Notes: a model not told the origin generated them from the sequence alone. 64,000 nt of DNA from Anaerolineales bacterium (GCA_034429745.1 DAOUFY010000014.1:23538-87537); one strand, 5' to 3'; positions 1 through 64,000 are shown, counted from the stretch's first letter. Numbers and translations: made by a program.

Positions 1-1041
1 GCTATCTGCCGTGCGCTGACGTCCGATGTAAAGCTCATTATTATGGATGAGCCTACAGCTTCATTGACCAAAAGAGAGGTGGACGCCTTGCTTTCGGTTG
101 TGCTGGATATGAAAAAGAAAGGCATTGCTACGCTGTTCGTTAGCCATAAGCTTAATGAGCTGCTTCAAATTGCTGACCGAATCAGTGTAATTAGAGATGG
201 CAGAATGGTTGGCGTTTATCCTTCCTCTGAGCTGAATGATGAAAAGCTGACCATGCTGATGACAGGGAAGAAATTGGAGTATCATCCTTTTACCAAAGAA
301 GTAAATCATCAGCAGCCAATCCTGGCATGCGAAAAGTTATCGCGGCATGGGGAATATAAGGATATCACCTTTCAGCTGCTGCCGGGTGAGATATTGGGCA
401 TCACCGGCTTGCTTGGTTCAGGGCGAACGGAGCTAGCCCACTCCTTATTTGGCTTAACGTCTCCTGATGAAGGCAATTTGTATTTTGAAGGCAAGCCTTT
501 GAAAATTACCTCCATTCAGCATGCAATGCAATTGGGGATTGCATATGTGCCAGAAAACCGTTTGCTGCAAGGGCTGATCAACGTTCAACCGGTCAGTGAC
601 AATATTATTATTACCACCCTCCAATCTATGGTCAATCGTTTCAAGCTGTTGGATAAGAAGCGGATGAAAGAAAACGTTCAACATTGGGTGGAAGAGTTGT
701 CTATCAAAGTTCCTAGCGTAGATTCGCCAGTGCAAACCCTTTCTGGAGGCAATCAGCAGCGAGTTGTACTGGCTAAATGGATTGCAACCCAACCTAAAGT
801 GCTGATCCTAGACAACCCAACGGCAGGAATTGATGTGGCAGCTAAGTTTGCTATCCATGAAATTGTTCGCAACCTAGCTCAAAAAGGGATCGGCATTATC
901 CTCATTTCGGATGAAATCCCTGAGGTCTATAATAACTGCAACCGAGTATTGGTGATGCGCAAAGGGAGCATCGTTAAAGAATTTGTTACCGCGCAATGCT
1001 CTCCGGAAGAGATTCAAAATTACGTCAACGAAACTTATTGA
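1..1041 (+). CDS. Sugar ABC transporter ATP-binding protein (two-NBD RbsA/MglA type); 5' end lies outside the window
   Basis: Frame 1 is open from nt 1 (..KLIIMDEPTASLT is the Walker B of NBD1). NBD2 has the signature LSGGNQQRVVLAKW and Walker B VLILDNPTAGIDV. Two permease genes follow. Confidence 0.85.
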   Translation, partial: AICRALTSDVKLIIMDEPTASLTKREVDALLSVVLDMKKKGIATLFVSHKLNELLQIADRISVIRDGRMVGVYPSSELNDEKLTMLMTGKKLEYHPFTKEVNHQQPILACEKLSRHGEYKDITFQLLPGEILGITGLLGSGRTELAHSLFGLTSPDEGNLYFEGKPLKITSIQHAMQLGIAYVPENRLLQGLINVQPVSDNIIITTLQSMVNRFKLLDKKRMKENVQHWVEELSIKVPSVDSPVQTLSGGNQQRVVLAKWIATQPKVLILDNPTAGIDVAAKFAIHEIVRNLAQKGIGIILISDEIPEVYNNCNRVLVMRKGSIVKEFVTAQCSPEEIQNYVNETY

Positions 1042-1060
1042 GTTAAGGGATAATGGAATC

Positions 1061-2062
1061 ATGAAGAATATTTTTTCTCGTCACGAAACGTATGTTTTCA
1101 TTGCAGTAGTGATTTTTTCAATCATTATCACCATCATCAACCCAAGCTTTTTCACCCTAGAAAACTTGTTTGATTTGTTAAGGAGCTATTCCTTAATGGG
1201 CACTTTTGCTATTGGCATGCTGTTTGTGCTTATTTCGGGTGGGATTGATATTTCTTTTACTGCAATTGCGACGGTTACCGGCTATACCATTGCGGTGCTT
1301 TTACTCCAGCATGGAGAGCAGCTTAACATCGTGTTGGTCTTTCTTATTGCCGGCATCATTGGGGTTATTTTAGGGATGATTAATGCGGTGATCATCTATT
1401 ACTTCAAGATTCCTAGCATTATCACAACTATTGCTACCTTGAACATCTATTATGGTTTGCTGACGGTAGCATCAGAAGGAAAATGGTTATATGGCTTTCC
1501 GACATGGTTTGCCGATTTTTCGACAGCCCGCATCTTTACCTTATATACAGCCGATCAAGTACCGTATGGTCTTTCGGTGATCACGGTGATTTGGTTTGCT
1601 TTGATTTTCATTGGTTGGTTTATTCTGCGTTATACAGTGTTGGGTCGCAGCATTTATGCGATGGGTGGCAATATTGCTTCGGCACAACGAGCAGGGTTTA
1701 ATATCTTTGGCTTAACGGTATTTGTCTATTCTTTTATGGGATTAATGGCAGGGTTTGGCAGTGTAATTCAAGCTTTGCTGGTGCAAACCGTAGCGCCAAA
1801 CTCGTTGGTTGGCAAAGAGCTGGATGTGATTGCGGCAGTTGTGCTCGGTGGGGCGAGCTTAACTGGTGGCACTGGCAGCATGTTGGGGACGCTGCTCGGT
1901 GTGGCATTGATCGCTATCATGGGCAACGGTTTGACGTTGATGCACGTGCCGGCAGTTTGGTATAAAGTGGTGATTGGCTTTGTCATCTTGGTCAGTGTGG
2001 CTTTTAGTGCCTACCGCAGTAAAATATCAGTCCAAAAACGAGTCATTGTTGAAGCTAGCTAG
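1061..2062 (+). CDS. Sugar ABC transporter permease (ribose/RbsC-like family)
   Basis: Polytopic hydrophobic protein with GGIDISFTAIA and LGGASLTGGTGS motifs typical of RbsC-type permeases. ATG 1061 has AAGGGA 10 nt upstream. The 983 start in the ORF track would overlap the ATPase gene. Confidence 0.8.
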   Translation: MKNIFSRHETYVFIAVVIFSIIITIINPSFFTLENLFDLLRSYSLMGTFAIGMLFVLISGGIDISFTAIATVTGYTIAVLLLQHGEQLNIVLVFLIAGIIGVILGMINAVIIYYFKIPSIITTIATLNIYYGLLTVASEGKWLYGFPTWFADFSTARIFTLYTADQVPYGLSVITVIWFALIFIGWFILRYTVLGRSIYAMGGNIASAQRAGFNIFGLTVFVYSFMGLMAGFGSVIQALLVQTVAPNSLVGKELDVIAAVVLGGASLTGGTGSMLGTLLGVALIAIMGNGLTLMHVPAVWYKVVIGFVILVSVAFSAYRSKISVQKRVIVEAS

Positions 2063-2082
2063 TACATGTAGGGAGGCATACT

Positions 2083-3060
2083 GTGTTGCGTAGAATTTCT
2101 CATCTTTCTGTGTTGCTGGTTGTTATGCTGATGGTCATTGCCTTGATGGGTCTGCTCAATGGCAAGAATTTTTTAAGCATTGGCAATTTTCAGTCTATGG
2201 CTTACCAAATGCCTGAACTGGGCATACTAACCTTGGCAATGATGATTACCATGCTGACCTCGGGGATTAACCTTTCCATCATTGCATCGGCTAATTTGGC
2301 GGGGATCATGATGGCAATGGTGCTGACAAGGGCTTTTCCAGCGGAAAGTGCCAACAGCCTAGGGGTGATCTTGTTAGCGATGCTGGTTGGCTTGCTTACC
2401 TCAGCGGTTATTGGTGTCCTAAATGGTACATTGATTGCGTATTTGGATATTTCACCCATTTTAGCTACCCTTGGCACAATGATTATGATAAGTGGTTTTG
2501 CGGTGGTGCTTACGGAAGGCTATGTGATCTCCGGCCTACCAGAAACCTGGCGCCTGATTGGAAATGGCGCTGTACTAGGGATTCCGATCCCAATTCTCAT
2601 CTTTGCTGCTTGTGCGGGTGTTATGGCGCTCTTGCTTAATCGAACACCATTTGGCAAGCAGGTTTATCTTATTGGCTCTAACCCAACCGCCTGTACTTTC
2701 TCCGGTGTGAATAACCGCAAGGTGCTGTTTTACACTTATGTGATCTCCGGCATATTTTCCGGAATTGCCTCAATGGTGATGATTTCGCGTTTCAATTCTG
2801 CTAAAGCAGATTACGGTGAATCCTACCTGCTGTTAACAATTTTATCAGCAGTGTTGGGCGGAGTAGATGCAGCCGGCGGTTTTGGAAAAGTATCGGAAGT
2901 GGTCGTTTCATTGATCATTTTGCAGATGATTTCCAGTGGATTGAATTTAATGGGCATCAGCAACTTCTTTACTTTGGCATTATGGGGAACAGTGCTGATC
3001 CTTGTTATGGTGATTAAATTTCTGATTGACAGTTATGTGCAAAAGAGGCAGGCAGTATGA
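2083..3060 (+). CDS. Sugar ABC transporter permease, second subunit
   Basis: Paralog of the previous permease (SGINLSIIASANL, LGGVDAAGGFG). GTG start preceded by GGGAGG. Stop overlaps the next start (ATGA at 3057-3060). Confidence 0.8.
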   Translation: MLRRISHLSVLLVVMLMVIALMGLLNGKNFLSIGNFQSMAYQMPELGILTLAMMITMLTSGINLSIIASANLAGIMMAMVLTRAFPAESANSLGVILLAMLVGLLTSAVIGVLNGTLIAYLDISPILATLGTMIMISGFAVVLTEGYVISGLPETWRLIGNGAVLGIPIPILIFAACAGVMALLLNRTPFGKQVYLIGSNPTACTFSGVNNRKVLFYTYVISGIFSGIASMVMISRFNSAKADYGESYLLLTILSAVLGGVDAAGGFGKVSEVVVSLIILQMISSGLNLMGISNFFTLALWGTVLILVMVIKFLIDSYVQKRQAV

Positions 3061-4571
3061 GCACCTTAATGGGTATTGATTTAGGGACAACCAGTCTAAA
3101 AGTGAGTATATTCTCAGAAAAAGGTGAGCTGCTGGCATCCCAATCGCGAGAATATCCCATTCTAGTGCCGCAGGATGGTTATGCCGAGCAGGACGCTCAA
3201 GCATGGTGGGAAGGGTTCATTAGTGCTTGCCAAACTTTAAGCAAAGAGCATGCAGAAGCTTTTTCGCAAGTGGCAGGCATTGGGCTTTGCGGTCAGATGC
3301 ATACCCAAGTGTACCTAGATGAACATGACCAAATTCTGCGGACAGCAATTACTTGGATGGATCAGCGTTCAGCAGGAATTGTTGAGCGGATTAAGCAGGA
3401 TGCCCAAGCTCGCGAATTGATCTTTCGCGAAACATCTAATGATATTACAACTACTTATACCGCACCGCAGGTCAAATGGGTGCAGGAAAATCAGCCCGAA
3501 GTATGGAAAAAAGTACGCCATATCCTTGTTGCAAAGGATTTCCTGAAATACAAGCTGACGGGTGTTATGGCAACCGACTACGCTGAAGCTAGCGGCACGT
3601 TGGTTTTTGATGTGCAAAAGGAAGCTTGGTCGGAAGAAGCTTTTCGATTCTTTGGCATTCCTCAACCATTTTTTCCGGTTGTACTGCCTTCAGATGAAAT
3701 CATCGGCAAGGTTTCTGAGGAAGTCAGCCATTTAACTGGTTTAAAAAGCGGTATTCCGGTGGTGAACGGTAGCTCAGACAACTCTGCTTCTGCATTAGGG
3801 GCAGGCATGGTGGAACCAGGTCAGGTTACCTTGATTATCGGCACTGCAGGGGTAATTACCGTCTGCTCCGATAAACCGTTGTTGGATACCTATCACCGCG
3901 TTTTATGCTGGCATTACTGTTTGCGGCGGCATTGGGCAACTTTGGGGATTATGCAAACTGCCGGCGAGTCGCTGGAATGGTTTAAGAATGCTTTCGATCA
4001 GCAAGAGGGTCCGCAGCAAATTTCTGGTGATATTTTCAACCGCTACAATCAAGCTGCCCAAAGTGTTCCTGAGGGTAGCGATGGGCTGATCTTTTTACCT
4101 TACCTAAACGGCGAGCGTACTCCTTATTGGGACCCAAGCGCGCGAGGCGTATTTTTTGGGATTAATCTTAAGACTACAAAAGCCCACTTTGTACGCGCTA
4201 TTATGGAAGGCGTTTCTTTTGCTTTGCGCAATAATATCGAGACAGTTGAATCATTGGGGATTAAGATTAACGAGGTGCGCGCCGTTGGCGGCGGTTTGAA
4301 AAGCCCTGTGTGGCTTGAAATTCTTGGCAAAATTCTCAAAAGACCCATTGCAACGGTCTCAGTGCAGGATACTGCCAACTTAGGCAACATTTTGCTTTGC
4401 GGCCATGCCTTGGGGCTTTATCCATCCTATGAGGAAGCGGTAGCTAAGATGGTTTCAACCGATAAAATGGTGAATTTCCCGCACGGTTCTGATTGCTACG
4501 AACGGCAATACCCCATTTTTTTGGGTTTATATCAACAGCTGAAGCCACTTTATGAAAAAGCTGCAGAATAA
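3057..4571 (+). CDS. FGGY-family carbohydrate kinase, xylulokinase-like
   Basis: N-terminal GIDLGTTSLKV, GTAGV and C-terminal GGGLKSPVWLEILG motifs of FGGY kinases. Translationally coupled to the sugar ABC genes. Confidence 0.75.
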   Translation: MSTLMGIDLGTTSLKVSIFSEKGELLASQSREYPILVPQDGYAEQDAQAWWEGFISACQTLSKEHAEAFSQVAGIGLCGQMHTQVYLDEHDQILRTAITWMDQRSAGIVERIKQDAQARELIFRETSNDITTTYTAPQVKWVQENQPEVWKKVRHILVAKDFLKYKLTGVMATDYAEASGTLVFDVQKEAWSEEAFRFFGIPQPFFPVVLPSDEIIGKVSEEVSHLTGLKSGIPVVNGSSDNSASALGAGMVEPGQVTLIIGTAGVITVCSDKPLLDTYHRVLCWHYCLRRHWATLGIMQTAGESLEWFKNAFDQQEGPQQISGDIFNRYNQAAQSVPEGSDGLIFLPYLNGERTPYWDPSARGVFFGINLKTTKAHFVRAIMEGVSFALRNNIETVESLGIKINEVRAVGGGLKSPVWLEILGKILKRPIATVSVQDTANLGNILLCGHALGLYPSYEEAVAKMVSTDKMVNFPHGSDCYERQYPIFLGLYQQLKPLYEKAAE

Positions 4572-4630
4572 CGGAGCGGATCGGCGACAACAGTTTTATA
4601 AACATGGTTAGTGCATGAGAGAAAATTGCA

Positions 4631-6295
4631 ATGTCTATTCAGGAAGAAGCTGCAAGATGGTATAACCAAGTCTATCGCAAATCGGTGGAAAAATTTCCAG
4701 AGCGCAAACCGCGCTTCAGTACCTCATTTGGAGAAGAAATTGCTCCTCTCTACTACCCTCAAGCTGAAGGAGAAGAGGCGAGCCGTCTCTATATGGAAAA
4801 GTTGGGCTTTCCCGGCGAGTACCCTTACACGCGTGGCGTACAACCGACAATGTACCGCAGCCGTTTATGGACAATGCGCCAGTACGCTGGTTTTGGTACA
4901 GCCGCAGAAGCCAACCAACGGTTTAAGTATCTGTTGGAACAGGGGCAAACCGGGCTTTCAATCGCTTTCGATTTGCCAACCCAGATCGGCTACGATTCGG
5001 ATCATCCAATGGCGGATGGCGAGGTAGGCAGGGTTGGCGTAGCCATTGATACATTGCGGGATATGGAGTGCTTGTTTGAGGGCATCCCTCTCGATAAAGT
5101 GTCAACGTCAATGACTATCAACACGACTGCTTCGATCCTTTTAGCTATGGTTATTGCGGTAGCAGAAAAGCAGGGCGTTTCACCGGCTGCCCTGGAGGGA
5201 ACGATACAAAACGACATCCTCAAGGAGTATATTGCCCGCGGTACATATCGGTTTCCCCCAAAGCCGAGCATGCGCTTGATCACCGATATTTTAGCTTACT
5301 GTTCAAAAGAAGTGCCAAAATGGAATTCCATCTCGATTTCTGGGTATCACATTCGCGAGGCTGGCAGCAACGCGGTGCAGGAGGTGGCTTTTACGCTGGC
5401 AGATGGCATCGCTTATGTAGAAGCTGCCATTAAAGCGGGTTTGGCAGTGGATAGTTTTGCACCGCGTCTCTCGTTCTTCTTTGCTGCTCATAATAATTTG
5501 CTTGAGGAAGTGGCAAAATTCCGCGCTGCCCGCAGGTTGTGGGCGAAGATTATGAAAGAGCGGTTCAATGCAGGTCCAAAATCCCAAGTGTTGCGGTTTC
5601 ACACACAGACTGCCGGCTCAACACTCACAGCACAGCAGCCGGATAACAATATTGTTCGTGTGGCTATTCAGACGCTGGCAGCTGTATTGGGGGGCACGCA
5701 ATCGCTGCATACCAACTCACGTGACGAAGCCCTTTCTTTGCCTGCTGAAGATAGCGTGCGCATTGCCCTGCGTACTCAGCAGATTGTGGCATATGAAAGC
5801 GGGGTGGCGGATACCATTGATCCTCTAGCCGGCTCTTATGCTGTGGAACATCTCACTGATCTAATTGAAGAGAAGGCTGCCGCTTATATTGCTCATATTG
5901 ATGAGCTAGGAGGGATGGTTGAAGCAATCGAAAGCGGCTATGTACAGCGCGAAATTCAAAAGAGTTCTTATCAAGTTCAGAAAGCGATAGAATCAGGTGA
6001 GATGGTTGTCGTGGGTTTGAATAAGTTCCAGATAGAGGAAGAACCGCCTGAAAATATTATGCGATTAGACCCAGCTATCCAAGAAGCACAGATCGCAAGC
6101 ATACAGCGCGTGAAAGCCGAACGCGACAAAAAAGAAGTGGAGCGCACTCTTGCAGCAGTAAGAGCCGCTGCCGCTTCTACGGAAAACCTGATGCCGCATA
6201 TTCTCGCCGCTGTGAAAGCTTATGCCACGTTGGGTGAGATCGTAGATGAGCTGAAGGCGGTTTTTGGTGAACATAAAGAAACGATAATATTATAA
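4631..6295 (+). CDS. Methylmalonyl-CoA mutase, catalytic (large) subunit without B12 domain
   Basis: 554 aa with the typical MCM barrel sequence ([55 protein letters not shown]). Followed by a separate B12-binding subunit. Confidence 0.9.
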
Positions 6296-6302
6296 AAGGC
6301 TT

Positions 6303-6713
6303 ATGGAAAAGAAAATACGCGTTCTTATAGCCAAACCCGGCTTGGATGGGCACGATCGCGGTGCTAAATTCATCGCACAGGCATTGCGCGATGCCGGTAT
6401 GGAAGTTATTTATACCGGCTTGCGCCAGACTCCAGCCTCGATTGTAGCGGCTGCCATTCAAGAGGATGTTGATGCCATTGGGCTTTCCATTCTTTCCGGT
6501 GCGCATAACACCCTGCTGCCGCGGGTAGCGCAACTGTTGAAAGAAAACGGCGCAGAGGACATTCTGCTCTTTGGCGGTGGAGTAATCCCTGCAGAGGATA
6601 TTCCCTTCTTAAAAGAGCATGGGATACAAGAGGTCTTTACCCCGGGCGCATCCAGCAGCGAGATCATCGAGTTTATTCGCACCCATGTGCGCCGCAAGCG
6701 CAGCGATGAATAA
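6303..6713 (+). CDS. Methylmalonyl-CoA mutase B12-binding (small) subunit
   Basis: 136 aa. Cobalamin-binding DxHxxG motif present as [12 protein letters not shown], followed by the Rossmann-like GLSILSGAH. Confidence 0.9.
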
Positions 6714-7659
6714 AGATGATTTTTTTCTGCCGAATGGCAAGCTTAATACCCGCCAATTGGCGCGCTTTATCTCATTGATCGAAAATAATCCCCAAGAAGC
6801 CCAAGCTGCTTTGGCGCAGCTGTATTGTGAAAATCATCAAGCTTTGTTGTTGGGCATCACTGGTCCGCCAGGGGTTGGCAAGAGCACCTTAACAGATGGA
6901 TTAATTGCCCATTACCGAGCATTGGATAAAAAGGTGGCAGTCATTGCTGTAGATGCAAGCTCACCCTTTACTGGGGGAGCTATTTTGGGCGATCGCATTC
7001 GCATGTCTTCACATGCCACTGATGCAGAGGTCTTCATCCGCAGTATGGGCAATCGCGGCAATTTGGGCGGATTAGCACCCGCTACCATGGATGTGATGAA
7101 TCTGCTTACTTCCGTTGGCTTTGATGTGGTGCTGATTGAAACGGTAGGTGTTGGACAAACCGAAGTGGATATTATGCACTTAGTAGATACAGTGCTCTTA
7201 GTGCTTATGCCCGGGTTGGGAGATGAAGTTCAAGCTCTGAAAGCCGGCGTGATGGAGATCGCAGATATTTTTGTCATCAACAAAGCTGATAAACCCGGCG
7301 CACAGCAGCTGCAATCAGAAATTTCCATGCTGCTGAACTTAAAACAGGAACGGCTGACATGGACCCCGCCAATTGTTGAAACTATTGCGACCGAAACGCG
7401 CGGCATAGAAGCGTTGACAGCTGCAATTTCCCGACATAGTGAATACCTAAACTCTCACCAAGCAGAAGAAAAACGACGTAAAAAGCAGCATCGGTTTCAG
7501 CGTATGGTGCAGCAAAAACTTTTTAACCTTGCTTTACGCTTTCTGCAAGATAATCAAGCTTATCAGCAATGGGCGCAAGAGGCAAGTACAGCGGCTGTCA
7601 ACCCTTACGCTGCCATGCAAGATTTTGAAAACCATATCATATTAAGATGGGAGGTTTAA
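6706..7659 (+). CDS. meaB: MeaB/ArgK-type G-protein chaperone of methylmalonyl-CoA mutase
   Basis: P-loop GPPGVGKST and G4 motif NKADK. ATG 6706 overlaps the upstream stop (ATGAATAA). The 6619 start in the ORF track is an out-of-context upstream extension. Confidence 0.9.
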
Positions 7660-7660
7660 A

Positions 7661-8071
7661 ATGGCGGTTAAAAAAATCAATCATATTGGTATTGCGGTTG
7701 AAAGCATTGCAGAGGTTGTGAAATTTTATAAAGAAAGCCTAGGGTTGAGTGTAGAAGGAGAAGAAGAAGTCACCGAACAAAAAGTCAAGGTCGTTTTTTT
7801 ACCATTAGGTGAAACTCGGCTGGAATTGCTGGAACCTACTGCAGAAGATAGTCCGGTAAAAAAGTTTTTAGAAACGAAAGGTCCCGGAGTACATCACCTT
7901 GCTTTCGATGTAGATGATATTGAAGCAGAATTAGCGCGCCTAAAGGAGCAGGGGGCGCGTCTCATTGATGAAAAACCGCGCCGTGGGGCTCATGGAACAA
8001 AAATTGCGTTTATCCATCCGAAGGAATCAAAGGGCGTATTAGTAGAGCTTACAGAACAAAATCATGGCTAA
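7661..8071 (+). CDS. Methylmalonyl-CoA epimerase (VOC/glyoxalase fold)
   Basis: 136 aa with INHIGIAV, ELLEP, GVHHLAF and IAFIHPK..GVLVEL, typical of MCE. Starts 1 nt after the meaB stop. Confidence 0.85.
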   Translation: MAVKKINHIGIAVESIAEVVKFYKESLGLSVEGEEEVTEQKVKVVFLPLGETRLELLEPTAEDSPVKKFLETKGPGVHHLAFDVDDIEAELARLKEQGARLIDEKPRRGAHGTKIAFIHPKESKGVLVELTEQNHG

Positions 8072-8698
8072 GTGGGTGAATCTATGACTCAACCTTATAT
8101 TATTGGTCGTTTGCTGCGGGCAAGCACAACCAGCTTCGTTGTTGGCTGCCAAGCTGGACAGCTTTCTATGCCTGCCCTAGGCGCGTTGGTGCGCGTGCCG
8201 GTGGAAGATGACTACCAAGTCTATGGAATCGTTCAGGATATTCATATTGACGACGACGGGTTGGTACGACAGTTAGTAACTGCAGCTCAGGTGGATGATT
8301 CTGTCATTGCCGATAATCGTTTTAACCGCAACGTTCCAATTGAGATGAGCGCCTTAGCAGTCGGTTACCGACACGGGGAAGAAATCTCACATTTGCTGCC
8401 GCCTCGCCCTCCCCTAAGTTTGGATGCCATTTACCTGTGCGATGATGAAGAAATTCGTGCTTTTACTAGCAGCCCGCGCTTTGGCTATTTTCGTCATTTG
8501 CTGCGGATGAAGGATGCGCCTTTAGCAGAGGTGTTAGCTGCACATTTCAAACTAGTGATTCAAGCCCAGCGTCAATCAAACCCACAATGGGTTAAAGCCG
8601 CGGTTCAGGAGATGATCACGCTTCTAAGAGATGACTACGCCACGTTAAGTTCTGTACTGAGTGCCTTAGGGGATGCATTGCCCTTTGATTTAAGTTAA
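8072..8698 (+). CDS. Hypothetical protein, co-transcribed with the MCM operon
   Basis: ORF begins (GTG 8072, or ATG 8084) immediately after the epimerase TAA. No motif I can assign. The N-terminal ~60 aa have a small beta-barrel-like pattern. Confidence 0.5.
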   Translation: MGESMTQPYIIGRLLRASTTSFVVGCQAGQLSMPALGALVRVPVEDDYQVYGIVQDIHIDDDGLVRQLVTAAQVDDSVIADNRFNRNVPIEMSALAVGYRHGEEISHLLPPRPPLSLDAIYLCDDEEIRAFTSSPRFGYFRHLLRMKDAPLAEVLAAHFKLVIQAQRQSNPQWVKAAVQEMITLLRDDYATLSSVLSALGDALPFDLS

Positions 8699-8734
8699 TG
8701 TTGATTAGTTAATAAATTCAAAAGGAGACAAAAT

Positions 8735-9106
8735 ATGACGCAGGAGAGGGCTCAAATAATTAATCATCGAGGCAAAGAGGTAGTTTGTATTGATTTGACG
8801 CAGCTTAATAGCAATAATGATATTTCTGTCATCCTTGATGAGGCTGCAGCATTGATCCGAACAGGTGCTTTGCATAGCAAATTGATTATGACCGACGTAA
8901 CAAAGGCAAAATATACCAAAGAGACTGCTGAGCTCATGAAAGATTTCACCTCAAAGAATACGGATTACGTAAAGGCTTCGGCAGTAGTAGGTGCTGAAGG
9001 AGTGCAGCTTATCCTAATGCAGACAATTATCTTCCTAACCCGGCGAGAATTAAAAACCTTCGATAACCGTGAAGCGGCGCTAGATTGGCTAGTGTCAGTA
9101 GCATAG
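8735..9106 (+). CDS. Hypothetical protein, STAS/SpoIIAA-like pattern
   Basis: 123 aa with AAGGAGA 7 nt upstream of the ATG. The layout (..VVCIDLT.., ..ASAVVGAEGVQ.., C-terminal REAALDWL) resembles SpoIIAA-like/STAS modules. Assignment is tentative. Confidence 0.45.
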   Translation: MTQERAQIINHRGKEVVCIDLTQLNSNNDISVILDEAAALIRTGALHSKLIMTDVTKAKYTKETAELMKDFTSKNTDYVKASAVVGAEGVQLILMQTIIFLTRRELKTFDNREAALDWLVSVA

Positions 9107-9112
9107 AGGAGT

Positions 9113-9335
9113 GTGTCCTCACCGCCGGCCCCTACCCTAGGAGTGGATCGGGGAAGTCCTCATAATCCCTGACCGTTCTCCTAGAGCAGGAGAACGGATA
9201 TGTAACTTCCTTCCCTCATTTTAGGAGAAGAGCCGTTGATGTGGGCAGAGAGGTTCAACCTTTCTCCCGGCTCCTTTCCTAAGACAGGAAAGGGGAGAGG
9301 TACTTTCTTCTCCTATGCGTGGACACGGGGAGCTA
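9113..9335. repeat. About 2.5 degenerate copies of a GC-rich hairpin repeat family, inverted relative to the 13181-13562 array
   Basis: CCTCATAATCCCTGACC (9160-9176) matches the reverse complement of the unit end GGTCAGGGGTGAGG. Perfect hairpins CCGTTCTCCT/AGGAGAACGG (9173-9197) and CCTTTCCT/AGGAAAGG (9273-9293), each with a 5-nt loop. Confidence 0.6.
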
Positions 9336-9518
9336 AGATGGGTTAATGTGTGTCTTTATAAGACAATTATTTTTCTTGATAATGGTTTATAATTTGATAT
9401 ATGTGATACAATATTACAATTCTGGTTATGCAAAATTAAAGCTTTGCTCCTGCAAGATGCTTCATGGGATAGGATAAATGAAGAGGATAATTCCAATCGA
9501 AATGTTTAATGAGGAAAT

Positions 9519-11042
9519 ATGACAATAATTTTAGATGGTTCATCTTTGACTATTGATAAGTTAGTACGCATTGCCCGACATGGTGAGCAGGTGAGTCTTC
9601 ACCCGGATAGTCTTGCCCGCATTCAACGCTGCCGCGAGATGTTGGAAGAGAAGATCAATGCTCATGAGATCATGTATGGCGTCAATACCGGCATTGGCGA
9701 ATTTTCAGAAGTGGTGCTTACAGATGAGCAAGTGCAGCAGTTTCAACGCTACTTGATTTACAACCACGCCGCGGGGATTGGTGATCCGGCTCCCTTGGAG
9801 TATGTGCGCGCAGCTATGGCAACCCGCATTAACGTTCATGCTCATGGAAACTCCGGCTGTCGGCCGGAAATTACTTTAACCTTAGTTGAGATGCTGAACA
9901 AGGGAGTAACGCCGGTTGTTTGTCAAAAAGGCTCTGTGGGTGCCTGCGGCGATCTGGCGCCGATGGCTCAATTGGCTTTACTGCTTATGGGTGAGGGAGA
10001 AGCTTATTATCAAGGCGAGCGCATGCCGGGTAAGGTGGCTATGGAAAGGGCAGGAATTCCGATCCCCGGTTTGGCTGCCCGTGACGGTTTAGCGACCATT
10101 AACGGTTCCACTTTGCTTACTTCAATGAGCGCTTTGCATCTCTATGATATGGATCGCTGGCTGCGGCAAGCAGAGATCGCTTGTGCCATGAGTCTTGAAG
10201 CTTTGCTAGCAAATCTCAAACCCTATGACGTGCGCGTGCATGAAGCCCGCGGCTTCGCCGGCGCAATACGCAGTGCAAAGGCAATCATGCAATGCATTGA
10301 AGGCAGCGATTTGCTCAGCGGCAAGATGAAGACAAAAGTCCAAGACGCCTATTCCATGCGTTCTTCTCCGCAAGTGATAGGTGCAGCACGAGATGCTATC
10401 GCCTACGCAAAATCGCAGGTTGAAATTGAGCTGAACGGTGTTGGCGACAACCCGATCTTTTTGCCTGAATACAAGCTGACTCTAACCGGCGCAAATTTTC
10501 AAGGTTCCCCTGTTTCTCTGCCCATGGATATGGCAGGGGCTGCAATAACGATGGTATGTGTGCTTTCTGAACGGCGTCTTAACCGCTTAACGAACCCGGC
10601 ATTGAGTGTAGGATTACCAGCCTTTCTAACCAAAGGCGCGGGCATGTTCTCTGGTTTAATGCTTAGCCAATATACGGCAGATATGCTTATTGTCGAGCAG
10701 CGCATCCTCTCAGCGCCGGCAAGCATTGGCTCTATTCCAGCTGCAGCCGATCAGGAGGATTTCGTCTCGATGGGGATGAATACTGCGATTAAGAATGCCC
10801 AAATTTTAGAAAATGCTTACGGCATCCTAGGCATTGAATTTATGGCGGCTGCCCAAGCACTGGATTTCCGTGAATTTACTCCCGGACGGGGTGTACAAAC
10901 AGCCAAGCAGGTCATTCGCCGTTATGTTCCTCATTTAGATGAAGACCGTCCCTTATATATTGATCACAATCGCATGATGGCGCTCGTAAAATCGGGTGAG
11001 ATCTTGGAAGAGGTGGAAAAAGTCGTCGGCAGCTTAGCTTAA
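9519..11042 (+). CDS. hutH: Histidine ammonia-lyase (MIO-dependent aromatic amino acid lyase family)
   Basis: GSVGACGDLAPM (canonical GSVGASGDLAPL), NHAAG (His83 equivalent) and QEDFVSMG (Glu414 equivalent, which favours HAL over PAL/TAL). 507 aa. Confidence 0.75.
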   Translation: MTIILDGSSLTIDKLVRIARHGEQVSLHPDSLARIQRCREMLEEKINAHEIMYGVNTGIGEFSEVVLTDEQVQQFQRYLIYNHAAGIGDPAPLEYVRAAMATRINVHAHGNSGCRPEITLTLVEMLNKGVTPVVCQKGSVGACGDLAPMAQLALLLMGEGEAYYQGERMPGKVAMERAGIPIPGLAARDGLATINGSTLLTSMSALHLYDMDRWLRQAEIACAMSLEALLANLKPYDVRVHEARGFAGAIRSAKAIMQCIEGSDLLSGKMKTKVQDAYSMRSSPQVIGAARDAIAYAKSQVEIELNGVGDNPIFLPEYKLTLTGANFQGSPVSLPMDMAGAAITMVCVLSERRLNRLTNPALSVGLPAFLTKGAGMFSGLMLSQYTADMLIVEQRILSAPASIGSIPAAADQEDFVSMGMNTAIKNAQILENAYGILGIEFMAAAQALDFREFTPGRGVQTAKQVIRRYVPHLDEDRPLYIDHNRMMALVKSGEILEEVEKVVGSLA

Positions 11043-11055
11043 TTCCATGCAGCAG

Positions 11056-11688
11056 CTAAGCGGCGCTGAGTTTCTGGCATACCTTGCTGAATACAGCTTC
11101 AGCTTTCGCAGTGCCTTCTTGGAGGAGGGCTTCCACAGCTAGCCGTTGCTGTTGGCAGAACTCTTTATCTTCAATGGCAGTTAGATTGATGAACACATTT
11201 AAGCTTGCCCCTTTGATGCCTGCCAAGGCGCATTGGGCAGCTACTCCTCCATCGCTGATGGCATTGATATTGCCAATCTCCACGAGGGGGAGACATAGCT
11301 CAAGAATGGCTGCGCAAGTTTGAGCTGTTTTTAGCGGTGTGAGAGTGGCATTTTTTAAGGCAGTTTGGATGGCAGTTTGGCGTGCTGCTTTTTCTTCCTC
11401 ACTGTCGCGGGGCATGCGGTAGGCTGCCATTACTTTGTCAAATGAAGCGGCATCTGCTTCCATCAGCTGGGTACATTCTATCTGCAGCTGTTCCGCTTGG
11501 GCAAGGATTTGCTTCACTTGTTCCTCAACTTCAGCATACTTTTTCTTACCGATCGTAAGCCGGCACACCATTTGTACTAAGGCGGCGCCCATTGCCCCGC
11601 ACGCAGCTGAAGCAGTACCTCCGCCGGGGGTAGGGGAATCGCTGGATAGCTGCTCTAAGAAAGATTGAATGGGCGAATCATTATTCAT
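11056..11688 (-). CDS. Formimidoyl-tetrahydrofolate cyclodeaminase / cyclodeaminase-cyclohydrolase family protein
   Basis: 210 aa all-helical protein with the N-terminal family hallmark SDSPTPGGGTASAACGAMGAALVQMV. Confidence 0.8.
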   Translation of the reverse strand: MNNDSPIQSFLEQLSSDSPTPGGGTASAACGAMGAALVQMVCRLTIGKKKYAEVEEQVKQILAQAEQLQIECTQLMEADAASFDKVMAAYRMPRDSEEEKAARQTAIQTALKNATLTPLKTAQTCAAILELCLPLVEIGNINAISDGGVAAQCALAGIKGASLNVFINLTAIEDKEFCQQQRLAVEALLQEGTAKAEAVFSKVCQKLSAA

Positions 11689-11716
11689 TATAGCCTCCTC
11701 GTTTAAAGTAAACAGC

Positions 11717-13126
11717 CTAGGTAGATACAGTGTTGCGCCCAGCGGCTTTGGCGCGATACATGGCTTGATCTACGCGATCAAGCAGTGCATCGAGTGTCTT
11801 GTCTTGACTTTGAGCTTCGACCACGCCTATGCTGATCGTGATATGCAAACATTGGTCTCTGCAATAAAATGGGTAAGTGTCAATTAAGCTTCTCAGACGT
11901 TCAGCAGCTTGCAGAGCTTCAGCTAACTCTGTTTGCGGCAGCAGAGCGATAAATTCCTCACCGCCGTAACGTCCAAGTATATCAATATTACGCATGCTAT
12001 GCTTGCATAGCTTACCTAATTCTTTTAACACCTCATCACCAATCAGATGTCCCCATTGATCATTGAGTTTTTTAAATTTGTCAATGTCAAACATAAAAAC
12101 GGAAAGAGGAGCGCCATAGCGCAGAAAGCGTTCAAATTCTAGCTGTGCAATCTCCATAAATGCACGACGGTTGTATAAGCCGCTGAGGTCATCGGTAGTG
12201 GCTAATCGCTGAACCTCAGTAAGCAGTCTTGCATTTTCCATAGTTGCAGAGGCTTGCACCGCAAACATCTCGGCGATATATAGTTCCTGAAACTCAAACG
12301 GTTTTGTGCCATCGGTTAAAATACACATAACACCCAGCAATTGGCTGCTGCTCATTAATGGCATGCTTATGATAGTCATATTGGATGCTGAGGGATTGTC
12401 TGCAAGGAGACCTTCTGCGGTTAAGCTAGCACCTTCTAGAATGATAGTTTCTTTTTTTTGGGCAGCTGTTCCAAGCGGACCTTCCCCAAGCTGAAGAGTC
12501 TTGCCAATTTTGTATCTGCCGCTGGGCACACTCAACGCGATTGTTAAGTTACTATCCTGAAGTTCGTAGCGCGCGGCTAACCCGCTTTCGGCATGAAAGA
12601 TTTCAATCAGGTGCTGGAGCGTAGTTTCCATAATTCTAGAGCACTTGAGTTCGCGGTTGATCTCCAAGCTCATTTGATATAGCGATTGCATTAAATCTAA
12701 CAATTTTTCTAACCGCAAATTTTTCTCCGCTAGCTGACGTTGATAGTGAAAGATGTTGAGATGGGTGTTGATCCGCGCCAGCAATTCCAGTTTTTGCACC
12801 GGCTTGGTGATGTAGTCTGTGGCTCCAACTTCAAAACCGCGCACAATGTGGTGCGGCTGATCCATTACAGTAACAAATATTAAAGGGATAGAGCTTGTTT
12901 GCTTGTTTTCCTTCAGCAAACGGCAGGCTTCGAATCCATCTATTTCCTGCATGTGCACATCCATCAAAATGAGATCGGGTTGAAGCGTAGGAATTTCATC
13001 CAAAGCTTTACGGACTGATTGGAATGAACACACGATATGCCCGGCTTGCTGCAATAGCTGTTCGAGCACTCTAAGAGTCAATGCGTCGTCATCTACAATG
13101 CAAATTTTTGCTTTACTGATGTTCAT
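11717..13126 (-). CDS. Response regulator with REC-GAF-GGDEF architecture (diguanylate cyclase)
   Basis: REC (ICIVDDD.., phospho-acceptor in LILMDVHM), a central GAF-like region, and GGDEF with an intact active site RYGGEEFIALLP. Confidence 0.9.
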   Translation of the reverse strand: MNISKAKICIVDDDALTLRVLEQLLQQAGHIVCSFQSVRKALDEIPTLQPDLILMDVHMQEIDGFEACRLLKENKQTSSIPLIFVTVMDQPHHIVRGFEVGATDYITKPVQKLELLARINTHLNIFHYQRQLAEKNLRLEKLLDLMQSLYQMSLEINRELKCSRIMETTLQHLIEIFHAESGLAARYELQDSNLTIALSVPSGRYKIGKTLQLGEGPLGTAAQKKETIILEGASLTAEGLLADNPSASNMTIISMPLMSSSQLLGVMCILTDGTKPFEFQELYIAEMFAVQASATMENARLLTEVQRLATTDDLSGLYNRRAFMEIAQLEFERFLRYGAPLSVFMFDIDKFKKLNDQWGHLIGDEVLKELGKLCKHSMRNIDILGRYGGEEFIALLPQTELAEALQAAERLRSLIDTYPFYCRDQCLHITISIGVVEAQSQDKTLDALLDRVDQAMYRAKAAGRNTVST

Positions 13127-13180
13127 CCTTTATGTGATTATAACACAGCTCTATGTCTTTGAGTTATGTTGGAAGAATTT

Positions 13181-13562
13181 CCCTCATCCCCGGCCCTTCC
13201 CCCAAGATGGGGGAAGGGAGGAATATCTCTACTGTTCTGCTTGAGGAGATGGGTCAGAGGTGAGGCAAATCTCTCTGCCCTGATCATCGGCGCTTCTCAC
13301 AAGATGGGGAAGGGAAGCAATATTTCTACTGTTCTGCTTGAGGAGATGGGTCAGGGGTGAGGTAAATCTCTTTGCCCTTATCATCGGCGCTTCCCTAAAG
13401 TTGGGGGAAGGGAGCTATATCGTTTCCTTTGTTCAAGGAGAGGAGTCATAGGTGAGGTAAATTCTTTTGCACTCGTCCCGGCACTTCCCTCAAGATGGGG
13501 GATGGGGGCTATATCCCCTCTCATTTAAAAGGAGAGGGGTCAGGGGTGAGGTAAAACCCTCG
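13181..13562. repeat. Tandem array of 4 units (97, 97, 95, 93 bp) of a GC-rich hairpin repeat
   Basis: Units start at 13181, 13278, 13375 and 13470. Units 1 and 2 share a 30-nt identical block (TCTACTGTTCTGCTTGAGGAGATGGGTCAG). Each unit ends in GGTCAGRGGTGAGG(Y)AAA. 10-bp stem CCCTTCCCCC/GGGGGAAGGG at 13194-13218 and 8-bp stem CCCCTCTC/GAGAGGGG at 13515-13539. Confidence 0.9.
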
Positions 13563-14981
13563 TTATACCGGCGGTTGAATGTGAGGCGGCAATGGGGCAG
13601 GAGGGGTATGTTGTTGGCGGGCGGCTTCAAATTCGTCCCGAACCTGAGCCAGCAAATGGGGCTGAGTAAGCAGATCAAAGCCGCTTAATGCCATAATTTT
13701 GGCTGCATGCAGCATGCCTTTATGACCAATTGAAGTACCGACTGCTGCAACGACACCCCAAGTATGCCAAGCCACATGGGTAGGAAAGCAGGCTGTCATC
13801 AGCAGGCTTAAGGGGGCTTTCCAACTTAGATCGCCAACATCGGTGGAGAAGGTATATACAATCCCTTCATCAAAAGAGGGATAATTGTCAGCTGCTAGCG
13901 AGGATTTCTCCAGTATGGAAAGCGGAATGTGAAAACTATCCGCAATTCCTTGGGCTGCATTGGGGGGATAGGCGCGATTGATTTGCTCGGCAAAGGCGTA
14001 TTCTTCAGCAGTAAAGGGAATGCTGCCAATGAGCTGCATGTTGGCATATTGAATGTCAGCGAGGGTTTTGTTGTTCAGCAAGTTTGCCATTACGCCATTG
14101 AGCGTAACGTTCATGCTGGTTTCGGTCATCAGGGCTGCACCTTGAGCGATTTTTTCTACCCGCTGAAATAGATTTTGCATGGTTTCGGGTAAATGGGCGC
14201 GCAAAAAGTACCAGACTTCGGCTTCTGCCGGCACAATATTCGGAGCATCACCGCCTTTGGTAATTACATAGTGAATGCGCACATCAGGTGGGACATGCTC
14301 GCGCAGATAATTAACCCCAACATTCATTAGTTCTACTGCGTCCAAGGCTGAGCGGCCCAAATGCGGGGTTGCGCCGGCGTGGGCAGAAGTACCCTGAAAG
14401 CGGAAGGTTACATCCATGTAGCCAACAATACTCCCCTTGCAGGCAAAATTCACTGATAAGGGGTGAAAGTTGAAGGCAGCGTCCAAATCATCGAAGGCCC
14501 CGGCGCGGGCGATGAAAGATTTGCCACTGCCAGTTTCTTCCGCCGGGCAGCCGTAATAACGAACACAGCCGGCATAATGGTTTTCCTCAAGCCAAGTTTT
14601 TAAGGCGCAAGCTGCGGCCATTGCTCCAACGCCAAGCAGGTTGTGACCGCAGCCGTGTCCAGGTGCACCTTCTTGCAGTGGTCCAGGATATGGCAAGGCC
14701 TTTTGTGAAAGGTTTGCCAGTGCATCATACTCACCAGCGAAGCCAAGAATGGGTTTGCCACTTCCCCATTCTGCACAAAAGGCGGTTTTTAAGCCGCCAA
14801 TTCCCCAAGTAATGTGAAACCCCTCTTCGGCTAAGAAATCTGCCTGAAGTTTGGAAGAATAATATTCTTGATAAGACAATTCTGGGTTTGCCCAAATCTT
14901 ATCCGAAAGTTGAGTAAAGCGCATTGCATTACGCTCGATCCAATGGCAAAGGGCTTGCTTGATCTGGGTGCTTCTATCCAT
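13563..14981 (-). CDS. M20-family amidohydrolase (AbgB / aminobenzoyl-glutamate utilisation protein B-like)
   Basis: 472 aa with a typical M20D layout: ELSYQEY.., metal-site GHGCGHNLLG, GCPAEETGSGK, and the dimerisation-domain FRFQGTSAHAG. Confidence 0.8.
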   Translation of the reverse strand: MDRSTQIKQALCHWIERNAMRFTQLSDKIWANPELSYQEYYSSKLQADFLAEEGFHITWGIGGLKTAFCAEWGSGKPILGFAGEYDALANLSQKALPYPGPLQEGAPGHGCGHNLLGVGAMAAACALKTWLEENHYAGCVRYYGCPAEETGSGKSFIARAGAFDDLDAAFNFHPLSVNFACKGSIVGYMDVTFRFQGTSAHAGATPHLGRSALDAVELMNVGVNYLREHVPPDVRIHYVITKGGDAPNIVPAEAEVWYFLRAHLPETMQNLFQRVEKIAQGAALMTETSMNVTLNGVMANLLNNKTLADIQYANMQLIGSIPFTAEEYAFAEQINRAYPPNAAQGIADSFHIPLSILEKSSLAADNYPSFDEGIVYTFSTDVGDLSWKAPLSLLMTACFPTHVAWHTWGVVAAVGTSIGHKGMLHAAKIMALSGFDLLTQPHLLAQVRDEFEAARQQHTPPAPLPPHIQPPV

Positions 14982-15023
14982 ATCTAAAAACCACTGTTCC
15001 TACGAGTAAATTACCCCTTTATT

Positions 15024-17045
15024 TTACGCTAATTTGAACTGGGCGACAATATGGTTTAAGTTTTCGGCTAATTCCGCAAGAGTCCGAGCTGAGGCGGAAA
15101 CTTCTTCTACCTGAGCGCTCATTTCTTCGGTGGCAGCGGAGACTTCTTCGGCAGCTGCGCTGTTTTCTTCACTTACACTGGCGACACTTTCAATGGATTG
15201 TGTTACCTCTTTAGAGCCGGCTGCCATTTGTTCTGCCGAAGCTGTGCTTTCTTCTACCACAGCGGATACGGTATCTATTGCCGTAGAAAGTTCGCCGGAA
15301 GCAGCGCTCATCTCTTCAGCGGCGGCAGCAGCTTGTTCAGCGCGTTGAGCAAGCGCCTCAGCTTTTGAAAGAATATTTTTCAGTGATTCTCCAGCTATAT
15401 CGGCAGCTTCGACTCCTTGGATGATTTCTTGCTCGCTTTCTGCAGTAGCTCCTGTAGATTCAGCGATGGACTTTTGCACCTCTTTGATAAGATTACCGAT
15501 TTCCTTTGTTGCGGCGGAGGCGCGTTCAGCGAGGCGGCGCACTTCATCTGCCACTACCGCAAAGCCTTTGCCATGCTCGCCGGCGCGGGCGGCCTCAATG
15601 GCGGCATTGAGGGCAAGCAAATTGGTTTGGGCTGCTACATCTTCAATGGTCAAGACGATGTTGCCAATTTCCTCTGAACGCGAGCCCATTTCTCTGACCT
15701 TATCGGCAGCAATGCTTACTTTTTCCTTAACACGCTGCATACCTTGGATGATAACATCAACCGCTTTGGCCCCTTCCATAGCTGCTTGAGAAGCTTCATA
15801 AGCATCCTTTGAAATTGCTTGAGCATTATTAGTTACTTGCTCAATGGCTTTAACCAGTTGGGCATTGATCTGTGATGCAGAGGCAACTGCCTGAGCTTGT
15901 TCCTGCGCACCGCGCGCTACACCATCAATTGCCCGCGACATTTCCTCTAAAGCATGAGCAGTGTGAGTTACCGATTCGGTTTGTTGCTGGGCGCCTTTAG
16001 CCACTTGCTGCACCGTTGTAACGATTTGAGTTGTGGCGCTGCCGGCTTGGCTGGCAGCGGAAGCAAGCTGAGTAGAAGCAGTTCCTACATGTTGAGTTGC
16101 TTCAGCTATTCTAATCACCAATTCTCGCACGCGATGCAACATTGAAGATAAGGCAATGCTCAGGACATCTTTTTCGCTTTTTGGAGTTATGGTTGTGGTT
16201 AAGTCATACTTTGCAATTTTGTCAGCAGCATCTGCTAGTTCTTGCAAATAGTTAACCAACCGATCAAAAGCTTTACCTACTTCGCCTAATTCATCTTTAC
16301 GCAGCCTGACAATATCTTTTGTCTTATTATCCAGGTCTTTTTGAAGATCACCTACTGCAAGACCTTCTGCTGCTTTGACTATGATAGACAATGGCACAGT
16401 AATGTTGTTGGCAAGAACCCACCCAATGATAATACAGAGCAACACTGCCAGAGCGCTGATAATGATAAACAACCGAACAGCGTTATTATAACTTTGGGTG
16501 GATTGAGTGTTCAGCTCGTGAGCTAAATTTCGGTTAAGCTCAACAAGCTCATCAATGGCGTTACCAACGGCTTGCCTTGAATTTGCGGTTTTCCCGCCGG
16601 TGTCCAAACTCTTTTTAGCTGTTGTTTCATCTCCGCTGTCAACGAATTGTAAGGTTTCCTGCAGGTTTTGCTTGTAGGCAGTGTAAGCGTTTTCAAATTT
16701 TGCCAAATATTCCTCTCCTTCTGCCGTGAGTTTGGTTTGTTTATAGAGGGCAAGTTGCTGCTCAATAATTTGCAGTTCACTGTTGATGTCTTTTTCAATG
16801 CCATCACGCTGATTTGGAAAAATCAGATACTTAAAGGCATCTCCTCTGATCTTGTATAGATTTTCATTTACACTATTGAGGTAAACAATGGGTATTAATC
16901 TATCATTATATGTTATATCCAGGTTTTTTTGCGTGGTTGTTAAATTCTGATAGCTAACAAATGCAATGATTATTAGTAGCAATACGGAAATGCCAAAACC
17001 GAGCAAGAGTTTGTTCAACACTTTAAGATCACTTAACGCTTTCAC
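15024..17045 (-). CDS. Methyl-accepting chemotaxis protein (4-helix-bundle sensor, HAMP, MA domain)
   Basis: Two TM helices flank a ~160-aa helical periplasmic domain. HAMP is followed by the conserved hairpin [40 protein letters not shown]. Confidence 0.9.
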
Positions 17046-17456
17046 AATTTACCTCCTCTCTTAATGCTTTCATAATATTCCTCCTGTTGAAATAATGAAA
17101 CCTTGACTTTGCTTTTCAGTGGCATTGGATTTCAAATTTATAACCAATTAACAATGCCACCATGTCCATAACTATCATATCATAAAAAACTAAAAAATAT
17201 CAATGAAATATGTCATTTCCGAGTGAATAGTAACTTGCACAACCTGGCTTGCTCTTTAAGTCTTGTAAATTAAAAAAGAGCGATAAACGATTGTGGCGCG
17301 GCATTCAATCGATTCTGGAAATAGCAGACAAGACAAACAGATGTTTTCATGTTCGAAAGACTAGAATTTCTCTTTCATACGTATTATAATTTAGACAGAA
17401 CGTAAGCCTGGAACATCAATTCGTCTCAGCAATTTTTATAAGGAGTGCAATGATTT

Positions 17457-20126
17457 ATGAATCCACAGCTATCCCATAAGGTCCATTTTCGGCATTCTTT
17501 TCAAGCCTCAGTTTTGCTTTTTACACTGCTTCCATCACTTATCCCTTTGGTAGTGGTGAGCGTGTTTGCTTATCTGCAGAGTGAAAGAACAGTGAAAGAT
17601 AATGTTAAAGAGGAGATGGCTGCTCTTTCTTCCATGTATGCTTCCCAACTTGATGGATGGTTGAACGATCGCTTAACGGAGATTACTGCGATTGCGAATA
17701 CATCGGTGTATCGGTCTATGCACCCCGGCGCGATCCGTGATGCCATAAAGGGCTATCAATCCGAACTAGTTCAGTTCCAATCTTTTTTTGTTACAGACAA
17801 CAAGGGAAAAACCATTGTCTCGGCTGACGGCAAAGAATACCAATTGAGCGACCGCGAGTACTGGAAAAAAGCAATCAAAGGTGAGGCAAATATTTCGGAT
17901 CCGATTATATCGCCTTCTACGGGTGAGGTGATCATTATTATCGCTGTACCCATAAGAAGCGAGCAGGGGACAATTCTTGGTGTGGCTGGCGGCGATATCC
18001 ACATAAAAAAATTGGAAGAAATCATCCAATACACTCGCAAGGGCAGCAGCGGCGATAGTTTTCTGGTTAACCAAGAAAAGCAGATGATCACGGCTTCGCG
18101 CTTTGAATCGGAATATAAGGAAAAAGGACTTATCAAAGATCACACATCGCTAGAGCTAGTGGTGGATACGGAAGGAGTGCAGCGCGCTTTAGCAGGGGAA
18201 AGCGGTGTGGCACAGTATCGCAATGTGCTGGGACGCGAAGTGTTTGGGGCTTATGCTCCATTGCATGCCAAGCCATGGGCTTTGCTTATTGAGCAAGATG
18301 CAAATGAGGCGTTAGCTTCAGTCTATGCTTTGCGCAATAGCTTAGTGGTCATTTTGGCTGTGGCAGCGCTGTTGATTGCTTTGATCAGTTTACTGATCTC
18401 GCGTTCTCTATCCAAACTGATGTTAAGCATTTCGCAGCGCGCTAGTCAATTGGCAGTGGGGGATATTGAAATAACGCCGGCAAATCTAGCTATTCTTAAT
18501 ACCATCAGCAAGCGCAAAGATGAATTAGGCATTATAGGGAAAGCTTTTACCCAACTAGTAGCTTACTTTAATGAAATGACGAATACTGCTTTGGCTTTAG
18601 CTGACCGTAATTTGGCAGTGTTTGTTAGCCCTTACAGCGAAAAGGATGTCTTGGGCAATGCTTTTGCCAGCATGGTAACACAGCTACAGAAGGTTATCCG
18701 TGAGGTAAAGGTAGAAGCTGATAGGCTTGCTGATGCTGCTGAGGAGATGAGTCTTTCTGCAGTACAGTCAGAGCAAGCTATTCAACAGATTGCAGCCACC
18801 ATGCAGCAGATGTCGCTTGGCACACAGCAGCAAAATGAGAGCATTACCCATACTGCCGAGTCGGTGGAGCATCTTAACCAAGCTATTGAGGGAGTGGCAA
18901 AAGGGGCTCAAGAACAAGCTAAAGCAGTGGGCGAAGCGGTGCAAGCTGTTCAGCAGCTTGTTCAGATTATTCAGGAAATACGCCAAGGGGTTATTCAGCA
19001 GCAAACCGCAATCGGCGAGCACAAGGAGATTATGGGCAAGCTTTCTGCGGCTGTTGAGCAAACCCGCCAAACAACTGAATCACAAAGCACTTCCTTGCAG
19101 GAAGCGGCTGGGCTGTCTCAGAAGACTGCTGAGTTGGGTGAACAGGTTGGTGCTGCAGCTGAGATTTTGGAAAACGCGAGCCTCCAATCTGCTCAGGCTG
19201 CCCAAGATGGAACTCAGAAAGTACAGCAAACGCTCACCGATATGCAGGACGTACAGCAGGCTACCCAACATCTAACGAAGCGAGTTGCGGAACTTGAGGG
19301 AAATACGACAAAAATTGGTTCTATCATTCAGGTTATTGAAGATATTGCCGGACAAACCAATTTGCTAGCCCTCAATGCCGCCATTGAGGCAGCGCGAGCG
19401 GGGGAGCATGGGCGCGGCTTTGCGGTAGTGGCAGATGAGGTGCGCAAGCTGGCAGAGAAATCGGCTGCAGCTACTCAAGAAATAGCTGAAATTCTTACTC
19501 ATGTTCAGCAAGGGACTGCCTTAGTAACCGAATCAATGCAGTCTGCCGGCGAAAATGTGAACAAAGCATTGCACACTTCTCAAGAAACCGAGCAAGCTTT
19601 TAACCTGATCCTCAACGCTGCTCAAAGCTCCTTACAGCGCGCCCAAGGAATTAGGATGGCAGTAGAAGAACTGAAAAGCGCCCAGCAGCTGCTGCGCGAA
19701 AAGATTGATGGAGTATTGGCAGATGCAGAACACAATCGTCAGGCAGTGGAGCAGATGGCTGGTTTAAATCAGCAGGCAGTGGAACAAAGCGAGCTTGTCA
19801 GCCAAACAGCGGAAGCCAATGCCAAAGCAAGTGAAATAATGGAAAAGGCAAGCGAGGTGGTGGTTGCTCAATTGGATAGCATTTCGGCGATTGTAGAACA
19901 GAATACTGCTGCCACCGAAGAGATGTCTGCCAGCGCGAATGAATTGCGACAAGCAATTGAAAACATCTCCAGCGTAAGTGAGGAAAATTCGGCTTCTATT
20001 GAGGAGGTAAGTGCTTCAGCCGGCGAAACAGCTTCGTATGTCCAGCAGGTCAGCCATATTGCCAAAGAACTTGCTAAAATGGCTGCCGCACTGCAGGAGC
20101 AAACCGATCAGTTTAAGCTGGAATAA
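17457..20126 (+). CDS. Methyl-accepting chemotaxis protein (Cache-type sensor, HAMP, very long MA domain)
   Basis: N-terminal TM, a ~270-aa Cache-like ectodomain (..[26 protein letters not shown]..), a second TM and HAMP. Hairpin [40 protein letters not shown] lies near aa 650 of 889. Confidence 0.9.
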
Positions 20127-20138
20127 GAAAAAGGGAAC

Positions 20139-21620
20139 TTAGAAATTGTTTTCCTCAATCAACTTGAGAAAAACCTCAACAATTTTAGGGTCAAAGTGCT
20201 TGCCGGCTTGAGAGCGGATGTATTCTTTGGCATCTGTTTTTGTCCAAGCTGGGCTGTAGGGGCGATCTGAGATCAGCGCGTCCCAAACGTCAACTACAGC
20301 AAAAATGCGGGCAGCTAAGGGAATTTCTTCCCCTTTCAAACCGCGCGGGTAGCCGCTGCCATCCCAGCGTTCATGATGAGCATAGGGAATATCTAGGGCC
20401 GGAGCCAAGTATTGAATGGGTGCAAGCAGTTGATATGCATAAATAGGGTGCTGACGCATGATATTCCATTCGTCATCAGTGAGTTTTCCGGGCTTCAGCA
20501 GAATATGGTCTGGGATGCCCATCTTGCCAATGTCATGCAGCAGCGCACCGCGCCGGATGTGCACCAGCTCTTCATCGCTGAGCCCTAAAGCTTTGGCAAG
20601 TCCGAGAGTTAGGCTGACTACCCGCTGGCTATGTCCAGCCGTTTCGCGTTCGCGCATTTCTAAAGCGCGCGACCATCCTTCCAGTGTAGAATCATAAGCC
20701 AATGAGAGTTCGAGGTTAGCTTGGCGAACGCGTTCTTCTGACTTTTTACGCTGGATCAGCAGCTGGGCTTGGTCGGCAACAAAATTGAGAACAGCCAACT
20801 CTTTTTCGCTATAGACTGGTTCATCTTGATAATTTAGGGCGGCGATGACTCCAAGCGGACCGTTCTCACCCGTTAAGATGGCACCCATCCATTCTTGAGG
20901 CAGCGGTGAACGGGGTACAACTTCACCCTCCTCAATCAGCTGTTGAATCTGGTGTTGTTTGAACAAGACTGGTTTGCCATTGCGTAGTACATAATCTACC
21001 AAGCCTAAACCCATTTCATGTGGTTCCGGAGTACGCAGGTATTGATCTTGAAAATACGGATACTCAATGATGTTAAGCTCTAGATCATACAAAGCAATGA
21101 AGAAATTATCCGCTACCATCAATTCGCTGATGATAGCATGTAGAAGGCGAAAAAAATCTCCCAAATCCATGTTAACATTGGCAGCCTTTGAGATGACAAA
21201 CAGTGCAGATTGCACAGTTTCTGCCCATTGCCGCTGACGCCGAATTTCTGCTTCGCGCAGTTCGCGCTCTACTGCTGGTACCAAACGCGCCAAATTGTCT
21301 TTCATCAGGTAATCGCTGGCGCCGGATTTCATAGCTGCTACGGCAGTTCCCTCGCCAATGGTGCCGGAGAGGATGATGAAAGGGATATCGAGCCCTTTTT
21401 CGCGATAGATTTCTAAGGCGGCTATGCCGTTGAATTTGGGCAAAGAATAATCGGAGAAGATAACATCCCACTGCTCGCTTGCTAAGGCTTGCAGCATGCC
21501 TTCTTTTGTATCTACAAGAAGATAGTATGGATTGTAGCCGCCCTTTTTCAACTCACGCAGAAGGAGTTCTGCATCATCTTCATTATCTTCGATGATTAGT
21601 GCTTTTAGTGGTTTTTCCAT
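20139..21620 (-). CDS. Response regulator with REC-GAF-HD-GYP architecture (c-di-GMP phosphodiesterase)
   Basis: REC (ALIIEDNEDD.., DVIFSDYSLP), a GAF-like middle region, and HD-GYP motifs HDIGK and HHERWDGSGYPRGL. Confidence 0.9.
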   Translation of the reverse strand: MEKPLKALIIEDNEDDAELLLRELKKGGYNPYYLLVDTKEGMLQALASEQWDVIFSDYSLPKFNGIAALEIYREKGLDIPFIILSGTIGEGTAVAAMKSGASDYLMKDNLARLVPAVERELREAEIRRQRQWAETVQSALFVISKAANVNMDLGDFFRLLHAIISELMVADNFFIALYDLELNIIEYPYFQDQYLRTPEPHEMGLGLVDYVLRNGKPVLFKQHQIQQLIEEGEVVPRSPLPQEWMGAILTGENGPLGVIAALNYQDEPVYSEKELAVLNFVADQAQLLIQRKKSEERVRQANLELSLAYDSTLEGWSRALEMRERETAGHSQRVVSLTLGLAKALGLSDEELVHIRRGALLHDIGKMGIPDHILLKPGKLTDDEWNIMRQHPIYAYQLLAPIQYLAPALDIPYAHHERWDGSGYPRGLKGEEIPLAARIFAVVDVWDALISDRPYSPAWTKTDAKEYIRSQAGKHFDPKIVEVFLKLIEENNF

Positions 21621-21651
21621 GTTTGTAATATTTTTCTATATTTGCCTATGC

Positions 21652-22104
21652 TTAGGCTCCTGTAATTTTGGGTGGAGGCTGGTTGATAAGCAGCCAATAT
21701 ATTCCCAGCATCCCAACAGCTCGATTGAACTGCTCAAAGTCCACAGGCTTGCGCACGTAACTGTTGGCGCCTAAACGGTAACTGGTTATAATATCCTTTT
21801 CTTCATTAGAGGTCGTAAGCACAACAACTGGTACGAGGCTCGTACGCTCATCAGCTCGTAAGCGCCTCAGCACCTCAATGCCATCTATTTTTGGCAGCTT
21901 TAAGTCAAGCAGAATAACGCAGGGTGTATCTTGGGGATTGCGATAAGTATAGTTTCCGCTGGCAAACAAGTAATCCAATGCCTCTGCACCGTCGCGAGCA
22001 ACAACTACGGGATTAGGAATGTTATTCTTCTTTAACGCGCGCAATGCCAATGCTTCGTCATCCGGATTGTCTTCCACGAGGAGTATGGTGCCTTCTGTGT
22101 TCAT
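21652..22104 (-). CDS. Single-domain response regulator (Rcp1/CheY-like)
   Basis: 150 aa, REC only ([10 protein letters not shown].., [22 protein letters not shown]). Sits directly downstream of the 1447-aa kinase. Confidence 0.9.
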   Translation of the reverse strand: MNTEGTILLVEDNPDDEALALRALKKNNIPNPVVVARDGAEALDYLFASGNYTYRNPQDTPCVILLDLKLPKIDGIEVLRRLRADERTSLVPVVVLTTSNEEKDIITSYRLGANSYVRKPVDFEQFNRAVGMLGIYWLLINQPPPKITGA

Positions 22105-22174
22105 TTTTCTTCCTAATTGGTCAATATTTGTTGTTTTTGTTGCTTATGTTCATTATCGCCAAAAACACAAAAAC

Positions 22175-25100
22175 CTAAAGGGTAAAGAAAACCGTTGTGC
22201 CTTGATCAAGCGCACTTTCAGCCCATACTCTACCACCGTGACGTTGGATGACGCGATAGACTGTAGCTAAGCCAATCCCTGTACCTTCAAATTCTGAAAT
22301 ATGATGCAGACGCTGAAATGCTCCAAAAATTTTATTAACGTAAGCCATGTCAAAGCCAACCCCATTATCGCGTACGAAAAATACCTGCTCACCATGCTGC
22401 ACTGTTTCACCAAATTCAATAACCGCGTATGGTTTTGGCGCAGTGAATTTCCAAGCATTATCCAAAAGATTGGTAAGCGCCATACGCATCAAATTTGGAT
22501 CAGCTTCAACGATCACATCTGGCTTTATTATAACCTGAATTTTACGTTCTGGGTGAATCAATTGCATTTCTTGCAGAAAAGATTCGGCAATTTGACTCAA
22601 GTTAATGGGTATCCTCACGAGATTGGCGCGAGTAACCCGCGAGAGCTTAAGCAAGTCATCAATGATCTGTCCCATTCTTTGACTAGCTTTGCGTATTCGT
22701 TCTAAGTAGTGAACAGCTTGTCCTTCTAAGGCTTTTCCATAATCTTCCAATAGAGCTTGGCTGAATCCATCAATGCCGCGCAGAGGGGAGCGCAGGTCGT
22801 GAGATACAGCGTAAGCAAAGTCTTCTAACTCGCGGATAGTAGTTGTCAGCTGAGCGGTGCGTTCCATAACGCGTTGTTCCAACTCAGCGTTGAGCTTGCG
22901 CACCTCTTGTTCTGCCTTTTTAATTTCAGTGATATCGCGATTAATGCCTACTGTACCGAATATCTCACCATGCTCATCATAAAGCGGGATCTTGGTTACA
23001 GAAAGCCAATGTTCTGTCCCATCGGCGAGTTTTTCAAGCCGCTCAACATTGATCATGGGCCTCCCGCTTTCGATGATAGCTTTCTCTTCGGCTAAAAAAT
23101 TTTGAGCATTTTCAGGGGTGTGAAAATCAAAATCCCATTTTCCTATAATTTGAGAAGGATCACTGAGACCCATAGCGTAAGCTGTAGCTGGGTTGCAGAG
23201 GATAAAGCGGCTGTTGCGATCCTTGACGTAAATATGGTCTGGAGTACCGTTCACAATCGCTTGCAGCAAATGCCGCTCGCGGGAAAGAGCTTCTTGCGCC
23301 AACTTTTGCTCGGTGATATCACGGTTGATGCCTACCAAACCTATAATTTCACCATATTCGTTGCGCCAGCTAACCTTGTTGGTGGAAATCCAGCGCACAT
23401 TGCCATCTTCATCAGTGATTTTTGCTTCGCGATTGACAAGCGGTTGAGCGCTTTGGATAATGAGCTGTTCTTCGGCATAGAAACGCTCAGCAAGATCTTT
23501 GGGGAAGAAGTCAAAATCGGTTTTGCCAATCACTTCCTCAAGGCTGTTCTTACCTAAGGATTTAACTGCCGCTGGGTTGCATAACACAAAGCAGCCTTGC
23601 GTATCTTTAACAAAGACTTGATCAATTGCGCTGTTAATCAACGCTCGCAGCAAATTGCGCTCGCGTTGGATCAACTCTTCGGTTTTCTTTTGCTCAGTAA
23701 TATCGCGGTTGATGCCAATAACACCAATAATTTCTCCTTTTTCGTTTCGCCACGGCACTTTGGTACTGGATACCCATCGCAGCTCGCCGGTTACCCCATC
23801 GCGATAACACTGTTCGCGGTTGAAAAAGGGTTCGCCGGTTTCCATCACGTGCTGTTCTTCGGCAAAGAATTGGGCAGCCAGCGCTTGTTCATGGATGTCG
23901 AAGTCTGTCTTGCCGATTAGGTCATCCGGGTTATTAAAACCATGGCGCTTGGCAAGAGTCGGATTGCATAACACAAAGCGGCTTTGGCGGTCTTTGATGA
24001 AAATGGTATCCGGCGCGTTAATGATGAGGTCGCGTAGCAGATTGCGTTCGCGGATGAGAGCATCTTCTGCTTTTTTTCGTTCCGTGATATCACGTCCTAC
24101 GCCAACAAGGCGGATGATGTTGCCCTCCTTATCGCGGATCGGAATTTTTGTTGTTAATAGGTAACGTTTTTCGCCATGGATATCTTGGGTTACTTCTTCT
24201 TTATTAATGACCGCCTCTCCCTGCTGGAGAACACGCATATCGTCAGCGTAGAATTGTTCGGCAATCTCGCGCGGAAAGAAATCAAAATCCGTTTTCCCTA
24301 ACACTTCTGCCTCTTCTTTTAAGCCCATGAAGAACAGATCAGTGGCATTGGAAAGGGTTTTGCGGGCGTATTTGTCTTTGACGTAAATGGCATCCGGAAT
24401 TTGGTTAATGAGGGTACGCAGGATGGTGCGTTCTTGAGCTAATGCTTCCTCAACTTTCTGCCGCTCAGCGATGAATTGAGCTTGCTGAATGTTTTGAGCA
24501 GCTAGCCGCGAAAGCTGCTTAGCGATGAGATGTAAGGCTGCAGAAATTTTCTTAAACTTTTCTGCCGGCATGCGCGGCACTTCTCTGAGAGCTTGGCGAT
24601 ACTCATCCTTATTAGCCCCAATCACCTCTGCATAAGAGAGCAAATTTTCTTCGTTTGCAGTTTCATCGAGCACTTGTCCAATTACCCAATTGGCAATATG
24701 GCGGTTGCCCACCATGATCGGCGTACTGCTGTTCCAAAGGCCGCTATTGCAGGTAAACAATTTATCTTCTTGCTCGCTTTGATTGCCAATTTCAGCATCA
24801 AAAGCCATGCAATTTTGCAATCCAATATCTGTTTTTCGGATGATATCCTTGCAAAGGCGGCAGAAATGGCTGGGCTGAGTTATTGGACGGCCAACTCCGT
24901 CTGTAATAAGGGAAGCAACGCCGGTGGCTTCGGAGAAAGCATCTTGAATGACTTGAAGTTCTTGAATGTCGAAGAGATCTTCTAGTGTTACGCTGCGCAA
25001 TTGCGTATCTGGGCTGATCAGCTTCAGCAGCCGCTCTTGCAGAGCTTCTTCAGCACGCTTACGCTGCAGGATGGTCCACAAGCCACTCATCATCAGGGTG

Positions 25101-26518
25101 AGTTGATGGGCGTCTTCAGCAGTATAAGCGGTTGGTTTATTGCTCAACCCGACAAGCATGACAATTCGTTCGCCATCGTTGAGAGGAACACCTAAAAAAT
25201 TATTGATCGGTAGATGCCCTAATGGAAGACCTTTTTTATGCGGATGATCGGCGTGATAGTCGTTTAGGATAAACGGTTTGCGTTGACGAAGTGCTTCTGC
25301 CCACAAGCCACCATTTTCAAGGGAAAACTCCAGCGGTTGATCTTGCATTTGACAATTTTCCAGCACCTCTTTTGACCAAGCGTACACCGTCATGGTTGCC
25401 TTATCATCATGGATGAAGCCCAAAAAACCGATCTGGCTTTGGGTGATTTTTATAGCTGCGGATAAGAAATAATCTGCTAAATCTTTCAATGGCTTATCAC
25501 TCATTTGGTAGAGCTGAAGCAGAGCTTCGTTACGGATTTTTTCCTGGCGCAGGGTTTCTTCAGCGATTTTATGTTGCGTAATGTCTTCAAAAGTGCCTAC
25601 CCAGCACAGAGGAGTGCCGTGCTCATCATGGGTTATTACAGCTCGGTCGCGGACCCAAACCACCCGGTCATCTTTGGCTAGCATGCGGTATTCCATATCG
25701 AAAGGTTCACGGCTTTGATTGGTACGCCAGTGCTCTTGCTGTACTCGCTCAAGATCGTCGGGGTGTATTATCTTAAACCAAAAATCTGGCTGCGAAAACC
25801 ACTCTGGAATGGAATAGCCAAACATTTTTTCAATTTGCGGGCTAACGTAGATGGAAGAACTGCTTTCATCAATTGCGTCTATGTATGTAACGGCTTCTAT
25901 ATTTTCAAGGGTGCCGCGATAAAAAGCAGAGGTTTTTGCAAGCTCTTGCTCGGCAAGCTGCTGTTTTTTAAGGGTTTCCAATAGTTGTTTGCGTTCTTTT
26001 GCTAGCGCAGCAAAGTTTTGAGCAATTTGGGTGATCAAAGAGAAAGCGGGCGCCATTTTTTCTTTTGGCACCTGCGGTACTTTCTGCAGAGCTTGTAGGT
26101 AGTCTTGTTCATCGAATCCATATTGTTGAGCTTGCTGGCGATAAAATTCTTCCTGTGGGGGTTCATGAAAGAACTGTCCAACGAAAATACTGGCAATTTT
26201 TTCACCATCAACAATAATTGGGGCGGCATAATCCCACAATCCGTGAGCGCAGCGTTCACCGCATATGGCATTTGAGGAAAGGCGCAAAAATAGTTCCTGA
26301 TTGCTCTGCTGGCAAAGCTGTTCACTTTGGGGGTTAGCGCGATGAAATTGCAAGCAAAGATCTTGCCATCCCGCTGCGATGAGGATTTGGTTTTGATTGT
26401 CCACCAGCGCGCTGGCAAAGCCGGTAAGCTGGGAAAAAGATTGCAAAATTTGCTCAAAAGCAGCTAGGTCTAACCACTCAGCTGTTGGGTGGTCAGCTAG
26501 CGGATAGCTGTTCATCAC
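22175..26518 (-). CDS. Cytoplasmic multi-sensor histidine kinase: PocR-PAS-GAF-PocR-4xPAS-HisKA-HATPase
   Basis: 1447 aa with no obvious TM. Two Cys-rich PocR-like modules. Repeated PAS units each end in G(I/V)(N/G)RDITE(Q/R/I)K. H-box [10 protein letters not shown]. HATPase motifs [23 protein letters not shown]. Confidence 0.9.
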
Positions 26519-26981
26519 GGCTGCCTCCTTGGCTGGTCAAAAGAGGCGGGTTTTGGTTAAGCAGCAGCCAATACATTCCTAACTGACCAACCGCGGTAAT
26601 GAATTGATCGAAATCTACGGGTTTGAGGACATAGCTGTTAGCACCTAAGCTGTAACTTTCGAGCATATCGCGTTCTTCATTGGAAGTTGTGAGCACAACC
26701 ACTGGTATAAGTTGTGTTAGTGATTCTGCGCGCAGGCGGCGCAGTACCTCAAGTCCATCTACTTTTGGCAATTTTAGATCGAGCAGGATTAATACAGGAA
26801 GTTGATTAGGATTGCGGTCATGGTACTGACCTTCAGCGAAAAGGTAGTCTAGTGCTTCAGCTCCATCACGAACAACTACGACAGGGTTGGCGATAAAATT
26901 TTTCTTTAGAGCACGGATTGTCAGTGCTTCGTCATCGGGGTTGTCTTCAACCAAGAGAATTGCATTTTGATTGATGCACAT
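26493..26981 (-). CDS. Single-domain response regulator, paralog of 21652-22104
   Basis: Start placed at ATG 26981 ([18 protein letters not shown]), preceded by a GGAAAGAAGGA purine tract. Roughly 70% identical by eye to the other REC. Its 3' end overlaps the downstream kinase start by 26 nt. Confidence 0.9.
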
Positions 26982-27138
26982 GTTTATTCCTTCTTTCCAT
27001 AATGAAAATTGATAATCAGAACCCACCTCTCTGTTATGAATATTTTATAAAAATTTTTTATTGTTGTCAACAATTAAAAGATTACAAAATTATTTACATT
27101 TTTGGCAATCGAGTGAAGAAAAGCATGCTCGGGAATAT

Positions 27139-30100
27139 TTAATGGGGCAAAATAAAGAAAAAAGTTGTACCGCGTTCCACCTCGCTGTGCGCCCAAATTT
27201 TACCCCCGTGACGTAAAACAATGCGCTGCACAGTAGCTAACCCAATACCTGTACCTTCAAATTCGGCGTCAGTGTGAAGACGTTGGAAGGCTTTGAACAA
27301 GCGGTCGGAATAAGCCATATCGAAGCCCGCCCCATCATCACGCACGAAGATAACGCGCTGCCCATTCTGCCAAAATTCACCTAGTTCAATAGTAGCAGAG
27401 GGGTGTTTAGAGGTGAATTTCCAGGCATTGCTCAGCAAGTTGGTGAGCAAGATGCCCATGAGATTGCGATCTGCTTGAACGATGATTTCGGATGGTGCAA
27501 TAAAAGTAACCTTTCGGTAAGGCTGTTCAGCTTGCCATTCTTCAATAATTGAGCGAGCAATTTGGCTGAGGTTGATGGCAACAATCTGCATCTCGGCGCG
27601 GGTAACCCGCGAAAGCATGAGCAAATCATCAATTAAGGCAGCCATGCGTTGGCTGGCAGAGCGAATTCTTTGCAGATAATTTCTGCCTTGTTCATCCAAT
27701 TGTTCAGCATAGTCTTCCAATAAAGCAAGGCTGAAGCCGTCTAAGGTGCGCAGCGGAGCGCGCAAATCGTGCGAAACGGAATAGGAAAAGGATTCCAGCT
27801 CTTGGTTGGCAGCTTGAAGTTGGGCAGTTCGTTCTTGAACGCGCCTTTCTAGTTCCTCATTCAGCAAGCGATATCTGGTTTCGCTTTCCCGCAAAGCTGC
27901 TTCGGTGAGTTTGTAGTTGGTTACATCAATGCCTATTTCCAAAACAGCGGTTTTTCCACGCACTTCGATGGGTACTTTGGTTACTTCAAGCCAGTGTATA
28001 ATGCCAAAGCGGTCGGTGTAGGTTTGATCCTTAAAGGTTTGAATAATCCTACCTGCGATCACTTGTTGGTCATTTTCCAGCGTAAAGCGAGCTTCTGCTT
28101 GATCCATGGCTACATCCAGCAAGGATCTGCCAATGAGTTCTTCCGGTGTCATTTCAAAGCTTTTAGCAAGGGCTGAGTTGACAATGATGAATTTGCCTTC
28201 GCTGTCTTTAATGGAGATGTAATGCGGGATAAGGTCAAGCAATTGACGAAAAAGGCGTTCGCTTTCTTTTAACGCTTGGTTTGCCAGCTTTTGTTCGGTG
28301 ATATCTCTGCCGATGCCAACTAAACCAATAATATTCCCCTGAGAATCACGCAGAGGCAGTTTGGTTGTCAGCACCCAGCGCTGCCGGCCTTTTTTGCTTA
28401 CTGCATGTTCTTCTTTGTTAATAATCGGAACGCCTGAACGGATTACATACATATCGTCTTCGTAATATTGCTTGCCGGCTTCACCAAACCATTCCAGGTC
28501 GGTTTTGCCTAAGACTTCAAACTCGAATTGAGCGCCCATGTTGAGCAGATCAGCTCGGTTGGAAAGGATTTTTCTACCTTGAGCGTCCATGGCGTAAATT
28601 CCATCTGGAATATGTTCAATCAAGGTACGCAATAAGGTGCGTTCACGTGCCAGAGCTGCTTCTGCTTGGCGGCGTTCAGCAAGCTCTTCTTTAGCTTGTT
28701 GGTAGAGACGGGCGTTGGTGAGGGCATTGGCGGTAAAAATGGCCAAAGCTTCTAAAAAGCGCAATTGGCTTTCTTGATAAGCTTCACGTTCATAACTAAT
28801 GACATGAATGATTCCTTGCACTTTTCCTTCAAACAACAGCGGCACCAAGATAACGGCGCCATAATCTCTAAGCTCTGAAGGGAGGGGCTGATCTTCTTCA
28901 GGTGAGTTTTGTTTTAAGGAGCAAAGTACCTCTAGAATACTATCTAGTTCTCTTTGATCAGTGATCAGTAGGGGCTGTGTGCCATAAAAAAGTTGAGATA
29001 TCAGGGCATTATAGCAACTGAATGGCGAAGAGAAGGTGGACTGCTCTGGAAGTTTTGCTAGCTCTTCTTGGCTTTTAAGCAAGATGGATAACGCGCGCAT
29101 TTGGTGGGCATTTTGCGCCTCACCTTGCAAACAAAAGTAACCGCAGGTGAGCATTTGAGCATAGGCATCGAATTGAAAAATATAGAGTTCATCTACCCTA
29201 AGCATAGAGCGGATAAATGTGCAAAACGTGTTGTAAACATCATCTATGCTTAACGTGCGGTTTAGCTGAGTACCAGCCCGGTAAAGCTGTTCTAATATTT
29301 CTGCCCGGCGGGATAGTTCTTCCTGCTGGGTGATTACTTCGGTAATATCGCGCCCTACACCGATCAAACCAATCACTTTACCATGTTGATCAAAAAATGG
29401 CACCTTAGAGGTGAGCAACCAGCGTAATTCTCCGTTGGGCAAGAGGATTTTTTCTTTTTTGTTAAGTATGGTTTTGCCTTCATGAATAACGGCCATATCA
29501 TCGGCATAAAAAGCAGCGCCGATCTCGGCGGGGAAAAGTTCAAGGTCGGTTTTGCCAAGGATATCAGCTTCGTGTTGTGCCCCACAATAGGTTACATCCT
29601 TTGTATTGGCAAGCACTTTGCGGGCTTGGGTATCTTTGATGTACACCAACGTAGGCAGGTTATCAACTAAGGTACGCAGCAAGGAGCGCTGCTCTAACAG
29701 TTCTGTTTCCTTTTGGCGAATGGTATCAGCCGCAGCATAAATGGCATGCTGCAGCGGCTGCAGTTCTGGCACGATGCGCTCATTCAGTAAATTGGGCTCT
29801 TGAAAGTTGGCTAAGGCTTGCACCTGATGCTGCAAATTCGCTAAAGGTGTTTGTAAAAAATGGTTTAATAACCAGGTGGTTGCTGCAAAGATTACTAGAG
29901 CTGCCGAAATGAAAATAGCCAACGAAATCAACACTAGGCGTCTTAATTGCTCTTCATATTCTTTTAGCGAAAAAATTACCGTAACTTCACCTATCAGTTC
30001 ATCCTGGAATTTGACAATGGAAGTTTTTACCATTTTTGCAGCATCACTAAGGGGAGCTGTGATTCTTATGGCTATGTTATTATTTCGATCTTTTATAGTT

Positions 30101-30402
30101 ATAGCTTTGACGATGTGATGGCTTAGATATGTATTGCTGATGGTGTGGAGGGTTTCAAGATCTCGTTCTGCGAGCGGTTTGGCAATAACGGAAGCTAGGG
30201 TGCGCATATGAGCTTCAGCATCATGATCTAGTTCATGACGGAGCGTAATTGCAGTATAATAATAACTAAGCCCACTGGCTATGAAAGCAAAAAGGATCAG
30301 CACTATGGCAAGACTAAAGACAAACTGCCTTGTCAGTGAATTTTTTTGAAAGATGAGTTTTAAGTACCCAAACGAAAAGCGTTCCATTTGGTTGACCAAC
30401 AA
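27139..30402 (-). CDS. Membrane multi-sensor histidine kinase: TM-periplasmic-TM-HAMP-PAS-GAF-PAS-PAS-HisKA-HATPase
   Basis: 1087 aa. H-box SVSHDLRAPL; NLLSNAWKF, DDGAGFD, GTGIGLA. The C-terminal ~230 aa are paralogous to the 1447-aa kinase. Start is uncertain (TTG 30402 or ATG 30387). Confidence 0.9.
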   Translation of the reverse strand: MLVNQMERFSFGYLKLIFQKNSLTRQFVFSLAIVLILFAFIASGLSYYYTAITLRHELDHDAEAHMRTLASVIAKPLAERDLETLHTISNTYLSHHIVKAITIKDRNNNIAIRITAPLSDAAKMVKTSIVKFQDELIGEVTVIFSLKEYEEQLRRLVLISLAIFISAALVIFAATTWLLNHFLQTPLANLQHQVQALANFQEPNLLNERIVPELQPLQHAIYAAADTIRQKETELLEQRSLLRTLVDNLPTLVYIKDTQARKVLANTKDVTYCGAQHEADILGKTDLELFPAEIGAAFYADDMAVIHEGKTILNKKEKILLPNGELRWLLTSKVPFFDQHGKVIGLIGVGRDITEVITQQEELSRRAEILEQLYRAGTQLNRTLSIDDVYNTFCTFIRSMLRVDELYIFQFDAYAQMLTCGYFCLQGEAQNAHQMRALSILLKSQEELAKLPEQSTFSSPFSCYNALISQLFYGTQPLLITDQRELDSILEVLCSLKQNSPEEDQPLPSELRDYGAVILVPLLFEGKVQGIIHVISYEREAYQESQLRFLEALAIFTANALTNARLYQQAKEELAERRQAEAALARERTLLRTLIEHIPDGIYAMDAQGRKILSNRADLLNMGAQFEFEVLGKTDLEWFGEAGKQYYEDDMYVIRSGVPIINKEEHAVSKKGRQRWVLTTKLPLRDSQGNIIGLVGIGRDITEQKLANQALKESERLFRQLLDLIPHYISIKDSEGKFIIVNSALAKSFEMTPEELIGRSLLDVAMDQAEARFTLENDQQVIAGRIIQTFKDQTYTDRFGIIHWLEVTKVPIEVRGKTAVLEIGIDVTNYKLTEAALRESETRYRLLNEELERRVQERTAQLQAANQELESFSYSVSHDLRAPLRTLDGFSLALLEDYAEQLDEQGRNYLQRIRSASQRMAALIDDLLMLSRVTRAEMQIVAINLSQIARSIIEEWQAEQPYRKVTFIAPSEIIVQADRNLMGILLTNLLSNAWKFTSKHPSATIELGEFWQNGQRVIFVRDDGAGFDMAYSDRLFKAFQRLHTDAEFEGTGIGLATVQRIVLRHGGKIWAHSEVERGTTFFFILPH

Positions 30403-30508
30403 AATGCAACTGGCTTTTGAAAGATTTGCTTGCTGTAAAAGCGTCTAGTTAATGTACTGGGCTTATAATAATTATACCCCAACTTTGGTTGAAGGCAGAT
30501 AAAAACCT

Positions 30509-32407
30509 ATGAAAAACTTTTTGAATAAACCACAATTAATAACAAGACAGCAACTGTTTGAAATGATCTTTGTCATTGTCTTGATGGCTAGTGCGTCAGC
30601 TATGAGTGCTGCGCTTGTTCAGCGCAATCCCAACGTTACTGGTGATGGTTTGCAATATACAAGTGTGGTCTTCAATGCGCTGCAAGGTTATGGTTACCGT
30701 AATTTGCCGAATATGACTTGGCTGACAGAGCCGGGCTACGGCCTGCTGACTTATTTGATGACTATTCTTGTTCAGGACAGTGAATTGGGCGGTATGCTCG
30801 TCTCGTTGGTTGCTTATGTGCTGCTTATCGCAGCTGTCTATATCACTGTACGCAGGCTGAGCTCTGCGCTCAGCGCGGCAGTAGCTGCTTTATTGGTTGC
30901 TTTTTACCCTTACTTGCTGACCTTTTCTTGGCTGAACCTTACAGATAGTGCTTATACTTTCTTTCTCTTTTTATGCTTTTCGGTTTATTCCCGCTTGCTA
31001 TTGGGTGAAGGCAGATGGGGTTCTGCACTTGCCCTCGGTGTTTTGCTTGGTTGCACCACGTTGATTAGACCTGAGGGGTACGGGGCAGCACTGCTGGCTG
31101 TGGTAAGCTTGATTGTGGTTAAGCTCATCGAACTGAACAAACAAAAGAAAAAGCGGTTAGAGCTAAAAGAAGTTTGGCAAGCAGTTAGCCCCACACTTTT
31201 AAGTGCCATCATCTTTAGCATGATCATGTTTTCTTTTTTGGTATTTATTCACCAGTTGACAGGCGCCTGGGTGATTACTCCTAAGACGCCTAATCTAGTG
31301 GCTGCAACTCAGCCAACAAATGCTTCTGAACTGCCATTGGATTTGGAAACGATAGAGAATCAAGATACTTTGTCAGGGGAGGCAGAGAAGGAATTATCCG
31401 CTGCTGCTAATGGCAATCAAGCATTATCATCTGCAGCTAAGGAACGGCAAGCAAAGCTCGACATCCTGCCGCTTTCAGTAGCTCGGATCAGCAAAAATTG
31501 GTTAATGTGGCTGAGCTATTTTAGTGCGATGGGCGTGCAGCCGCTTTTGCCTGTTGTGGTCGTGGGATTGATCTCAGCTACGGTCAGCAATCTCCTAAAG
31601 CGGAAAGCAAAGCGGCAAAGGCAGCCGAAAACCGCGCGCTCTGCGCGAAAGACTACCGCATTGCCATTGATGGAGTGGGAAAAACCTGGCTTTTGGCAGG
31701 AACGCGGCGGCAGTTGGAGGGATAAAAAAATCCTTTTAGCTTGTTTGGTGTTCTTTGCCACATCTGCTGTATATCTGACCACAAACTTAATGTATCGTTA
31801 TTTGCTGCCTTATATGGTGTATGTAATTATGCTGCTGAGTTTGTTCATTGGACATTGGGTTACAGCTTTGCGCCTTTGGTTTGCTCCAAAGTCAGCGGCA
31901 ATGTTTTCTGTTGGCAGTGTGTTAGCGGTAGGGTTGTGTTATTTCTTTGCTCTTTCGCCAAGCGGCACCCTGTTTCTTTCTCGTGCCTTAGCCCTGCCGC
32001 AGATGAATTCGCTGCCCCAGGTGATGAACATTAAGCATCTGAACCTAGGAGCTCGGGCAGCCGGCATCTGGATGAGAGATCATCTATCCTACAACGATAG
32101 CGTGTTTATTGCCGCAAGCAAAAATACTCAAAATGGTTGTTATCTCATTCTTTATCAGATGTTTAATCGTCAGTTTCCCATCAAAGGGCGCTGTGTTTCT
32201 GCCTTTACTATGGATGAAGTTCGCCGCTTTCTTAAAGCAGGGGGGGATTATGTAATCTTAGATGACGATTCGATTGGCTATGCTGTTGGGCTGCAACCAC
32301 TGTGGAAAAATCCAGCTTTAGCAGCTGATGTCGGGTTAGAATTGGTTCATCAAGATGAGGGCGGAGCTTTTCAGGTATATCGAAATATCATAAGTGCAAG
32401 TAGATAA
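30509..32407 (+). CDS. GT-C fold glycosyltransferase (family 39 / ArnT-PMT_2-like) integral membrane protein
   Basis: 632 aa with more than 10 TM helices, a first-loop acidic motif (TGDGLQYT) and a RPEGYG loop typical of ArnT/PMT-like enzymes. Contains low-complexity insertions. Family call is moderate. Confidence 0.55.
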   Translation: MKNFLNKPQLITRQQLFEMIFVIVLMASASAMSAALVQRNPNVTGDGLQYTSVVFNALQGYGYRNLPNMTWLTEPGYGLLTYLMTILVQDSELGGMLVSLVAYVLLIAAVYITVRRLSSALSAAVAALLVAFYPYLLTFSWLNLTDSAYTFFLFLCFSVYSRLLLGEGRWGSALALGVLLGCTTLIRPEGYGAALLAVVSLIVVKLIELNKQKKKRLELKEVWQAVSPTLLSAIIFSMIMFSFLVFIHQLTGAWVITPKTPNLVAATQPTNASELPLDLETIENQDTLSGEAEKELSAAANGNQALSSAAKERQAKLDILPLSVARISKNWLMWLSYFSAMGVQPLLPVVVVGLISATVSNLLKRKAKRQRQPKTARSARKTTALPLMEWEKPGFWQERGGSWRDKKILLACLVFFATSAVYLTTNLMYRYLLPYMVYVIMLLSLFIGHWVTALRLWFAPKSAAMFSVGSVLAVGLCYFFALSPSGTLFLSRALALPQMNSLPQVMNIKHLNLGARAAGIWMRDHLSYNDSVFIAASKNTQNGCYLILYQMFNRQFPIKGRCVSAFTMDEVRRFLKAGGDYVILDDDSIGYAVGLQPLWKNPALAADVGLELVHQDEGGAFQVYRNIISASR

Positions 32408-32431
32408 GCAAAAAGAAGCTCAAATCTGGTC

Positions 32432-32460
32432 TTGACATGAGATTTTATTGGTGATATACT
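32432..32460 (+). promoter_or_regulatory. Sigma70-type promoter candidate for the PstS-like gene
   Basis: TTGACA (32432-32437), exactly 17 nt spacer, TATACT (32455-32460), located 71 nt upstream of the start codon. Confidence 0.45.
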
Positions 32461-32530
32461 ACCTACTAATCCTACAGGTTAAGTAGGTTAATTAAGAGCC
32501 CATTTCTATATTTCTACTTAAGGAGAAAAG

Positions 32531-33520
32531 GTGATGAAAGAACCACAATCCAAACGAATAAAAGCAGTTTTGTCGTTGCTGTTCTGTGTTCTCGTTTTTG
32601 TAGGTTGTCAATCTGCTTCATCTGAATCACAAGCTCAAGGAAAAAGTGAAGGGGAAAAAACAGTTATTTCTGCTTCGGGTGCCTTTGCGATTTATCCTCT
32701 GATGGTACGTTGGGCAGAGGAATACCAAGCGTTGAATCCACAGGTGCAAATTGATGTTTCTGCAGGCGGGGCTGGCAAAGGCATGTCAGATGCAATAGCC
32801 GGGATGGTTGATATTGGCATGGTCTCGCGTGAGGTAAAGCCGGAAGAAGAGCAGCAAGGAGCTTTTAGCCTTGCGGTTGCCAAAGACGCGGTTTTTCCAA
32901 CCATCTCTGCTCAGAACCCTTACCTTCAAGAATTGCTTGCTAAAGGGGTAACGAAGGAAGAGTTTGCGAAGATTTATCTGTCTCAGAATCCAATCCGTTG
33001 GGGTGATGTGCTCAACAACCCGGCTGCCGATCAAACCATCAATGTCTATACTCGCTCGGATGCCTGTGGGGCAGCGGAAGTGTGGGCAAAATTTGTTGGC
33101 GGAAAAGCACAAGAAGATTTACAAGGGATTGGTGTTTCCGGTGATCCAGGCGTGGTAGATGCAGTGAAAAAGGACGCCTTAGGCATTGGCTATAACAATT
33201 TGAATTATGCCTTTGATCCGAGCAGCGGCAAGCCGGTTGCAGGCGTGGCTGTTCTGCCAATTGATTTGGATGGCAACGGCAAAGCTGATGAGCATGAGGT
33301 GCTTGAAACCAAAGGAGAAGCAGTCCAAGCAGTGGCTGAGGGTTGGTACCCTTCGCCCCCGGCACGTCCCCTATATTTAGTAACGAAGGGAAAACCAAGC
33401 GGCGCTGTGCGCGACTTTTTGCAATGGATTTTATCAGACGGACAAAAATACTTAGATGAGGTTGGCTATATTCCTTTGCCGGCGGAACAGTTGGCGAAAG
33501 AGCGTGAAAAACTGCAGTGA
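32531..33520 (+). CDS. PstS-family phosphate-binding lipoprotein (orphan, no pstCAB nearby)
   Basis: Lipobox LVFVGC. Type-2 PBP motifs SASGAFAIYPL, VSAGGAGKGMSD and DIGMVSRE typical of PstS-family binding proteins. Confidence 0.75.
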   Translation: MMKEPQSKRIKAVLSLLFCVLVFVGCQSASSESQAQGKSEGEKTVISASGAFAIYPLMVRWAEEYQALNPQVQIDVSAGGAGKGMSDAIAGMVDIGMVSREVKPEEEQQGAFSLAVAKDAVFPTISAQNPYLQELLAKGVTKEEFAKIYLSQNPIRWGDVLNNPAADQTINVYTRSDACGAAEVWAKFVGGKAQEDLQGIGVSGDPGVVDAVKKDALGIGYNNLNYAFDPSSGKPVAGVAVLPIDLDGNGKADEHEVLETKGEAVQAVAEGWYPSPPARPLYLVTKGKPSGAVRDFLQWILSDGQKYLDEVGYIPLPAEQLAKEREKLQ

Positions 33521-33569
33521 AGTTAATTTACAGTTTATTTGGTGGTAGAAAACCTTGCGCTTGCAAAGG

Positions 33570-34364
33570 TTAGGCGATGATCACTTGTACACCCAAAGCG
33601 CGCGCTGCCTCTATAAACGTAGGCGGCGCGTTGCGATCTACAACAAGGTGATGTATTTTTTCTATTGGTGCAACGGGCAGCAAACAGACTTGCTCAATTT
33701 TGGTGTGATCGCTTAGGACAATTAATTGCTTGCTAATGGAGATCATTTTTCGTTTGACTAGTGCCACCTCATAATCTGTGGAGGTCAGCCCATGCTGAAT
33801 CGAAATGCCATCCGTTCCCATGATGCATTTGAGTATATGAAAACGACTTAGGACTTCTGCAGCAATTTCGCCGCCAACAATTTCATAGCGCGGCAAAAAC
33901 AGCCCACCGCTGATGTATATGGTTGAATCGGGGCAGGTGGTTAGGATAGGAATGAGGTTAATGGCATTTGTAACAATCGTTAAATTTCGTTTGTTTGTTA
34001 ACTGTTGGGCAAAAAAGCCCATCGTGCTGCCACCATCGAGCAAGAGAATATCACCATCATCAATCAATGCTGCAGCAGCTTTGCTGATTGCTTCTTTTTC
34101 TTCTTTTAATGTTTCTTGACGAGCAGGCAATATTGATTTAGTGATAATGATTTGTTCATCGAACGATTCCGGCAGCATTGCGCCGCCGTAAGTGCGGCGC
34201 AGCAAACCGCGCTGTTCAAGCTCTGCTAAATCGAGGCGAATACTTGAGGGGCTAACATTGAATTGAGTTGCTAGATCGGCAACGAGAATTTTTTTATTTT
34301 CCATCAATTGTTCCATAATGAGCCGTAATCGTTCTTCTCTAAAATAGTCGCCCCGTTTTTGCAT
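33570..34364 (-). CDS. DeoR-family transcriptional regulator
   Basis: N-terminal wHTH (ERLRLIMEQLMENKKILVADLATQFNVSPSSIRLDLAELE) plus a C-terminal DeoR sugar-phosphate sensor domain (LLLDGGSTM.., TNAINL, GTDGIS). Confidence 0.85.
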   Translation of the reverse strand: MQKRGDYFREERLRLIMEQLMENKKILVADLATQFNVSPSSIRLDLAELEQRGLLRRTYGGAMLPESFDEQIIITKSILPARQETLKEEKEAISKAAAALIDDGDILLLDGGSTMGFFAQQLTNKRNLTIVTNAINLIPILTTCPDSTIYISGGLFLPRYEIVGGEIAAEVLSRFHILKCIMGTDGISIQHGLTSTDYEVALVKRKMISISKQLIVLSDHTKIEQVCLLPVAPIEKIHHLVVDRNAPPTFIEAARALGVQVIIA

Positions 34365-34564
34365 TTGCTTAATGTTTCCTTTCGTTAATTGTTTATTGTT
34401 GTTATTGTAAGAGGGAAAAGATGTTTTGTCAATTAGGATAGGGAGAGTAACGTTGCTGAGGAGATCGGCCGGCGATCCTGACCTTCATTCTCAGCTTCGC
34501 GCTGATATATCACGCTTCTTTATATTGAAGAGGTTTTTAAAGCCAACAACTGAAGGATTAATAC

Positions 34565-37384
34565 TCAGTCTTCTTGAGGAGGAATGTATGTCTGTGGGGT
34601 AATGCCGGCTTTAATGGCGCGGCTGATCTTTTGCAGCATTTGTTGGAGATCGATTAATTTGACTGGCTTATCTAGGTAATCATTCATGCCGGCGGCGAGA
34701 CATTTTTCGCGATCACCTTTCATTGCCATGGCTGTCATGGCAATGATAAACGGTTGCCTAGCAGGTTCGATTTCAGCTCGAATGTGTTGGGTAGCTTCGA
34801 GTCCGTCCATTTCAGGCATGTGCACATCCATTAACACAATATCATAGGATTGGCGTTTAATAGCAAGTAAAGCCTCAACACCATTGGAGGCTAAATCAGC
34901 TCGATAGCCAAGGCGTTTAAGTAATTGTGTGGCTACAATTTGATTGGTTGAATTATCTTCTACCAACAGAATATGCAGGGGCAAAATTTCTTCGGGTTCA
35001 ATAAGCTCACTTGGGAGTTGGTTGGAAGCTGCAGGCTCAAGGGCAATATCAGTTTTTTCTAACTGAACAGTAAAGGTAAAGGTTGAGCCCTTGCCGGGAA
35101 TACCTTCGCTTTCCGCCCAAATTTGCCCGCCCATCATTTCAACTAGCCGCTTGCAAATGGCTAACCCTAACCCGCTGCCGCCAAAAAGACGGGTAGTTGA
35201 GGTATCAACTTGACTGAAAGATTTAAACAGGAGATCAAGTTTGTTAGGGGGAATTCCTATACCGCTGTCGCGTATGCTGAAAAGCAGCTCATAGGTTTTT
35301 TCTGTTTCAGTTTGCAGCTGGGCGTGTAAAATAATTATCCCTTTTTCGGTAAATTTAATTGCGTTGTTAATCAGGTTGACGAGCACTTGGCGCAGTCGAG
35401 TTACATCTCCATTGACAGTTTGAGGAACATTTGGCTCAATGATGAGCTCAAAAGTAAGCCCTTTTTCGGCAATAAGTGGGTTGAATAGTGCTGCACTCTC
35501 CTCGATACAGTTGTGCAGATGAAAAGGATGTTTTTCTAAGGTTAACTTTCCCGACTCGATGCGAGAGAAATCGAGGATGTCATTGATAATGGAAAGCAAC
35601 GTTTCACTGCTCTTGCGGATGGTTTCAGCCCACATTTTTTGCTCATCATTAAGGGGGGAATCGATCAGCAAACTGCTTAAGCCGATGATGGCATTCATTG
35701 GGGTACGGATTTCATGGCTCATGTTGGCAAGGAATTCACTCTTGGCGCGGTTGGCTGCCTCGGCTTTTTCTGTTAAAATTTTAGCTTGCTGTATGGCTTC
35801 TGATAATTCTTGGTTTGCACGTTTTAAATTCTCTTCCGCTTTCCTTTGCTCGGTTATGTCGTTTCCGGCGCAGATGACGAAGCGTACATTGCCATCTGCA
35901 TCAAGCCAAGGTGTTTTTTTAATGGCGATCAATCGTCTTTCGCCTTGCACGTTCGTCAGCCATTCTTCGCAATAATAAGGGCGTTTTGTTTGAAAAACAA
36001 TCTGGTTGCTCTGCCGGCAAATCTCTGCTACATCAGGCGGGAAGAGCTCAGTGAGTTTTTTATATTCCATTTCGTTGGGAGCTTTGCCAAAAAAGTCAGC
36101 ATGAGCGCGGTTAACTTTGCCGTATGTATCCTCATTGGAAAGGAACCAGATTTGAGTATCAATGTTGTCAAGCAGCAGCTGCTGTTCTTTTGTCTGACGT
36201 TCTAGCCTGTGTTGTAACTCCCAACGCGCAGTCATATCAATAAACTGCCCAATGAAATACAATGGCTGATGAGTCTCATCGCGTACCAACGCCAAGCGCA
36301 AGAGAGCATGGATGCTATGCCCTTGTTTATGAATGTATTGTTTTTCTATGGTTACGTATTCTGCATTTCCATCGAGAAGTTGCTGGCGAGCAGCTTCGTT
36401 GTAGGGTATCTCTTCTGGCAAGGAAAGGTCGCGATAGTTTTTAGCAAGCATTTCCTCTTTGGTATAGCCTAAGGTTTGACAGAAGGCTTGGTTTACAGCT
36501 AAGTAGTTGCCTTGCAGGTCAGTTATTCCAATCGAAATGGGTGAGTGTTCAAAAACCTGGCGCAATTCTTCTTCATTCTTGCGCAAAGCCTGTTCCATTG
36601 TAATGCGCTGGGTGAGGTCTTGGACCAAAACCAAATAACCGCGATGCTGATGAAAATAAATAATTGGCGATATGGATACATGCAAATAAATCTTGCCCGA
36701 GCGGACAGTCTCATACAGGTTATGTGCTCTAACAAGGTCGAAATCAAAGAGTGACTCGTATTCGACGTTTTTGCCCGCCTTTAACTGGGCTTTTGCTTCA
36801 GCTGATATGTTGGGGTCATCAAATAGTTTAAAACCCTTGACTTGATCTACGCTGGAAATACCGAAGATTTCAAGGCAGGCGCGATTGACATCCAGCAGAG
36901 TGCCTTGGCTATCGTACAGTTCAATGCCGATTGGGGATTGATAATAAATATTTTGAAATAGTTCACGACTTTCCCAAAGTTCTTCTTGGGTTTGGATTAG
37001 ATCAGTGATGTCTTCAGCAATTCCGTAAGAAAAGAGAGGCTGCTGTCCATTTTTATCAAGTAAATAATTCCTTGTCCACACCCAGTGCACGCTTCGATCG
37101 GGCAGGATTATGCGGTATTTTTCGCTGAATTTGGCTGTAAAAAAGTGATTGAGGGTTTGCTGAATTTGAGGTTTATCTTCAGGATGAATATTGAAAAATA
37201 AAGATTGCGGATCTTCATGGAGCTGTTTTAAGTTGCCGCCCCACTTGGTTTCAAAAGCTTGGTTAATGTAAATAAATCGCTGATTTTGATGATCGAAAAG
37301 CCAGATGACTTCGCTAAACTGATCAAGCGCGCTCTTGATAAGCAGAAGGTTGTTTAGAGTAATGTTAGAAAAAAGGCGGTTCAT
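34565..37384 (-). CDS. Hybrid sensor histidine kinase / response regulator (4xPAS-HisKA-HATPase-REC)
   Basis: 939 aa. H-box [12 protein letters not shown]; [25 protein letters not shown]-terminal REC ([10 protein letters not shown].., [16 protein letters not shown]). Confidence 0.9.
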
Positions 37385-37543
37385 AACCGTTTGTTTGATG
37401 CTGAATAAGTGAAATTATATTTAGGCTTATCTGGAATAATTATATCATTTTTGAAATCATTAGTAAATTAAGGATCAGAGTGAGAACACTCGTAATATAA
37501 TATAGGTAGATTGGTGTCGGGTTTTGGCGGAGGAGAAAACATT

Positions 37544-40500
37544 ATGGAAGAAATGATCGGAGAAGTCGTAGGTCGCTATCGAATAGAAGCTCATATTGGC
37601 GAAGGGGGCATGGCTGCTGTATATCGAGCTTATGACGAACGCCTTGATCGGCAGGTAGCGATAAAGTTTATTCGTTTCAGCGGTAGTACAGAAAGCATTA
37701 GTCCTGATTCATTGAAGCGGTTTGAGCGTGAAGCGCGTGCGTTAGCTAAATTGTCGCATCCAAATATCGTCAAAGTGTATGATTATGGTGAGCATAAAGG
37801 TGTTCCTTATTTGGTGATGGAATACCTGATGGGGGGTACGCTTCGTCAGCGTACGGGTTACCCAATGAATTACCGCGAAGCAGCCAAATTGCTGCTGCCT
37901 ATCGCCCGCGCTTTGGATTATGCTCATCGGCAAGGTATTATTCATCGCGATGTAAAACCTTCCAATATTTTGCTCACCGAAAGCGGCGAGCCAATGCTTT
38001 CAGATTTTGGAATAGCCAAACTGGTTTATAGCAAAGAAACGATCAGCTTAACAGGAGAAGGGGTATCCGTCGGCACGCCGGAATACATTGCTCCCGAGCA
38101 AAGTGTTGGAGCGGAACTTGATCAAAGGGCGGATATTTATTCTTTGGGTGTCATCTTATATGAGCTGATCACTGGACGCAAGCCCTACACCGCGGAGACC
38201 CCGGTAGCGGTTATGGTCAAGCATGTTGTTGAGCCTTTGCCGCATCCGAAAGCTTATGTCGCGGATTTGCCAGAGGAAGTTGAAGCTGTAGTGATCAAAG
38301 CGTTGGCTAAAAAGCCCCAGGATCGCTACAGCACGATGGCAGATTTTGCTCAAGTTTTAGAATCATTGCTCCATGCTCCTAGTGGAGATAAAGCTGGATC
38401 AGAGCTGAAAGCTGCCCTGCAGCAGCCAACCCAACCCAGCGATGTACAAGCTGTGAAAAGCAAAGTACAAGAATATGAACCAACCATCGATTCGTACTTA
38501 TCCCAATGGGAAGAAAAACCATCAACTCCAGAACAGTTGCCATCTCTAGGGGGAAGGCCCGTCATGGGTGCTGAGCGCAAAACCCCGCCTTCCTATCCGT
38601 CCATCAATCTTACTCAGCCAACAGAAGCTGCAGACAGTCAGAAAGCCCGACCTTGGCTGCCGCTTGGAGCATTGGCATTAGGCGTAGTTTTTGTAATCCT
38701 CCTGATCGGTGGAGCTATTATTTGGATATTACGCCCGCAACCGGAGCCACAGCAATTGACTGTTGTGCCTGCTACCCAAGAAATCACATCTGTCGCTCTA
38801 CCTGAGACTGCCACAATTCGCCCGTCAGATACTGCAACTCACTCGCCTGCGAGAGTTGAAGCAATGACCCTCATTGCAGAAAAAACTAGCGTAAAGGAAA
38901 CAATAGAACAACCTGAAGAAGACTCTAAGGCGTCGTATTTGCTTTTTGGACCTGCCAATGGGCGTTTGGTGCATCAAACCTCCAGCGATGGTTGTCTGCC
39001 GAATATGCGCTGTGCTCCTTTGCAGCAGTCTGCTGGGGTAAAAGTGCGCGATTTTATTGCTCAGGCGACATTTTACAACCCTTATCCAATAAAGCAAGGT
39101 ATATGGGATATAGGCTTTTTCTTCCGCAGCAAGTCACCCGATGAAGGCTATCGTTTAATTGTGCGTGCTGATTCGCGCTGGGAATTACGCGAAAAGTCAC
39201 CAGATGATGATTATGTGGTCGCAAGTGGGAAATTGCCGCCTAACATCTTAGATGATACCAGTGGTAGAACCAATCAACTTAAGCTGTTAGTCTATCAAAA
39301 GCAAGGGTATTTGGTGGTTAACGATCGTAATATTGTTGCGTTGAACCTTTCGTTGATTGAAGATGCCGGGGATGTTATTCTTGAAAGCGGAACTTCTGAA
39401 AACAGCCAACAACCAGGGCAAGCTACTCGATTTGAAGGGTTCACTGTATGGTCACTTCCATCTCCTCTCCAAATAGAGGAGGAAACGCTCACCTATCCAG
39501 CTGTTGGTGGAGAAATGGTGCGATTGCAGCAGGATGGAAAGTGGGATAATTTCATAGTCCGATTTGCCTTTTCGGTACCTTACCCTGCATACGTTGCTCC
39601 TTGGGAAGTTGGGCTAGCATTACGTAGTGTGAGTGAAGAAGAGGAATTTCGTTTGACAATTGCTTCTTCAACTGTTTGGGAGCTAGCTCAAAAGAAACCC
39701 AAAATTGTGCAGCCAACAGTACTTATTCAAGGAAAAGCAGGCGGCTTAATAAATATCAGAGAGGGAGAAAGCAACGAGGTGCTCATTTTTGCCTTAAAAG
39801 ATAAAGGTTTCTTTTACATAAATGGGCAGTTGGTGAAAGTGCTTGATCTATCTTCGCATCAGCGGGCAGGTGCATTAGCTGCAGTGCTAGGTTTTCATAA
39901 GGATAGCGGCTTGGCAGGCAGAACAGTAGTGATTCACTCGCTTGACGTGGTTGCTTTGCCTCAAATTGAGGAACAGCAGCAAGTCATGCTGGCGGCTACT
40001 CAATCAGCAGAACAGCTTGTTCAGCAGCAAACAGCAACACCTACACAAGCTCCATCTCAGCAGGAATTGATTCCACCCAAGAAAATAGAAATTGAACCAG
40101 ACGGCAGCTTAGCCCACCAAAATAAGGGTGTTCCTTTAACTGTGCCGCTATCAACTACAGTCAAAGACTTTTCAATTGAAGCTACGTTTTATAATCCATA
40201 TGCTGCTCCCCTAGGTACTTGGGATATAGGCTTTTATTTCCGTGATAATGGAGATCATCGTTATTGGCTGATTGTACGCGCCGATGCCAGCTGGCAGCTG
40301 ATTGAACAATTGCCATCCGAAACTAAAGTGATTGATAGTCATGAAAAACAAAAACGGAAAATGATTAATTTAGACAATACCAAGGATAAACCCAACAAAT
40401 TGCAGTTGATTGTACTGAACGAGCGCGGCTTTCTCTTTGTGAATGATAATTTTGGAGCAACCTTTGAAGTGAGCAGATGGCAAGAGCCTGGCGATTTGGG

Positions 40501-41098
40501 TTTGGTCGTTGGCTACCATCCGGGCAGTCAAAAGGAAGGTTATACAACTCGCTATGAAGGCTTATCAGCTTGGGAAATTGGCCAGCCAGGAGTTGGACCC
40601 ATGGAGGGTGAGTTTGCTCACGATGATGAAGAGAAAGTAAAGGAGCGCTTTGCCGGTGTCCAGGCAAAGAATTTCATCACAAGTGTGGTGGTTGAGAACC
40701 CTTATCCAGCCACGCGCGGCAATTGGGATGCTGGTATTGCTTTTCGTTCGGCAGGATTGGATGATCAATACCAAGTGTTAATTACATCGGGTCCTAAAGG
40801 AAGTTTTTGGTATTTTGGTAGCCGTCAACCACACTTGAAGGCAACATCGTGGTTGGCTCAGGGTCCATTGCCGGGTACAGTCAAGATGGGCTATCCAGCT
40901 GAAAACACACTCTATCTTTTTGCCCTACGCGAGAAAGGGTGGTTTATTGTCAATAATTCTTTAATTGGTGCGCTAGATTTGTATAATCGTCAGACGCCGG
41001 GTGATATTGCGGTCGGCAATGGCTTCTTACACAATTCAGAGATATCAGGTGAGTTCACGCGTTATAAGGAGTTTACTGTTTGGGAATTGCCGCGCTGA
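37544..41098 (+). CDS. Membrane Ser/Thr protein kinase with a ~790-aa ectodomain containing four tandem ~150-aa repeats
   Basis: ATG 37544 is preceded by GGAGGAG. Hanks motifs are GEGGMAAVY, VAIK, HRDVKPSN, DFG and GTPEYIAPE. Single TM at ~38654-38731. Repeats lie at ~38933-39462, 39491-39960, 40094-40578 and 40598-41095. Confidence 0.9.
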   Translation: MEEMIGEVVGRYRIEAHIGEGGMAAVYRAYDERLDRQVAIKFIRFSGSTESISPDSLKRFEREARALAKLSHPNIVKVYDYGEHKGVPYLVMEYLMGGTLRQRTGYPMNYREAAKLLLPIARALDYAHRQGIIHRDVKPSNILLTESGEPMLSDFGIAKLVYSKETISLTGEGVSVGTPEYIAPEQSVGAELDQRADIYSLGVILYELITGRKPYTAETPVAVMVKHVVEPLPHPKAYVADLPEEVEAVVIKALAKKPQDRYSTMADFAQVLESLLHAPSGDKAGSELKAALQQPTQPSDVQAVKSKVQEYEPTIDSYLSQWEEKPSTPEQLPSLGGRPVMGAERKTPPSYPSINLTQPTEAADSQKARPWLPLGALALGVVFVILLIGGAIIWILRPQPEPQQLTVVPATQEITSVALPETATIRPSDTATHSPARVEAMTLIAEKTSVKETIEQPEEDSKASYLLFGPANGRLVHQTSSDGCLPNMRCAPLQQSAGVKVRDFIAQATFYNPYPIKQGIWDIGFFFRSKSPDEGYRLIVRADSRWELREKSPDDDYVVASGKLPPNILDDTSGRTNQLKLLVYQKQGYLVVNDRNIVALNLSLIEDAGDVILESGTSENSQQPGQATRFEGFTVWSLPSPLQIEEETLTYPAVGGEMVRLQQDGKWDNFIVRFAFSVPYPAYVAPWEVGLALRSVSEEEEFRLTIASSTVWELAQKKPKIVQPTVLIQGKAGGLINIREGESNEVLIFALKDKGFFYINGQLVKVLDLSSHQRAGALAAVLGFHKDSGLAGRTVVIHSLDVVALPQIEEQQQVMLAATQSAEQLVQQQTATPTQAPSQQELIPPKKIEIEPDGSLAHQNKGVPLTVPLSTTVKDFSIEATFYNPYAAPLGTWDIGFYFRDNGDHRYWLIVRADASWQLIEQLPSETKVIDSHEKQKRKMINLDNTKDKPNKLQLIVLNERGFLFVNDNFGATFEVSRWQEPGDLGLVVGYHPGSQKEGYTTRYEGLSAWEIGQPGVGPMEGEFAHDDEEKVKERFAGVQAKNFITSVVVENPYPATRGNWDAGIAFRSAGLDDQYQVLITSGPKGSFWYFGSRQPHLKATSWLAQGPLPGTVKMGYPAENTLYLFALREKGWFIVNNSLIGALDLYNRQTPGDIAVGNGFLHNSEISGEFTRYKEFTVWELPR

Positions 41099-41115
41099 AC
41101 AAACCGCGTAGAAGG

Positions 41116-41928
41116 TTAAGGCTGCGTATCTTCTAATGTGGGGTTAGTATCTGAAAGATGCTTTAGCGGTTGAGCAGCGAGCTGATAGCGGGCAATGATT
41201 ACAGAAATATTGTCCGGCCCTTGGTTGCGATTAGCCAACTCGATGAGTTTAAGCACAGCTTGTTGGGGTGGTAGCTCCCATGCCACAGCGTGGATTTGAG
41301 CTTCAGTTACAGGACCCCATAAGCCATCGCTGCAGATGAGAACTACATCGTCTGGTTTTAGAGTGTGGTGGTGGGAGTAAATATCCAGCTCTTTGCGCTG
41401 GGCGTTGAGCGACATTGTCAGCACATTACGTTTGGGGTGATTAAGAGCTTCTTGGGGAGTGATCAGGTTCTTGCGTACCAAATCGCCAACGAAGCTGTGA
41501 TCCCAGCTGAGTTGTTGAATATTTTCTTCATCAAGGAGGTACACCCGCGTATCGCCGACATTAGCAAGAAACAGCTGATAGCCATCTAGGATAACTGCAG
41601 CAACGGTGCTACCCATATTGGCAAGCTCGGAATCCTGCTGAGAAGCGTAAACAAGTTGCTGATGAGCATATTGTATGCCTTCGCGTAAAAGAGCTTCAAA
41701 ACTGTCTCGCAATTCAGTCTGTTGATAAAAAGTTAGCAGGCTGTTGGTTATTATAGAGCTTGCTTGTTCTCCGCCGCGATGCCCTCCCATGCCATCAGCA
41801 ACAATGAATAAAGGCGGTTTAGCGGTTGCTGTGTTGGGGAGGAATACTTCCACCTTATCTTGGTTGGGCTTGCCTTGTCGTTGAAGGCCGACATCCGTTC
41901 CATAACCGACTATGAGATCCATAAGCAA
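41116..41928 (-). CDS. PP2C-family Ser/Thr phosphatase
   Basis: 270 aa with QDKV.., FIVADGMGGHRGGEQAS, VLICSDGLW and DNISVIIA motifs of bacterial PPM phosphatases. Confidence 0.9.
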   Translation of the reverse strand: MLMDLIVGYGTDVGLQRQGKPNQDKVEVFLPNTATAKPPLFIVADGMGGHRGGEQASSIITNSLLTFYQQTELRDSFEALLREGIQYAHQQLVYASQQDSELANMGSTVAAVILDGYQLFLANVGDTRVYLLDEENIQQLSWDHSFVGDLVRKNLITPQEALNHPKRNVLTMSLNAQRKELDIYSHHHTLKPDDVVLICSDGLWGPVTEAQIHAVAWELPPQQAVLKLIELANRNQGPDNISVIIARYQLAAQPLKHLSDTNPTLEDTQP

Positions 41929-41934
41929 TTTGCC

Positions 41935-44900
41935 TCAGACAACATCTTTGCGTTTTTGGAAGAAGAGAATTAAGCCGAACATGATAAGTCCTTGAGTGAT
42001 AAGAATAAACCAGCGGGATGTAACTTCACCTCTAAAAGCGCGTCCGTAATCATCATAAATAATGTTCAGCGTAGATTCGGCAGAGGCGATGGCTGATTCG
42101 CGTTCTTTTTCCCATTCGGCTTTACGGTTGCCATAAACTTCCATCTCGTCGCCATAATCCTCAAATTGTTTGCGGCTTTCGTCAGCAAAATCTGAGGCTT
42201 GTTCTTTCATCGCCAAGCGAAATTCTTCAAATTGATCCGAGCGATCGTCGGAATATTCTTGATTCTGGTCGCGCACGAGGTCAAAGTAATCCGGCACTGG
42301 TTTACCTTCCTCACTGACTCTGGGTATTTCGGTTGGTGTAGGGTAGGGTGTTGGCGTTGGCAAAGAGGTCGGTGAAGGGATTGCGGTAGGTTTGATTGGC
42401 TTGTAGGGTTCTGGTTCGCCAAGCGCGCGTTGGGAGGCTTCATCATAAAAATCGGGTGATTTTATACCCGGTATCTTACCGCAGTTTTCCTCATTAAACA
42501 GGCTTGCGCCTAAACACATGCACTGTTCTTTTTGCTTGTCAGTGAGAGCCAAGCGCTGATCTTTGGTGAGCGTTGTCCAGCAGGGATCTTTCATGAGTGG
42601 TTCAAAGACGCTGCTAGCCCGGACAAAGGCTTCAAAAGACCAGCGGCTTATGGTAAGATAGCTGAGAGGTTCGCCTAGTTTGAAAGGGATCTTTTCTAGT
42701 GGCAAGAGAACACCTGCAAAAAGCAGTTGCGGGACGATGACAGCGATGAGAACTATGAGCGAGGCATTTTGATTGGGTACAGCAGCAGAAATAAGCAAAC
42801 CTAAAAGGTAGCTTACGGTAATAGTAAGCACCAAGGTGAACATCATAGAAAAGAAGGTGCCTATATTTGGTATGACAGGGTTGACCAAAAGAATGACAAA
42901 CAGCAAAATAATAACGCCGGAATACACTGCTAAAGCTATTCCGATCCACAATTTTGAAAGGGCATAGGGAAAGATCTGCAAGCCAACTGCCCTTTCACGC
43001 TTGAAAATATCTGCTTCCTTTACAATTTCGCGTACACTGCTAAGTGAACCAACGAGGATGCCGATTACAGCTGTCATGAACCACATTGCCATGGTTTTGG
43101 GACTGTCACCATGCACGGGGTCAAACAAATTTCTGCCCCAAATGAAGTTCATGAACCCTAGCAGGGGCGCTAGTCCAAGCATCAACCCAAGGGAGACTCT
43201 ATCTTGAAAGAGAATTCGGGTGTTGCGCGAGGAAAGGATAATGAATTGCTTTAATGTCGAAGCCCTTTTTTGTGGAGGGCGTTGAACTGCTGCAGGGAGA
43301 GGCTTAGGGGCTGCAGCAGCCCGCGCGGCCATTTGTTTAGGTTGGGTCATTTCTTGACGAAAGCGCTTGTCCCACTCTTCGGGGGTGCCTTTGCTGTCGT
43401 CGTCAAGAATGCGATAAATGTCATCAAACTCCATTTCCTTTTCCATGCGCTCACGCGGGGTGCGGTACTTATCAAAATAGACCAAGGCATGTTCGGGCGC
43501 GCCGAAAAATGCCATATACCCACCGCGCGCCAAAATGATGACTTTATCGCACAGCATGACGTTTTTGGTAGCATGGGTGATGAGCATGATTGTACGTCCT
43601 TGATCGGCTAAGCGTCGCAGGAGCTTCATCATTTCATATTCTGTGCCGGGGTCTAAACCGCTGGTTGGCTCATCGAGGAAAAAGAGTTTGGGTTTGGTTA
43701 ACAGTTCCACGCCGATGGAGACGCGTTTCAATTGTCCGCCGGAAAGACGCGAGTTGAGAATATCCTTCCGAAAACTGAGCCCTAAGTTTTCGAGAGTCTC
43801 ATCAATGGCTTGCTGCCGTTCCTCTTTAGTGGTGTCCTGAGGCATGCGCAGCTGAGCAGCATAATCCAATGCCATGCTGGGGGTAAGCTCCATATGAACG
43901 ATGTCCCGTTGAGGAACATAACCAATATCATTGCGGAACATGTCGTAGTTTTCGTATAAGTTAATACCATTGACCAGCACTTCACCATCTGTTGCTGGGC
44001 GAAATCCGTTAATGGCATCTTGCAGAGTGGTTTTTCCGGCACCGCTCATGCCTACAAGAGCTACAAATTCATTCTGGCCAATATTTAGGGAGATATCCTT
44101 AAGGAGGTTTAAGTCTTTTGTAACCCACTTATTCAAATGTTTGACTTCAATGGTATAGCCTTCAGGGGTAGATTGATTCAGTTCACTGCCGGTGAGAATG
44201 AATTGTTCTAGACCGATCTTGATCTGATCGCCTTCTTTCAGCCAAGCAATACCCTGAACGCGTTTACCATTAACGAACGTGCCATTATGAGATTTCAAGT
44301 CAATAATACGAAAACGCGTGCCCATCCTTTCGAGAATGGCATGATAGCGGCTGACAAGCGGCTGATTGATGACAATATGATTATCTGCCGCGCGTCCAAT
44401 GGTTACCTTTTCCAATCCCATGAGGTTTAAAGGCTTTTTAACCATGGGTTGGGCTTTTTCAGCGTAGGAGGGTTTTGGAGAAGGCATCGAGCTAGGTGCT
44501 GCTTTGGGGTACAATAGGTTTAATGTTGCAGCGTCCTGCGGGGTTACCTGCTCCACCCAAAAGGCAACTTGAGCGATGGAAAATTTGTCTCCCGCAGATA
44601 GATTGGTTGCTTGATGAGGTGGGAGTTGCTTTCCTTGGAAGATGATGCCATTGCGCGAACCTAAATCGCATATTGAAAGCTGATTGCGGCTTATTTTAAG
44701 CGAGGCATGATGACGAGAAATCATGTTGTCATCTATTTGGATGGAACAATCTTCACTTCTGCCGAGCCGCCATTCCCCTTCGGGCAGCAGATAAATTCGT
44801 TCGGGTTGGTTAGGGAGTTCGATGTGCAGCAGCCAAACTAAGGCGGTGGGAGATGGCTGATTAGGGACCCCTGTGGAGGAATCAGCTTGGATGAGCTGCT

Positions 44901-45291
44901 CCTGAGCATGGAGTGGTTTGGCATGGGGCGGAACAGCGTCCGCAGAGACTGCTCTTACTAGCAACTGATAATTTGTTACGGTGAAGGGTTTGTCGAATGG
45001 TAATGGGAATGGCTTGCGCGGTTGTAGCGGTTTCCCTTCGACTTGAGTGCCGTTGTAAGAGCCTAAATCCATGAGGAAACAGCCATGCGGAAAAATCTCC
45101 AATTGCACATGACGGCGTGAAATGTTTTTTTCGTCAAGGATAATATCGTTATCGGAGGCTCTTCCAATGATATATTTGCCAGGATCTAAGATGAGGGTAC
45201 GTTCATGTAGCTGGTTTTGAGAAATTTCGAGCAGGTATTTTTGTACGGATTCCATTTGATATAACTCCACTGCTATCGGTTGTTGCTGCAA
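41935..45291 (-). CDS. Triple-FHA ABC transporter (3xFHA - ABC ATPase - ABC-2/ABCG-type membrane domain with large loop insertion)
   Basis: Three FHA cores (IIGRASDNDIIL..SRRHVQL..NGT; RLGRSEDCSIQI..SRHHASL..NG; TIGRAADNHIVI..SRYHAIL..NGTFVNG). Walker A GMSGAGKTT, signature LSGGQLKRVSIG, Walker B LFFLDEPTSGLD. Six or more TM helices. Confidence 0.9.
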   Translation of the reverse strand: MQQQPIAVELYQMESVQKYLLEISQNQLHERTLILDPGKYIIGRASDNDIILDEKNISRRHVQLEIFPHGCFLMDLGSYNGTQVEGKPLQPRKPFPLPFDKPFTVTNYQLLVRAVSADAVPPHAKPLHAQEQLIQADSSTGVPNQPSPTALVWLLHIELPNQPERIYLLPEGEWRLGRSEDCSIQIDDNMISRHHASLKISRNQLSICDLGSRNGIIFQGKQLPPHQATNLSAGDKFSIAQVAFWVEQVTPQDAATLNLLYPKAAPSSMPSPKPSYAEKAQPMVKKPLNLMGLEKVTIGRAADNHIVINQPLVSRYHAILERMGTRFRIIDLKSHNGTFVNGKRVQGIAWLKEGDQIKIGLEQFILTGSELNQSTPEGYTIEVKHLNKWVTKDLNLLKDISLNIGQNEFVALVGMSGAGKTTLQDAINGFRPATDGEVLVNGINLYENYDMFRNDIGYVPQRDIVHMELTPSMALDYAAQLRMPQDTTKEERQQAIDETLENLGLSFRKDILNSRLSGGQLKRVSIGVELLTKPKLFFLDEPTSGLDPGTEYEMMKLLRRLADQGRTIMLITHATKNVMLCDKVIILARGGYMAFFGAPEHALVYFDKYRTPRERMEKEMEFDDIYRILDDDSKGTPEEWDKRFRQEMTQPKQMAARAAAAPKPLPAAVQRPPQKRASTLKQFIILSSRNTRILFQDRVSLGLMLGLAPLLGFMNFIWGRNLFDPVHGDSPKTMAMWFMTAVIGILVGSLSSVREIVKEADIFKRERAVGLQIFPYALSKLWIGIALAVYSGVIILLFVILLVNPVIPNIGTFFSMMFTLVLTITVSYLLGLLISAAVPNQNASLIVLIAVIVPQLLFAGVLLPLEKIPFKLGEPLSYLTISRWSFEAFVRASSVFEPLMKDPCWTTLTKDQRLALTDKQKEQCMCLGASLFNEENCGKIPGIKSPDFYDEASQRALGEPEPYKPIKPTAIPSPTSLPTPTPYPTPTEIPRVSEEGKPVPDYFDLVRDQNQEYSDDRSDQFEEFRLAMKEQASDFADESRKQFEDYGDEMEVYGNRKAEWEKERESAIASAESTLNIIYDDYGRAFRGEVTSRWFILITQGLIMFGLILFFQKRKDVV

Positions 45292-45393
45292 TGGGAAAAT
45301 TCATGGGGTGATTTTTTGATTGATGATTTTTGATTCTATCACATTGTATATGATTTATGACGTAAATTCAATAGACTTTATGAATTCTTACAA

Positions 45394-45422
45394 TTGACTT
45401 CATTGTTAAGAAGTCATATAAT
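45394..45422 (+). promoter_or_regulatory. Near-consensus sigma70 promoter for the vWA-FHA gene, with an embedded inverted repeat
   Basis: TTGACT (45394-45399), 17-nt spacer, TATAAT (45417-45422). The 7-bp inverted repeat TGACTTC/GAAGTCA (45395-45401 and 45410-45416) overlaps the -35 element and the spacer. Confidence 0.5.
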
Positions 45423-45469
45423 CAAGGTAGTCATGCAAACTGGAGGGTGAGAACACATAGGAGGGTAAG

Positions 45470-47233
45470 ATGGGAAAATGGAATAAATGTTATGTTTTCT
45501 GTTTTTGGGTTGCCTGTATTGCAGCGGCGGTCTTGTTTGTGCTAAATTTTTCGCACTCTGCCTTTGCTAAAACCACTTATGATCTGATTATTCACTATGT
45601 GTACCCAAAAGTCAACTCTAGTGGTGATGCCTATAATGTAGAAGTATTTTTTTCAGTTCTCGATGAGGATGGCAAGCTTCAGAAAGGACTTGAAAAGGAT
45701 GACTTTACTTTAATTGAAAATGGCAACGAAATAGACATTGAGTCATTAGATAAGGTTAAAAATGAGGTACTCAATGTAATTGTAGTTATGGATAAAAGCG
45801 TTCCTTCACAGCGGCTGACTAATGAAAAAGATGCGATATCAGACTTTATAAAAGATTTGGAACGCGATGATTCCATTGGTATTTTGAGCTATGATAGTGA
45901 AATAGAGACTGTTGTTGATCTCACCACTGACCAAGATAAGGCATTGGATAAATTGAAAAAGGTGAAGAACACTTCTGAAGGGGACAACTGTCTCTATGAT
46001 GCTGTGTATGAAGCTGTAAAAATGATCGCCAAGCAGCCGCCTGGTCGCAGAGCAATTGTAGTATTGACTGATGCAGAAGATAAGTTATATAACAGTACGA
46101 AGGTGTGCAGTGCAAATACGGATGACGATGTTATTGATCTGGCAACAAGCTGGAATACGCGCGTGCCGATTTACACCCTTGCTATCACTGACGCCACAGA
46201 CGAGAAGGTATTAAAACGTATTGCTGAACGTACTGGCGGCCGCTATAAGTTCGCCAAAAACTCCGGTGATATTGCTTCTCAGTTGAATGATATCTCCTAT
46301 CAGTTCCAGAATGAATATATTATTCGCTACACCTCACAACAGAAACCTGGGGAATATACGCTGGTACTGGAAGTGGAATATAAAGGTGTACATGATGAAG
46401 ATACTCGCCCTATCGTGTATTCTGAGCTGTTATCTGGCGGAGAGCAAAGTGCTGAGATAGAGGCTTCACCCACAGTACCTCAAGTGGAGACTGCAGTTTC
46501 TCGAGTTGAACAGCTTCAACCGACTGAGGTCGTTGCATTGCCCACCCCACTCCCTAAAGAAGAGCCAAATCTCCTTTCAGGAGGAATATCTTTGTGGCTG
46601 GTAGCTCTTGGGGTCGTGATTGTCATTGGAGTGATCGTCATTTTCCTGCTCGTGGTGATGATCAGGCGCAGTGGCAGCAAGAAGCCGGCTAAACCAGCTG
46701 CCCCCTCTGCTCCACCTTCGGCACCTCCTGCAGCTAGCTTAGATGCTACTTTTGATGGTTTACTTGCCTCTCCAGCAGGTATGGCAGCTGCTCAACCAGT
46801 TGCAACGCTTACAGTGCTTGCCAGTGATGATGCTGCAATGATTGGCAAGGTGTTGATGATTGGGGCAGGCCGGACGACCATTGGCCGCAGCCCGGATAAC
46901 GATATTGTGCTCCCACAGGATAAAGGGGTATCACGACAGCACCTTGTTTTAGAATATATGGAAAACGAAGTTTTCATCGCTGAAGCGATATCAGCCGAAG
47001 GTAAACGTCCTACTTACGGTACATACATCAATGAGCAGAGAATTGGCACTGTACCTCAACCGCTCATGCACGGTTCTGAAATCCGTTTAGGCAATCGCTG
47101 CCGCATGCGCTTTGAAAAGCTGATGACCTCTGCCTCATCCGCGGAAGATAAAACCCTTGATATGTCAGCGGCGGATGACGTTACACAGGCAAGTACGGAT
47201 GACGATAAGACCGTAGTCTATAAGGGTTCATGA
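45470..47233 (+). CDS. Signal peptide - vWA ectodomain - TM - FHA domain protein
   Basis: Signal peptide ending SAFA/K. vWA blocks VIVVMDKSVPS, ILSYDS and IVVLTDAEDK. TM helix LWLVALGVVIVIGVIVIFLLVVMI, a Pro/Ala linker, and a C-terminal FHA (TIGRSPDNDIVL..SRQHLVL..YGTYINEQRI). Confidence 0.85.
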   Translation: MGKWNKCYVFCFWVACIAAAVLFVLNFSHSAFAKTTYDLIIHYVYPKVNSSGDAYNVEVFFSVLDEDGKLQKGLEKDDFTLIENGNEIDIESLDKVKNEVLNVIVVMDKSVPSQRLTNEKDAISDFIKDLERDDSIGILSYDSEIETVVDLTTDQDKALDKLKKVKNTSEGDNCLYDAVYEAVKMIAKQPPGRRAIVVLTDAEDKLYNSTKVCSANTDDDVIDLATSWNTRVPIYTLAITDATDEKVLKRIAERTGGRYKFAKNSGDIASQLNDISYQFQNEYIIRYTSQQKPGEYTLVLEVEYKGVHDEDTRPIVYSELLSGGEQSAEIEASPTVPQVETAVSRVEQLQPTEVVALPTPLPKEEPNLLSGGISLWLVALGVVIVIGVIVIFLLVVMIRRSGSKKPAKPAAPSAPPSAPPAASLDATFDGLLASPAGMAAAQPVATLTVLASDDAAMIGKVLMIGAGRTTIGRSPDNDIVLPQDKGVSRQHLVLEYMENEVFIAEAISAEGKRPTYGTYINEQRIGTVPQPLMHGSEIRLGNRCRMRFEKLMTSASSAEDKTLDMSAADDVTQASTDDDKTVVYKGS

Positions 47234-47344
47234 AGCAAGGAAATTTAAGGAAGCCGTGTGCTTATTTATCTCCTTATTATGTATAATTATATGCCCCTAA
47301 ATTATTGAAGATTCGCGCAATGCAGGTGCGCAGAGAGGAGGTAA

Positions 47345-49438
47345 ATGGTTCAAGGTTTTCAAACGCAGCTGCGTCAAGGTGCCCCTCGCTTTAGTGGATG
47401 GCTGTGTGGGGTTGCTTGCCTTTTGTTATGTATAATTTTAGGGCTTCCTCCTCAAGACAGTTATGCCGATTCCCCAAGCGATCATTATAATTGGGCGCAG
47501 CGCGAATGGGCTTCTCCTTCGATAACCCCTTCTCCAACAATTGAACAATCTTTAGTTGTCTTCACGGTGAATAGTTTCGATGATGATGTAGATGGGAACA
47601 TCGGTGATGGAGTGTGTGTAACTCTGAGAGGGGTATGCACGTTACGCGCTGCAATTCAAGAGGCGAATGCGTCTTATGATACAGAAGTTATTCATTTATC
47701 AAGCGGCACCTATCGCCTGAGCATACCCGGCCGCGCTGAAGATAAATCGGTTACTGGAGATTTGGATATAACTAGGCCGGTGACATTGCTTGGCAGCGGT
47801 TCTGCCGCGACGATTATTGATGGGGGAGGGCTTGACCGCGTATTGGATATTGGCGAGAATGCCCATCCCGGAACGTCTGTTACCATAGCTCACCTCGCTA
47901 TCCGCAATGGCAGCGACAATGGGGAGAATGCTCCGGCCGGCATTCGGATCCGTACTTATAAGGTTACATTAGAAGACATTATTGTTTCTGATAATTTTGG
48001 TGAAGGTATTGGCATAGACAAAGGAGCATTAATCCTTAAAAATTCTATTGTGAAAAACAACAACAGCGTTGGCATAGGGGGCATTCGAGCCACTTCTTCG
48101 TCTCTGCTGATCTCGGAAAGTACCATCAGTGAAAATAAAGGTGCTTGGGGGGGGATTGCCTCAGATACATGGATCAATGTAGTCAATTCCACAATCAGCG
48201 GCAATAAAGGCAGTGCAGGTCCGGGCGGTTTGCGGCTCAGCGGCAGTGCAACCATTACCAATAGTACGATTTCGTCCAACATTGGCAGCGAGGGAGCTGC
48301 GATTTGGATAAACAACGGCAATTTGATCATTATAAACTCGACCATTGTTGCCAATCAATCCTCAGGCAGCGGTGGTGATTGGCGATCTGGATCCGCCGGC
48401 GGGATCTTCTTCAAAGGTGATAAAGGCAGTGTTATTCTTGCTCACACCATTTTAGCTGAAAATATCAGTTCAAGGGAAAGCCCAAACTGTTATGGTACCC
48501 TGCTTTCTATGGGTTATAATTTGATTGACAAACTGGATGGCTGTCATTTTATTCCCACTGAGACGGACTTGATCAATACCCCACCTTTGTTAGGCCCTTT
48601 GCAGAACAATGGAGGAACATCATTTACCCATGCCCCTTTGCAAAATAGCGCGGCAATTGACGGTGGCAGTCCGCGCGGCTGCACGTATCGGGATCAAACA
48701 CCATTGCTGCGCGATCAGCGCAACCATACCAGACCTTATGATGGCAATGGCGATGGTATAGCGGTCTGTGATATTGGCGCAGTTGAATATGATGGAGAAT
48801 CGACAGTAGTTGTTCTTCCAACGCTAACCCCAACATTGCCTTCGGGTGAACTTGTTTCTCAGCCACAGAGCACACCGGTTTCTACAGAACCTATGCCAAC
48901 GAGCACAGCGTCTGCTCAATGCAGGGAGCTTGTGGTCAATGGGGGATTTGAAAGTCAAGAAGGATGGGTTTTTCCGCAAACCGCTGCCCCGGCTGAATAT
49001 GCTCAAGGTATTGCTCACAGCGGTAAGCAATCTGTCCGTACAGGAATATTAAGCCCCTTGAATAATGTCTTAAGTTATTCGTCTATTTGGCAGCCGGTTG
49101 TTATTCCATCAGATGTAGGTAAAGCAACATTAAGTTTTTGGGTTTATCCTGTAAATACTGGACCTATTGAGGATTATCATGGAGGAGATCTGCAGTTAGC
49201 GCTGTTGTTGGATTACCCCTATTGGAGTATGGGTTTTAGTCCGCTACGGCAAACTTTGCTTTCGTTGCGCTCCAACAGCCGCACGTGGACGCACTATGAA
49301 TATGATCTTACTTCCTATGCCGGGCGGAAAATTTGGTTGTATTTTGGCACATATAATAATGGGTGGGCAGGAAGTTGGGGCAGCCCAATGGCAATGTATG
49401 TGGATGATGTTTCTCTGCTAGCTTGCTCATCTAAATAA
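47345..49438 (+). CDS. Secreted right-handed beta-helix protein with N-terminal CSLREA-type motif and C-terminal CBM-like domain
   Basis: N-terminal hydrophobic anchor/signal. DGVCVTLRGVCTLRAAIQEAN matches the CSLREA motif pattern. Many ~22-aa N/S/G/I-rich PbH1-like turns. The C-terminus starts with the VVNGGFE pattern typical of CBM4/9-like modules. Confidence 0.7.
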   Translation: MVQGFQTQLRQGAPRFSGWLCGVACLLLCIILGLPPQDSYADSPSDHYNWAQREWASPSITPSPTIEQSLVVFTVNSFDDDVDGNIGDGVCVTLRGVCTLRAAIQEANASYDTEVIHLSSGTYRLSIPGRAEDKSVTGDLDITRPVTLLGSGSAATIIDGGGLDRVLDIGENAHPGTSVTIAHLAIRNGSDNGENAPAGIRIRTYKVTLEDIIVSDNFGEGIGIDKGALILKNSIVKNNNSVGIGGIRATSSSLLISESTISENKGAWGGIASDTWINVVNSTISGNKGSAGPGGLRLSGSATITNSTISSNIGSEGAAIWINNGNLIIINSTIVANQSSGSGGDWRSGSAGGIFFKGDKGSVILAHTILAENISSRESPNCYGTLLSMGYNLIDKLDGCHFIPTETDLINTPPLLGPLQNNGGTSFTHAPLQNSAAIDGGSPRGCTYRDQTPLLRDQRNHTRPYDGNGDGIAVCDIGAVEYDGESTVVVLPTLTPTLPSGELVSQPQSTPVSTEPMPTSTASAQCRELVVNGGFESQEGWVFPQTAAPAEYAQGIAHSGKQSVRTGILSPLNNVLSYSSIWQPVVIPSDVGKATLSFWVYPVNTGPIEDYHGGDLQLALLLDYPYWSMGFSPLRQTLLSLRSNSRTWTHYEYDLTSYAGRKIWLYFGTYNNGWAGSWGSPMAMYVDDVSLLACSSK

Positions 49439-49478
49439 TGTGCTGTTTTCAATAATATTTTTGAAATAAGGAGATATT

Positions 49479-50690
49479 ATGGACTTTAAACTTAGTGAAG
49501 AACACCTTATGGTGCAAAAAATGGTGCGCGACTTTGCGCAAAAAGAAATTGCCCCTCTGATCAAGGAGTGCGATCAAAAACAAGAGATGGCGCCTTTTAC
49601 CCTAAAACGGATGGGAGAATTGGGTATTTTAGGCTTATGCCTTCCCGTGCGCTATGGTGGACAAGGAATGGATTATATCGCGCTCGGGCTTGCATGCGAA
49701 GAATTGGAAGCGGTTGACACCACCCTGCGTGTGGTTCTTTCAGTTCATATTGGGCTGTGCTGTTTAGTACTACTGCAATGGGGAACTGAAGAGCAGAAGC
49801 AGCGATTCCTTGTGCCGTTGGCAAAAGGTGAGAAAGTAGGGTTGGGCGCTTTTACCGAGCCTGGCGCGGGTTCTGATTTCGCGAATATTCAAGCTACTGC
49901 CCGCCGTGAAGGCGATTATTATGTGCTTAATGGGGAAAAGATGTGGATTTCGTTGGCAACAAAAGCTGATTATGGCATCGTAACCGTGCGCACTTCTACC
50001 GAAGGAAAGAAAAGCCAGGGATTAACCACTTTTCTCGTTGATTTGCATAGTGAAGGGGTAACGCGAGGTGATATTCATGGAAAACTGGGCGTGCGTGCTG
50101 GTTCGACCGGCTGGCTCGCATTTCAGGATGTGCGCGTGCCGCTGGAAAACCGCATTGGCGAGGAGGGGGAAGGTTTTAAGATCACCATGGCGGCTTTTGA
50201 TAACGGACGTTATACAGTTGCGGCTGGCGCAACTGGCTTAATTAGAGCTTCTTTAGAAGCTAGTGTAGCTTATGCAAAAGAAAGAACTGCTTTTGACAAA
50301 CCTCTTGCTGAGCATCAACTTATTCAAGCAAAAATTGCGCGTATGGCGCGGGATTATGAGGCGGCGCGCTTGCTTTATCTGCAAGCCGGTTGGTGCAAGA
50401 ATGAGGGTATTCGCAATACGCGTCAGACGTCGGTGGCTAAGTGGTTTGCTACTGAAGCCTCTTTTGAGGCAGCTGTTGAAGCCGTGCAAATTCATGGCGC
50501 TTATGGCTATAGTGATGAGTATCCGGTCGAGCGGTATATGCGCAATGCTAAGGGGGCAATTATTTATGAAGGATCAAGCGAGATTCAAAGCCTCATTCAA
50601 GCTGGCTATGCCTTAGGCGAACGGCAAGATCGCCCGCTGCGCTGTGAGCTGCCGGCTTATGACCCTGATTTTTGGCAAGAGGAGGAGTAA
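49479..50690 (+). CDS. Acyl-CoA dehydrogenase
   Basis: 403 aa with ACAD motifs ([18 protein letters not shown], catalytic-base region [13 protein letters not shown]). Confidence 0.9.
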
Positions 50691-50715
50691 TCCTCCTCTT
50701 TTTCTTTGTTTTTTC
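50677..50715 (+). terminator. Rho-independent terminator of the acyl-CoA dehydrogenase gene
   Basis: Perfect 9-bp stem AAGAGGAGG (50677-50685) / CCTCCTCTT (50692-50700) with a 6-nt loop that contains the stop codon, followed by TTTCTTTGTTTTTTC. Confidence 0.7.
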
Positions 50716-50818
50716 ATTAGATTGCTCTTGGCATAAATGTTGCAACAAAAAGGTTACTTCAGCCTTGCGCTTTGCAGGGTGATCTCGCTGCAGGGTATTT
50801 TTATGTTAGGAGTGAAAT

Positions 50819-50911
50819 ATGATGCGTACAAAACAAACCGATTTGCAAATGTTTGTGGGTGTCTTGATATTAATTACCATCCTCATATCAGTATTATTGC
50901 CTTATCGGTAA
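50819..50911 (+). CDS. Candidate 30-aa hydrophobic micro-protein (MMRTKQTDLQMFVGVLILITILISVLLPYR)
   Basis: AGGAG at 50808-50812 lies 6 nt before the ATG. Single predicted TM helix. Not in the supplied ORF track because it is under 60 aa. No other support. Confidence 0.25.
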   Translation: MMRTKQTDLQMFVGVLILITILISVLLPYR

Positions 50912-51057
50912 TAGGTGGACACTAAAGCCTTATGTTCAAGATGCATGCTATTTCATACGACATACTGCAAGCGCGTTTATCAGCAAGGAGAAGTAATTGC
51001 ATGTTTACATGCAGCCTAGATTTTGACATTTGAAAAGACTACATGATAGGAGCCAAG

Positions 51058-54000
51058 ATGAAGATTCATCCCTCATTCAAACAACTTTTCATTAGTGCAA
51101 TGATGTTGTGCGCCTTAATGGTGATGCTCATCCCGATGCAAAAGGGAATGGCGCAGTACGTTCAACATTCTGCCGCGGTAGAGCCAACTCCATTGCCTAT
51201 AGTAGTGCCCGACGCGGTAAAGGATAAAATTGAACCTGCTGTTATCCAAAGTTTTTCAGAAACTCCACAAAAGTTGGTTTCGGTGATTATTCAGCTGAAG
51301 GATAAGGCTGACCTGGAATCAATTGTGGATAGAAGAGATAGCAAAAGTTTGAATGAGGTTAAGCTTCATCGGGAAGAAGTTGTTCAAGCTCTAAAGGAAA
51401 CTGCTGCGCGCAGTCAGGCGCCGGTATTGGCTTTGCTCAATCAAGGTGTTCAGGCTCAAGAGGTGTCGAAGGATGTTGTATCCTTTTTTATTATCAATGC
51501 TATTGCTGCAACTATTAATCAAGACATGCTCGTTAAACTGGCTGAGTTACCTCAAGTGGAGCATATTTATCCAGATGTTGTGATTCAAATACCGCCTGAG
51601 GAAATGAAAGCCATACAAGTGAGCGACAATGATGTAGATGTGAGCGGGGTTGCTTGGGGTGTAGCTAAAATACGCGCAGACAAAGTTTGGAATGAATTGG
51701 GCATCACCGGCAAGGGTATTGTGGTTGGCAGCATTGATACCGGGGTTGACCGCGATCATCCGGCGTTGAAAGATAAGTATCGCGGCAATCGAACATATCA
51801 GGTATATAGTTTTCATGATTTTGTGGATATGAAGCCTATCCCTTATGATGATCATGGGCATGGGACTCATGTAATGGGAATAATCATGGGCGATGGCGGA
51901 GAGATGCAAAAAATTGGCATTGCACCCGGCGCAGAATGGATTGCTGCTAAAGCCATTGATGCTCAGGGATATGGTTTTGGACGTACATTGTTGATGGCAA
52001 TGGAATGGATCATGGCTCCGGAAGGGGTTGCACGGCTTGCCCCGGATATTGTCAGCAACTCCTGGGGAGGGACCTGTGATTCAAGGGATGTATTTTTTCG
52101 CCAAGCTGTTCAAAGTTGGCGTGCAGCCGGCATTATTCCAGTGTTTTCAGCCGGAAACCGAGGTCCTAAAGAAGCTACAGTGGGTTCGCCAGGTTGTTTT
52201 CCGGAAGCTATTGCAGTAGGTGCCACCAATCAGGATGACCAAGTAACTGAATGGAGTAGCAGAGGGCCGGCTTTTAAAGATTTGCTCAAGCCGGATTTCT
52301 CAGCCCCCGGCGACAAGATTCTCTCCAGCATTCCGCCTAAAGGTTATGCGAAGTTCAGCGGCACTTCTATGGCTGCTCCTGCAGTGAGCGGCTTAATCGC
52401 CCTGATGCTAGAGGCTAACCCGAATTTGTCTTTTGATCAAGTGGTGGAGATATTAAGTGAGACAGCAGTGGACTTGGGTAAAAGCGGTCCTGATTATGAT
52501 TATGGATACGGTCGGGTGGATGCTTACAAAGCTGTGTTAGCTAGCAAGGGCGAATCCGGCGGTTATGAGCTGATTGCCCCGCAAGGAAACATTTCTGAAA
52601 AACAGCCAACCTATCAATGGAAAATTATTCCTGATGCTGAGAAGATTCAACTTAAAGTTGCTGCAAAGTCGGGTGAACAGGTACTCGCCGCTTGGTACAG
52701 TGCGGCAGATATATGCAAAGGGACAACATGCACGGTAAAACCTTCTAAGACATTGGAAAGTGGAGCTTATGAATGGCAGATCCAAGCTGCTACAGCACAA
52801 GAGGTAAAACCGTGGAGTGATGCGGTTGGCTTTACTGTTCAGGAAGCTCTTCTGCCTGCCCCCAAGCCAATTTCACCGCAGGGTAAAGCTAGTGAAAATC
52901 CTCCTCTCTTTGAATGGGAGGCTGTCGCGGCTGCAAAGAAATATCAGCTAAAAGTGCTAGATGATAGCGGTAAAGAGGCAGTCTCTGCTTGGTACAATGC
53001 AAGCGATATTTGCAATACAGCCCAATGTAAAGTAAAAATAAGTTCAACGCTACAGCAAGGCTCATACCGTTGGCAGGTGCAAGCAGCTGATGACAGTTCC
53101 ACTAGCTTATGGAGTGATGAGTTGAGTTTTAATATTGAGCAAAATCAGTCTCCTGCAGTGGAGCTTATCTCACCGGTGGGAGAAATTCAAGATCCTTCAC
53201 CGACCTACACGTGGAAAGCTGCTCAAGGGGCGAGCCGCTATCAACTGAATGTCCAAAATGAATCAAAGCAGGATATTATTTCTGCATGGTATGAAGCTGC
53301 TGCTATCTGCAATGCAGAGACATGTATGGTTAAAACTACCCAAACCTTGGCAGGCGGCTCTTATACTTGGCGAATTCAACCTGCGAGCGATTCATCGAAT
53401 GGTGAATGGAGTGCTCCGCTTGCTTTTAAGGTGATTTCAGCAGCACTTAGCTCTCCTCAGCCGCTTGCTCCGCAAGGAGAAATAGTAGAGAATCAGCCGG
53501 CATTTGTATGGAAAGCTGTCAATGGGGCAAGCGAGTATAAATTTAAGTTAAGCAAAGCTTCTGGTGAAAAGGTACTAACAACGTGGTATGCTGCAGCAGA
53601 TCTCTGTAAAGCTGACCAATGTTCAGTGCGACCAGAGGTAGTCCTTGCAGAAGAAACCTACCTTTGGCAGGTGCAGGCTAGTGCAGGCAATCAAAGCAGT
53701 GATTGGAGCAAAGAAATGCAATTCACGGTTAAAACTCCTCCTCCAACTGCGCCTCAGTTGATTGCTCCGCTGGGCGACATTAAAGAAACGCAGCCGCTGT
53801 TCCAATGGAAGTCTTCCAGAGGAACAAGCGAATATCGCTTAGTGATTAGTGGAGGTGGAGGAGATATCTTGCGGACGTGGTATAAAGCTCAGGATGTGTG
53901 CCAAGAATCCACCTGCAGTGTAAAACCTAACCTAACGCTGGAAAGCGGCACCTATACTTGGCAAGTTCAGGCTGCTGCACCGGGAAGCAATGCAGTATGG

Positions 54001-55128
54001 AGCGAAGCAGGCCGCTTTTCTGTGCAGCCTAGTGCCCCAGCGGTTCCTAGCGGTATTTTCCCGATGGAGCAGATAATTGAGGATCAGCCAATTTTCCGCT
54101 GGTCAGCTGTACAGGGAGCGGAAGAGTATCAATTGAAAGTGGTCAATGAGCAAGGCGGAATAAGCTTCAGCAAGTGGTACCGCCATAAGGATTTTTGCAG
54201 CGGAGCGGTTTGTTCAGCTAAGCTCTCAACGCGTTTGGATGTGGGCAATTATATCTGGCAGGTGCAGTCTTCTAACCTGAGTGGCAGCAGTGCTTGGAGT
54301 GAGGGTTTAAGATTCACCTTGCGTGAGCTTGCGCCGCAAGTAAAACAGCTTTTTGCGCCAAGCGGGAATATTAGTGAAGTGCTGCCTGTGTTTAAGTGGT
54401 CTGCTGTCGCGCGTGCTCTTGAGTATGAAATAAAAGTGAGTGATGCAAATCGACGCGTCGTACTCAATGGGCGATATGCAGCAGCAGATGTATGCTCTGA
54501 TGCTGTCTGTTCTACTCGTCTCACTATGGAGCTTCCGCCAGGGGCATATGAGTGGCAAGTACGTGCTTCAAGCAGCAGCGGAGCCGGCGCGTGGAGCACC
54601 GCCATTGCTTTTGTGATTAGTGAACCTCCGCTGCCGGCGGCCAATTTAATTGCTCCGCAGGGTGCTGTAAATCATTCTACGCCAAAATTTGAATGGTATT
54701 TTGTACCGAAAGCAACATCTTATCAGCTGAAAGTCAGCGGCCCGGCTGGCAGTACAGAGAGTGTATTCCAAATGAAATACAATGCAGATCAAATCTGCTC
54801 CGGAGCTCGTTGTTCCGTAAGCTTACCGATGCAGCTTGCTCAAGGCGATTATACTTGGCAAGTGATGACGGCAAATGCTACCAACACAGGAACTTGGAGT
54901 TGGGTGGCAAAATTCAGTGTTCAACCGCCGGCTTCCAGTCCAACTTCCATTGTTCAACCGACTGTCTCACCAACAGCCGCTCAATCCAATACCTATGTTG
55001 TTCAACCGGGCGATTCGTTAATCAACTTAGCGCGGCGTTGGGGTGTAAGTGTAGAGACGCTCAGCACCTTGAACAATATCCCCTATCCGTACATATTGCG
55101 GGCGGGGCAGGTTATTAAAAAGCCGTAA
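51058..55128 (+). CDS. Secreted S8 (subtilisin-like) serine protease with I9 propeptide, eight ~98-aa Cys-pair repeats and a C-terminal LysM
   Basis: ATG 51058 has AGGAG 5 nt upstream. Signal peptide present. Catalytic triad motifs GSIDTGVD, HGHGTHVMG and GTSMAAPAVSG. Repeats span 52567-54924. LysM (YVVQPGDSLINLARRWGVSVETLSTLNNI) spans 54991-55125. Confidence 0.9.
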   Translation: MKIHPSFKQLFISAMMLCALMVMLIPMQKGMAQYVQHSAAVEPTPLPIVVPDAVKDKIEPAVIQSFSETPQKLVSVIIQLKDKADLESIVDRRDSKSLNEVKLHREEVVQALKETAARSQAPVLALLNQGVQAQEVSKDVVSFFIINAIAATINQDMLVKLAELPQVEHIYPDVVIQIPPEEMKAIQVSDNDVDVSGVAWGVAKIRADKVWNELGITGKGIVVGSIDTGVDRDHPALKDKYRGNRTYQVYSFHDFVDMKPIPYDDHGHGTHVMGIIMGDGGEMQKIGIAPGAEWIAAKAIDAQGYGFGRTLLMAMEWIMAPEGVARLAPDIVSNSWGGTCDSRDVFFRQAVQSWRAAGIIPVFSAGNRGPKEATVGSPGCFPEAIAVGATNQDDQVTEWSSRGPAFKDLLKPDFSAPGDKILSSIPPKGYAKFSGTSMAAPAVSGLIALMLEANPNLSFDQVVEILSETAVDLGKSGPDYDYGYGRVDAYKAVLASKGESGGYELIAPQGNISEKQPTYQWKIIPDAEKIQLKVAAKSGEQVLAAWYSAADICKGTTCTVKPSKTLESGAYEWQIQAATAQEVKPWSDAVGFTVQEALLPAPKPISPQGKASENPPLFEWEAVAAAKKYQLKVLDDSGKEAVSAWYNASDICNTAQCKVKISSTLQQGSYRWQVQAADDSSTSLWSDELSFNIEQNQSPAVELISPVGEIQDPSPTYTWKAAQGASRYQLNVQNESKQDIISAWYEAAAICNAETCMVKTTQTLAGGSYTWRIQPASDSSNGEWSAPLAFKVISAALSSPQPLAPQGEIVENQPAFVWKAVNGASEYKFKLSKASGEKVLTTWYAAADLCKADQCSVRPEVVLAEETYLWQVQASAGNQSSDWSKEMQFTVKTPPPTAPQLIAPLGDIKETQPLFQWKSSRGTSEYRLVISGGGGDILRTWYKAQDVCQESTCSVKPNLTLESGTYTWQVQAAAPGSNAVWSEAGRFSVQPSAPAVPSGIFPMEQIIEDQPIFRWSAVQGAEEYQLKVVNEQGGISFSKWYRHKDFCSGAVCSAKLSTRLDVGNYIWQVQSSNLSGSSAWSEGLRFTLRELAPQVKQLFAPSGNISEVLPVFKWSAVARALEYEIKVSDANRRVVLNGRYAAADVCSDAVCSTRLTMELPPGAYEWQVRASSSSGAGAWSTAIAFVISEPPLPAANLIAPQGAVNHSTPKFEWYFVPKATSYQLKVSGPAGSTESVFQMKYNADQICSGARCSVSLPMQLAQGDYTWQVMTANATNTGTWSWVAKFSVQPPASSPTSIVQPTVSPTAAQSNTYVVQPGDSLINLARRWGVSVETLSTLNNIPYPYILRAGQVIKKP

Positions 55129-55142
55129 GTCGAGAAGTTTCT

Positions 55143-55262
55143 ATGGGTTTTCGCTTGTTTACTCGAGAAAATGGTGCGGCGTTATTATTTTGTCTTTTGG
55201 TGCTCTTGCTGATCATACTCACTGCTGAACAATCACCGCAGTGGATTTACCAAGGTTTTTAG
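55143..55262 (+). CDS. Candidate 39-aa single-TM micro-protein, in frame with and separated by one TAG from the MBOAT gene
   Basis: ATG 55143 .. TAG 55260-55262, followed directly by the MBOAT ATG at 55263 (TAGATG). Product MGFRLFTRENGAALLFCLLVLLLIILTAEQSPQWIYQGF. Weak purine-rich RBS. Confidence 0.3.
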   Translation: MGFRLFTRENGAALLFCLLVLLLIILTAEQSPQWIYQGF

Positions 55263-56705
55263 ATGCCGCTGGCACAAATCCTCTTCTTTTCCGTTGGAGC
55301 GCTGCTATTAGGATTAGTGCCTTATCGCAAGGTTAAACGAGGGGGGATGTTGTTATTCTCGCTGGCTGCACTATATATCCTTCAGCCAGCAACCCCTATT
55401 CGATATATGAGCTTTTGGCTGCCGACGGCTTCAATAGCTTTAGCGATATTAGGCTGGGCAGCCACACTTCCTTCAGAAAGGCCTTGGCGCCGAGTAAAAA
55501 AAGAAGATAGCTTAACCTTGTTTTTCATCTTATTGCTGGTGATCGGAGCAGCCGCCATGCAAGCTTGGGGTTACAGTCTGCCGGGAAGCTCCATGCAGTT
55601 CCCTCCACTTGAACATGTAGGCTTGGCAATAGGTATCTTATGCTTGATTGTGATCATCATGTGGCTGCTGGGTTTGTCTGCGCGCTTAGCTGTATGGCTG
55701 AGCTTTTTATTTATCCTTGGGCTAGTAGGGTTGTTTTTTATGTTGAAGACAGATGAAGTATCTGCCTTGATAAGTGCTTGGCTTCGTTATTTTAATCAGC
55801 AAGACCCTGCTTTAGCTAGCCCAACAGACCTGCGCTGGTTGGGCTTTTCATACTTAAGTTTTCGACTTATTCATACCTTGCGCGAGAGAGCAAAAGGCAA
55901 CTTAGCTACGCTTTCGCTACAGGAGTACTTTACATACATGCTTTTTTTCCCTGCCATCTCAGCCGGCCCGATTGATCGCCTTGATAGATTTGATAAGGAT
56001 TGGCAGCAGCTTCAACCTTTGGATGTTCAGCGCTTTTATATAGCCGGGCAGCGGCTGTTGTGGGGCTTGGTAAAGAAGTTTGTTCTAGCAGATAGTTTAG
56101 GCTTGGTTGCCCTAAACCAGCAAAATGCCCAGCAGGTAGGTTTAAGCGGCTGGCTGTGGGTGCTGACCTACTGTTATGCCTTTCAGCTGTATTTTGATTT
56201 TTCAGGCTATACAGATATTGCTATAGCTATGGGTGAATTCTTAGGCATTCATTTACCGGAGAACTTTCGCCGACCCTACCTGCAGAGCAATATAAGTACT
56301 TTTTGGAATTGCTGGCATATTAGCTTAACGCAGTGGTTTAGGGCGTATGTGTTTAATCCCCTAGCGCGCAGCTTGCGCAAACATCCATTTATACCAGAGT
56401 GGCTGGCAATTCTCATCTGTCAGAGTGCAACCATGCTGCTGATTGGGTTGTGGCATGGTGTCAGCGGCAATTATTTAATGTGGGGAATATGGCATGCATT
56501 TGGGTTATTTATTCACAACCGCTGGGCTGCTGTAATCCGCCCATTAAGTTTATGGCACAATGCTTCACCTTTTTGGCAAAAAGTTGGCAAAGGGGTTGGG
56601 ATATTCCTTACCTTCAATTATGTTGCCTTAGGCTGGGTATGGTTCAGCTTGCCGAGCGTCTCAGAGGCATGGCGCACCTTGCAAAAAATGTTCTTATGGG
56701 GGTAG
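55263..56705 (+). CDS. MBOAT-family membrane O-acyltransferase (AlgI/DltB/PatA-like)
   Basis: 480 aa polytopic protein. Conserved FWNCWHISLTQWFRAYVF and catalytic-His region LIGLWHG. Confidence 0.9.
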   Translation: MPLAQILFFSVGALLLGLVPYRKVKRGGMLLFSLAALYILQPATPIRYMSFWLPTASIALAILGWAATLPSERPWRRVKKEDSLTLFFILLLVIGAAAMQAWGYSLPGSSMQFPPLEHVGLAIGILCLIVIIMWLLGLSARLAVWLSFLFILGLVGLFFMLKTDEVSALISAWLRYFNQQDPALASPTDLRWLGFSYLSFRLIHTLRERAKGNLATLSLQEYFTYMLFFPAISAGPIDRLDRFDKDWQQLQPLDVQRFYIAGQRLLWGLVKKFVLADSLGLVALNQQNAQQVGLSGWLWVLTYCYAFQLYFDFSGYTDIAIAMGEFLGIHLPENFRRPYLQSNISTFWNCWHISLTQWFRAYVFNPLARSLRKHPFIPEWLAILICQSATMLLIGLWHGVSGNYLMWGIWHAFGLFIHNRWAAVIRPLSLWHNASPFWQKVGKGVGIFLTFNYVALGWVWFSLPSVSEAWRTLQKMFLWG

Positions 56706-56708
56706 CGG

Positions 56709-57851
56709 TTGAGTAAGGGGTATGTTTTTCGGGTGATTTTCAAGGGAATGCTACTGCTTCTCGCAGCTAACTTCATGTTTGCGGAAGTATATCCAATAAA
56801 CACGCTTGGTAAGATATCAATTTATGGATGGTTGATTCCGGCACGGCAACGGCTCCCTTACGGGGATGATCCTTCTAAAGCGTATAACCTAAATTTATAT
56901 AAACTCGAGGCGATGTTTGCTTCGCATGAGATTGCAGCAGCTATGCCTAAGTCAAAGGATGAATATCGAGTTATTCTGATTGGCGATTCATCTATTTGGG
57001 GCTATTTGCTCAAGCCAAGCGAGACGTTGGCAGCTTATATTAATTATGCACAGCTTAGTACAAAAGATGGAAGAATTGTCCGTGCCTACAATTTAGGGTA
57101 CCCAACCGTTTCCTTGATGAAGGATTTGCTTATTTTGTCTCATGCCATGCAATATCAGCCGGATATGATCCTTTGGTTTGTAACGCTTGAAGGTTTTCCG
57201 TATGCCAAGCAGCTGTCTTCTCCGATTGTGCAAAACAATGCTGAAGAGGTTCGCTGGCTGATCCGGAAATATGGGTTGAGTTTTAATGAACGCGATCCTC
57301 AATTACACTACTTGAATTATTGGGATAAAACCATTATCGGGCAGCGCCGCGAACTTGCCAACATTGTTCGCCTTCAACTATATGGAATAATGTGGGCGGC
57401 GACTGGAATTGATCAAGCCTATCCGCAGAAAATAACTTTGCGCGCAGAAGATCTTGAAGCAGACATTAGTTATTATGACTTAAAATCCCCTCTAAAACCT
57501 GAAGACCTTTCCTTTGATGTCATTCAGGCTGGGATAGAAATGGCAGGCAAACTTCCCTTGATTATTATCAATGAGCCCATTTTCATCAGCGAAGGCAAAA
57601 ACAGCCAAATCCGCTATAATGCGATGTACCCGCGCTGGGCGTATGATGAATACCGTGCCTTGTTAATTAAGGAATGTGAACGGCGCAGCTGGCATTGTTT
57701 GGATTTGTGGAATGCAATACCGGCGGATGAATTTACCAATACTGCTATTCATATCACGCCGCAGGGCAGCGCCGAGTTGGCTGTTGTGCCATTGCGATTC
57801 TTGCAGCTAAGCCTTCAGTTGACAGGGAAACTTTCGGACGATTTACCCTAG
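56709..57851 (+). CDS. Membrane-anchored SGNH/GDSL-like protein, putative extracytoplasmic partner of the MBOAT
   Basis: N-terminal TM. Block I ILIGDSSIWG. C-terminal block-V-like TAIHITPQGSAELA. TTG start 4 nt after the MBOAT stop (alternative ATG ~56746). Confidence 0.55.
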   Translation: MSKGYVFRVIFKGMLLLLAANFMFAEVYPINTLGKISIYGWLIPARQRLPYGDDPSKAYNLNLYKLEAMFASHEIAAAMPKSKDEYRVILIGDSSIWGYLLKPSETLAAYINYAQLSTKDGRIVRAYNLGYPTVSLMKDLLILSHAMQYQPDMILWFVTLEGFPYAKQLSSPIVQNNAEEVRWLIRKYGLSFNERDPQLHYLNYWDKTIIGQRRELANIVRLQLYGIMWAATGIDQAYPQKITLRAEDLEADISYYDLKSPLKPEDLSFDVIQAGIEMAGKLPLIIINEPIFISEGKNSQIRYNAMYPRWAYDEYRALLIKECERRSWHCLDLWNAIPADEFTNTAIHITPQGSAELAVVPLRFLQLSLQLTGKLSDDLP

Positions 57852-58235
57852 CTTCGTTGCAGTGCGGCAGGTCTCGCAAATGCCGAATAACACCAGATGA
57901 TTGGTCGTGATTTCATAATTATAGCGTTCGCCAATGCTTTTTAAGAAAGGATATACTATTTCATTTTCAATAGTGATCACTTTTCTGCAAGATTGACAAA
58001 CAAGGTGATGGTGAAGGCCTTGGTGAACAGCTTCATAGACGAGCGCACGGTCTCCCATATCCGAGACGGATATTTTGCCTTCATGTGCCAACCGTTCCAA
58101 AGCGCGATAGACGGTTGATGGGTTCAGAGCGGGCAGATTCTGGTGCAGTTGTTGATAGACTTCATGAGCAGATAAGTGTGTGCCGCTTTGTGCTAATAAA
58201 TTCAAAATCAGCAGCTCAACAGAACTTGTTTTCAT
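57843..58235 (-). CDS. Fur-family metalloregulator
   Basis: 130 aa. wHTH (STVYRALERLAHEG), metal-sensing HHHLVC, and two CxxC pairs (CQSC, CETC). Divergent from the ECF metal transporter operon. Confidence 0.85.
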   Translation of the reverse strand: MKTSSVELLILNLLAQSGTHLSAHEVYQQLHQNLPALNPSTVYRALERLAHEGKISVSDMGDRALVYEAVHQGLHHHLVCQSCRKVITIENEIVYPFLKSIGERYNYEITTNHLVLFGICETCRTATKLG

Positions 58236-58301
58236 ATAGCATCTCCCTAGCTAATTATATCCTAACTTAATAAAGATAGGATGAACAGCTTAATTCAAAT
58301 C

Positions 58302-58330
58302 TTTACAAATGCAAATATTTGCATTATACT
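58302..58330 (+). promoter_or_regulatory. Promoter of the ECF-transporter/lar operon with a perfect 18-bp palindromic operator filling the spacer
   Basis: TTTACA (58302-58307), 17 nt, TATACT (58325-58330). The palindrome AATGCAAATATTTGCATT occupies 58308-58325. On the minus strand, TATAAT (58323-58328) overlaps the same site. Confidence 0.55.
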
Positions 58331-58371
58331 TAGGGCATATTATTTTATTATTATTTTCACAAGGAGTGTTT

Positions 58372-59343
58372 ATGTTTTCTTCTCTTCCTCTCTCATCCCA
58401 ACCGATGCATATTCCAGATGGGTTTCTTTCAACGGTAATTTCTGTTGTTTTTTGGGTGTTAGCTATAGGTTTCATTGTAGTAGCTTTGCGAAACGTTCGC
58501 AGTGAGCTTGGAGACCGCCAAATCCCATTAATGGGCGTATTGGCAGCTGCAATTTTCGCCGGGCAGATGCTTAATTTCAGCATAAGCGGCGGCACTTCCG
58601 GACACTTGCTAGGCGTCGCCCTAGCTACCATTTTGGTAGGACCGTGGCAAGCGATGATTATTATGACAGCGGTAGTCTCGGTGCAGGCGCTTATCTTTCA
58701 GGATGGCGGCATTTTAGCTTTAGGAGCAAATATTTTTAATATGGCTGTAGTTGGTGTTTTTGTTGCCAACGGGGTCTATCACGCAATTCAACGACTGCTT
58801 AGTGGAAATCAGAAAGTTTTCTGGTTGAGCGGTTTTATTGCAGCTTGGGCTTCTATTGTTGTGGCATCATTTTCTTGTGCCTTGCAGTTGGCACTTTCAG
58901 GCACATCGCCGGCCTCCATTGCGGTGCCAGCTATGGTTGGTGTGCATGCTTTGATTGGCATTGGAGAAGGATTGATCACTGTAGCTGCCCTAGCCTTTCT
59001 GTATGCCACTCGCCGCGATTTGATCAGCGGAGGTGTTTCATCATCTCAAAGCACGCGTTCGTTGTGGATTGGTGGCATCATTATTGCTGCAATCTTGGCT
59101 ATCCTTTCACCGCTTGCCTCAACTCATCCAGATGGATTGGAATGGGTGGCTGAGCAGCATGGATTTATTGAGCGTGCTCAAGATGCTCTTTATTCCATCA
59201 TCCCAGATTATGTGATGCCAGGGGTGCCGGATGAGGCTTTGGCGACAATAATCGCCGGTTTAGTAGGTGTTGTGATAGTATTGTTGGTTGTGGTAGGTAT
59301 TGCTTTTTTGGAAAAACAAGGTGCACGCGCCGAAAAGGTTTAA
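58372..59343 (+). CDS. cbiM: ECF transporter substrate-capture component CbiM/NikM fused to a C-terminal PDGLE (CbiN/NikN-like) module
   Basis: AAGGAG lies 5 nt before ATG 58372. The metal-binding N-terminus motif MHIPDGFLS starts at residue 12. C-terminal segment has a TM, THPDGLEWV, then a second TM. Ni versus Co specificity cannot be read from the sequence. Confidence 0.8.
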   Translation: MFSSLPLSSQPMHIPDGFLSTVISVVFWVLAIGFIVVALRNVRSELGDRQIPLMGVLAAAIFAGQMLNFSISGGTSGHLLGVALATILVGPWQAMIIMTAVVSVQALIFQDGGILALGANIFNMAVVGVFVANGVYHAIQRLLSGNQKVFWLSGFIAAWASIVVASFSCALQLALSGTSPASIAVPAMVGVHALIGIGEGLITVAALAFLYATRRDLISGGVSSSQSTRSLWIGGIIIAAILAILSPLASTHPDGLEWVAEQHGFIERAQDALYSIIPDYVMPGVPDEALATIIAGLVGVVIVLLVVVGIAFLEKQGARAEKV

Positions 59344-59349
59344 GGAAAG

Positions 59350-60126
59350 TTGAGTTCTTTTTCCTCTTCCATCCTCCTCTCTACTGACGCAAGGGTTAAG
59401 TTAATTCTTACCCTTGCGTCTCTTCTAACCATCAGCCTATTGCCAATAAAGGCATGGGGGGCGTATCTGCTGCTGTACGCAGCTTTGCTATCTTTGGAGA
59501 TCCTTTCAAGCAAAGGTTTGAGTTTTTATTTCAAACGTTCTCTAATGGCTTTTCCATTTGCAATCTCTGCAGTCCCGTTGATATTTACTGTTCCTTCGCA
59601 GTTGTGGTACACTATACCATGGTTGAATATATCTATCAGCTGTGCCGGGCTGGAGCGAGTGGCAGGGATTATAATAAAAATTTGGCTCAGCATGCACACC
59701 GCATTGTTGTTGACGAGTATAACGACTAAAGAACAGCTATTGGCTGCCCTGCGCAGTTTTGGGTTGCCACTAGTGTTTGTTGAAATATTAAGTATCATGA
59801 TGAGATATTTATCCATCTTTCAAACAGAAGCCGAAAGCTTGCTGCGAGCGCGTGCCTGTCGTAGTGTTGCCCTGCCCAATAGTGGATTGAAAGCTGGTGG
59901 CAGCGTTTTTTGGAGGGCTGAAGTAAGTGGCCAAATGGTTGGCAATTTAATGCTGCGATCGTTTGAACGTGGTGAACGAGTGTATCAAGCTATGCTGGCG
60001 CGCGGCTATAATGGTATTCCTTTACAAGTTGAAACGCAAAAGGTTACAAACAAAGAAAAAGGGCTGTTGTTGTTTGGATTGGCATCGCTATCCTTTGTGA
60101 TCATTTTTGGTATTCTTATCTACTAA
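59350..60126 (+). CDS. cbiQ: ECF transporter transmembrane (T) component CbiQ
   Basis: 258 aa polytopic protein with the C-terminal ARxxR-type coupling region (LLRARACRS .. MLARGY). TTG start 6 nt after cbiM. Confidence 0.8.
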   Translation: MSSFSSSILLSTDARVKLILTLASLLTISLLPIKAWGAYLLLYAALLSLEILSSKGLSFYFKRSLMAFPFAISAVPLIFTVPSQLWYTIPWLNISISCAGLERVAGIIIKIWLSMHTALLLTSITTKEQLLAALRSFGLPLVFVEILSIMMRYLSIFQTEAESLLRARACRSVALPNSGLKAGGSVFWRAEVSGQMVGNLMLRSFERGERVYQAMLARGYNGIPLQVETQKVTNKEKGLLLFGLASLSFVIIFGILIY

Positions 60127-60132
60127 GGCAAT

Positions 60133-60837
60133 TTGATTCCCGATATCGCTGTTGTTCATTTAAGTTATTCTTATCCTCAAGGCACATTGGCTTTAGATGA
60201 TGTGAGCTTTGAGATTTCGCGCGGTGAAAAAGTAGCCCTCTTGGGTGCAAATGGGGCAGGCAAATCAACGCTGCTGCTTCACCTTAACGGCGTGCTGCCT
60301 AGTGAAGGCAAAGTGATTATTCAAGGAATCAAGCTTACCAAACAAACCGTGAGTGAAATTCGAGCACGGGTCGGAATGGTCTTCCAAGAGGCTGATGATC
60401 AATTGTTTTCCACAACGGTCTTTGATGATGTAGCCTATGGACCGCGTTATATGGGTCTCTCAGAAGAAGAGGTGCGGCTGCGGGTTCTAGAAGCGCTAGA
60501 AAAAGTCGGGTTGGCAGGTTTTGAAAAACGTCACCCCTATCACTTAAGTGTGGGAGAAAAACGCCGCGCTGCACTGGCAACAGTTCTTTCGATGCGTTCA
60601 CCAATTTTGGTAATTGACGAACCTAGCGCGGGCTTAGATCCGCGCGGTAGAAGAGAGCTGATTGAGTTGCTGCAATCCTTACCGCAAACGTTAGTGTTGG
60701 CTACCCACGATCTGGAGCTAGCGAATAAGGTTGCTTCTCGAGCAATTGTGCTTGATCATGGTAAAATTGTCAGTGATGAAGCGTGTTCAGTACTATTCAA
60801 TGACCCCCAACGCTTAAGGCAATTTAGTTTACTGTAA
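60133..60837 (+). CDS. cbiO: ECF transporter ATPase CbiO
   Basis: Walker A GANGAGKSTLL, signature LSVGEKRRAALA, Walker B ILVIDEPSAGLD. Confidence 0.9.
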   Translation: MIPDIAVVHLSYSYPQGTLALDDVSFEISRGEKVALLGANGAGKSTLLLHLNGVLPSEGKVIIQGIKLTKQTVSEIRARVGMVFQEADDQLFSTTVFDDVAYGPRYMGLSEEEVRLRVLEALEKVGLAGFEKRHPYHLSVGEKRRAALATVLSMRSPILVIDEPSAGLDPRGRRELIELLQSLPQTLVLATHDLELANKVASRAIVLDHGKIVSDEACSVLFNDPQRLRQFSLL

Positions 60838-60855
60838 TCGTGCTCGAGAAGGTTT

Positions 60856-61632
60856 ATGCAGCAAGAATATCTCTTACGAATACTAAATGAGGTAAAGAAT
60901 CATACTCTACCTGTAGAAAAAGCAATAGAGCAATTACGCCTTCTGCCTTTTGAGGAGCTTAGAGGAGAAGTACACCTTGATCACCACCGCTCTCTGCGCA
61001 GTGGTTTTCCAGAGGTGGTTTTTGCTCAAGGGAAAACGCCATCACAAATTGTCGAGATATTTCATAAGTTAGCCCAAGCCAATAATCAAGTGCTGGTAAC
61101 TCGGCTTGATGAAAAGGTATATGAGCAGATTCGGGCAGAGCTCTTACCCGAAGCGCGGTATGATCCTAAAAGCCGCACCTTGATCCTGGATAAAGAACCG
61201 CAGCGTCAGCGTTTGGAAGGGATCATTGTCGTTACGGCAGGTACAGCGGACTTGCCTGTAGCAGAAGAAGCTGCGGTTACAGCGGAAATAATGGGCAATC
61301 AAGTTGAACGGATCATAGATGTTGGCGTTTCTGGATTACATCGCTTGCTGAATTATTTGCCTAAACTTCAAGCCGCGCATGTGATCATTGTAGCTGCCGG
61401 GATGGAGGGCGCCTTGCCTAGTGTTGTTGGCGGTTTAGTAGCTGTGCCTGTCATTGCTGTGCCTACCAGTGTTGGTTATGGGGCAAGTTTTGGCGGTGTA
61501 GCTGCTCTGTTAGCCATGCTGAACAGCTGTGCCAATGGTATAGCTGTGATGAATATTGATAATGGGTATGGAGCCGGTGTACTGGCAAGCAGAATAAACC
61601 GCTTGGCTTGGCAGAACCAGCCCTCCAATTAA
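60856..61632 (+). CDS. larB: LarB, nickel-pincer nucleotide cofactor biosynthesis (NaAD carboxylase/hydrolase, PurE-like)
   Basis: 258 aa. N-terminal helical region with LDHHRSLRSGFPEVVFAQGKT, then a PurE-like fold with VVTAGTADLPVAEEA and VAAGMEGALPSVV. Confidence 0.85.
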   Translation: MQQEYLLRILNEVKNHTLPVEKAIEQLRLLPFEELRGEVHLDHHRSLRSGFPEVVFAQGKTPSQIVEIFHKLAQANNQVLVTRLDEKVYEQIRAELLPEARYDPKSRTLILDKEPQRQRLEGIIVVTAGTADLPVAEEAAVTAEIMGNQVERIIDVGVSGLHRLLNYLPKLQAAHVIIVAAGMEGALPSVVGGLVAVPVIAVPTSVGYGASFGGVAALLAMLNSCANGIAVMNIDNGYGAGVLASRINRLAWQNQPSN

Positions 61633-61683
61633 AGTTAAAGAGATCAGCACATTTAATTTCGGTTTTTTCTAAGGAGTAATTCA

Positions 61684-62499
61684 TTGGAGTTGGAACAGCC
61701 TTTAGCAGATAAATGGCAGCGTTTGCTGAACCAGATTGGTGAGTATTCGTCTGCCATCGTAGCTTACTCCGGCGGGGTTGACAGCAGTCTGTTGGCGTAT
61801 GCTGCTCATTTGGTTCTCGGTGAAAATATGCTTGCGGTTACAGCAGACAGTGGTTTTGATTCACAAGCCCAGTTCATACAAGCTGAAGCGTTTGCTGTGC
61901 AGCATGGCATCCCTTGGAAAAAGCTGAGCATTCCATTACTCACCAACGAAACAATTCTTTCAAATCCACCTGAAAGATGTTATTTTTGCAAGCTGACAAT
62001 CCTCACTGCATTGCACGACTACGCGCGTAAGAATAATTTTGCGGTTGTGTTAGAGGGGCAGAATGCCGACGACCTGCTTGTTTATCGGCCGGGCAGGCGG
62101 GCGGTGCAGGAAACGGGGACGTATAGTCCCCTGCTGGAACAGCAGCTGACGAAAGCGGAAATCCGTCAAATAGCCCGTGCTTTAGGTTTGGCGGTGTGGG
62201 AAGCGGAAAGCAGTCCTTGTCTAGCGACGCGTATTCCTTACTATACCCCTATTACGCAGAAAATACTTAGACAAATTGAAGAAGCTGAGGTTTATTTAAA
62301 AAGCAAAGGGTTTACACATGTTCGGGTACGCTATCATCAGCAACTGGCACGTATTGAGGTTGCGCCGCAGGAAATTAATGCACTTACCGCAGCGCGATTG
62401 GATATTTTGCAAAAGTTTCATGAGTTAGGTTTTCAATATATTACAGTAGATTTGGAAGGATACCGTTCCGGAAACATGGATGAAGGAGTATTGCGATGA
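61684..62499 (+). CDS. larE: LarE, ATP-dependent sulfur insertase of the nickel-pincer cofactor pathway (PP-loop ATPase)
   Basis: PP-loop AYSGGVDSS. Conserved SSPCLATRIPY (Cys179). An additional CxxC (C99, C102). Confidence 0.85.
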   Translation: MELEQPLADKWQRLLNQIGEYSSAIVAYSGGVDSSLLAYAAHLVLGENMLAVTADSGFDSQAQFIQAEAFAVQHGIPWKKLSIPLLTNETILSNPPERCYFCKLTILTALHDYARKNNFAVVLEGQNADDLLVYRPGRRAVQETGTYSPLLEQQLTKAEIRQIARALGLAVWEAESSPCLATRIPYYTPITQKILRQIEEAEVYLKSKGFTHVRVRYHQQLARIEVAPQEINALTAARLDILQKFHELGFQYITVDLEGYRSGNMDEGVLR

Positions 62500-63677
62500 C
62501 GATCATGTATTGTGATTGTTATTCCGGCATCAGTGGTGATATGCTGCTGTCAGCTATGTTGGATGCCGGCCTGCCGCTGACTTATTTGGAGGAACACATA
62601 GCTGCCTTAAAATTGAGGGCGTACCGCGGAGTTCAGGTGCAGGATATTCAGAAGGGTGCATTGAAGGCGCTTTCCCTGCAATGGTTGATAGAAGAAGAGC
62701 AGCAGCATCGCCATTTGGGTGATATTGAAGAGATCATACAGTCGAGCTGTCTTCCGGCAGAGGTGAAAGCAGTAAGCCTAACCATTTTTCAGCGTTTAGC
62801 GCAGGCAGAAGCACAGGTGCATGGGACTGACATCCAACATGTACATTTTCACGAAGTAGGGGCACTGGATTCCATATTGGATATTGTTGGAGCAGCTATT
62901 GGCTTGCATTATTTTGGGGTGAAACAACTATATTCCTCAGCATTGCCTTTAGGCAGTGGGACTATAAAAAGCCAACACGGCTTGCTGCCTTTGCCTGCGC
63001 CGGCAGTGATGGTGCTGCTTCAGCAGGCAGGTGCGCCACTTCGCCCCTCGAGTGCCGAAGAAGAATTGGTTACACCAACCGGAGCAGCAATTCTCAGCAG
63101 CTTGGCAGTGTTTGAGCAGCCATCCATGACCCTGCAGCGTTTCGGAATAGGTGCCGGCAAGCGCGACTTTCCTTGGCCCAATGTATTGCGCCTGTTGATT
63201 GGTGAGCCAATAGCTTCATCGCCGGAAACGTTTGTCGAGTTGATCACCAATATTGATGACATGAACCCACAAGCTTATCAGCACATCATGCAGCGCCTGT
63301 TTGATGAGGGTGCGCTGGACGTGTACCTTACCCCCATTATCATGAAAAAAAGCCGACCGGCTACACGCCTAAGCGTAATTGCGAAAAAGCAAGATGAAGC
63401 CCATTTGGCTGATTTGCTGTTGAGAGAAACGACAACCTTCGGCATTCGAGTGATACCGATTTATCACCGTTACGAAGCGTCGCGCGAAGTGCATCTTGTT
63501 GCAACACCTATTGGAGAAGCGCAGGTGAAGTTGAAAAAGGCCGGCAGCAAAATTGTACAAATTGCCCCAGAATATGATGCAGTGGAAAAATTGGCTAAGG
63601 AATCATCCCTAACTTGGGAAGAAGTGTATTGGATGGTAAAAGAAGCCGCCCAAAAATATTTTGGAATAGAAAAATAG
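62496..63677 (+). CDS. larC: LarC, nickel insertase (cyclometallase) of the nickel-pincer cofactor pathway
   Basis: N-terminal CYSGISGDMLLSAMLDAGL and HFHEVGALDSILDIVG motifs of the UPF0272/LarC family. Single uninterrupted 393-aa ORF. ATGA overlap with larE. Confidence 0.85.
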   Translation: MTIMYCDCYSGISGDMLLSAMLDAGLPLTYLEEHIAALKLRAYRGVQVQDIQKGALKALSLQWLIEEEQQHRHLGDIEEIIQSSCLPAEVKAVSLTIFQRLAQAEAQVHGTDIQHVHFHEVGALDSILDIVGAAIGLHYFGVKQLYSSALPLGSGTIKSQHGLLPLPAPAVMVLLQQAGAPLRPSSAEEELVTPTGAAILSSLAVFEQPSMTLQRFGIGAGKRDFPWPNVLRLLIGEPIASSPETFVELITNIDDMNPQAYQHIMQRLFDEGALDVYLTPIIMKKSRPATRLSVIAKKQDEAHLADLLLRETTTFGIRVIPIYHRYEASREVHLVATPIGEAQVKLKKAGSKIVQIAPEYDAVEKLAKESSLTWEEVYWMVKEAAQKYFGIEK

Positions 63678-63752
63678 AATAAGCTACTCGTTAATACAAG
63701 GGCTTAAAAGTTTCACTACCTTTTGCCTTAAATGTTAGAAGAGAAGCAATAA

Positions 63753-63786
63753 AAAATCCCTTCCTCCACCTAGAGGAAGGGATTTT
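63753..63786. terminator. Bidirectional rho-independent terminator between larC and the convergent gene
   Basis: Perfect 14-bp stem AAAATCCCTTCCTC (63753-63766) / GAGGAAGGGATTTT (63773-63786) with a 6-nt loop. A-tract on one side and T-tract on the other. Confidence 0.75.
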
Positions 63787-63802
63787 GATACTGTCTTGTT
63801 TC

Positions 63803-64000
63803 CTAGCGGAACTGCCAATAGGCGGCTTCGCTCACTTTGATGGTGAGATTCTCGGTTTGGTTAGGTCCAATCATCAAGCCGAATTGCCCCCATTTGAACC
63901 AATCGGCTTTATATTCGCCTAAGAAATAGCCGTTGACGTACAACCGCAATTTGTTGCCGATTGCCATAACACCTAGCCGATTGGTTTGGTAAGTTCCCAT
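63803..64000 (-). CDS. 3' end of a gene that continues beyond the window; hypothetical, C-terminal beta-sandwich-like module
   Basis: ORF is open to the window edge. Its tail (NKLRLYVNGYFLGEY..GQFGLMIG..TIKVSEAAYWQFR) follows the same pattern as the ends of the kinase ectodomain repeats. Confidence 0.5.
   Translation of the reverse strand: MGTYQTNRLGVMAIGNKLRLYVNGYFLGEYKADWFKWGQFGLMIGPNQTENLTIKVSEAAYWQFR

Follow-up and report, generated by a model that had tools for sequence, protein, structure and literature searches.

The window analyzed here, a stretch of 64,000 nt from an uncultured Anaerolineae (Chloroflexota) bacterium, contains one kinase, one PP2C phosphatase, and two FHA proteins in total, and all of them are encoded within 9.7 kb. 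The Ser/Thr kinase (STK) gene is on the plus strand and ends at 41098; it starts at 37511 for a protein of 1195 aa or at an ATG at 37544 for one of 1184 aa. Two minus-strand genes follow, which encode the PP2C (41116..41928, 270 aa) and an FHA-ABC transporter (41935..45291, 1118 aa). A vWA-FHA protein (45470..47233, 587 aa) and a secreted beta-helix protein (47345..49438, 697 aa; CSLREA_Nterm and choice-of-anchor Q) are encoded on the plus strand. All the genes and domains listed in the preliminary description of this DNA were found where it had placed them, and the domains, topology in the membrane, and intact motifs that it gave were borne out by Pfam and NCBIfam searches, motif location, and hydropathy.

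The spacing of the genes also agreed with that description. The PP2C gene is co-oriented with the transporter gene and begins 6 nt after its stop codon if a TTG start is used, or 12 nt after it with the ATG of the public gene calls. The transporter is 1118 aa long from the farthest TTG and 1106 aa from the ATG at 45255 used in the public gene calls; the divergent gap between the transporter and vWA-FHA genes is 178 bp or, with the ATG, 214 bp. The STK and PP2C genes are convergent, with 17 bp separating their stop codons. The divergent intergenic region (45292..45469) contains a sigma-70-like site, TTGACT-17-TATAAT (11/12), at 45394-45422 on the plus strand, which is followed by a GGAGGG ribosome-binding site and then by the ATG at 45470. 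A second, weaker promoter-like site is found at 45371-45343 on the minus strand. The total count of promoter-like sites in this region was not higher than the shuffled expectation.

The transporter is a half-transporter in which three FHA domains (FHA1-FHA2-FHA3) precede a nucleotide-binding domain (NBD) and an ABC-2/ABCG-type membrane domain (TMD). Pfam matches were obtained for FHA three times, ABC_tran (residues 397-544), and ABC2_membrane (682-890). The Walker A (414), LSGGQ (516), Walker B (536), and H-loop (571) motifs are present, and hydropathy indicated six TM segments. The best NCBIfam match was TIGR00955 (ABCG/White, residues 387-891), but its score of 223 bits against a cut-off of 736 places the protein outside the curated eukaryotic ABCG (White/EPP) subfamily. 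Sequence matches in the PDB were the nucleotide-binding domains of ABCA, ABCG, and PDR proteins, and the top 50 Foldseek matches in the PDB were all ABCG, with 20-26% identity. The core is, therefore, ABCG-like in domain order and fold without being a member of the curated ABCG subfamily. The full-length AF2 model was of low confidence (pTM 0.40). Between TM5 and TM6, hydropathy placed an enlarged extracellular loop (aa 869-1090; 42022..42687, minus strand) that contains four invariant cysteines (C904, C924, C926, and C937), a Pro/Thr-rich stretch, and a long charged helix, which AF2 modeled at residues 1002-1086, leading into TM6, with a pLDDT of about 70-84. Eukaryotic ABCG half-transporters (ABCG2, ABCG1, ABCG5/G8, and plant ABCG25/16) share the NBD-then-TMD order, the ABC-2 membrane domain, and cysteines in the TM5-TM6 extracellular loop. 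However, they have no FHA module, and the loop of the bacterial protein described here is far larger.

More than 5000 homologs of the transporter were found, all in Chloroflexota, with a best identity of 65%. The third FHA domain had been regarded as unusual, but of the 120 best matches in this large Anaerolineae family, 98 have three, which makes that number the norm, and some members have up to six. The FHA regulatory module (44176..45216, minus strand) consists of FHA1 (aa ~26-115), linker 1, FHA2 (~161-250), linker 2, and FHA3 (~283-372), the last of which is directly upstream of the NBD. The residues that bind phosphothreonine (GR, SxxH, and NG) are invariant in all three domains across 13 homologs: G43, R44, S58, H61, and N80 in FHA1; G177, R178, S192, H195, and N214 in FHA2; and G299, R300, S314, H317, and N336 in FHA3. 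The linkers are rich in Pro, Ala, Ser, and Thr and are predicted to be disordered, with an AF2 pLDDT below 50 at 135-149 and 264-293. Threonines are present in them, but none is conserved across the family.

The vWA-FHA protein has a signal peptide, a vWA domain (102-267), a TM segment (373-397), a cytoplasmic linker, and a cytoplasmic FHA domain (469-541). Pfam detected VWA and FHA, and TIGR03436 (acidobact_VWFA) scored above its cut-off. Hydropathy gave a signal-like N-terminus ending in AFA|K and placed RR..KK after the TM segment. Since the vWA domain is C-terminal to the signal peptide, it is predicted to be exported. Its MIDAS motif is degenerate, with D108-K-S-V-P (DKSVP) in place of DxSxS and loss of the second Ser; the other MIDAS residues, Thr (TTD) and Asp (TDAED), are retained. 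Relatives of the protein at L085 and L089-L094 have an intact DxSxS. In the cytoplasmic linker, Thr427 is part of a [DE]xT[FVM]D motif that remains conserved in relatives with as little as 30% identity, in a stretch that otherwise varies. The FHA domain, the fourth at this locus, retains GR and SRxH; it has YG instead of NG and carries an insertion. The phosphatase appears from its sequence to be a soluble Stp1/PstP-like Ser/Thr phosphatase. It matched Pfam PP2C_2/PP2C, scored 210 bits with NCBIfam Stp1_PP2C_phos (cut-off 230), and has the metal-binding and catalytic motifs DGMGGH, GDTR, SDGLW, and DNIS.

It could be argued that the FHA domains are phospho-independent scaffolds, as in YscD of the T3SS and EssC of the T7SS, that they would build an envelope-spanning adhesion or secretion complex with the vWA protein, and that the kinase and phosphatase are unrelated to them. 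The missing canonical Asn and the insertion in the fourth FHA domain would fit this, as would the large extracellular loop and long helix, which suggest a structural role outside the membrane. The Pfam family Yop-YscD_cpl also matches all the FHA domains, but these matches overlap the FHA matches and have lower scores. Moreover, the Arg and Ser that contact phosphothreonine, the residues singled out earlier as the check on FHA function, are invariant in all four FHA domains, and PP2C and kinase genes recur at FHA-ABC and vWA-FHA loci in several gene orders. We consider the scaffold explanation improbable.

Conservation of the neighborhood was examined at loci of related genomes. The closest relatives of the transporter (L077, L078, and L079; 62-65% identity) retain the ABC-PP2C pair with an intergenic distance of 5-12 nt, and the pair is also found in L085. 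Neither a neighboring kinase nor a neighboring vWA-FHA gene was found at L077-L079, so the suggestion that the five genes form a conserved unit did not hold. Glycosyltransferase genes adjoin these closest relatives. In 9 of 12 informative loci, the FHA-ABC gene adjoins a vWA-TM-FHA gene whose product is 30-44% identical to that of the window, and three gene orders were seen. The transporter and PP2C genes are divergent from the vWA-FHA gene in the window and L085, and partially in L087 and L088. The PP2C gene instead follows the vWA-FHA gene, which is divergent from the ABC gene, in L091 and partially in L093 and L096-98. Co-oriented vWA-FHA, FHA, ABC, STK, and PP2C genes are found in L042 and L046; L047 and L048 have the same order with no PP2C detected. 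L091 and L093 encode transporters with two FHA domains. A PP2C gene and one or more Ser/Thr kinase genes are usually near these loci. Among the relatives of the vWA-FHA gene, L084 lacks all of the partners within 10 kb and L090 has no FHA-ABC gene within 8 kb.

Another possible explanation for the cluster is chance adjacency without functional meaning, since Anaerolineae are rich in kinases, FHA proteins, and FHA-ABC paralogs. FHA-ABC neighborhoods are indeed highly variable over 73 species-level genomes. A genome can also have several paralogs, as seen in the two JANQED01 loci and the tandem copies in L021 and L048. We regard chance as very unlikely, however. The vWA-FHA gene stays beside the FHA-ABC gene despite low identity and rearranged order, the short stop-to-start distance of the ABC-PP2C pair (5-12 nt) recurs in four independent relatives, and the only kinase, PP2C, and FHA genes in 64 kb all fall within the same 9.7 kb. 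The presence of the same four functions side by side in other genomes, in differing gene orders, indicates that their co-occurrence is more than chance. The proposal that a PP2C and a vWA-TM-FHA protein are partners of the FHA-ABC transporter is thus upheld.

The kinase has a strong Pkinase match (residues 23-276, E 3e-52 with Pfam) and intact motifs (VAIK49, HRD145, DFG165, and APE194). Hydropathy gave one TM segment at ~383-407, which makes the ectodomain about 788 aa long. The ectodomain consists of four ConA-like jelly rolls (LamG or 3-keto-disaccharide-hydrolase-like) that align with one another and are encoded at 38930-39466, 39467-40024, 40085-40603, and 40604-41095 on the plus strand. 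An AF2 model of repeats R3-R4 (pLDDT 90.7) matched laminin LG4-5, BT3469, and tandem galectins in Foldseek. PADLOC and NCBIfam matches to the defense kinases PD-T4-6 and MADS cover only the Hanks kinase domain, and this assignment was rejected. PADLOC gave no match for the vWA-FHA or beta-helix proteins.

The preliminary description had treated the five genes as an integrated island, in which the lectin-ectodomain kinase would be a dedicated sensor whose ligand binding gates export, the vWA protein would be a co-receptor outside the cell, and the beta-helix protein would be cargo or a partner. The five genes do lie side by side, both in the window and in a relative with 90% identity, the kinase is intact with a lectin-like ectodomain, and FHA-ABC genes in general often have kinase neighbors; in about 20 of 73 FHA-ABC loci, a kinase other than this one is encoded by the first or second co-oriented downstream gene. 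However, the adjacency of the STK to the transporter locus is kept only in that 90% relative. A 44% STK ortholog with the same four-repeat ectodomain is flanked by cytochrome and acetate kinase genes, and FHA, PP2C, and ABC genes are absent from its surroundings; this type of ectodomain is absent from every kinase adjoining the 73 related FHA-ABC loci. The STK gene is also convergent to the transporter operon and, thus, not co-transcribed with it. These data argue against a dedicated sensor. The STK is a plausible input in this organism, but it does not belong to the conserved module. The degenerate MIDAS weakens the idea of a metal-dependent co-receptor. The beta-helix protein was not seen outside contigs of the same organism: it is absent from the 73 transporter loci and from the vWA-FHA loci of other organisms, which does not favor its role as cargo or partner. 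To our knowledge, an ABCG-type exporter offers no route for a 697-aa protein with its own signal peptide. The five-gene island is, therefore, an unlikely explanation.

The explanation that we consider probable is a core of three genes (FHA-ABC, PP2C, and vWA-TM-FHA) encoding an Rv1747-type exporter regulated by phosphothreonine-FHA binding, with a dedicated phosphatase and an adaptor. We infer the kinase input, the substrate, and all the phosphorylation steps that follow. The exporter would be an ABCG-like half-transporter, presumably a homodimer, with a cytoplasmic N-terminus carrying three canonical phosphothreonine-binding FHA domains. The soluble PP2C, probably co-transcribed with it, would be the eraser, and the divergently transcribed single-pass membrane protein, with its exported vWA and cytoplasmic FHA domains, would be the partner. 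One or more Hanks-type kinases may phosphorylate threonines; likely sites are in the transporter linkers, the juxtamembrane [DE]xT[FVM]D motif of the vWA-FHA protein, and the kinases' own juxtamembrane regions. The four FHA domains could then bind phosphothreonine in cis and in trans, by which the exporter would be clustered or activated and tied to the vWA-FHA protein. The operonic PP2C would reset the system. The most likely substrate class is a lipid or glycoconjugate of the envelope, in view of the type of transporter and of the glycosyltransferase genes beside the closest relatives. Several observations weigh against this explanation: a vWA-FHA neighbor is present for 4 of 73 FHA-ABC paralogs and a PP2C neighbor for 5 of 73, so that most lack them; the transporter linkers have no conserved Thr; the vWA-FHA genes at L084 and L090 have no FHA-ABC gene close by; the fourth FHA domain is without the canonical Asn; the MIDAS is degenerate; and the full-length AF2 model has a low pTM.

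Mycobacterium tuberculosis Rv1747 was rightly chosen as the reference system. PknF phosphorylates its linker, whereupon Rv1747 clusters and phase-separates in an FHA-dependent manner; PstP undoes this (PMC3138270, PMC9312465, PMC8339232). In both proteins, an N-terminal FHA module with disordered linkers precedes an NBD and an ABC-2/ABCG-type TMD on the same chain, and the best PDB match of the NBD-proximal FHA3 is Rv1747 FHA-2 (6CAH, E 8e-10). As with PknF, kinases are often encoded beside members of the Chloroflexota FHA-ABC family, and phosphatase reversal belongs to the paradigm (PMC9312465). The differences are that Rv1747 has two FHA domains; that its phosphatase is encoded elsewhere in the genome, whereas the PP2C here is in the transporter operon; that a vWA-TM-FHA partner gene recurs here; that the TM5-TM6 loop here is ~220 aa long, with its conserved cysteines and long helix; and that pknF-Rv1747 is an operon, while the kinase gene here runs convergently and is not a conserved neighbor. 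The module thus extends the Rv1747 model by a third FHA domain, its own operonic phosphatase, and a recurrent membrane partner, but neither the neighboring kinase nor the secreted protein belongs to what is conserved.

A more speculative and rather doubtful idea is that the vWA-FHA protein is an integrin-like adaptor. The exported vWA domain would bind a ligand on the envelope or a neighboring cell, and the conserved cytoplasmic phosphothreonine site and FHA domain would engage the exporter's multi-FHA tail and form with it a phosphorylation-switchable membrane cluster. If true, such a cluster would couple export to the contacts that the filament makes and would be a widespread but undescribed signaling design in Anaerolineae.

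Similar domain types are combined in other systems. The threonine phosphorylation pathway of the T6SS (PpkA, PppA, Fha1, and TagQRST) is a membrane switch of an export machine (PMC7817224, PMC3953482) that likewise combines a Hanks kinase and a PP2C with an FHA reader, ABC-like TagS/TagT at the membrane, and a vWA domain exposed on its outer side (PpkA-vWA; PMC1262709). In that pathway, however, kinase and vWA domain are parts of one protein, the FHA reader is soluble, the ABC-like complex acts upstream as a sensor, and the output is the T6SS. The resemblance is one of logic and not of whole-system homology. No T6SS structural genes (TssA-M, Hcp, or VgrG) were found within ~10 kb, where the genes encode PAS-HK, DeoR, acyl-CoA dehydrogenase, S8 peptidase-LysM, and MBOAT proteins, and TIGR03354 (VI_FHA) scored 27.5 bits against a cut-off of 120. 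The Deinococcus radiodurans DRA0331-DRA0334 operon encodes a vWA protein, an STPK, an FHA protein, and an FHA-PP2C (bioRxiv 10.64898/2026.01.23.701218). It brings together the same four domain types but has no ABC transporter; vWA and FHA belong to different proteins, the PP2C carries a fused FHA-like domain, and the operon is tied to the DNA-damage kinase RqkA and not to a membrane exporter. In Sulfolobus, ArnA (FHA) and ArnB (vWA) are phosphorylation-dependent partners under the control of kinases and a phosphatase (PMC6509490, PMC7472852). ArnA and ArnB are separate cytoplasmic proteins that regulate archaellum gene expression, whereas the exported vWA domain described here is joined through a TM segment to the FHA domain in one chain.

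All five long ORFs of the preliminary description were found, with the same coordinates. The Ser/Thr kinase gene (STK; 37511/37544..41098, plus strand), with a Hanks-type kinase domain (Pfam, 23-276), is convergent with the PP2C phosphatase gene (41116..41928, minus strand; Pfam PP2C). The PP2C start lies 6 nt (TTG) or 12 nt (ATG) from the stop of the FHA-ABC transporter gene (41935..45291, minus strand), whose product matches Pfam FHA three times as well as ABC_tran and ABC2_membrane. The transporter gene is divergent, over 178-214 bp, from the vWA-FHA gene (45470..47233, plus strand; Pfam VWA and one FHA). The fifth gene (47345..49438, plus strand) encodes a secreted protein with an NCBIfam CSLREA N-terminal domain, NosD-like beta-helix repeats, and a choice-of-anchor Q domain. 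Motif location found all catalytic motifs in the kinase, PP2C, and the ABC ATPase. The transporter ORF as listed here begins at an upstream TTG. The vWA-FHA gene is 100% identical to its counterpart in GCA_030154545.1 (contig JASEYN010000834.1), where starts were called at ATGs. An overall promoter scan returned a count that was not above the shuffled expectation.

The transporter has six TM segments by hydropathy. When it was aligned with 12 homologues (47-66% identity), the GR, SxxH, and NG residues were invariant in all three of its FHA domains, FHA1, FHA2, and FHA3. The Arg/Ser residues for pThr binding, whose loss would count against the proposed pThr signalling, were retained in this alignment. 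The best solved-structure match for the FHA domain adjoining the NBD was FHA-2 of Rv1747, the Mycobacterium tuberculosis FHA-ABC exporter (6CAH, E 8e-10). By sequence matches, the NBD was nearest to ABCA and ABCG/PDR proteins. The best curated family was TIGR00955 (ABCG/White), which covers the NBD and TMD with a score far under the membership cut-off. The AlphaFold model of the full-length transporter had low overall confidence (pLDDT 67, pTM 0.40), and only its secondary structure, disordered stretches, and approximate fold were used; all of the top 50 PDB matches to this low-confidence model were ABCG proteins. Both linkers between the FHA domains are predicted to be disordered in this model, and a search of these linkers for a conserved phospho-acceptor Thr did not find one. 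TM5 and TM6 are joined by an unusually large extracellular loop (~220 residues, aa 869-1090; 42022-42687, minus strand). It contains four cysteines that are invariant in the family, a stretch rich in Pro and Thr, and, as predicted by the AlphaFold model, a charged helix of ~85 residues that continues into TM6.

The transporter family comprises more than 5000 proteins at E < 1e-10, and all of the named top matches belong to Anaerolineae or Chloroflexota. Among the best 120 of these matches, three FHA domains were present in 98, four in nine, five in nine, and six in one. The third FHA, noted initially as falling outside the Rv1747 paradigm, is thus the norm in this family.

The N-terminus of the vWA-FHA protein is signal-like and ends AFA|K; hydropathy then places one TM helix with basic residues after it. 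Together these features predict that the vWA domain is outside the cell and the FHA domain is inside. This fourth FHA keeps the Gly-Arg and Ser-Arg-x-His residues, with Tyr-Gly replacing Asn-Gly and an insertion before the Tyr-Gly, both of which are common to the vWA-FHA subfamily. After a short deletion the MIDAS of the vWA domain (aa 108-112, 45791-45805) reads D-K-S-V-P and its second Ser is gone. The MIDAS still has its Thr and Asp, and DxSxS is intact in more distant relatives. Within the otherwise varying cytoplasmic linker, the motif [DE]-x-T-[FVM]-D around Thr427 (46748-46750) is kept down to 30% identity; it is a candidate site for phosphorylation and for FHA docking.

Conservation of the neighbourhood was surveyed from both sides of the divergent pair. 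On the transporter side, one genome per species was scanned, 73 Chloroflexota loci were returned, and their ORFs were labelled by similarity to the window's own proteins. A Ser/Thr kinase was present at any flank position in 24/73 loci and was the first or second co-oriented downstream gene in about 20/73. PP2C was in the flanks of five of the 73 loci and a vWA relative in those of four; neither the ectodomain of the window kinase nor the beta-helix protein was found in any of these flanks (0/73 each). In all three of the closest transporter relatives (L077, L078, and L079; 62-65% identity), PP2C is directly downstream of the transporter. The genes flanking the pair in these three are otherwise unrelated: Era or a P-type ATPase upstream, and a Zn-dependent phospholipase-like gene, RidA, and glycosyltransferases downstream.

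On the other side, 23 relatives of the vWA-TM-FHA protein were detectable, and a metagenome scan was run from a six-sequence alignment. One locus at 42% identity (L085) repeats the window order exactly, PP2C<-3xFHA-ABC<- ->vWA-FHA, and in L087 and L088 a divergent transporter is located at the contig end. A two-FHA transporter is divergent from vWA-FHA in L091 and L093, with kinases behind the transporter; in L091, PP2C comes after vWA-FHA. The order vWA-FHA, then PP2C, is also seen in L096-L098. PP2C and several kinases accompany the vWA-FHA relative in L090, with no transporter within 8 kb, and none of the partner genes was near the relative in L084. From the species-level scan, L042 and L046 contain a co-oriented array of FHA-kinase-FHA, a small FHA protein, a vWA-like-TM-FHA protein, an FHA protein, 3xFHA-ABC, a kinase, and PP2C. 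L047 and L048 have the same kind of array, in which no PP2C was detected, and 3xFHA-ABC is duplicated in L048. Altogether, vWA-FHA adjoins FHA-ABC in 9 of the 12 loci with enough flank, in three gene orders. This linkage outlasts rearrangement, which is good evidence that the two proteins are functionally tied. Thus, the five-gene island of the preliminary description was conserved in part: the ABC-PP2C pair and the vWA-FHA/FHA-ABC adjacency recur, but the kinase and the beta-helix protein are not conserved.

The L042/L046/L047/L048 arrays, which belong to more distant Anaerolineae, extend from about 5-10 kb upstream of the transporter gene through it. Up to about ten FHA domains are encoded in one such array.

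To our knowledge, no FHA-regulated ABC transporter other than Rv1747 has been studied, and Rv1747 is a model system for membrane-protein clustering driven by phosphorylation. It is the closest characterised system to the window, with its FHA-2 in the same position as the NBD-adjacent FHA here. The kinase PknF phosphorylates two Thr in the Rv1747 inter-FHA linker and thereby regulates the transporter positively; phosphorylation enhances phase separation and membrane clustering of the FHA module, and the phosphatase PstP reverses the effects of phosphorylation (PMC3138270, PMC8339232, PMC9312465). Compared to Rv1747, the window system has the same parts but more of them, with four FHA domains on two membrane proteins, disordered transporter linkers, and an operonic phosphatase. 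Beyond domain content and synteny we can only infer, in uncultured organisms, that a multivalent pThr-FHA network would cluster or activate the exporter and recruit the vWA-FHA protein, and that PP2C would reset it.

Other known systems share fewer features. Deinococcus radiodurans DRA0331-0334 has the same four domain types as the window but lacks the transporter, and the FHA-vWA partnership of Sulfolobus ArnA/ArnB is located in the cytoplasm. The T6SS threonine phosphorylation pathway shares the logic, in that its vWA is extracytoplasmic and its sensor ABC-like, but it is built from other components; membership of the window in a T6SS-like pathway was rejected since T6SS genes are absent. 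Searches of the open-access literature gave no account of FHA-ABC transporters in Chloroflexota or of vWA-TM-FHA proteins. What is new here, and open to testing, are the recurrent vWA-TM-FHA partner and the operonic phosphatase. The locus belongs to an expansion of the FHA-ABC design in Chloroflexota (three to six FHA domains, thousands of members) and indicates that such a transporter can carry its own phosphatase. It also adds a recurrent single-pass partner, predicted to have vWA outside the cell and FHA inside. The putative pThr-FHA network has more parts than the mycobacterial case, and T427 of the partner and the inter-FHA linkers are candidate sites for biochemistry.

The kinase has one TM helix with ~788 residues outside by hydropathy, and Pfam gave no match to the remaining 900 residues beyond the kinase domain. 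The ectodomain (38930-41095) consists of four repeats, R1-R4, of about 170-185 residues each. A confident model of repeats 3-4 (pLDDT 90.7) matched laminin LG pairs, the DUF1080-type protein BT3469, and tandem galectins in structure comparison. As modelled, the repeats are divergent concanavalin-A-like/3-keto-disaccharide-hydrolase-like jelly rolls. When the repeat pair was searched as a profile against a library of 1.8 billion proteins, 2425 representative clusters were found. Nine sampled clusters included Ser/Thr kinases, STAND NTPases (nSTAND1, AAA+TPR, WD40), a trypsin-like protease, and zinc-ribbon proteins, and weak PF06439 or Laminin_G_3 matches were seen in two of the nine. Given these fusion partners, the repeat domain occurs on exported as well as cytoplasmic proteins.

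The kinase had been proposed as the dedicated sensor of the module. Next to the gene for a 90% kinase relative, PP2C and the transporter are still adjacent, while a 44% orthologue, whose ectodomain has these four repeats too, sits among unrelated genes, between those for a cytochrome and acetate kinase. This placement, together with the absence of the ectodomain at the 73 loci, led us to reject a conserved sensor role; plausibly, the kinase is a local input and not a defined member of the module. A defence-system reading was also rejected since the PADLOC and NCBIfam kinase matches were generic. In L085, the gene after PP2C (L085:2208-5321, minus strand) encodes a BNR/Sortilin-Vps10 protein of 1037 aa that includes a 3-keto-disaccharide-hydrolase (ConA-like) domain. 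The equivalent position in the window is held by the kinase with the ConA-like ectodomain, and the two proteins have no detectable sequence similarity.

The beta-helix protein (697 aa, secreted, without a Pfam match) was found in contigs of the same organism only. Its suggested role as exporter cargo was rejected, since none of the related transporter and vWA-FHA loci was found to have it. Just upstream of the cluster are three very large ORFs with histidine-kinase similarity (22178-26536, 27142-30444, and 34565-37384, minus strand). The one nearest STK (34565-37384) is a PAS/histidine kinase/receiver hybrid by Pfam and is divergent from the STK gene; the other two were labelled solely by similarity to it. 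Downstream, public gene calls place two envelope-related genes on the plus strand, a 1356-aa S8 peptidase with a LysM domain (51043-55128) and an MBOAT-family membrane O-acyltransferase (55263-56702).
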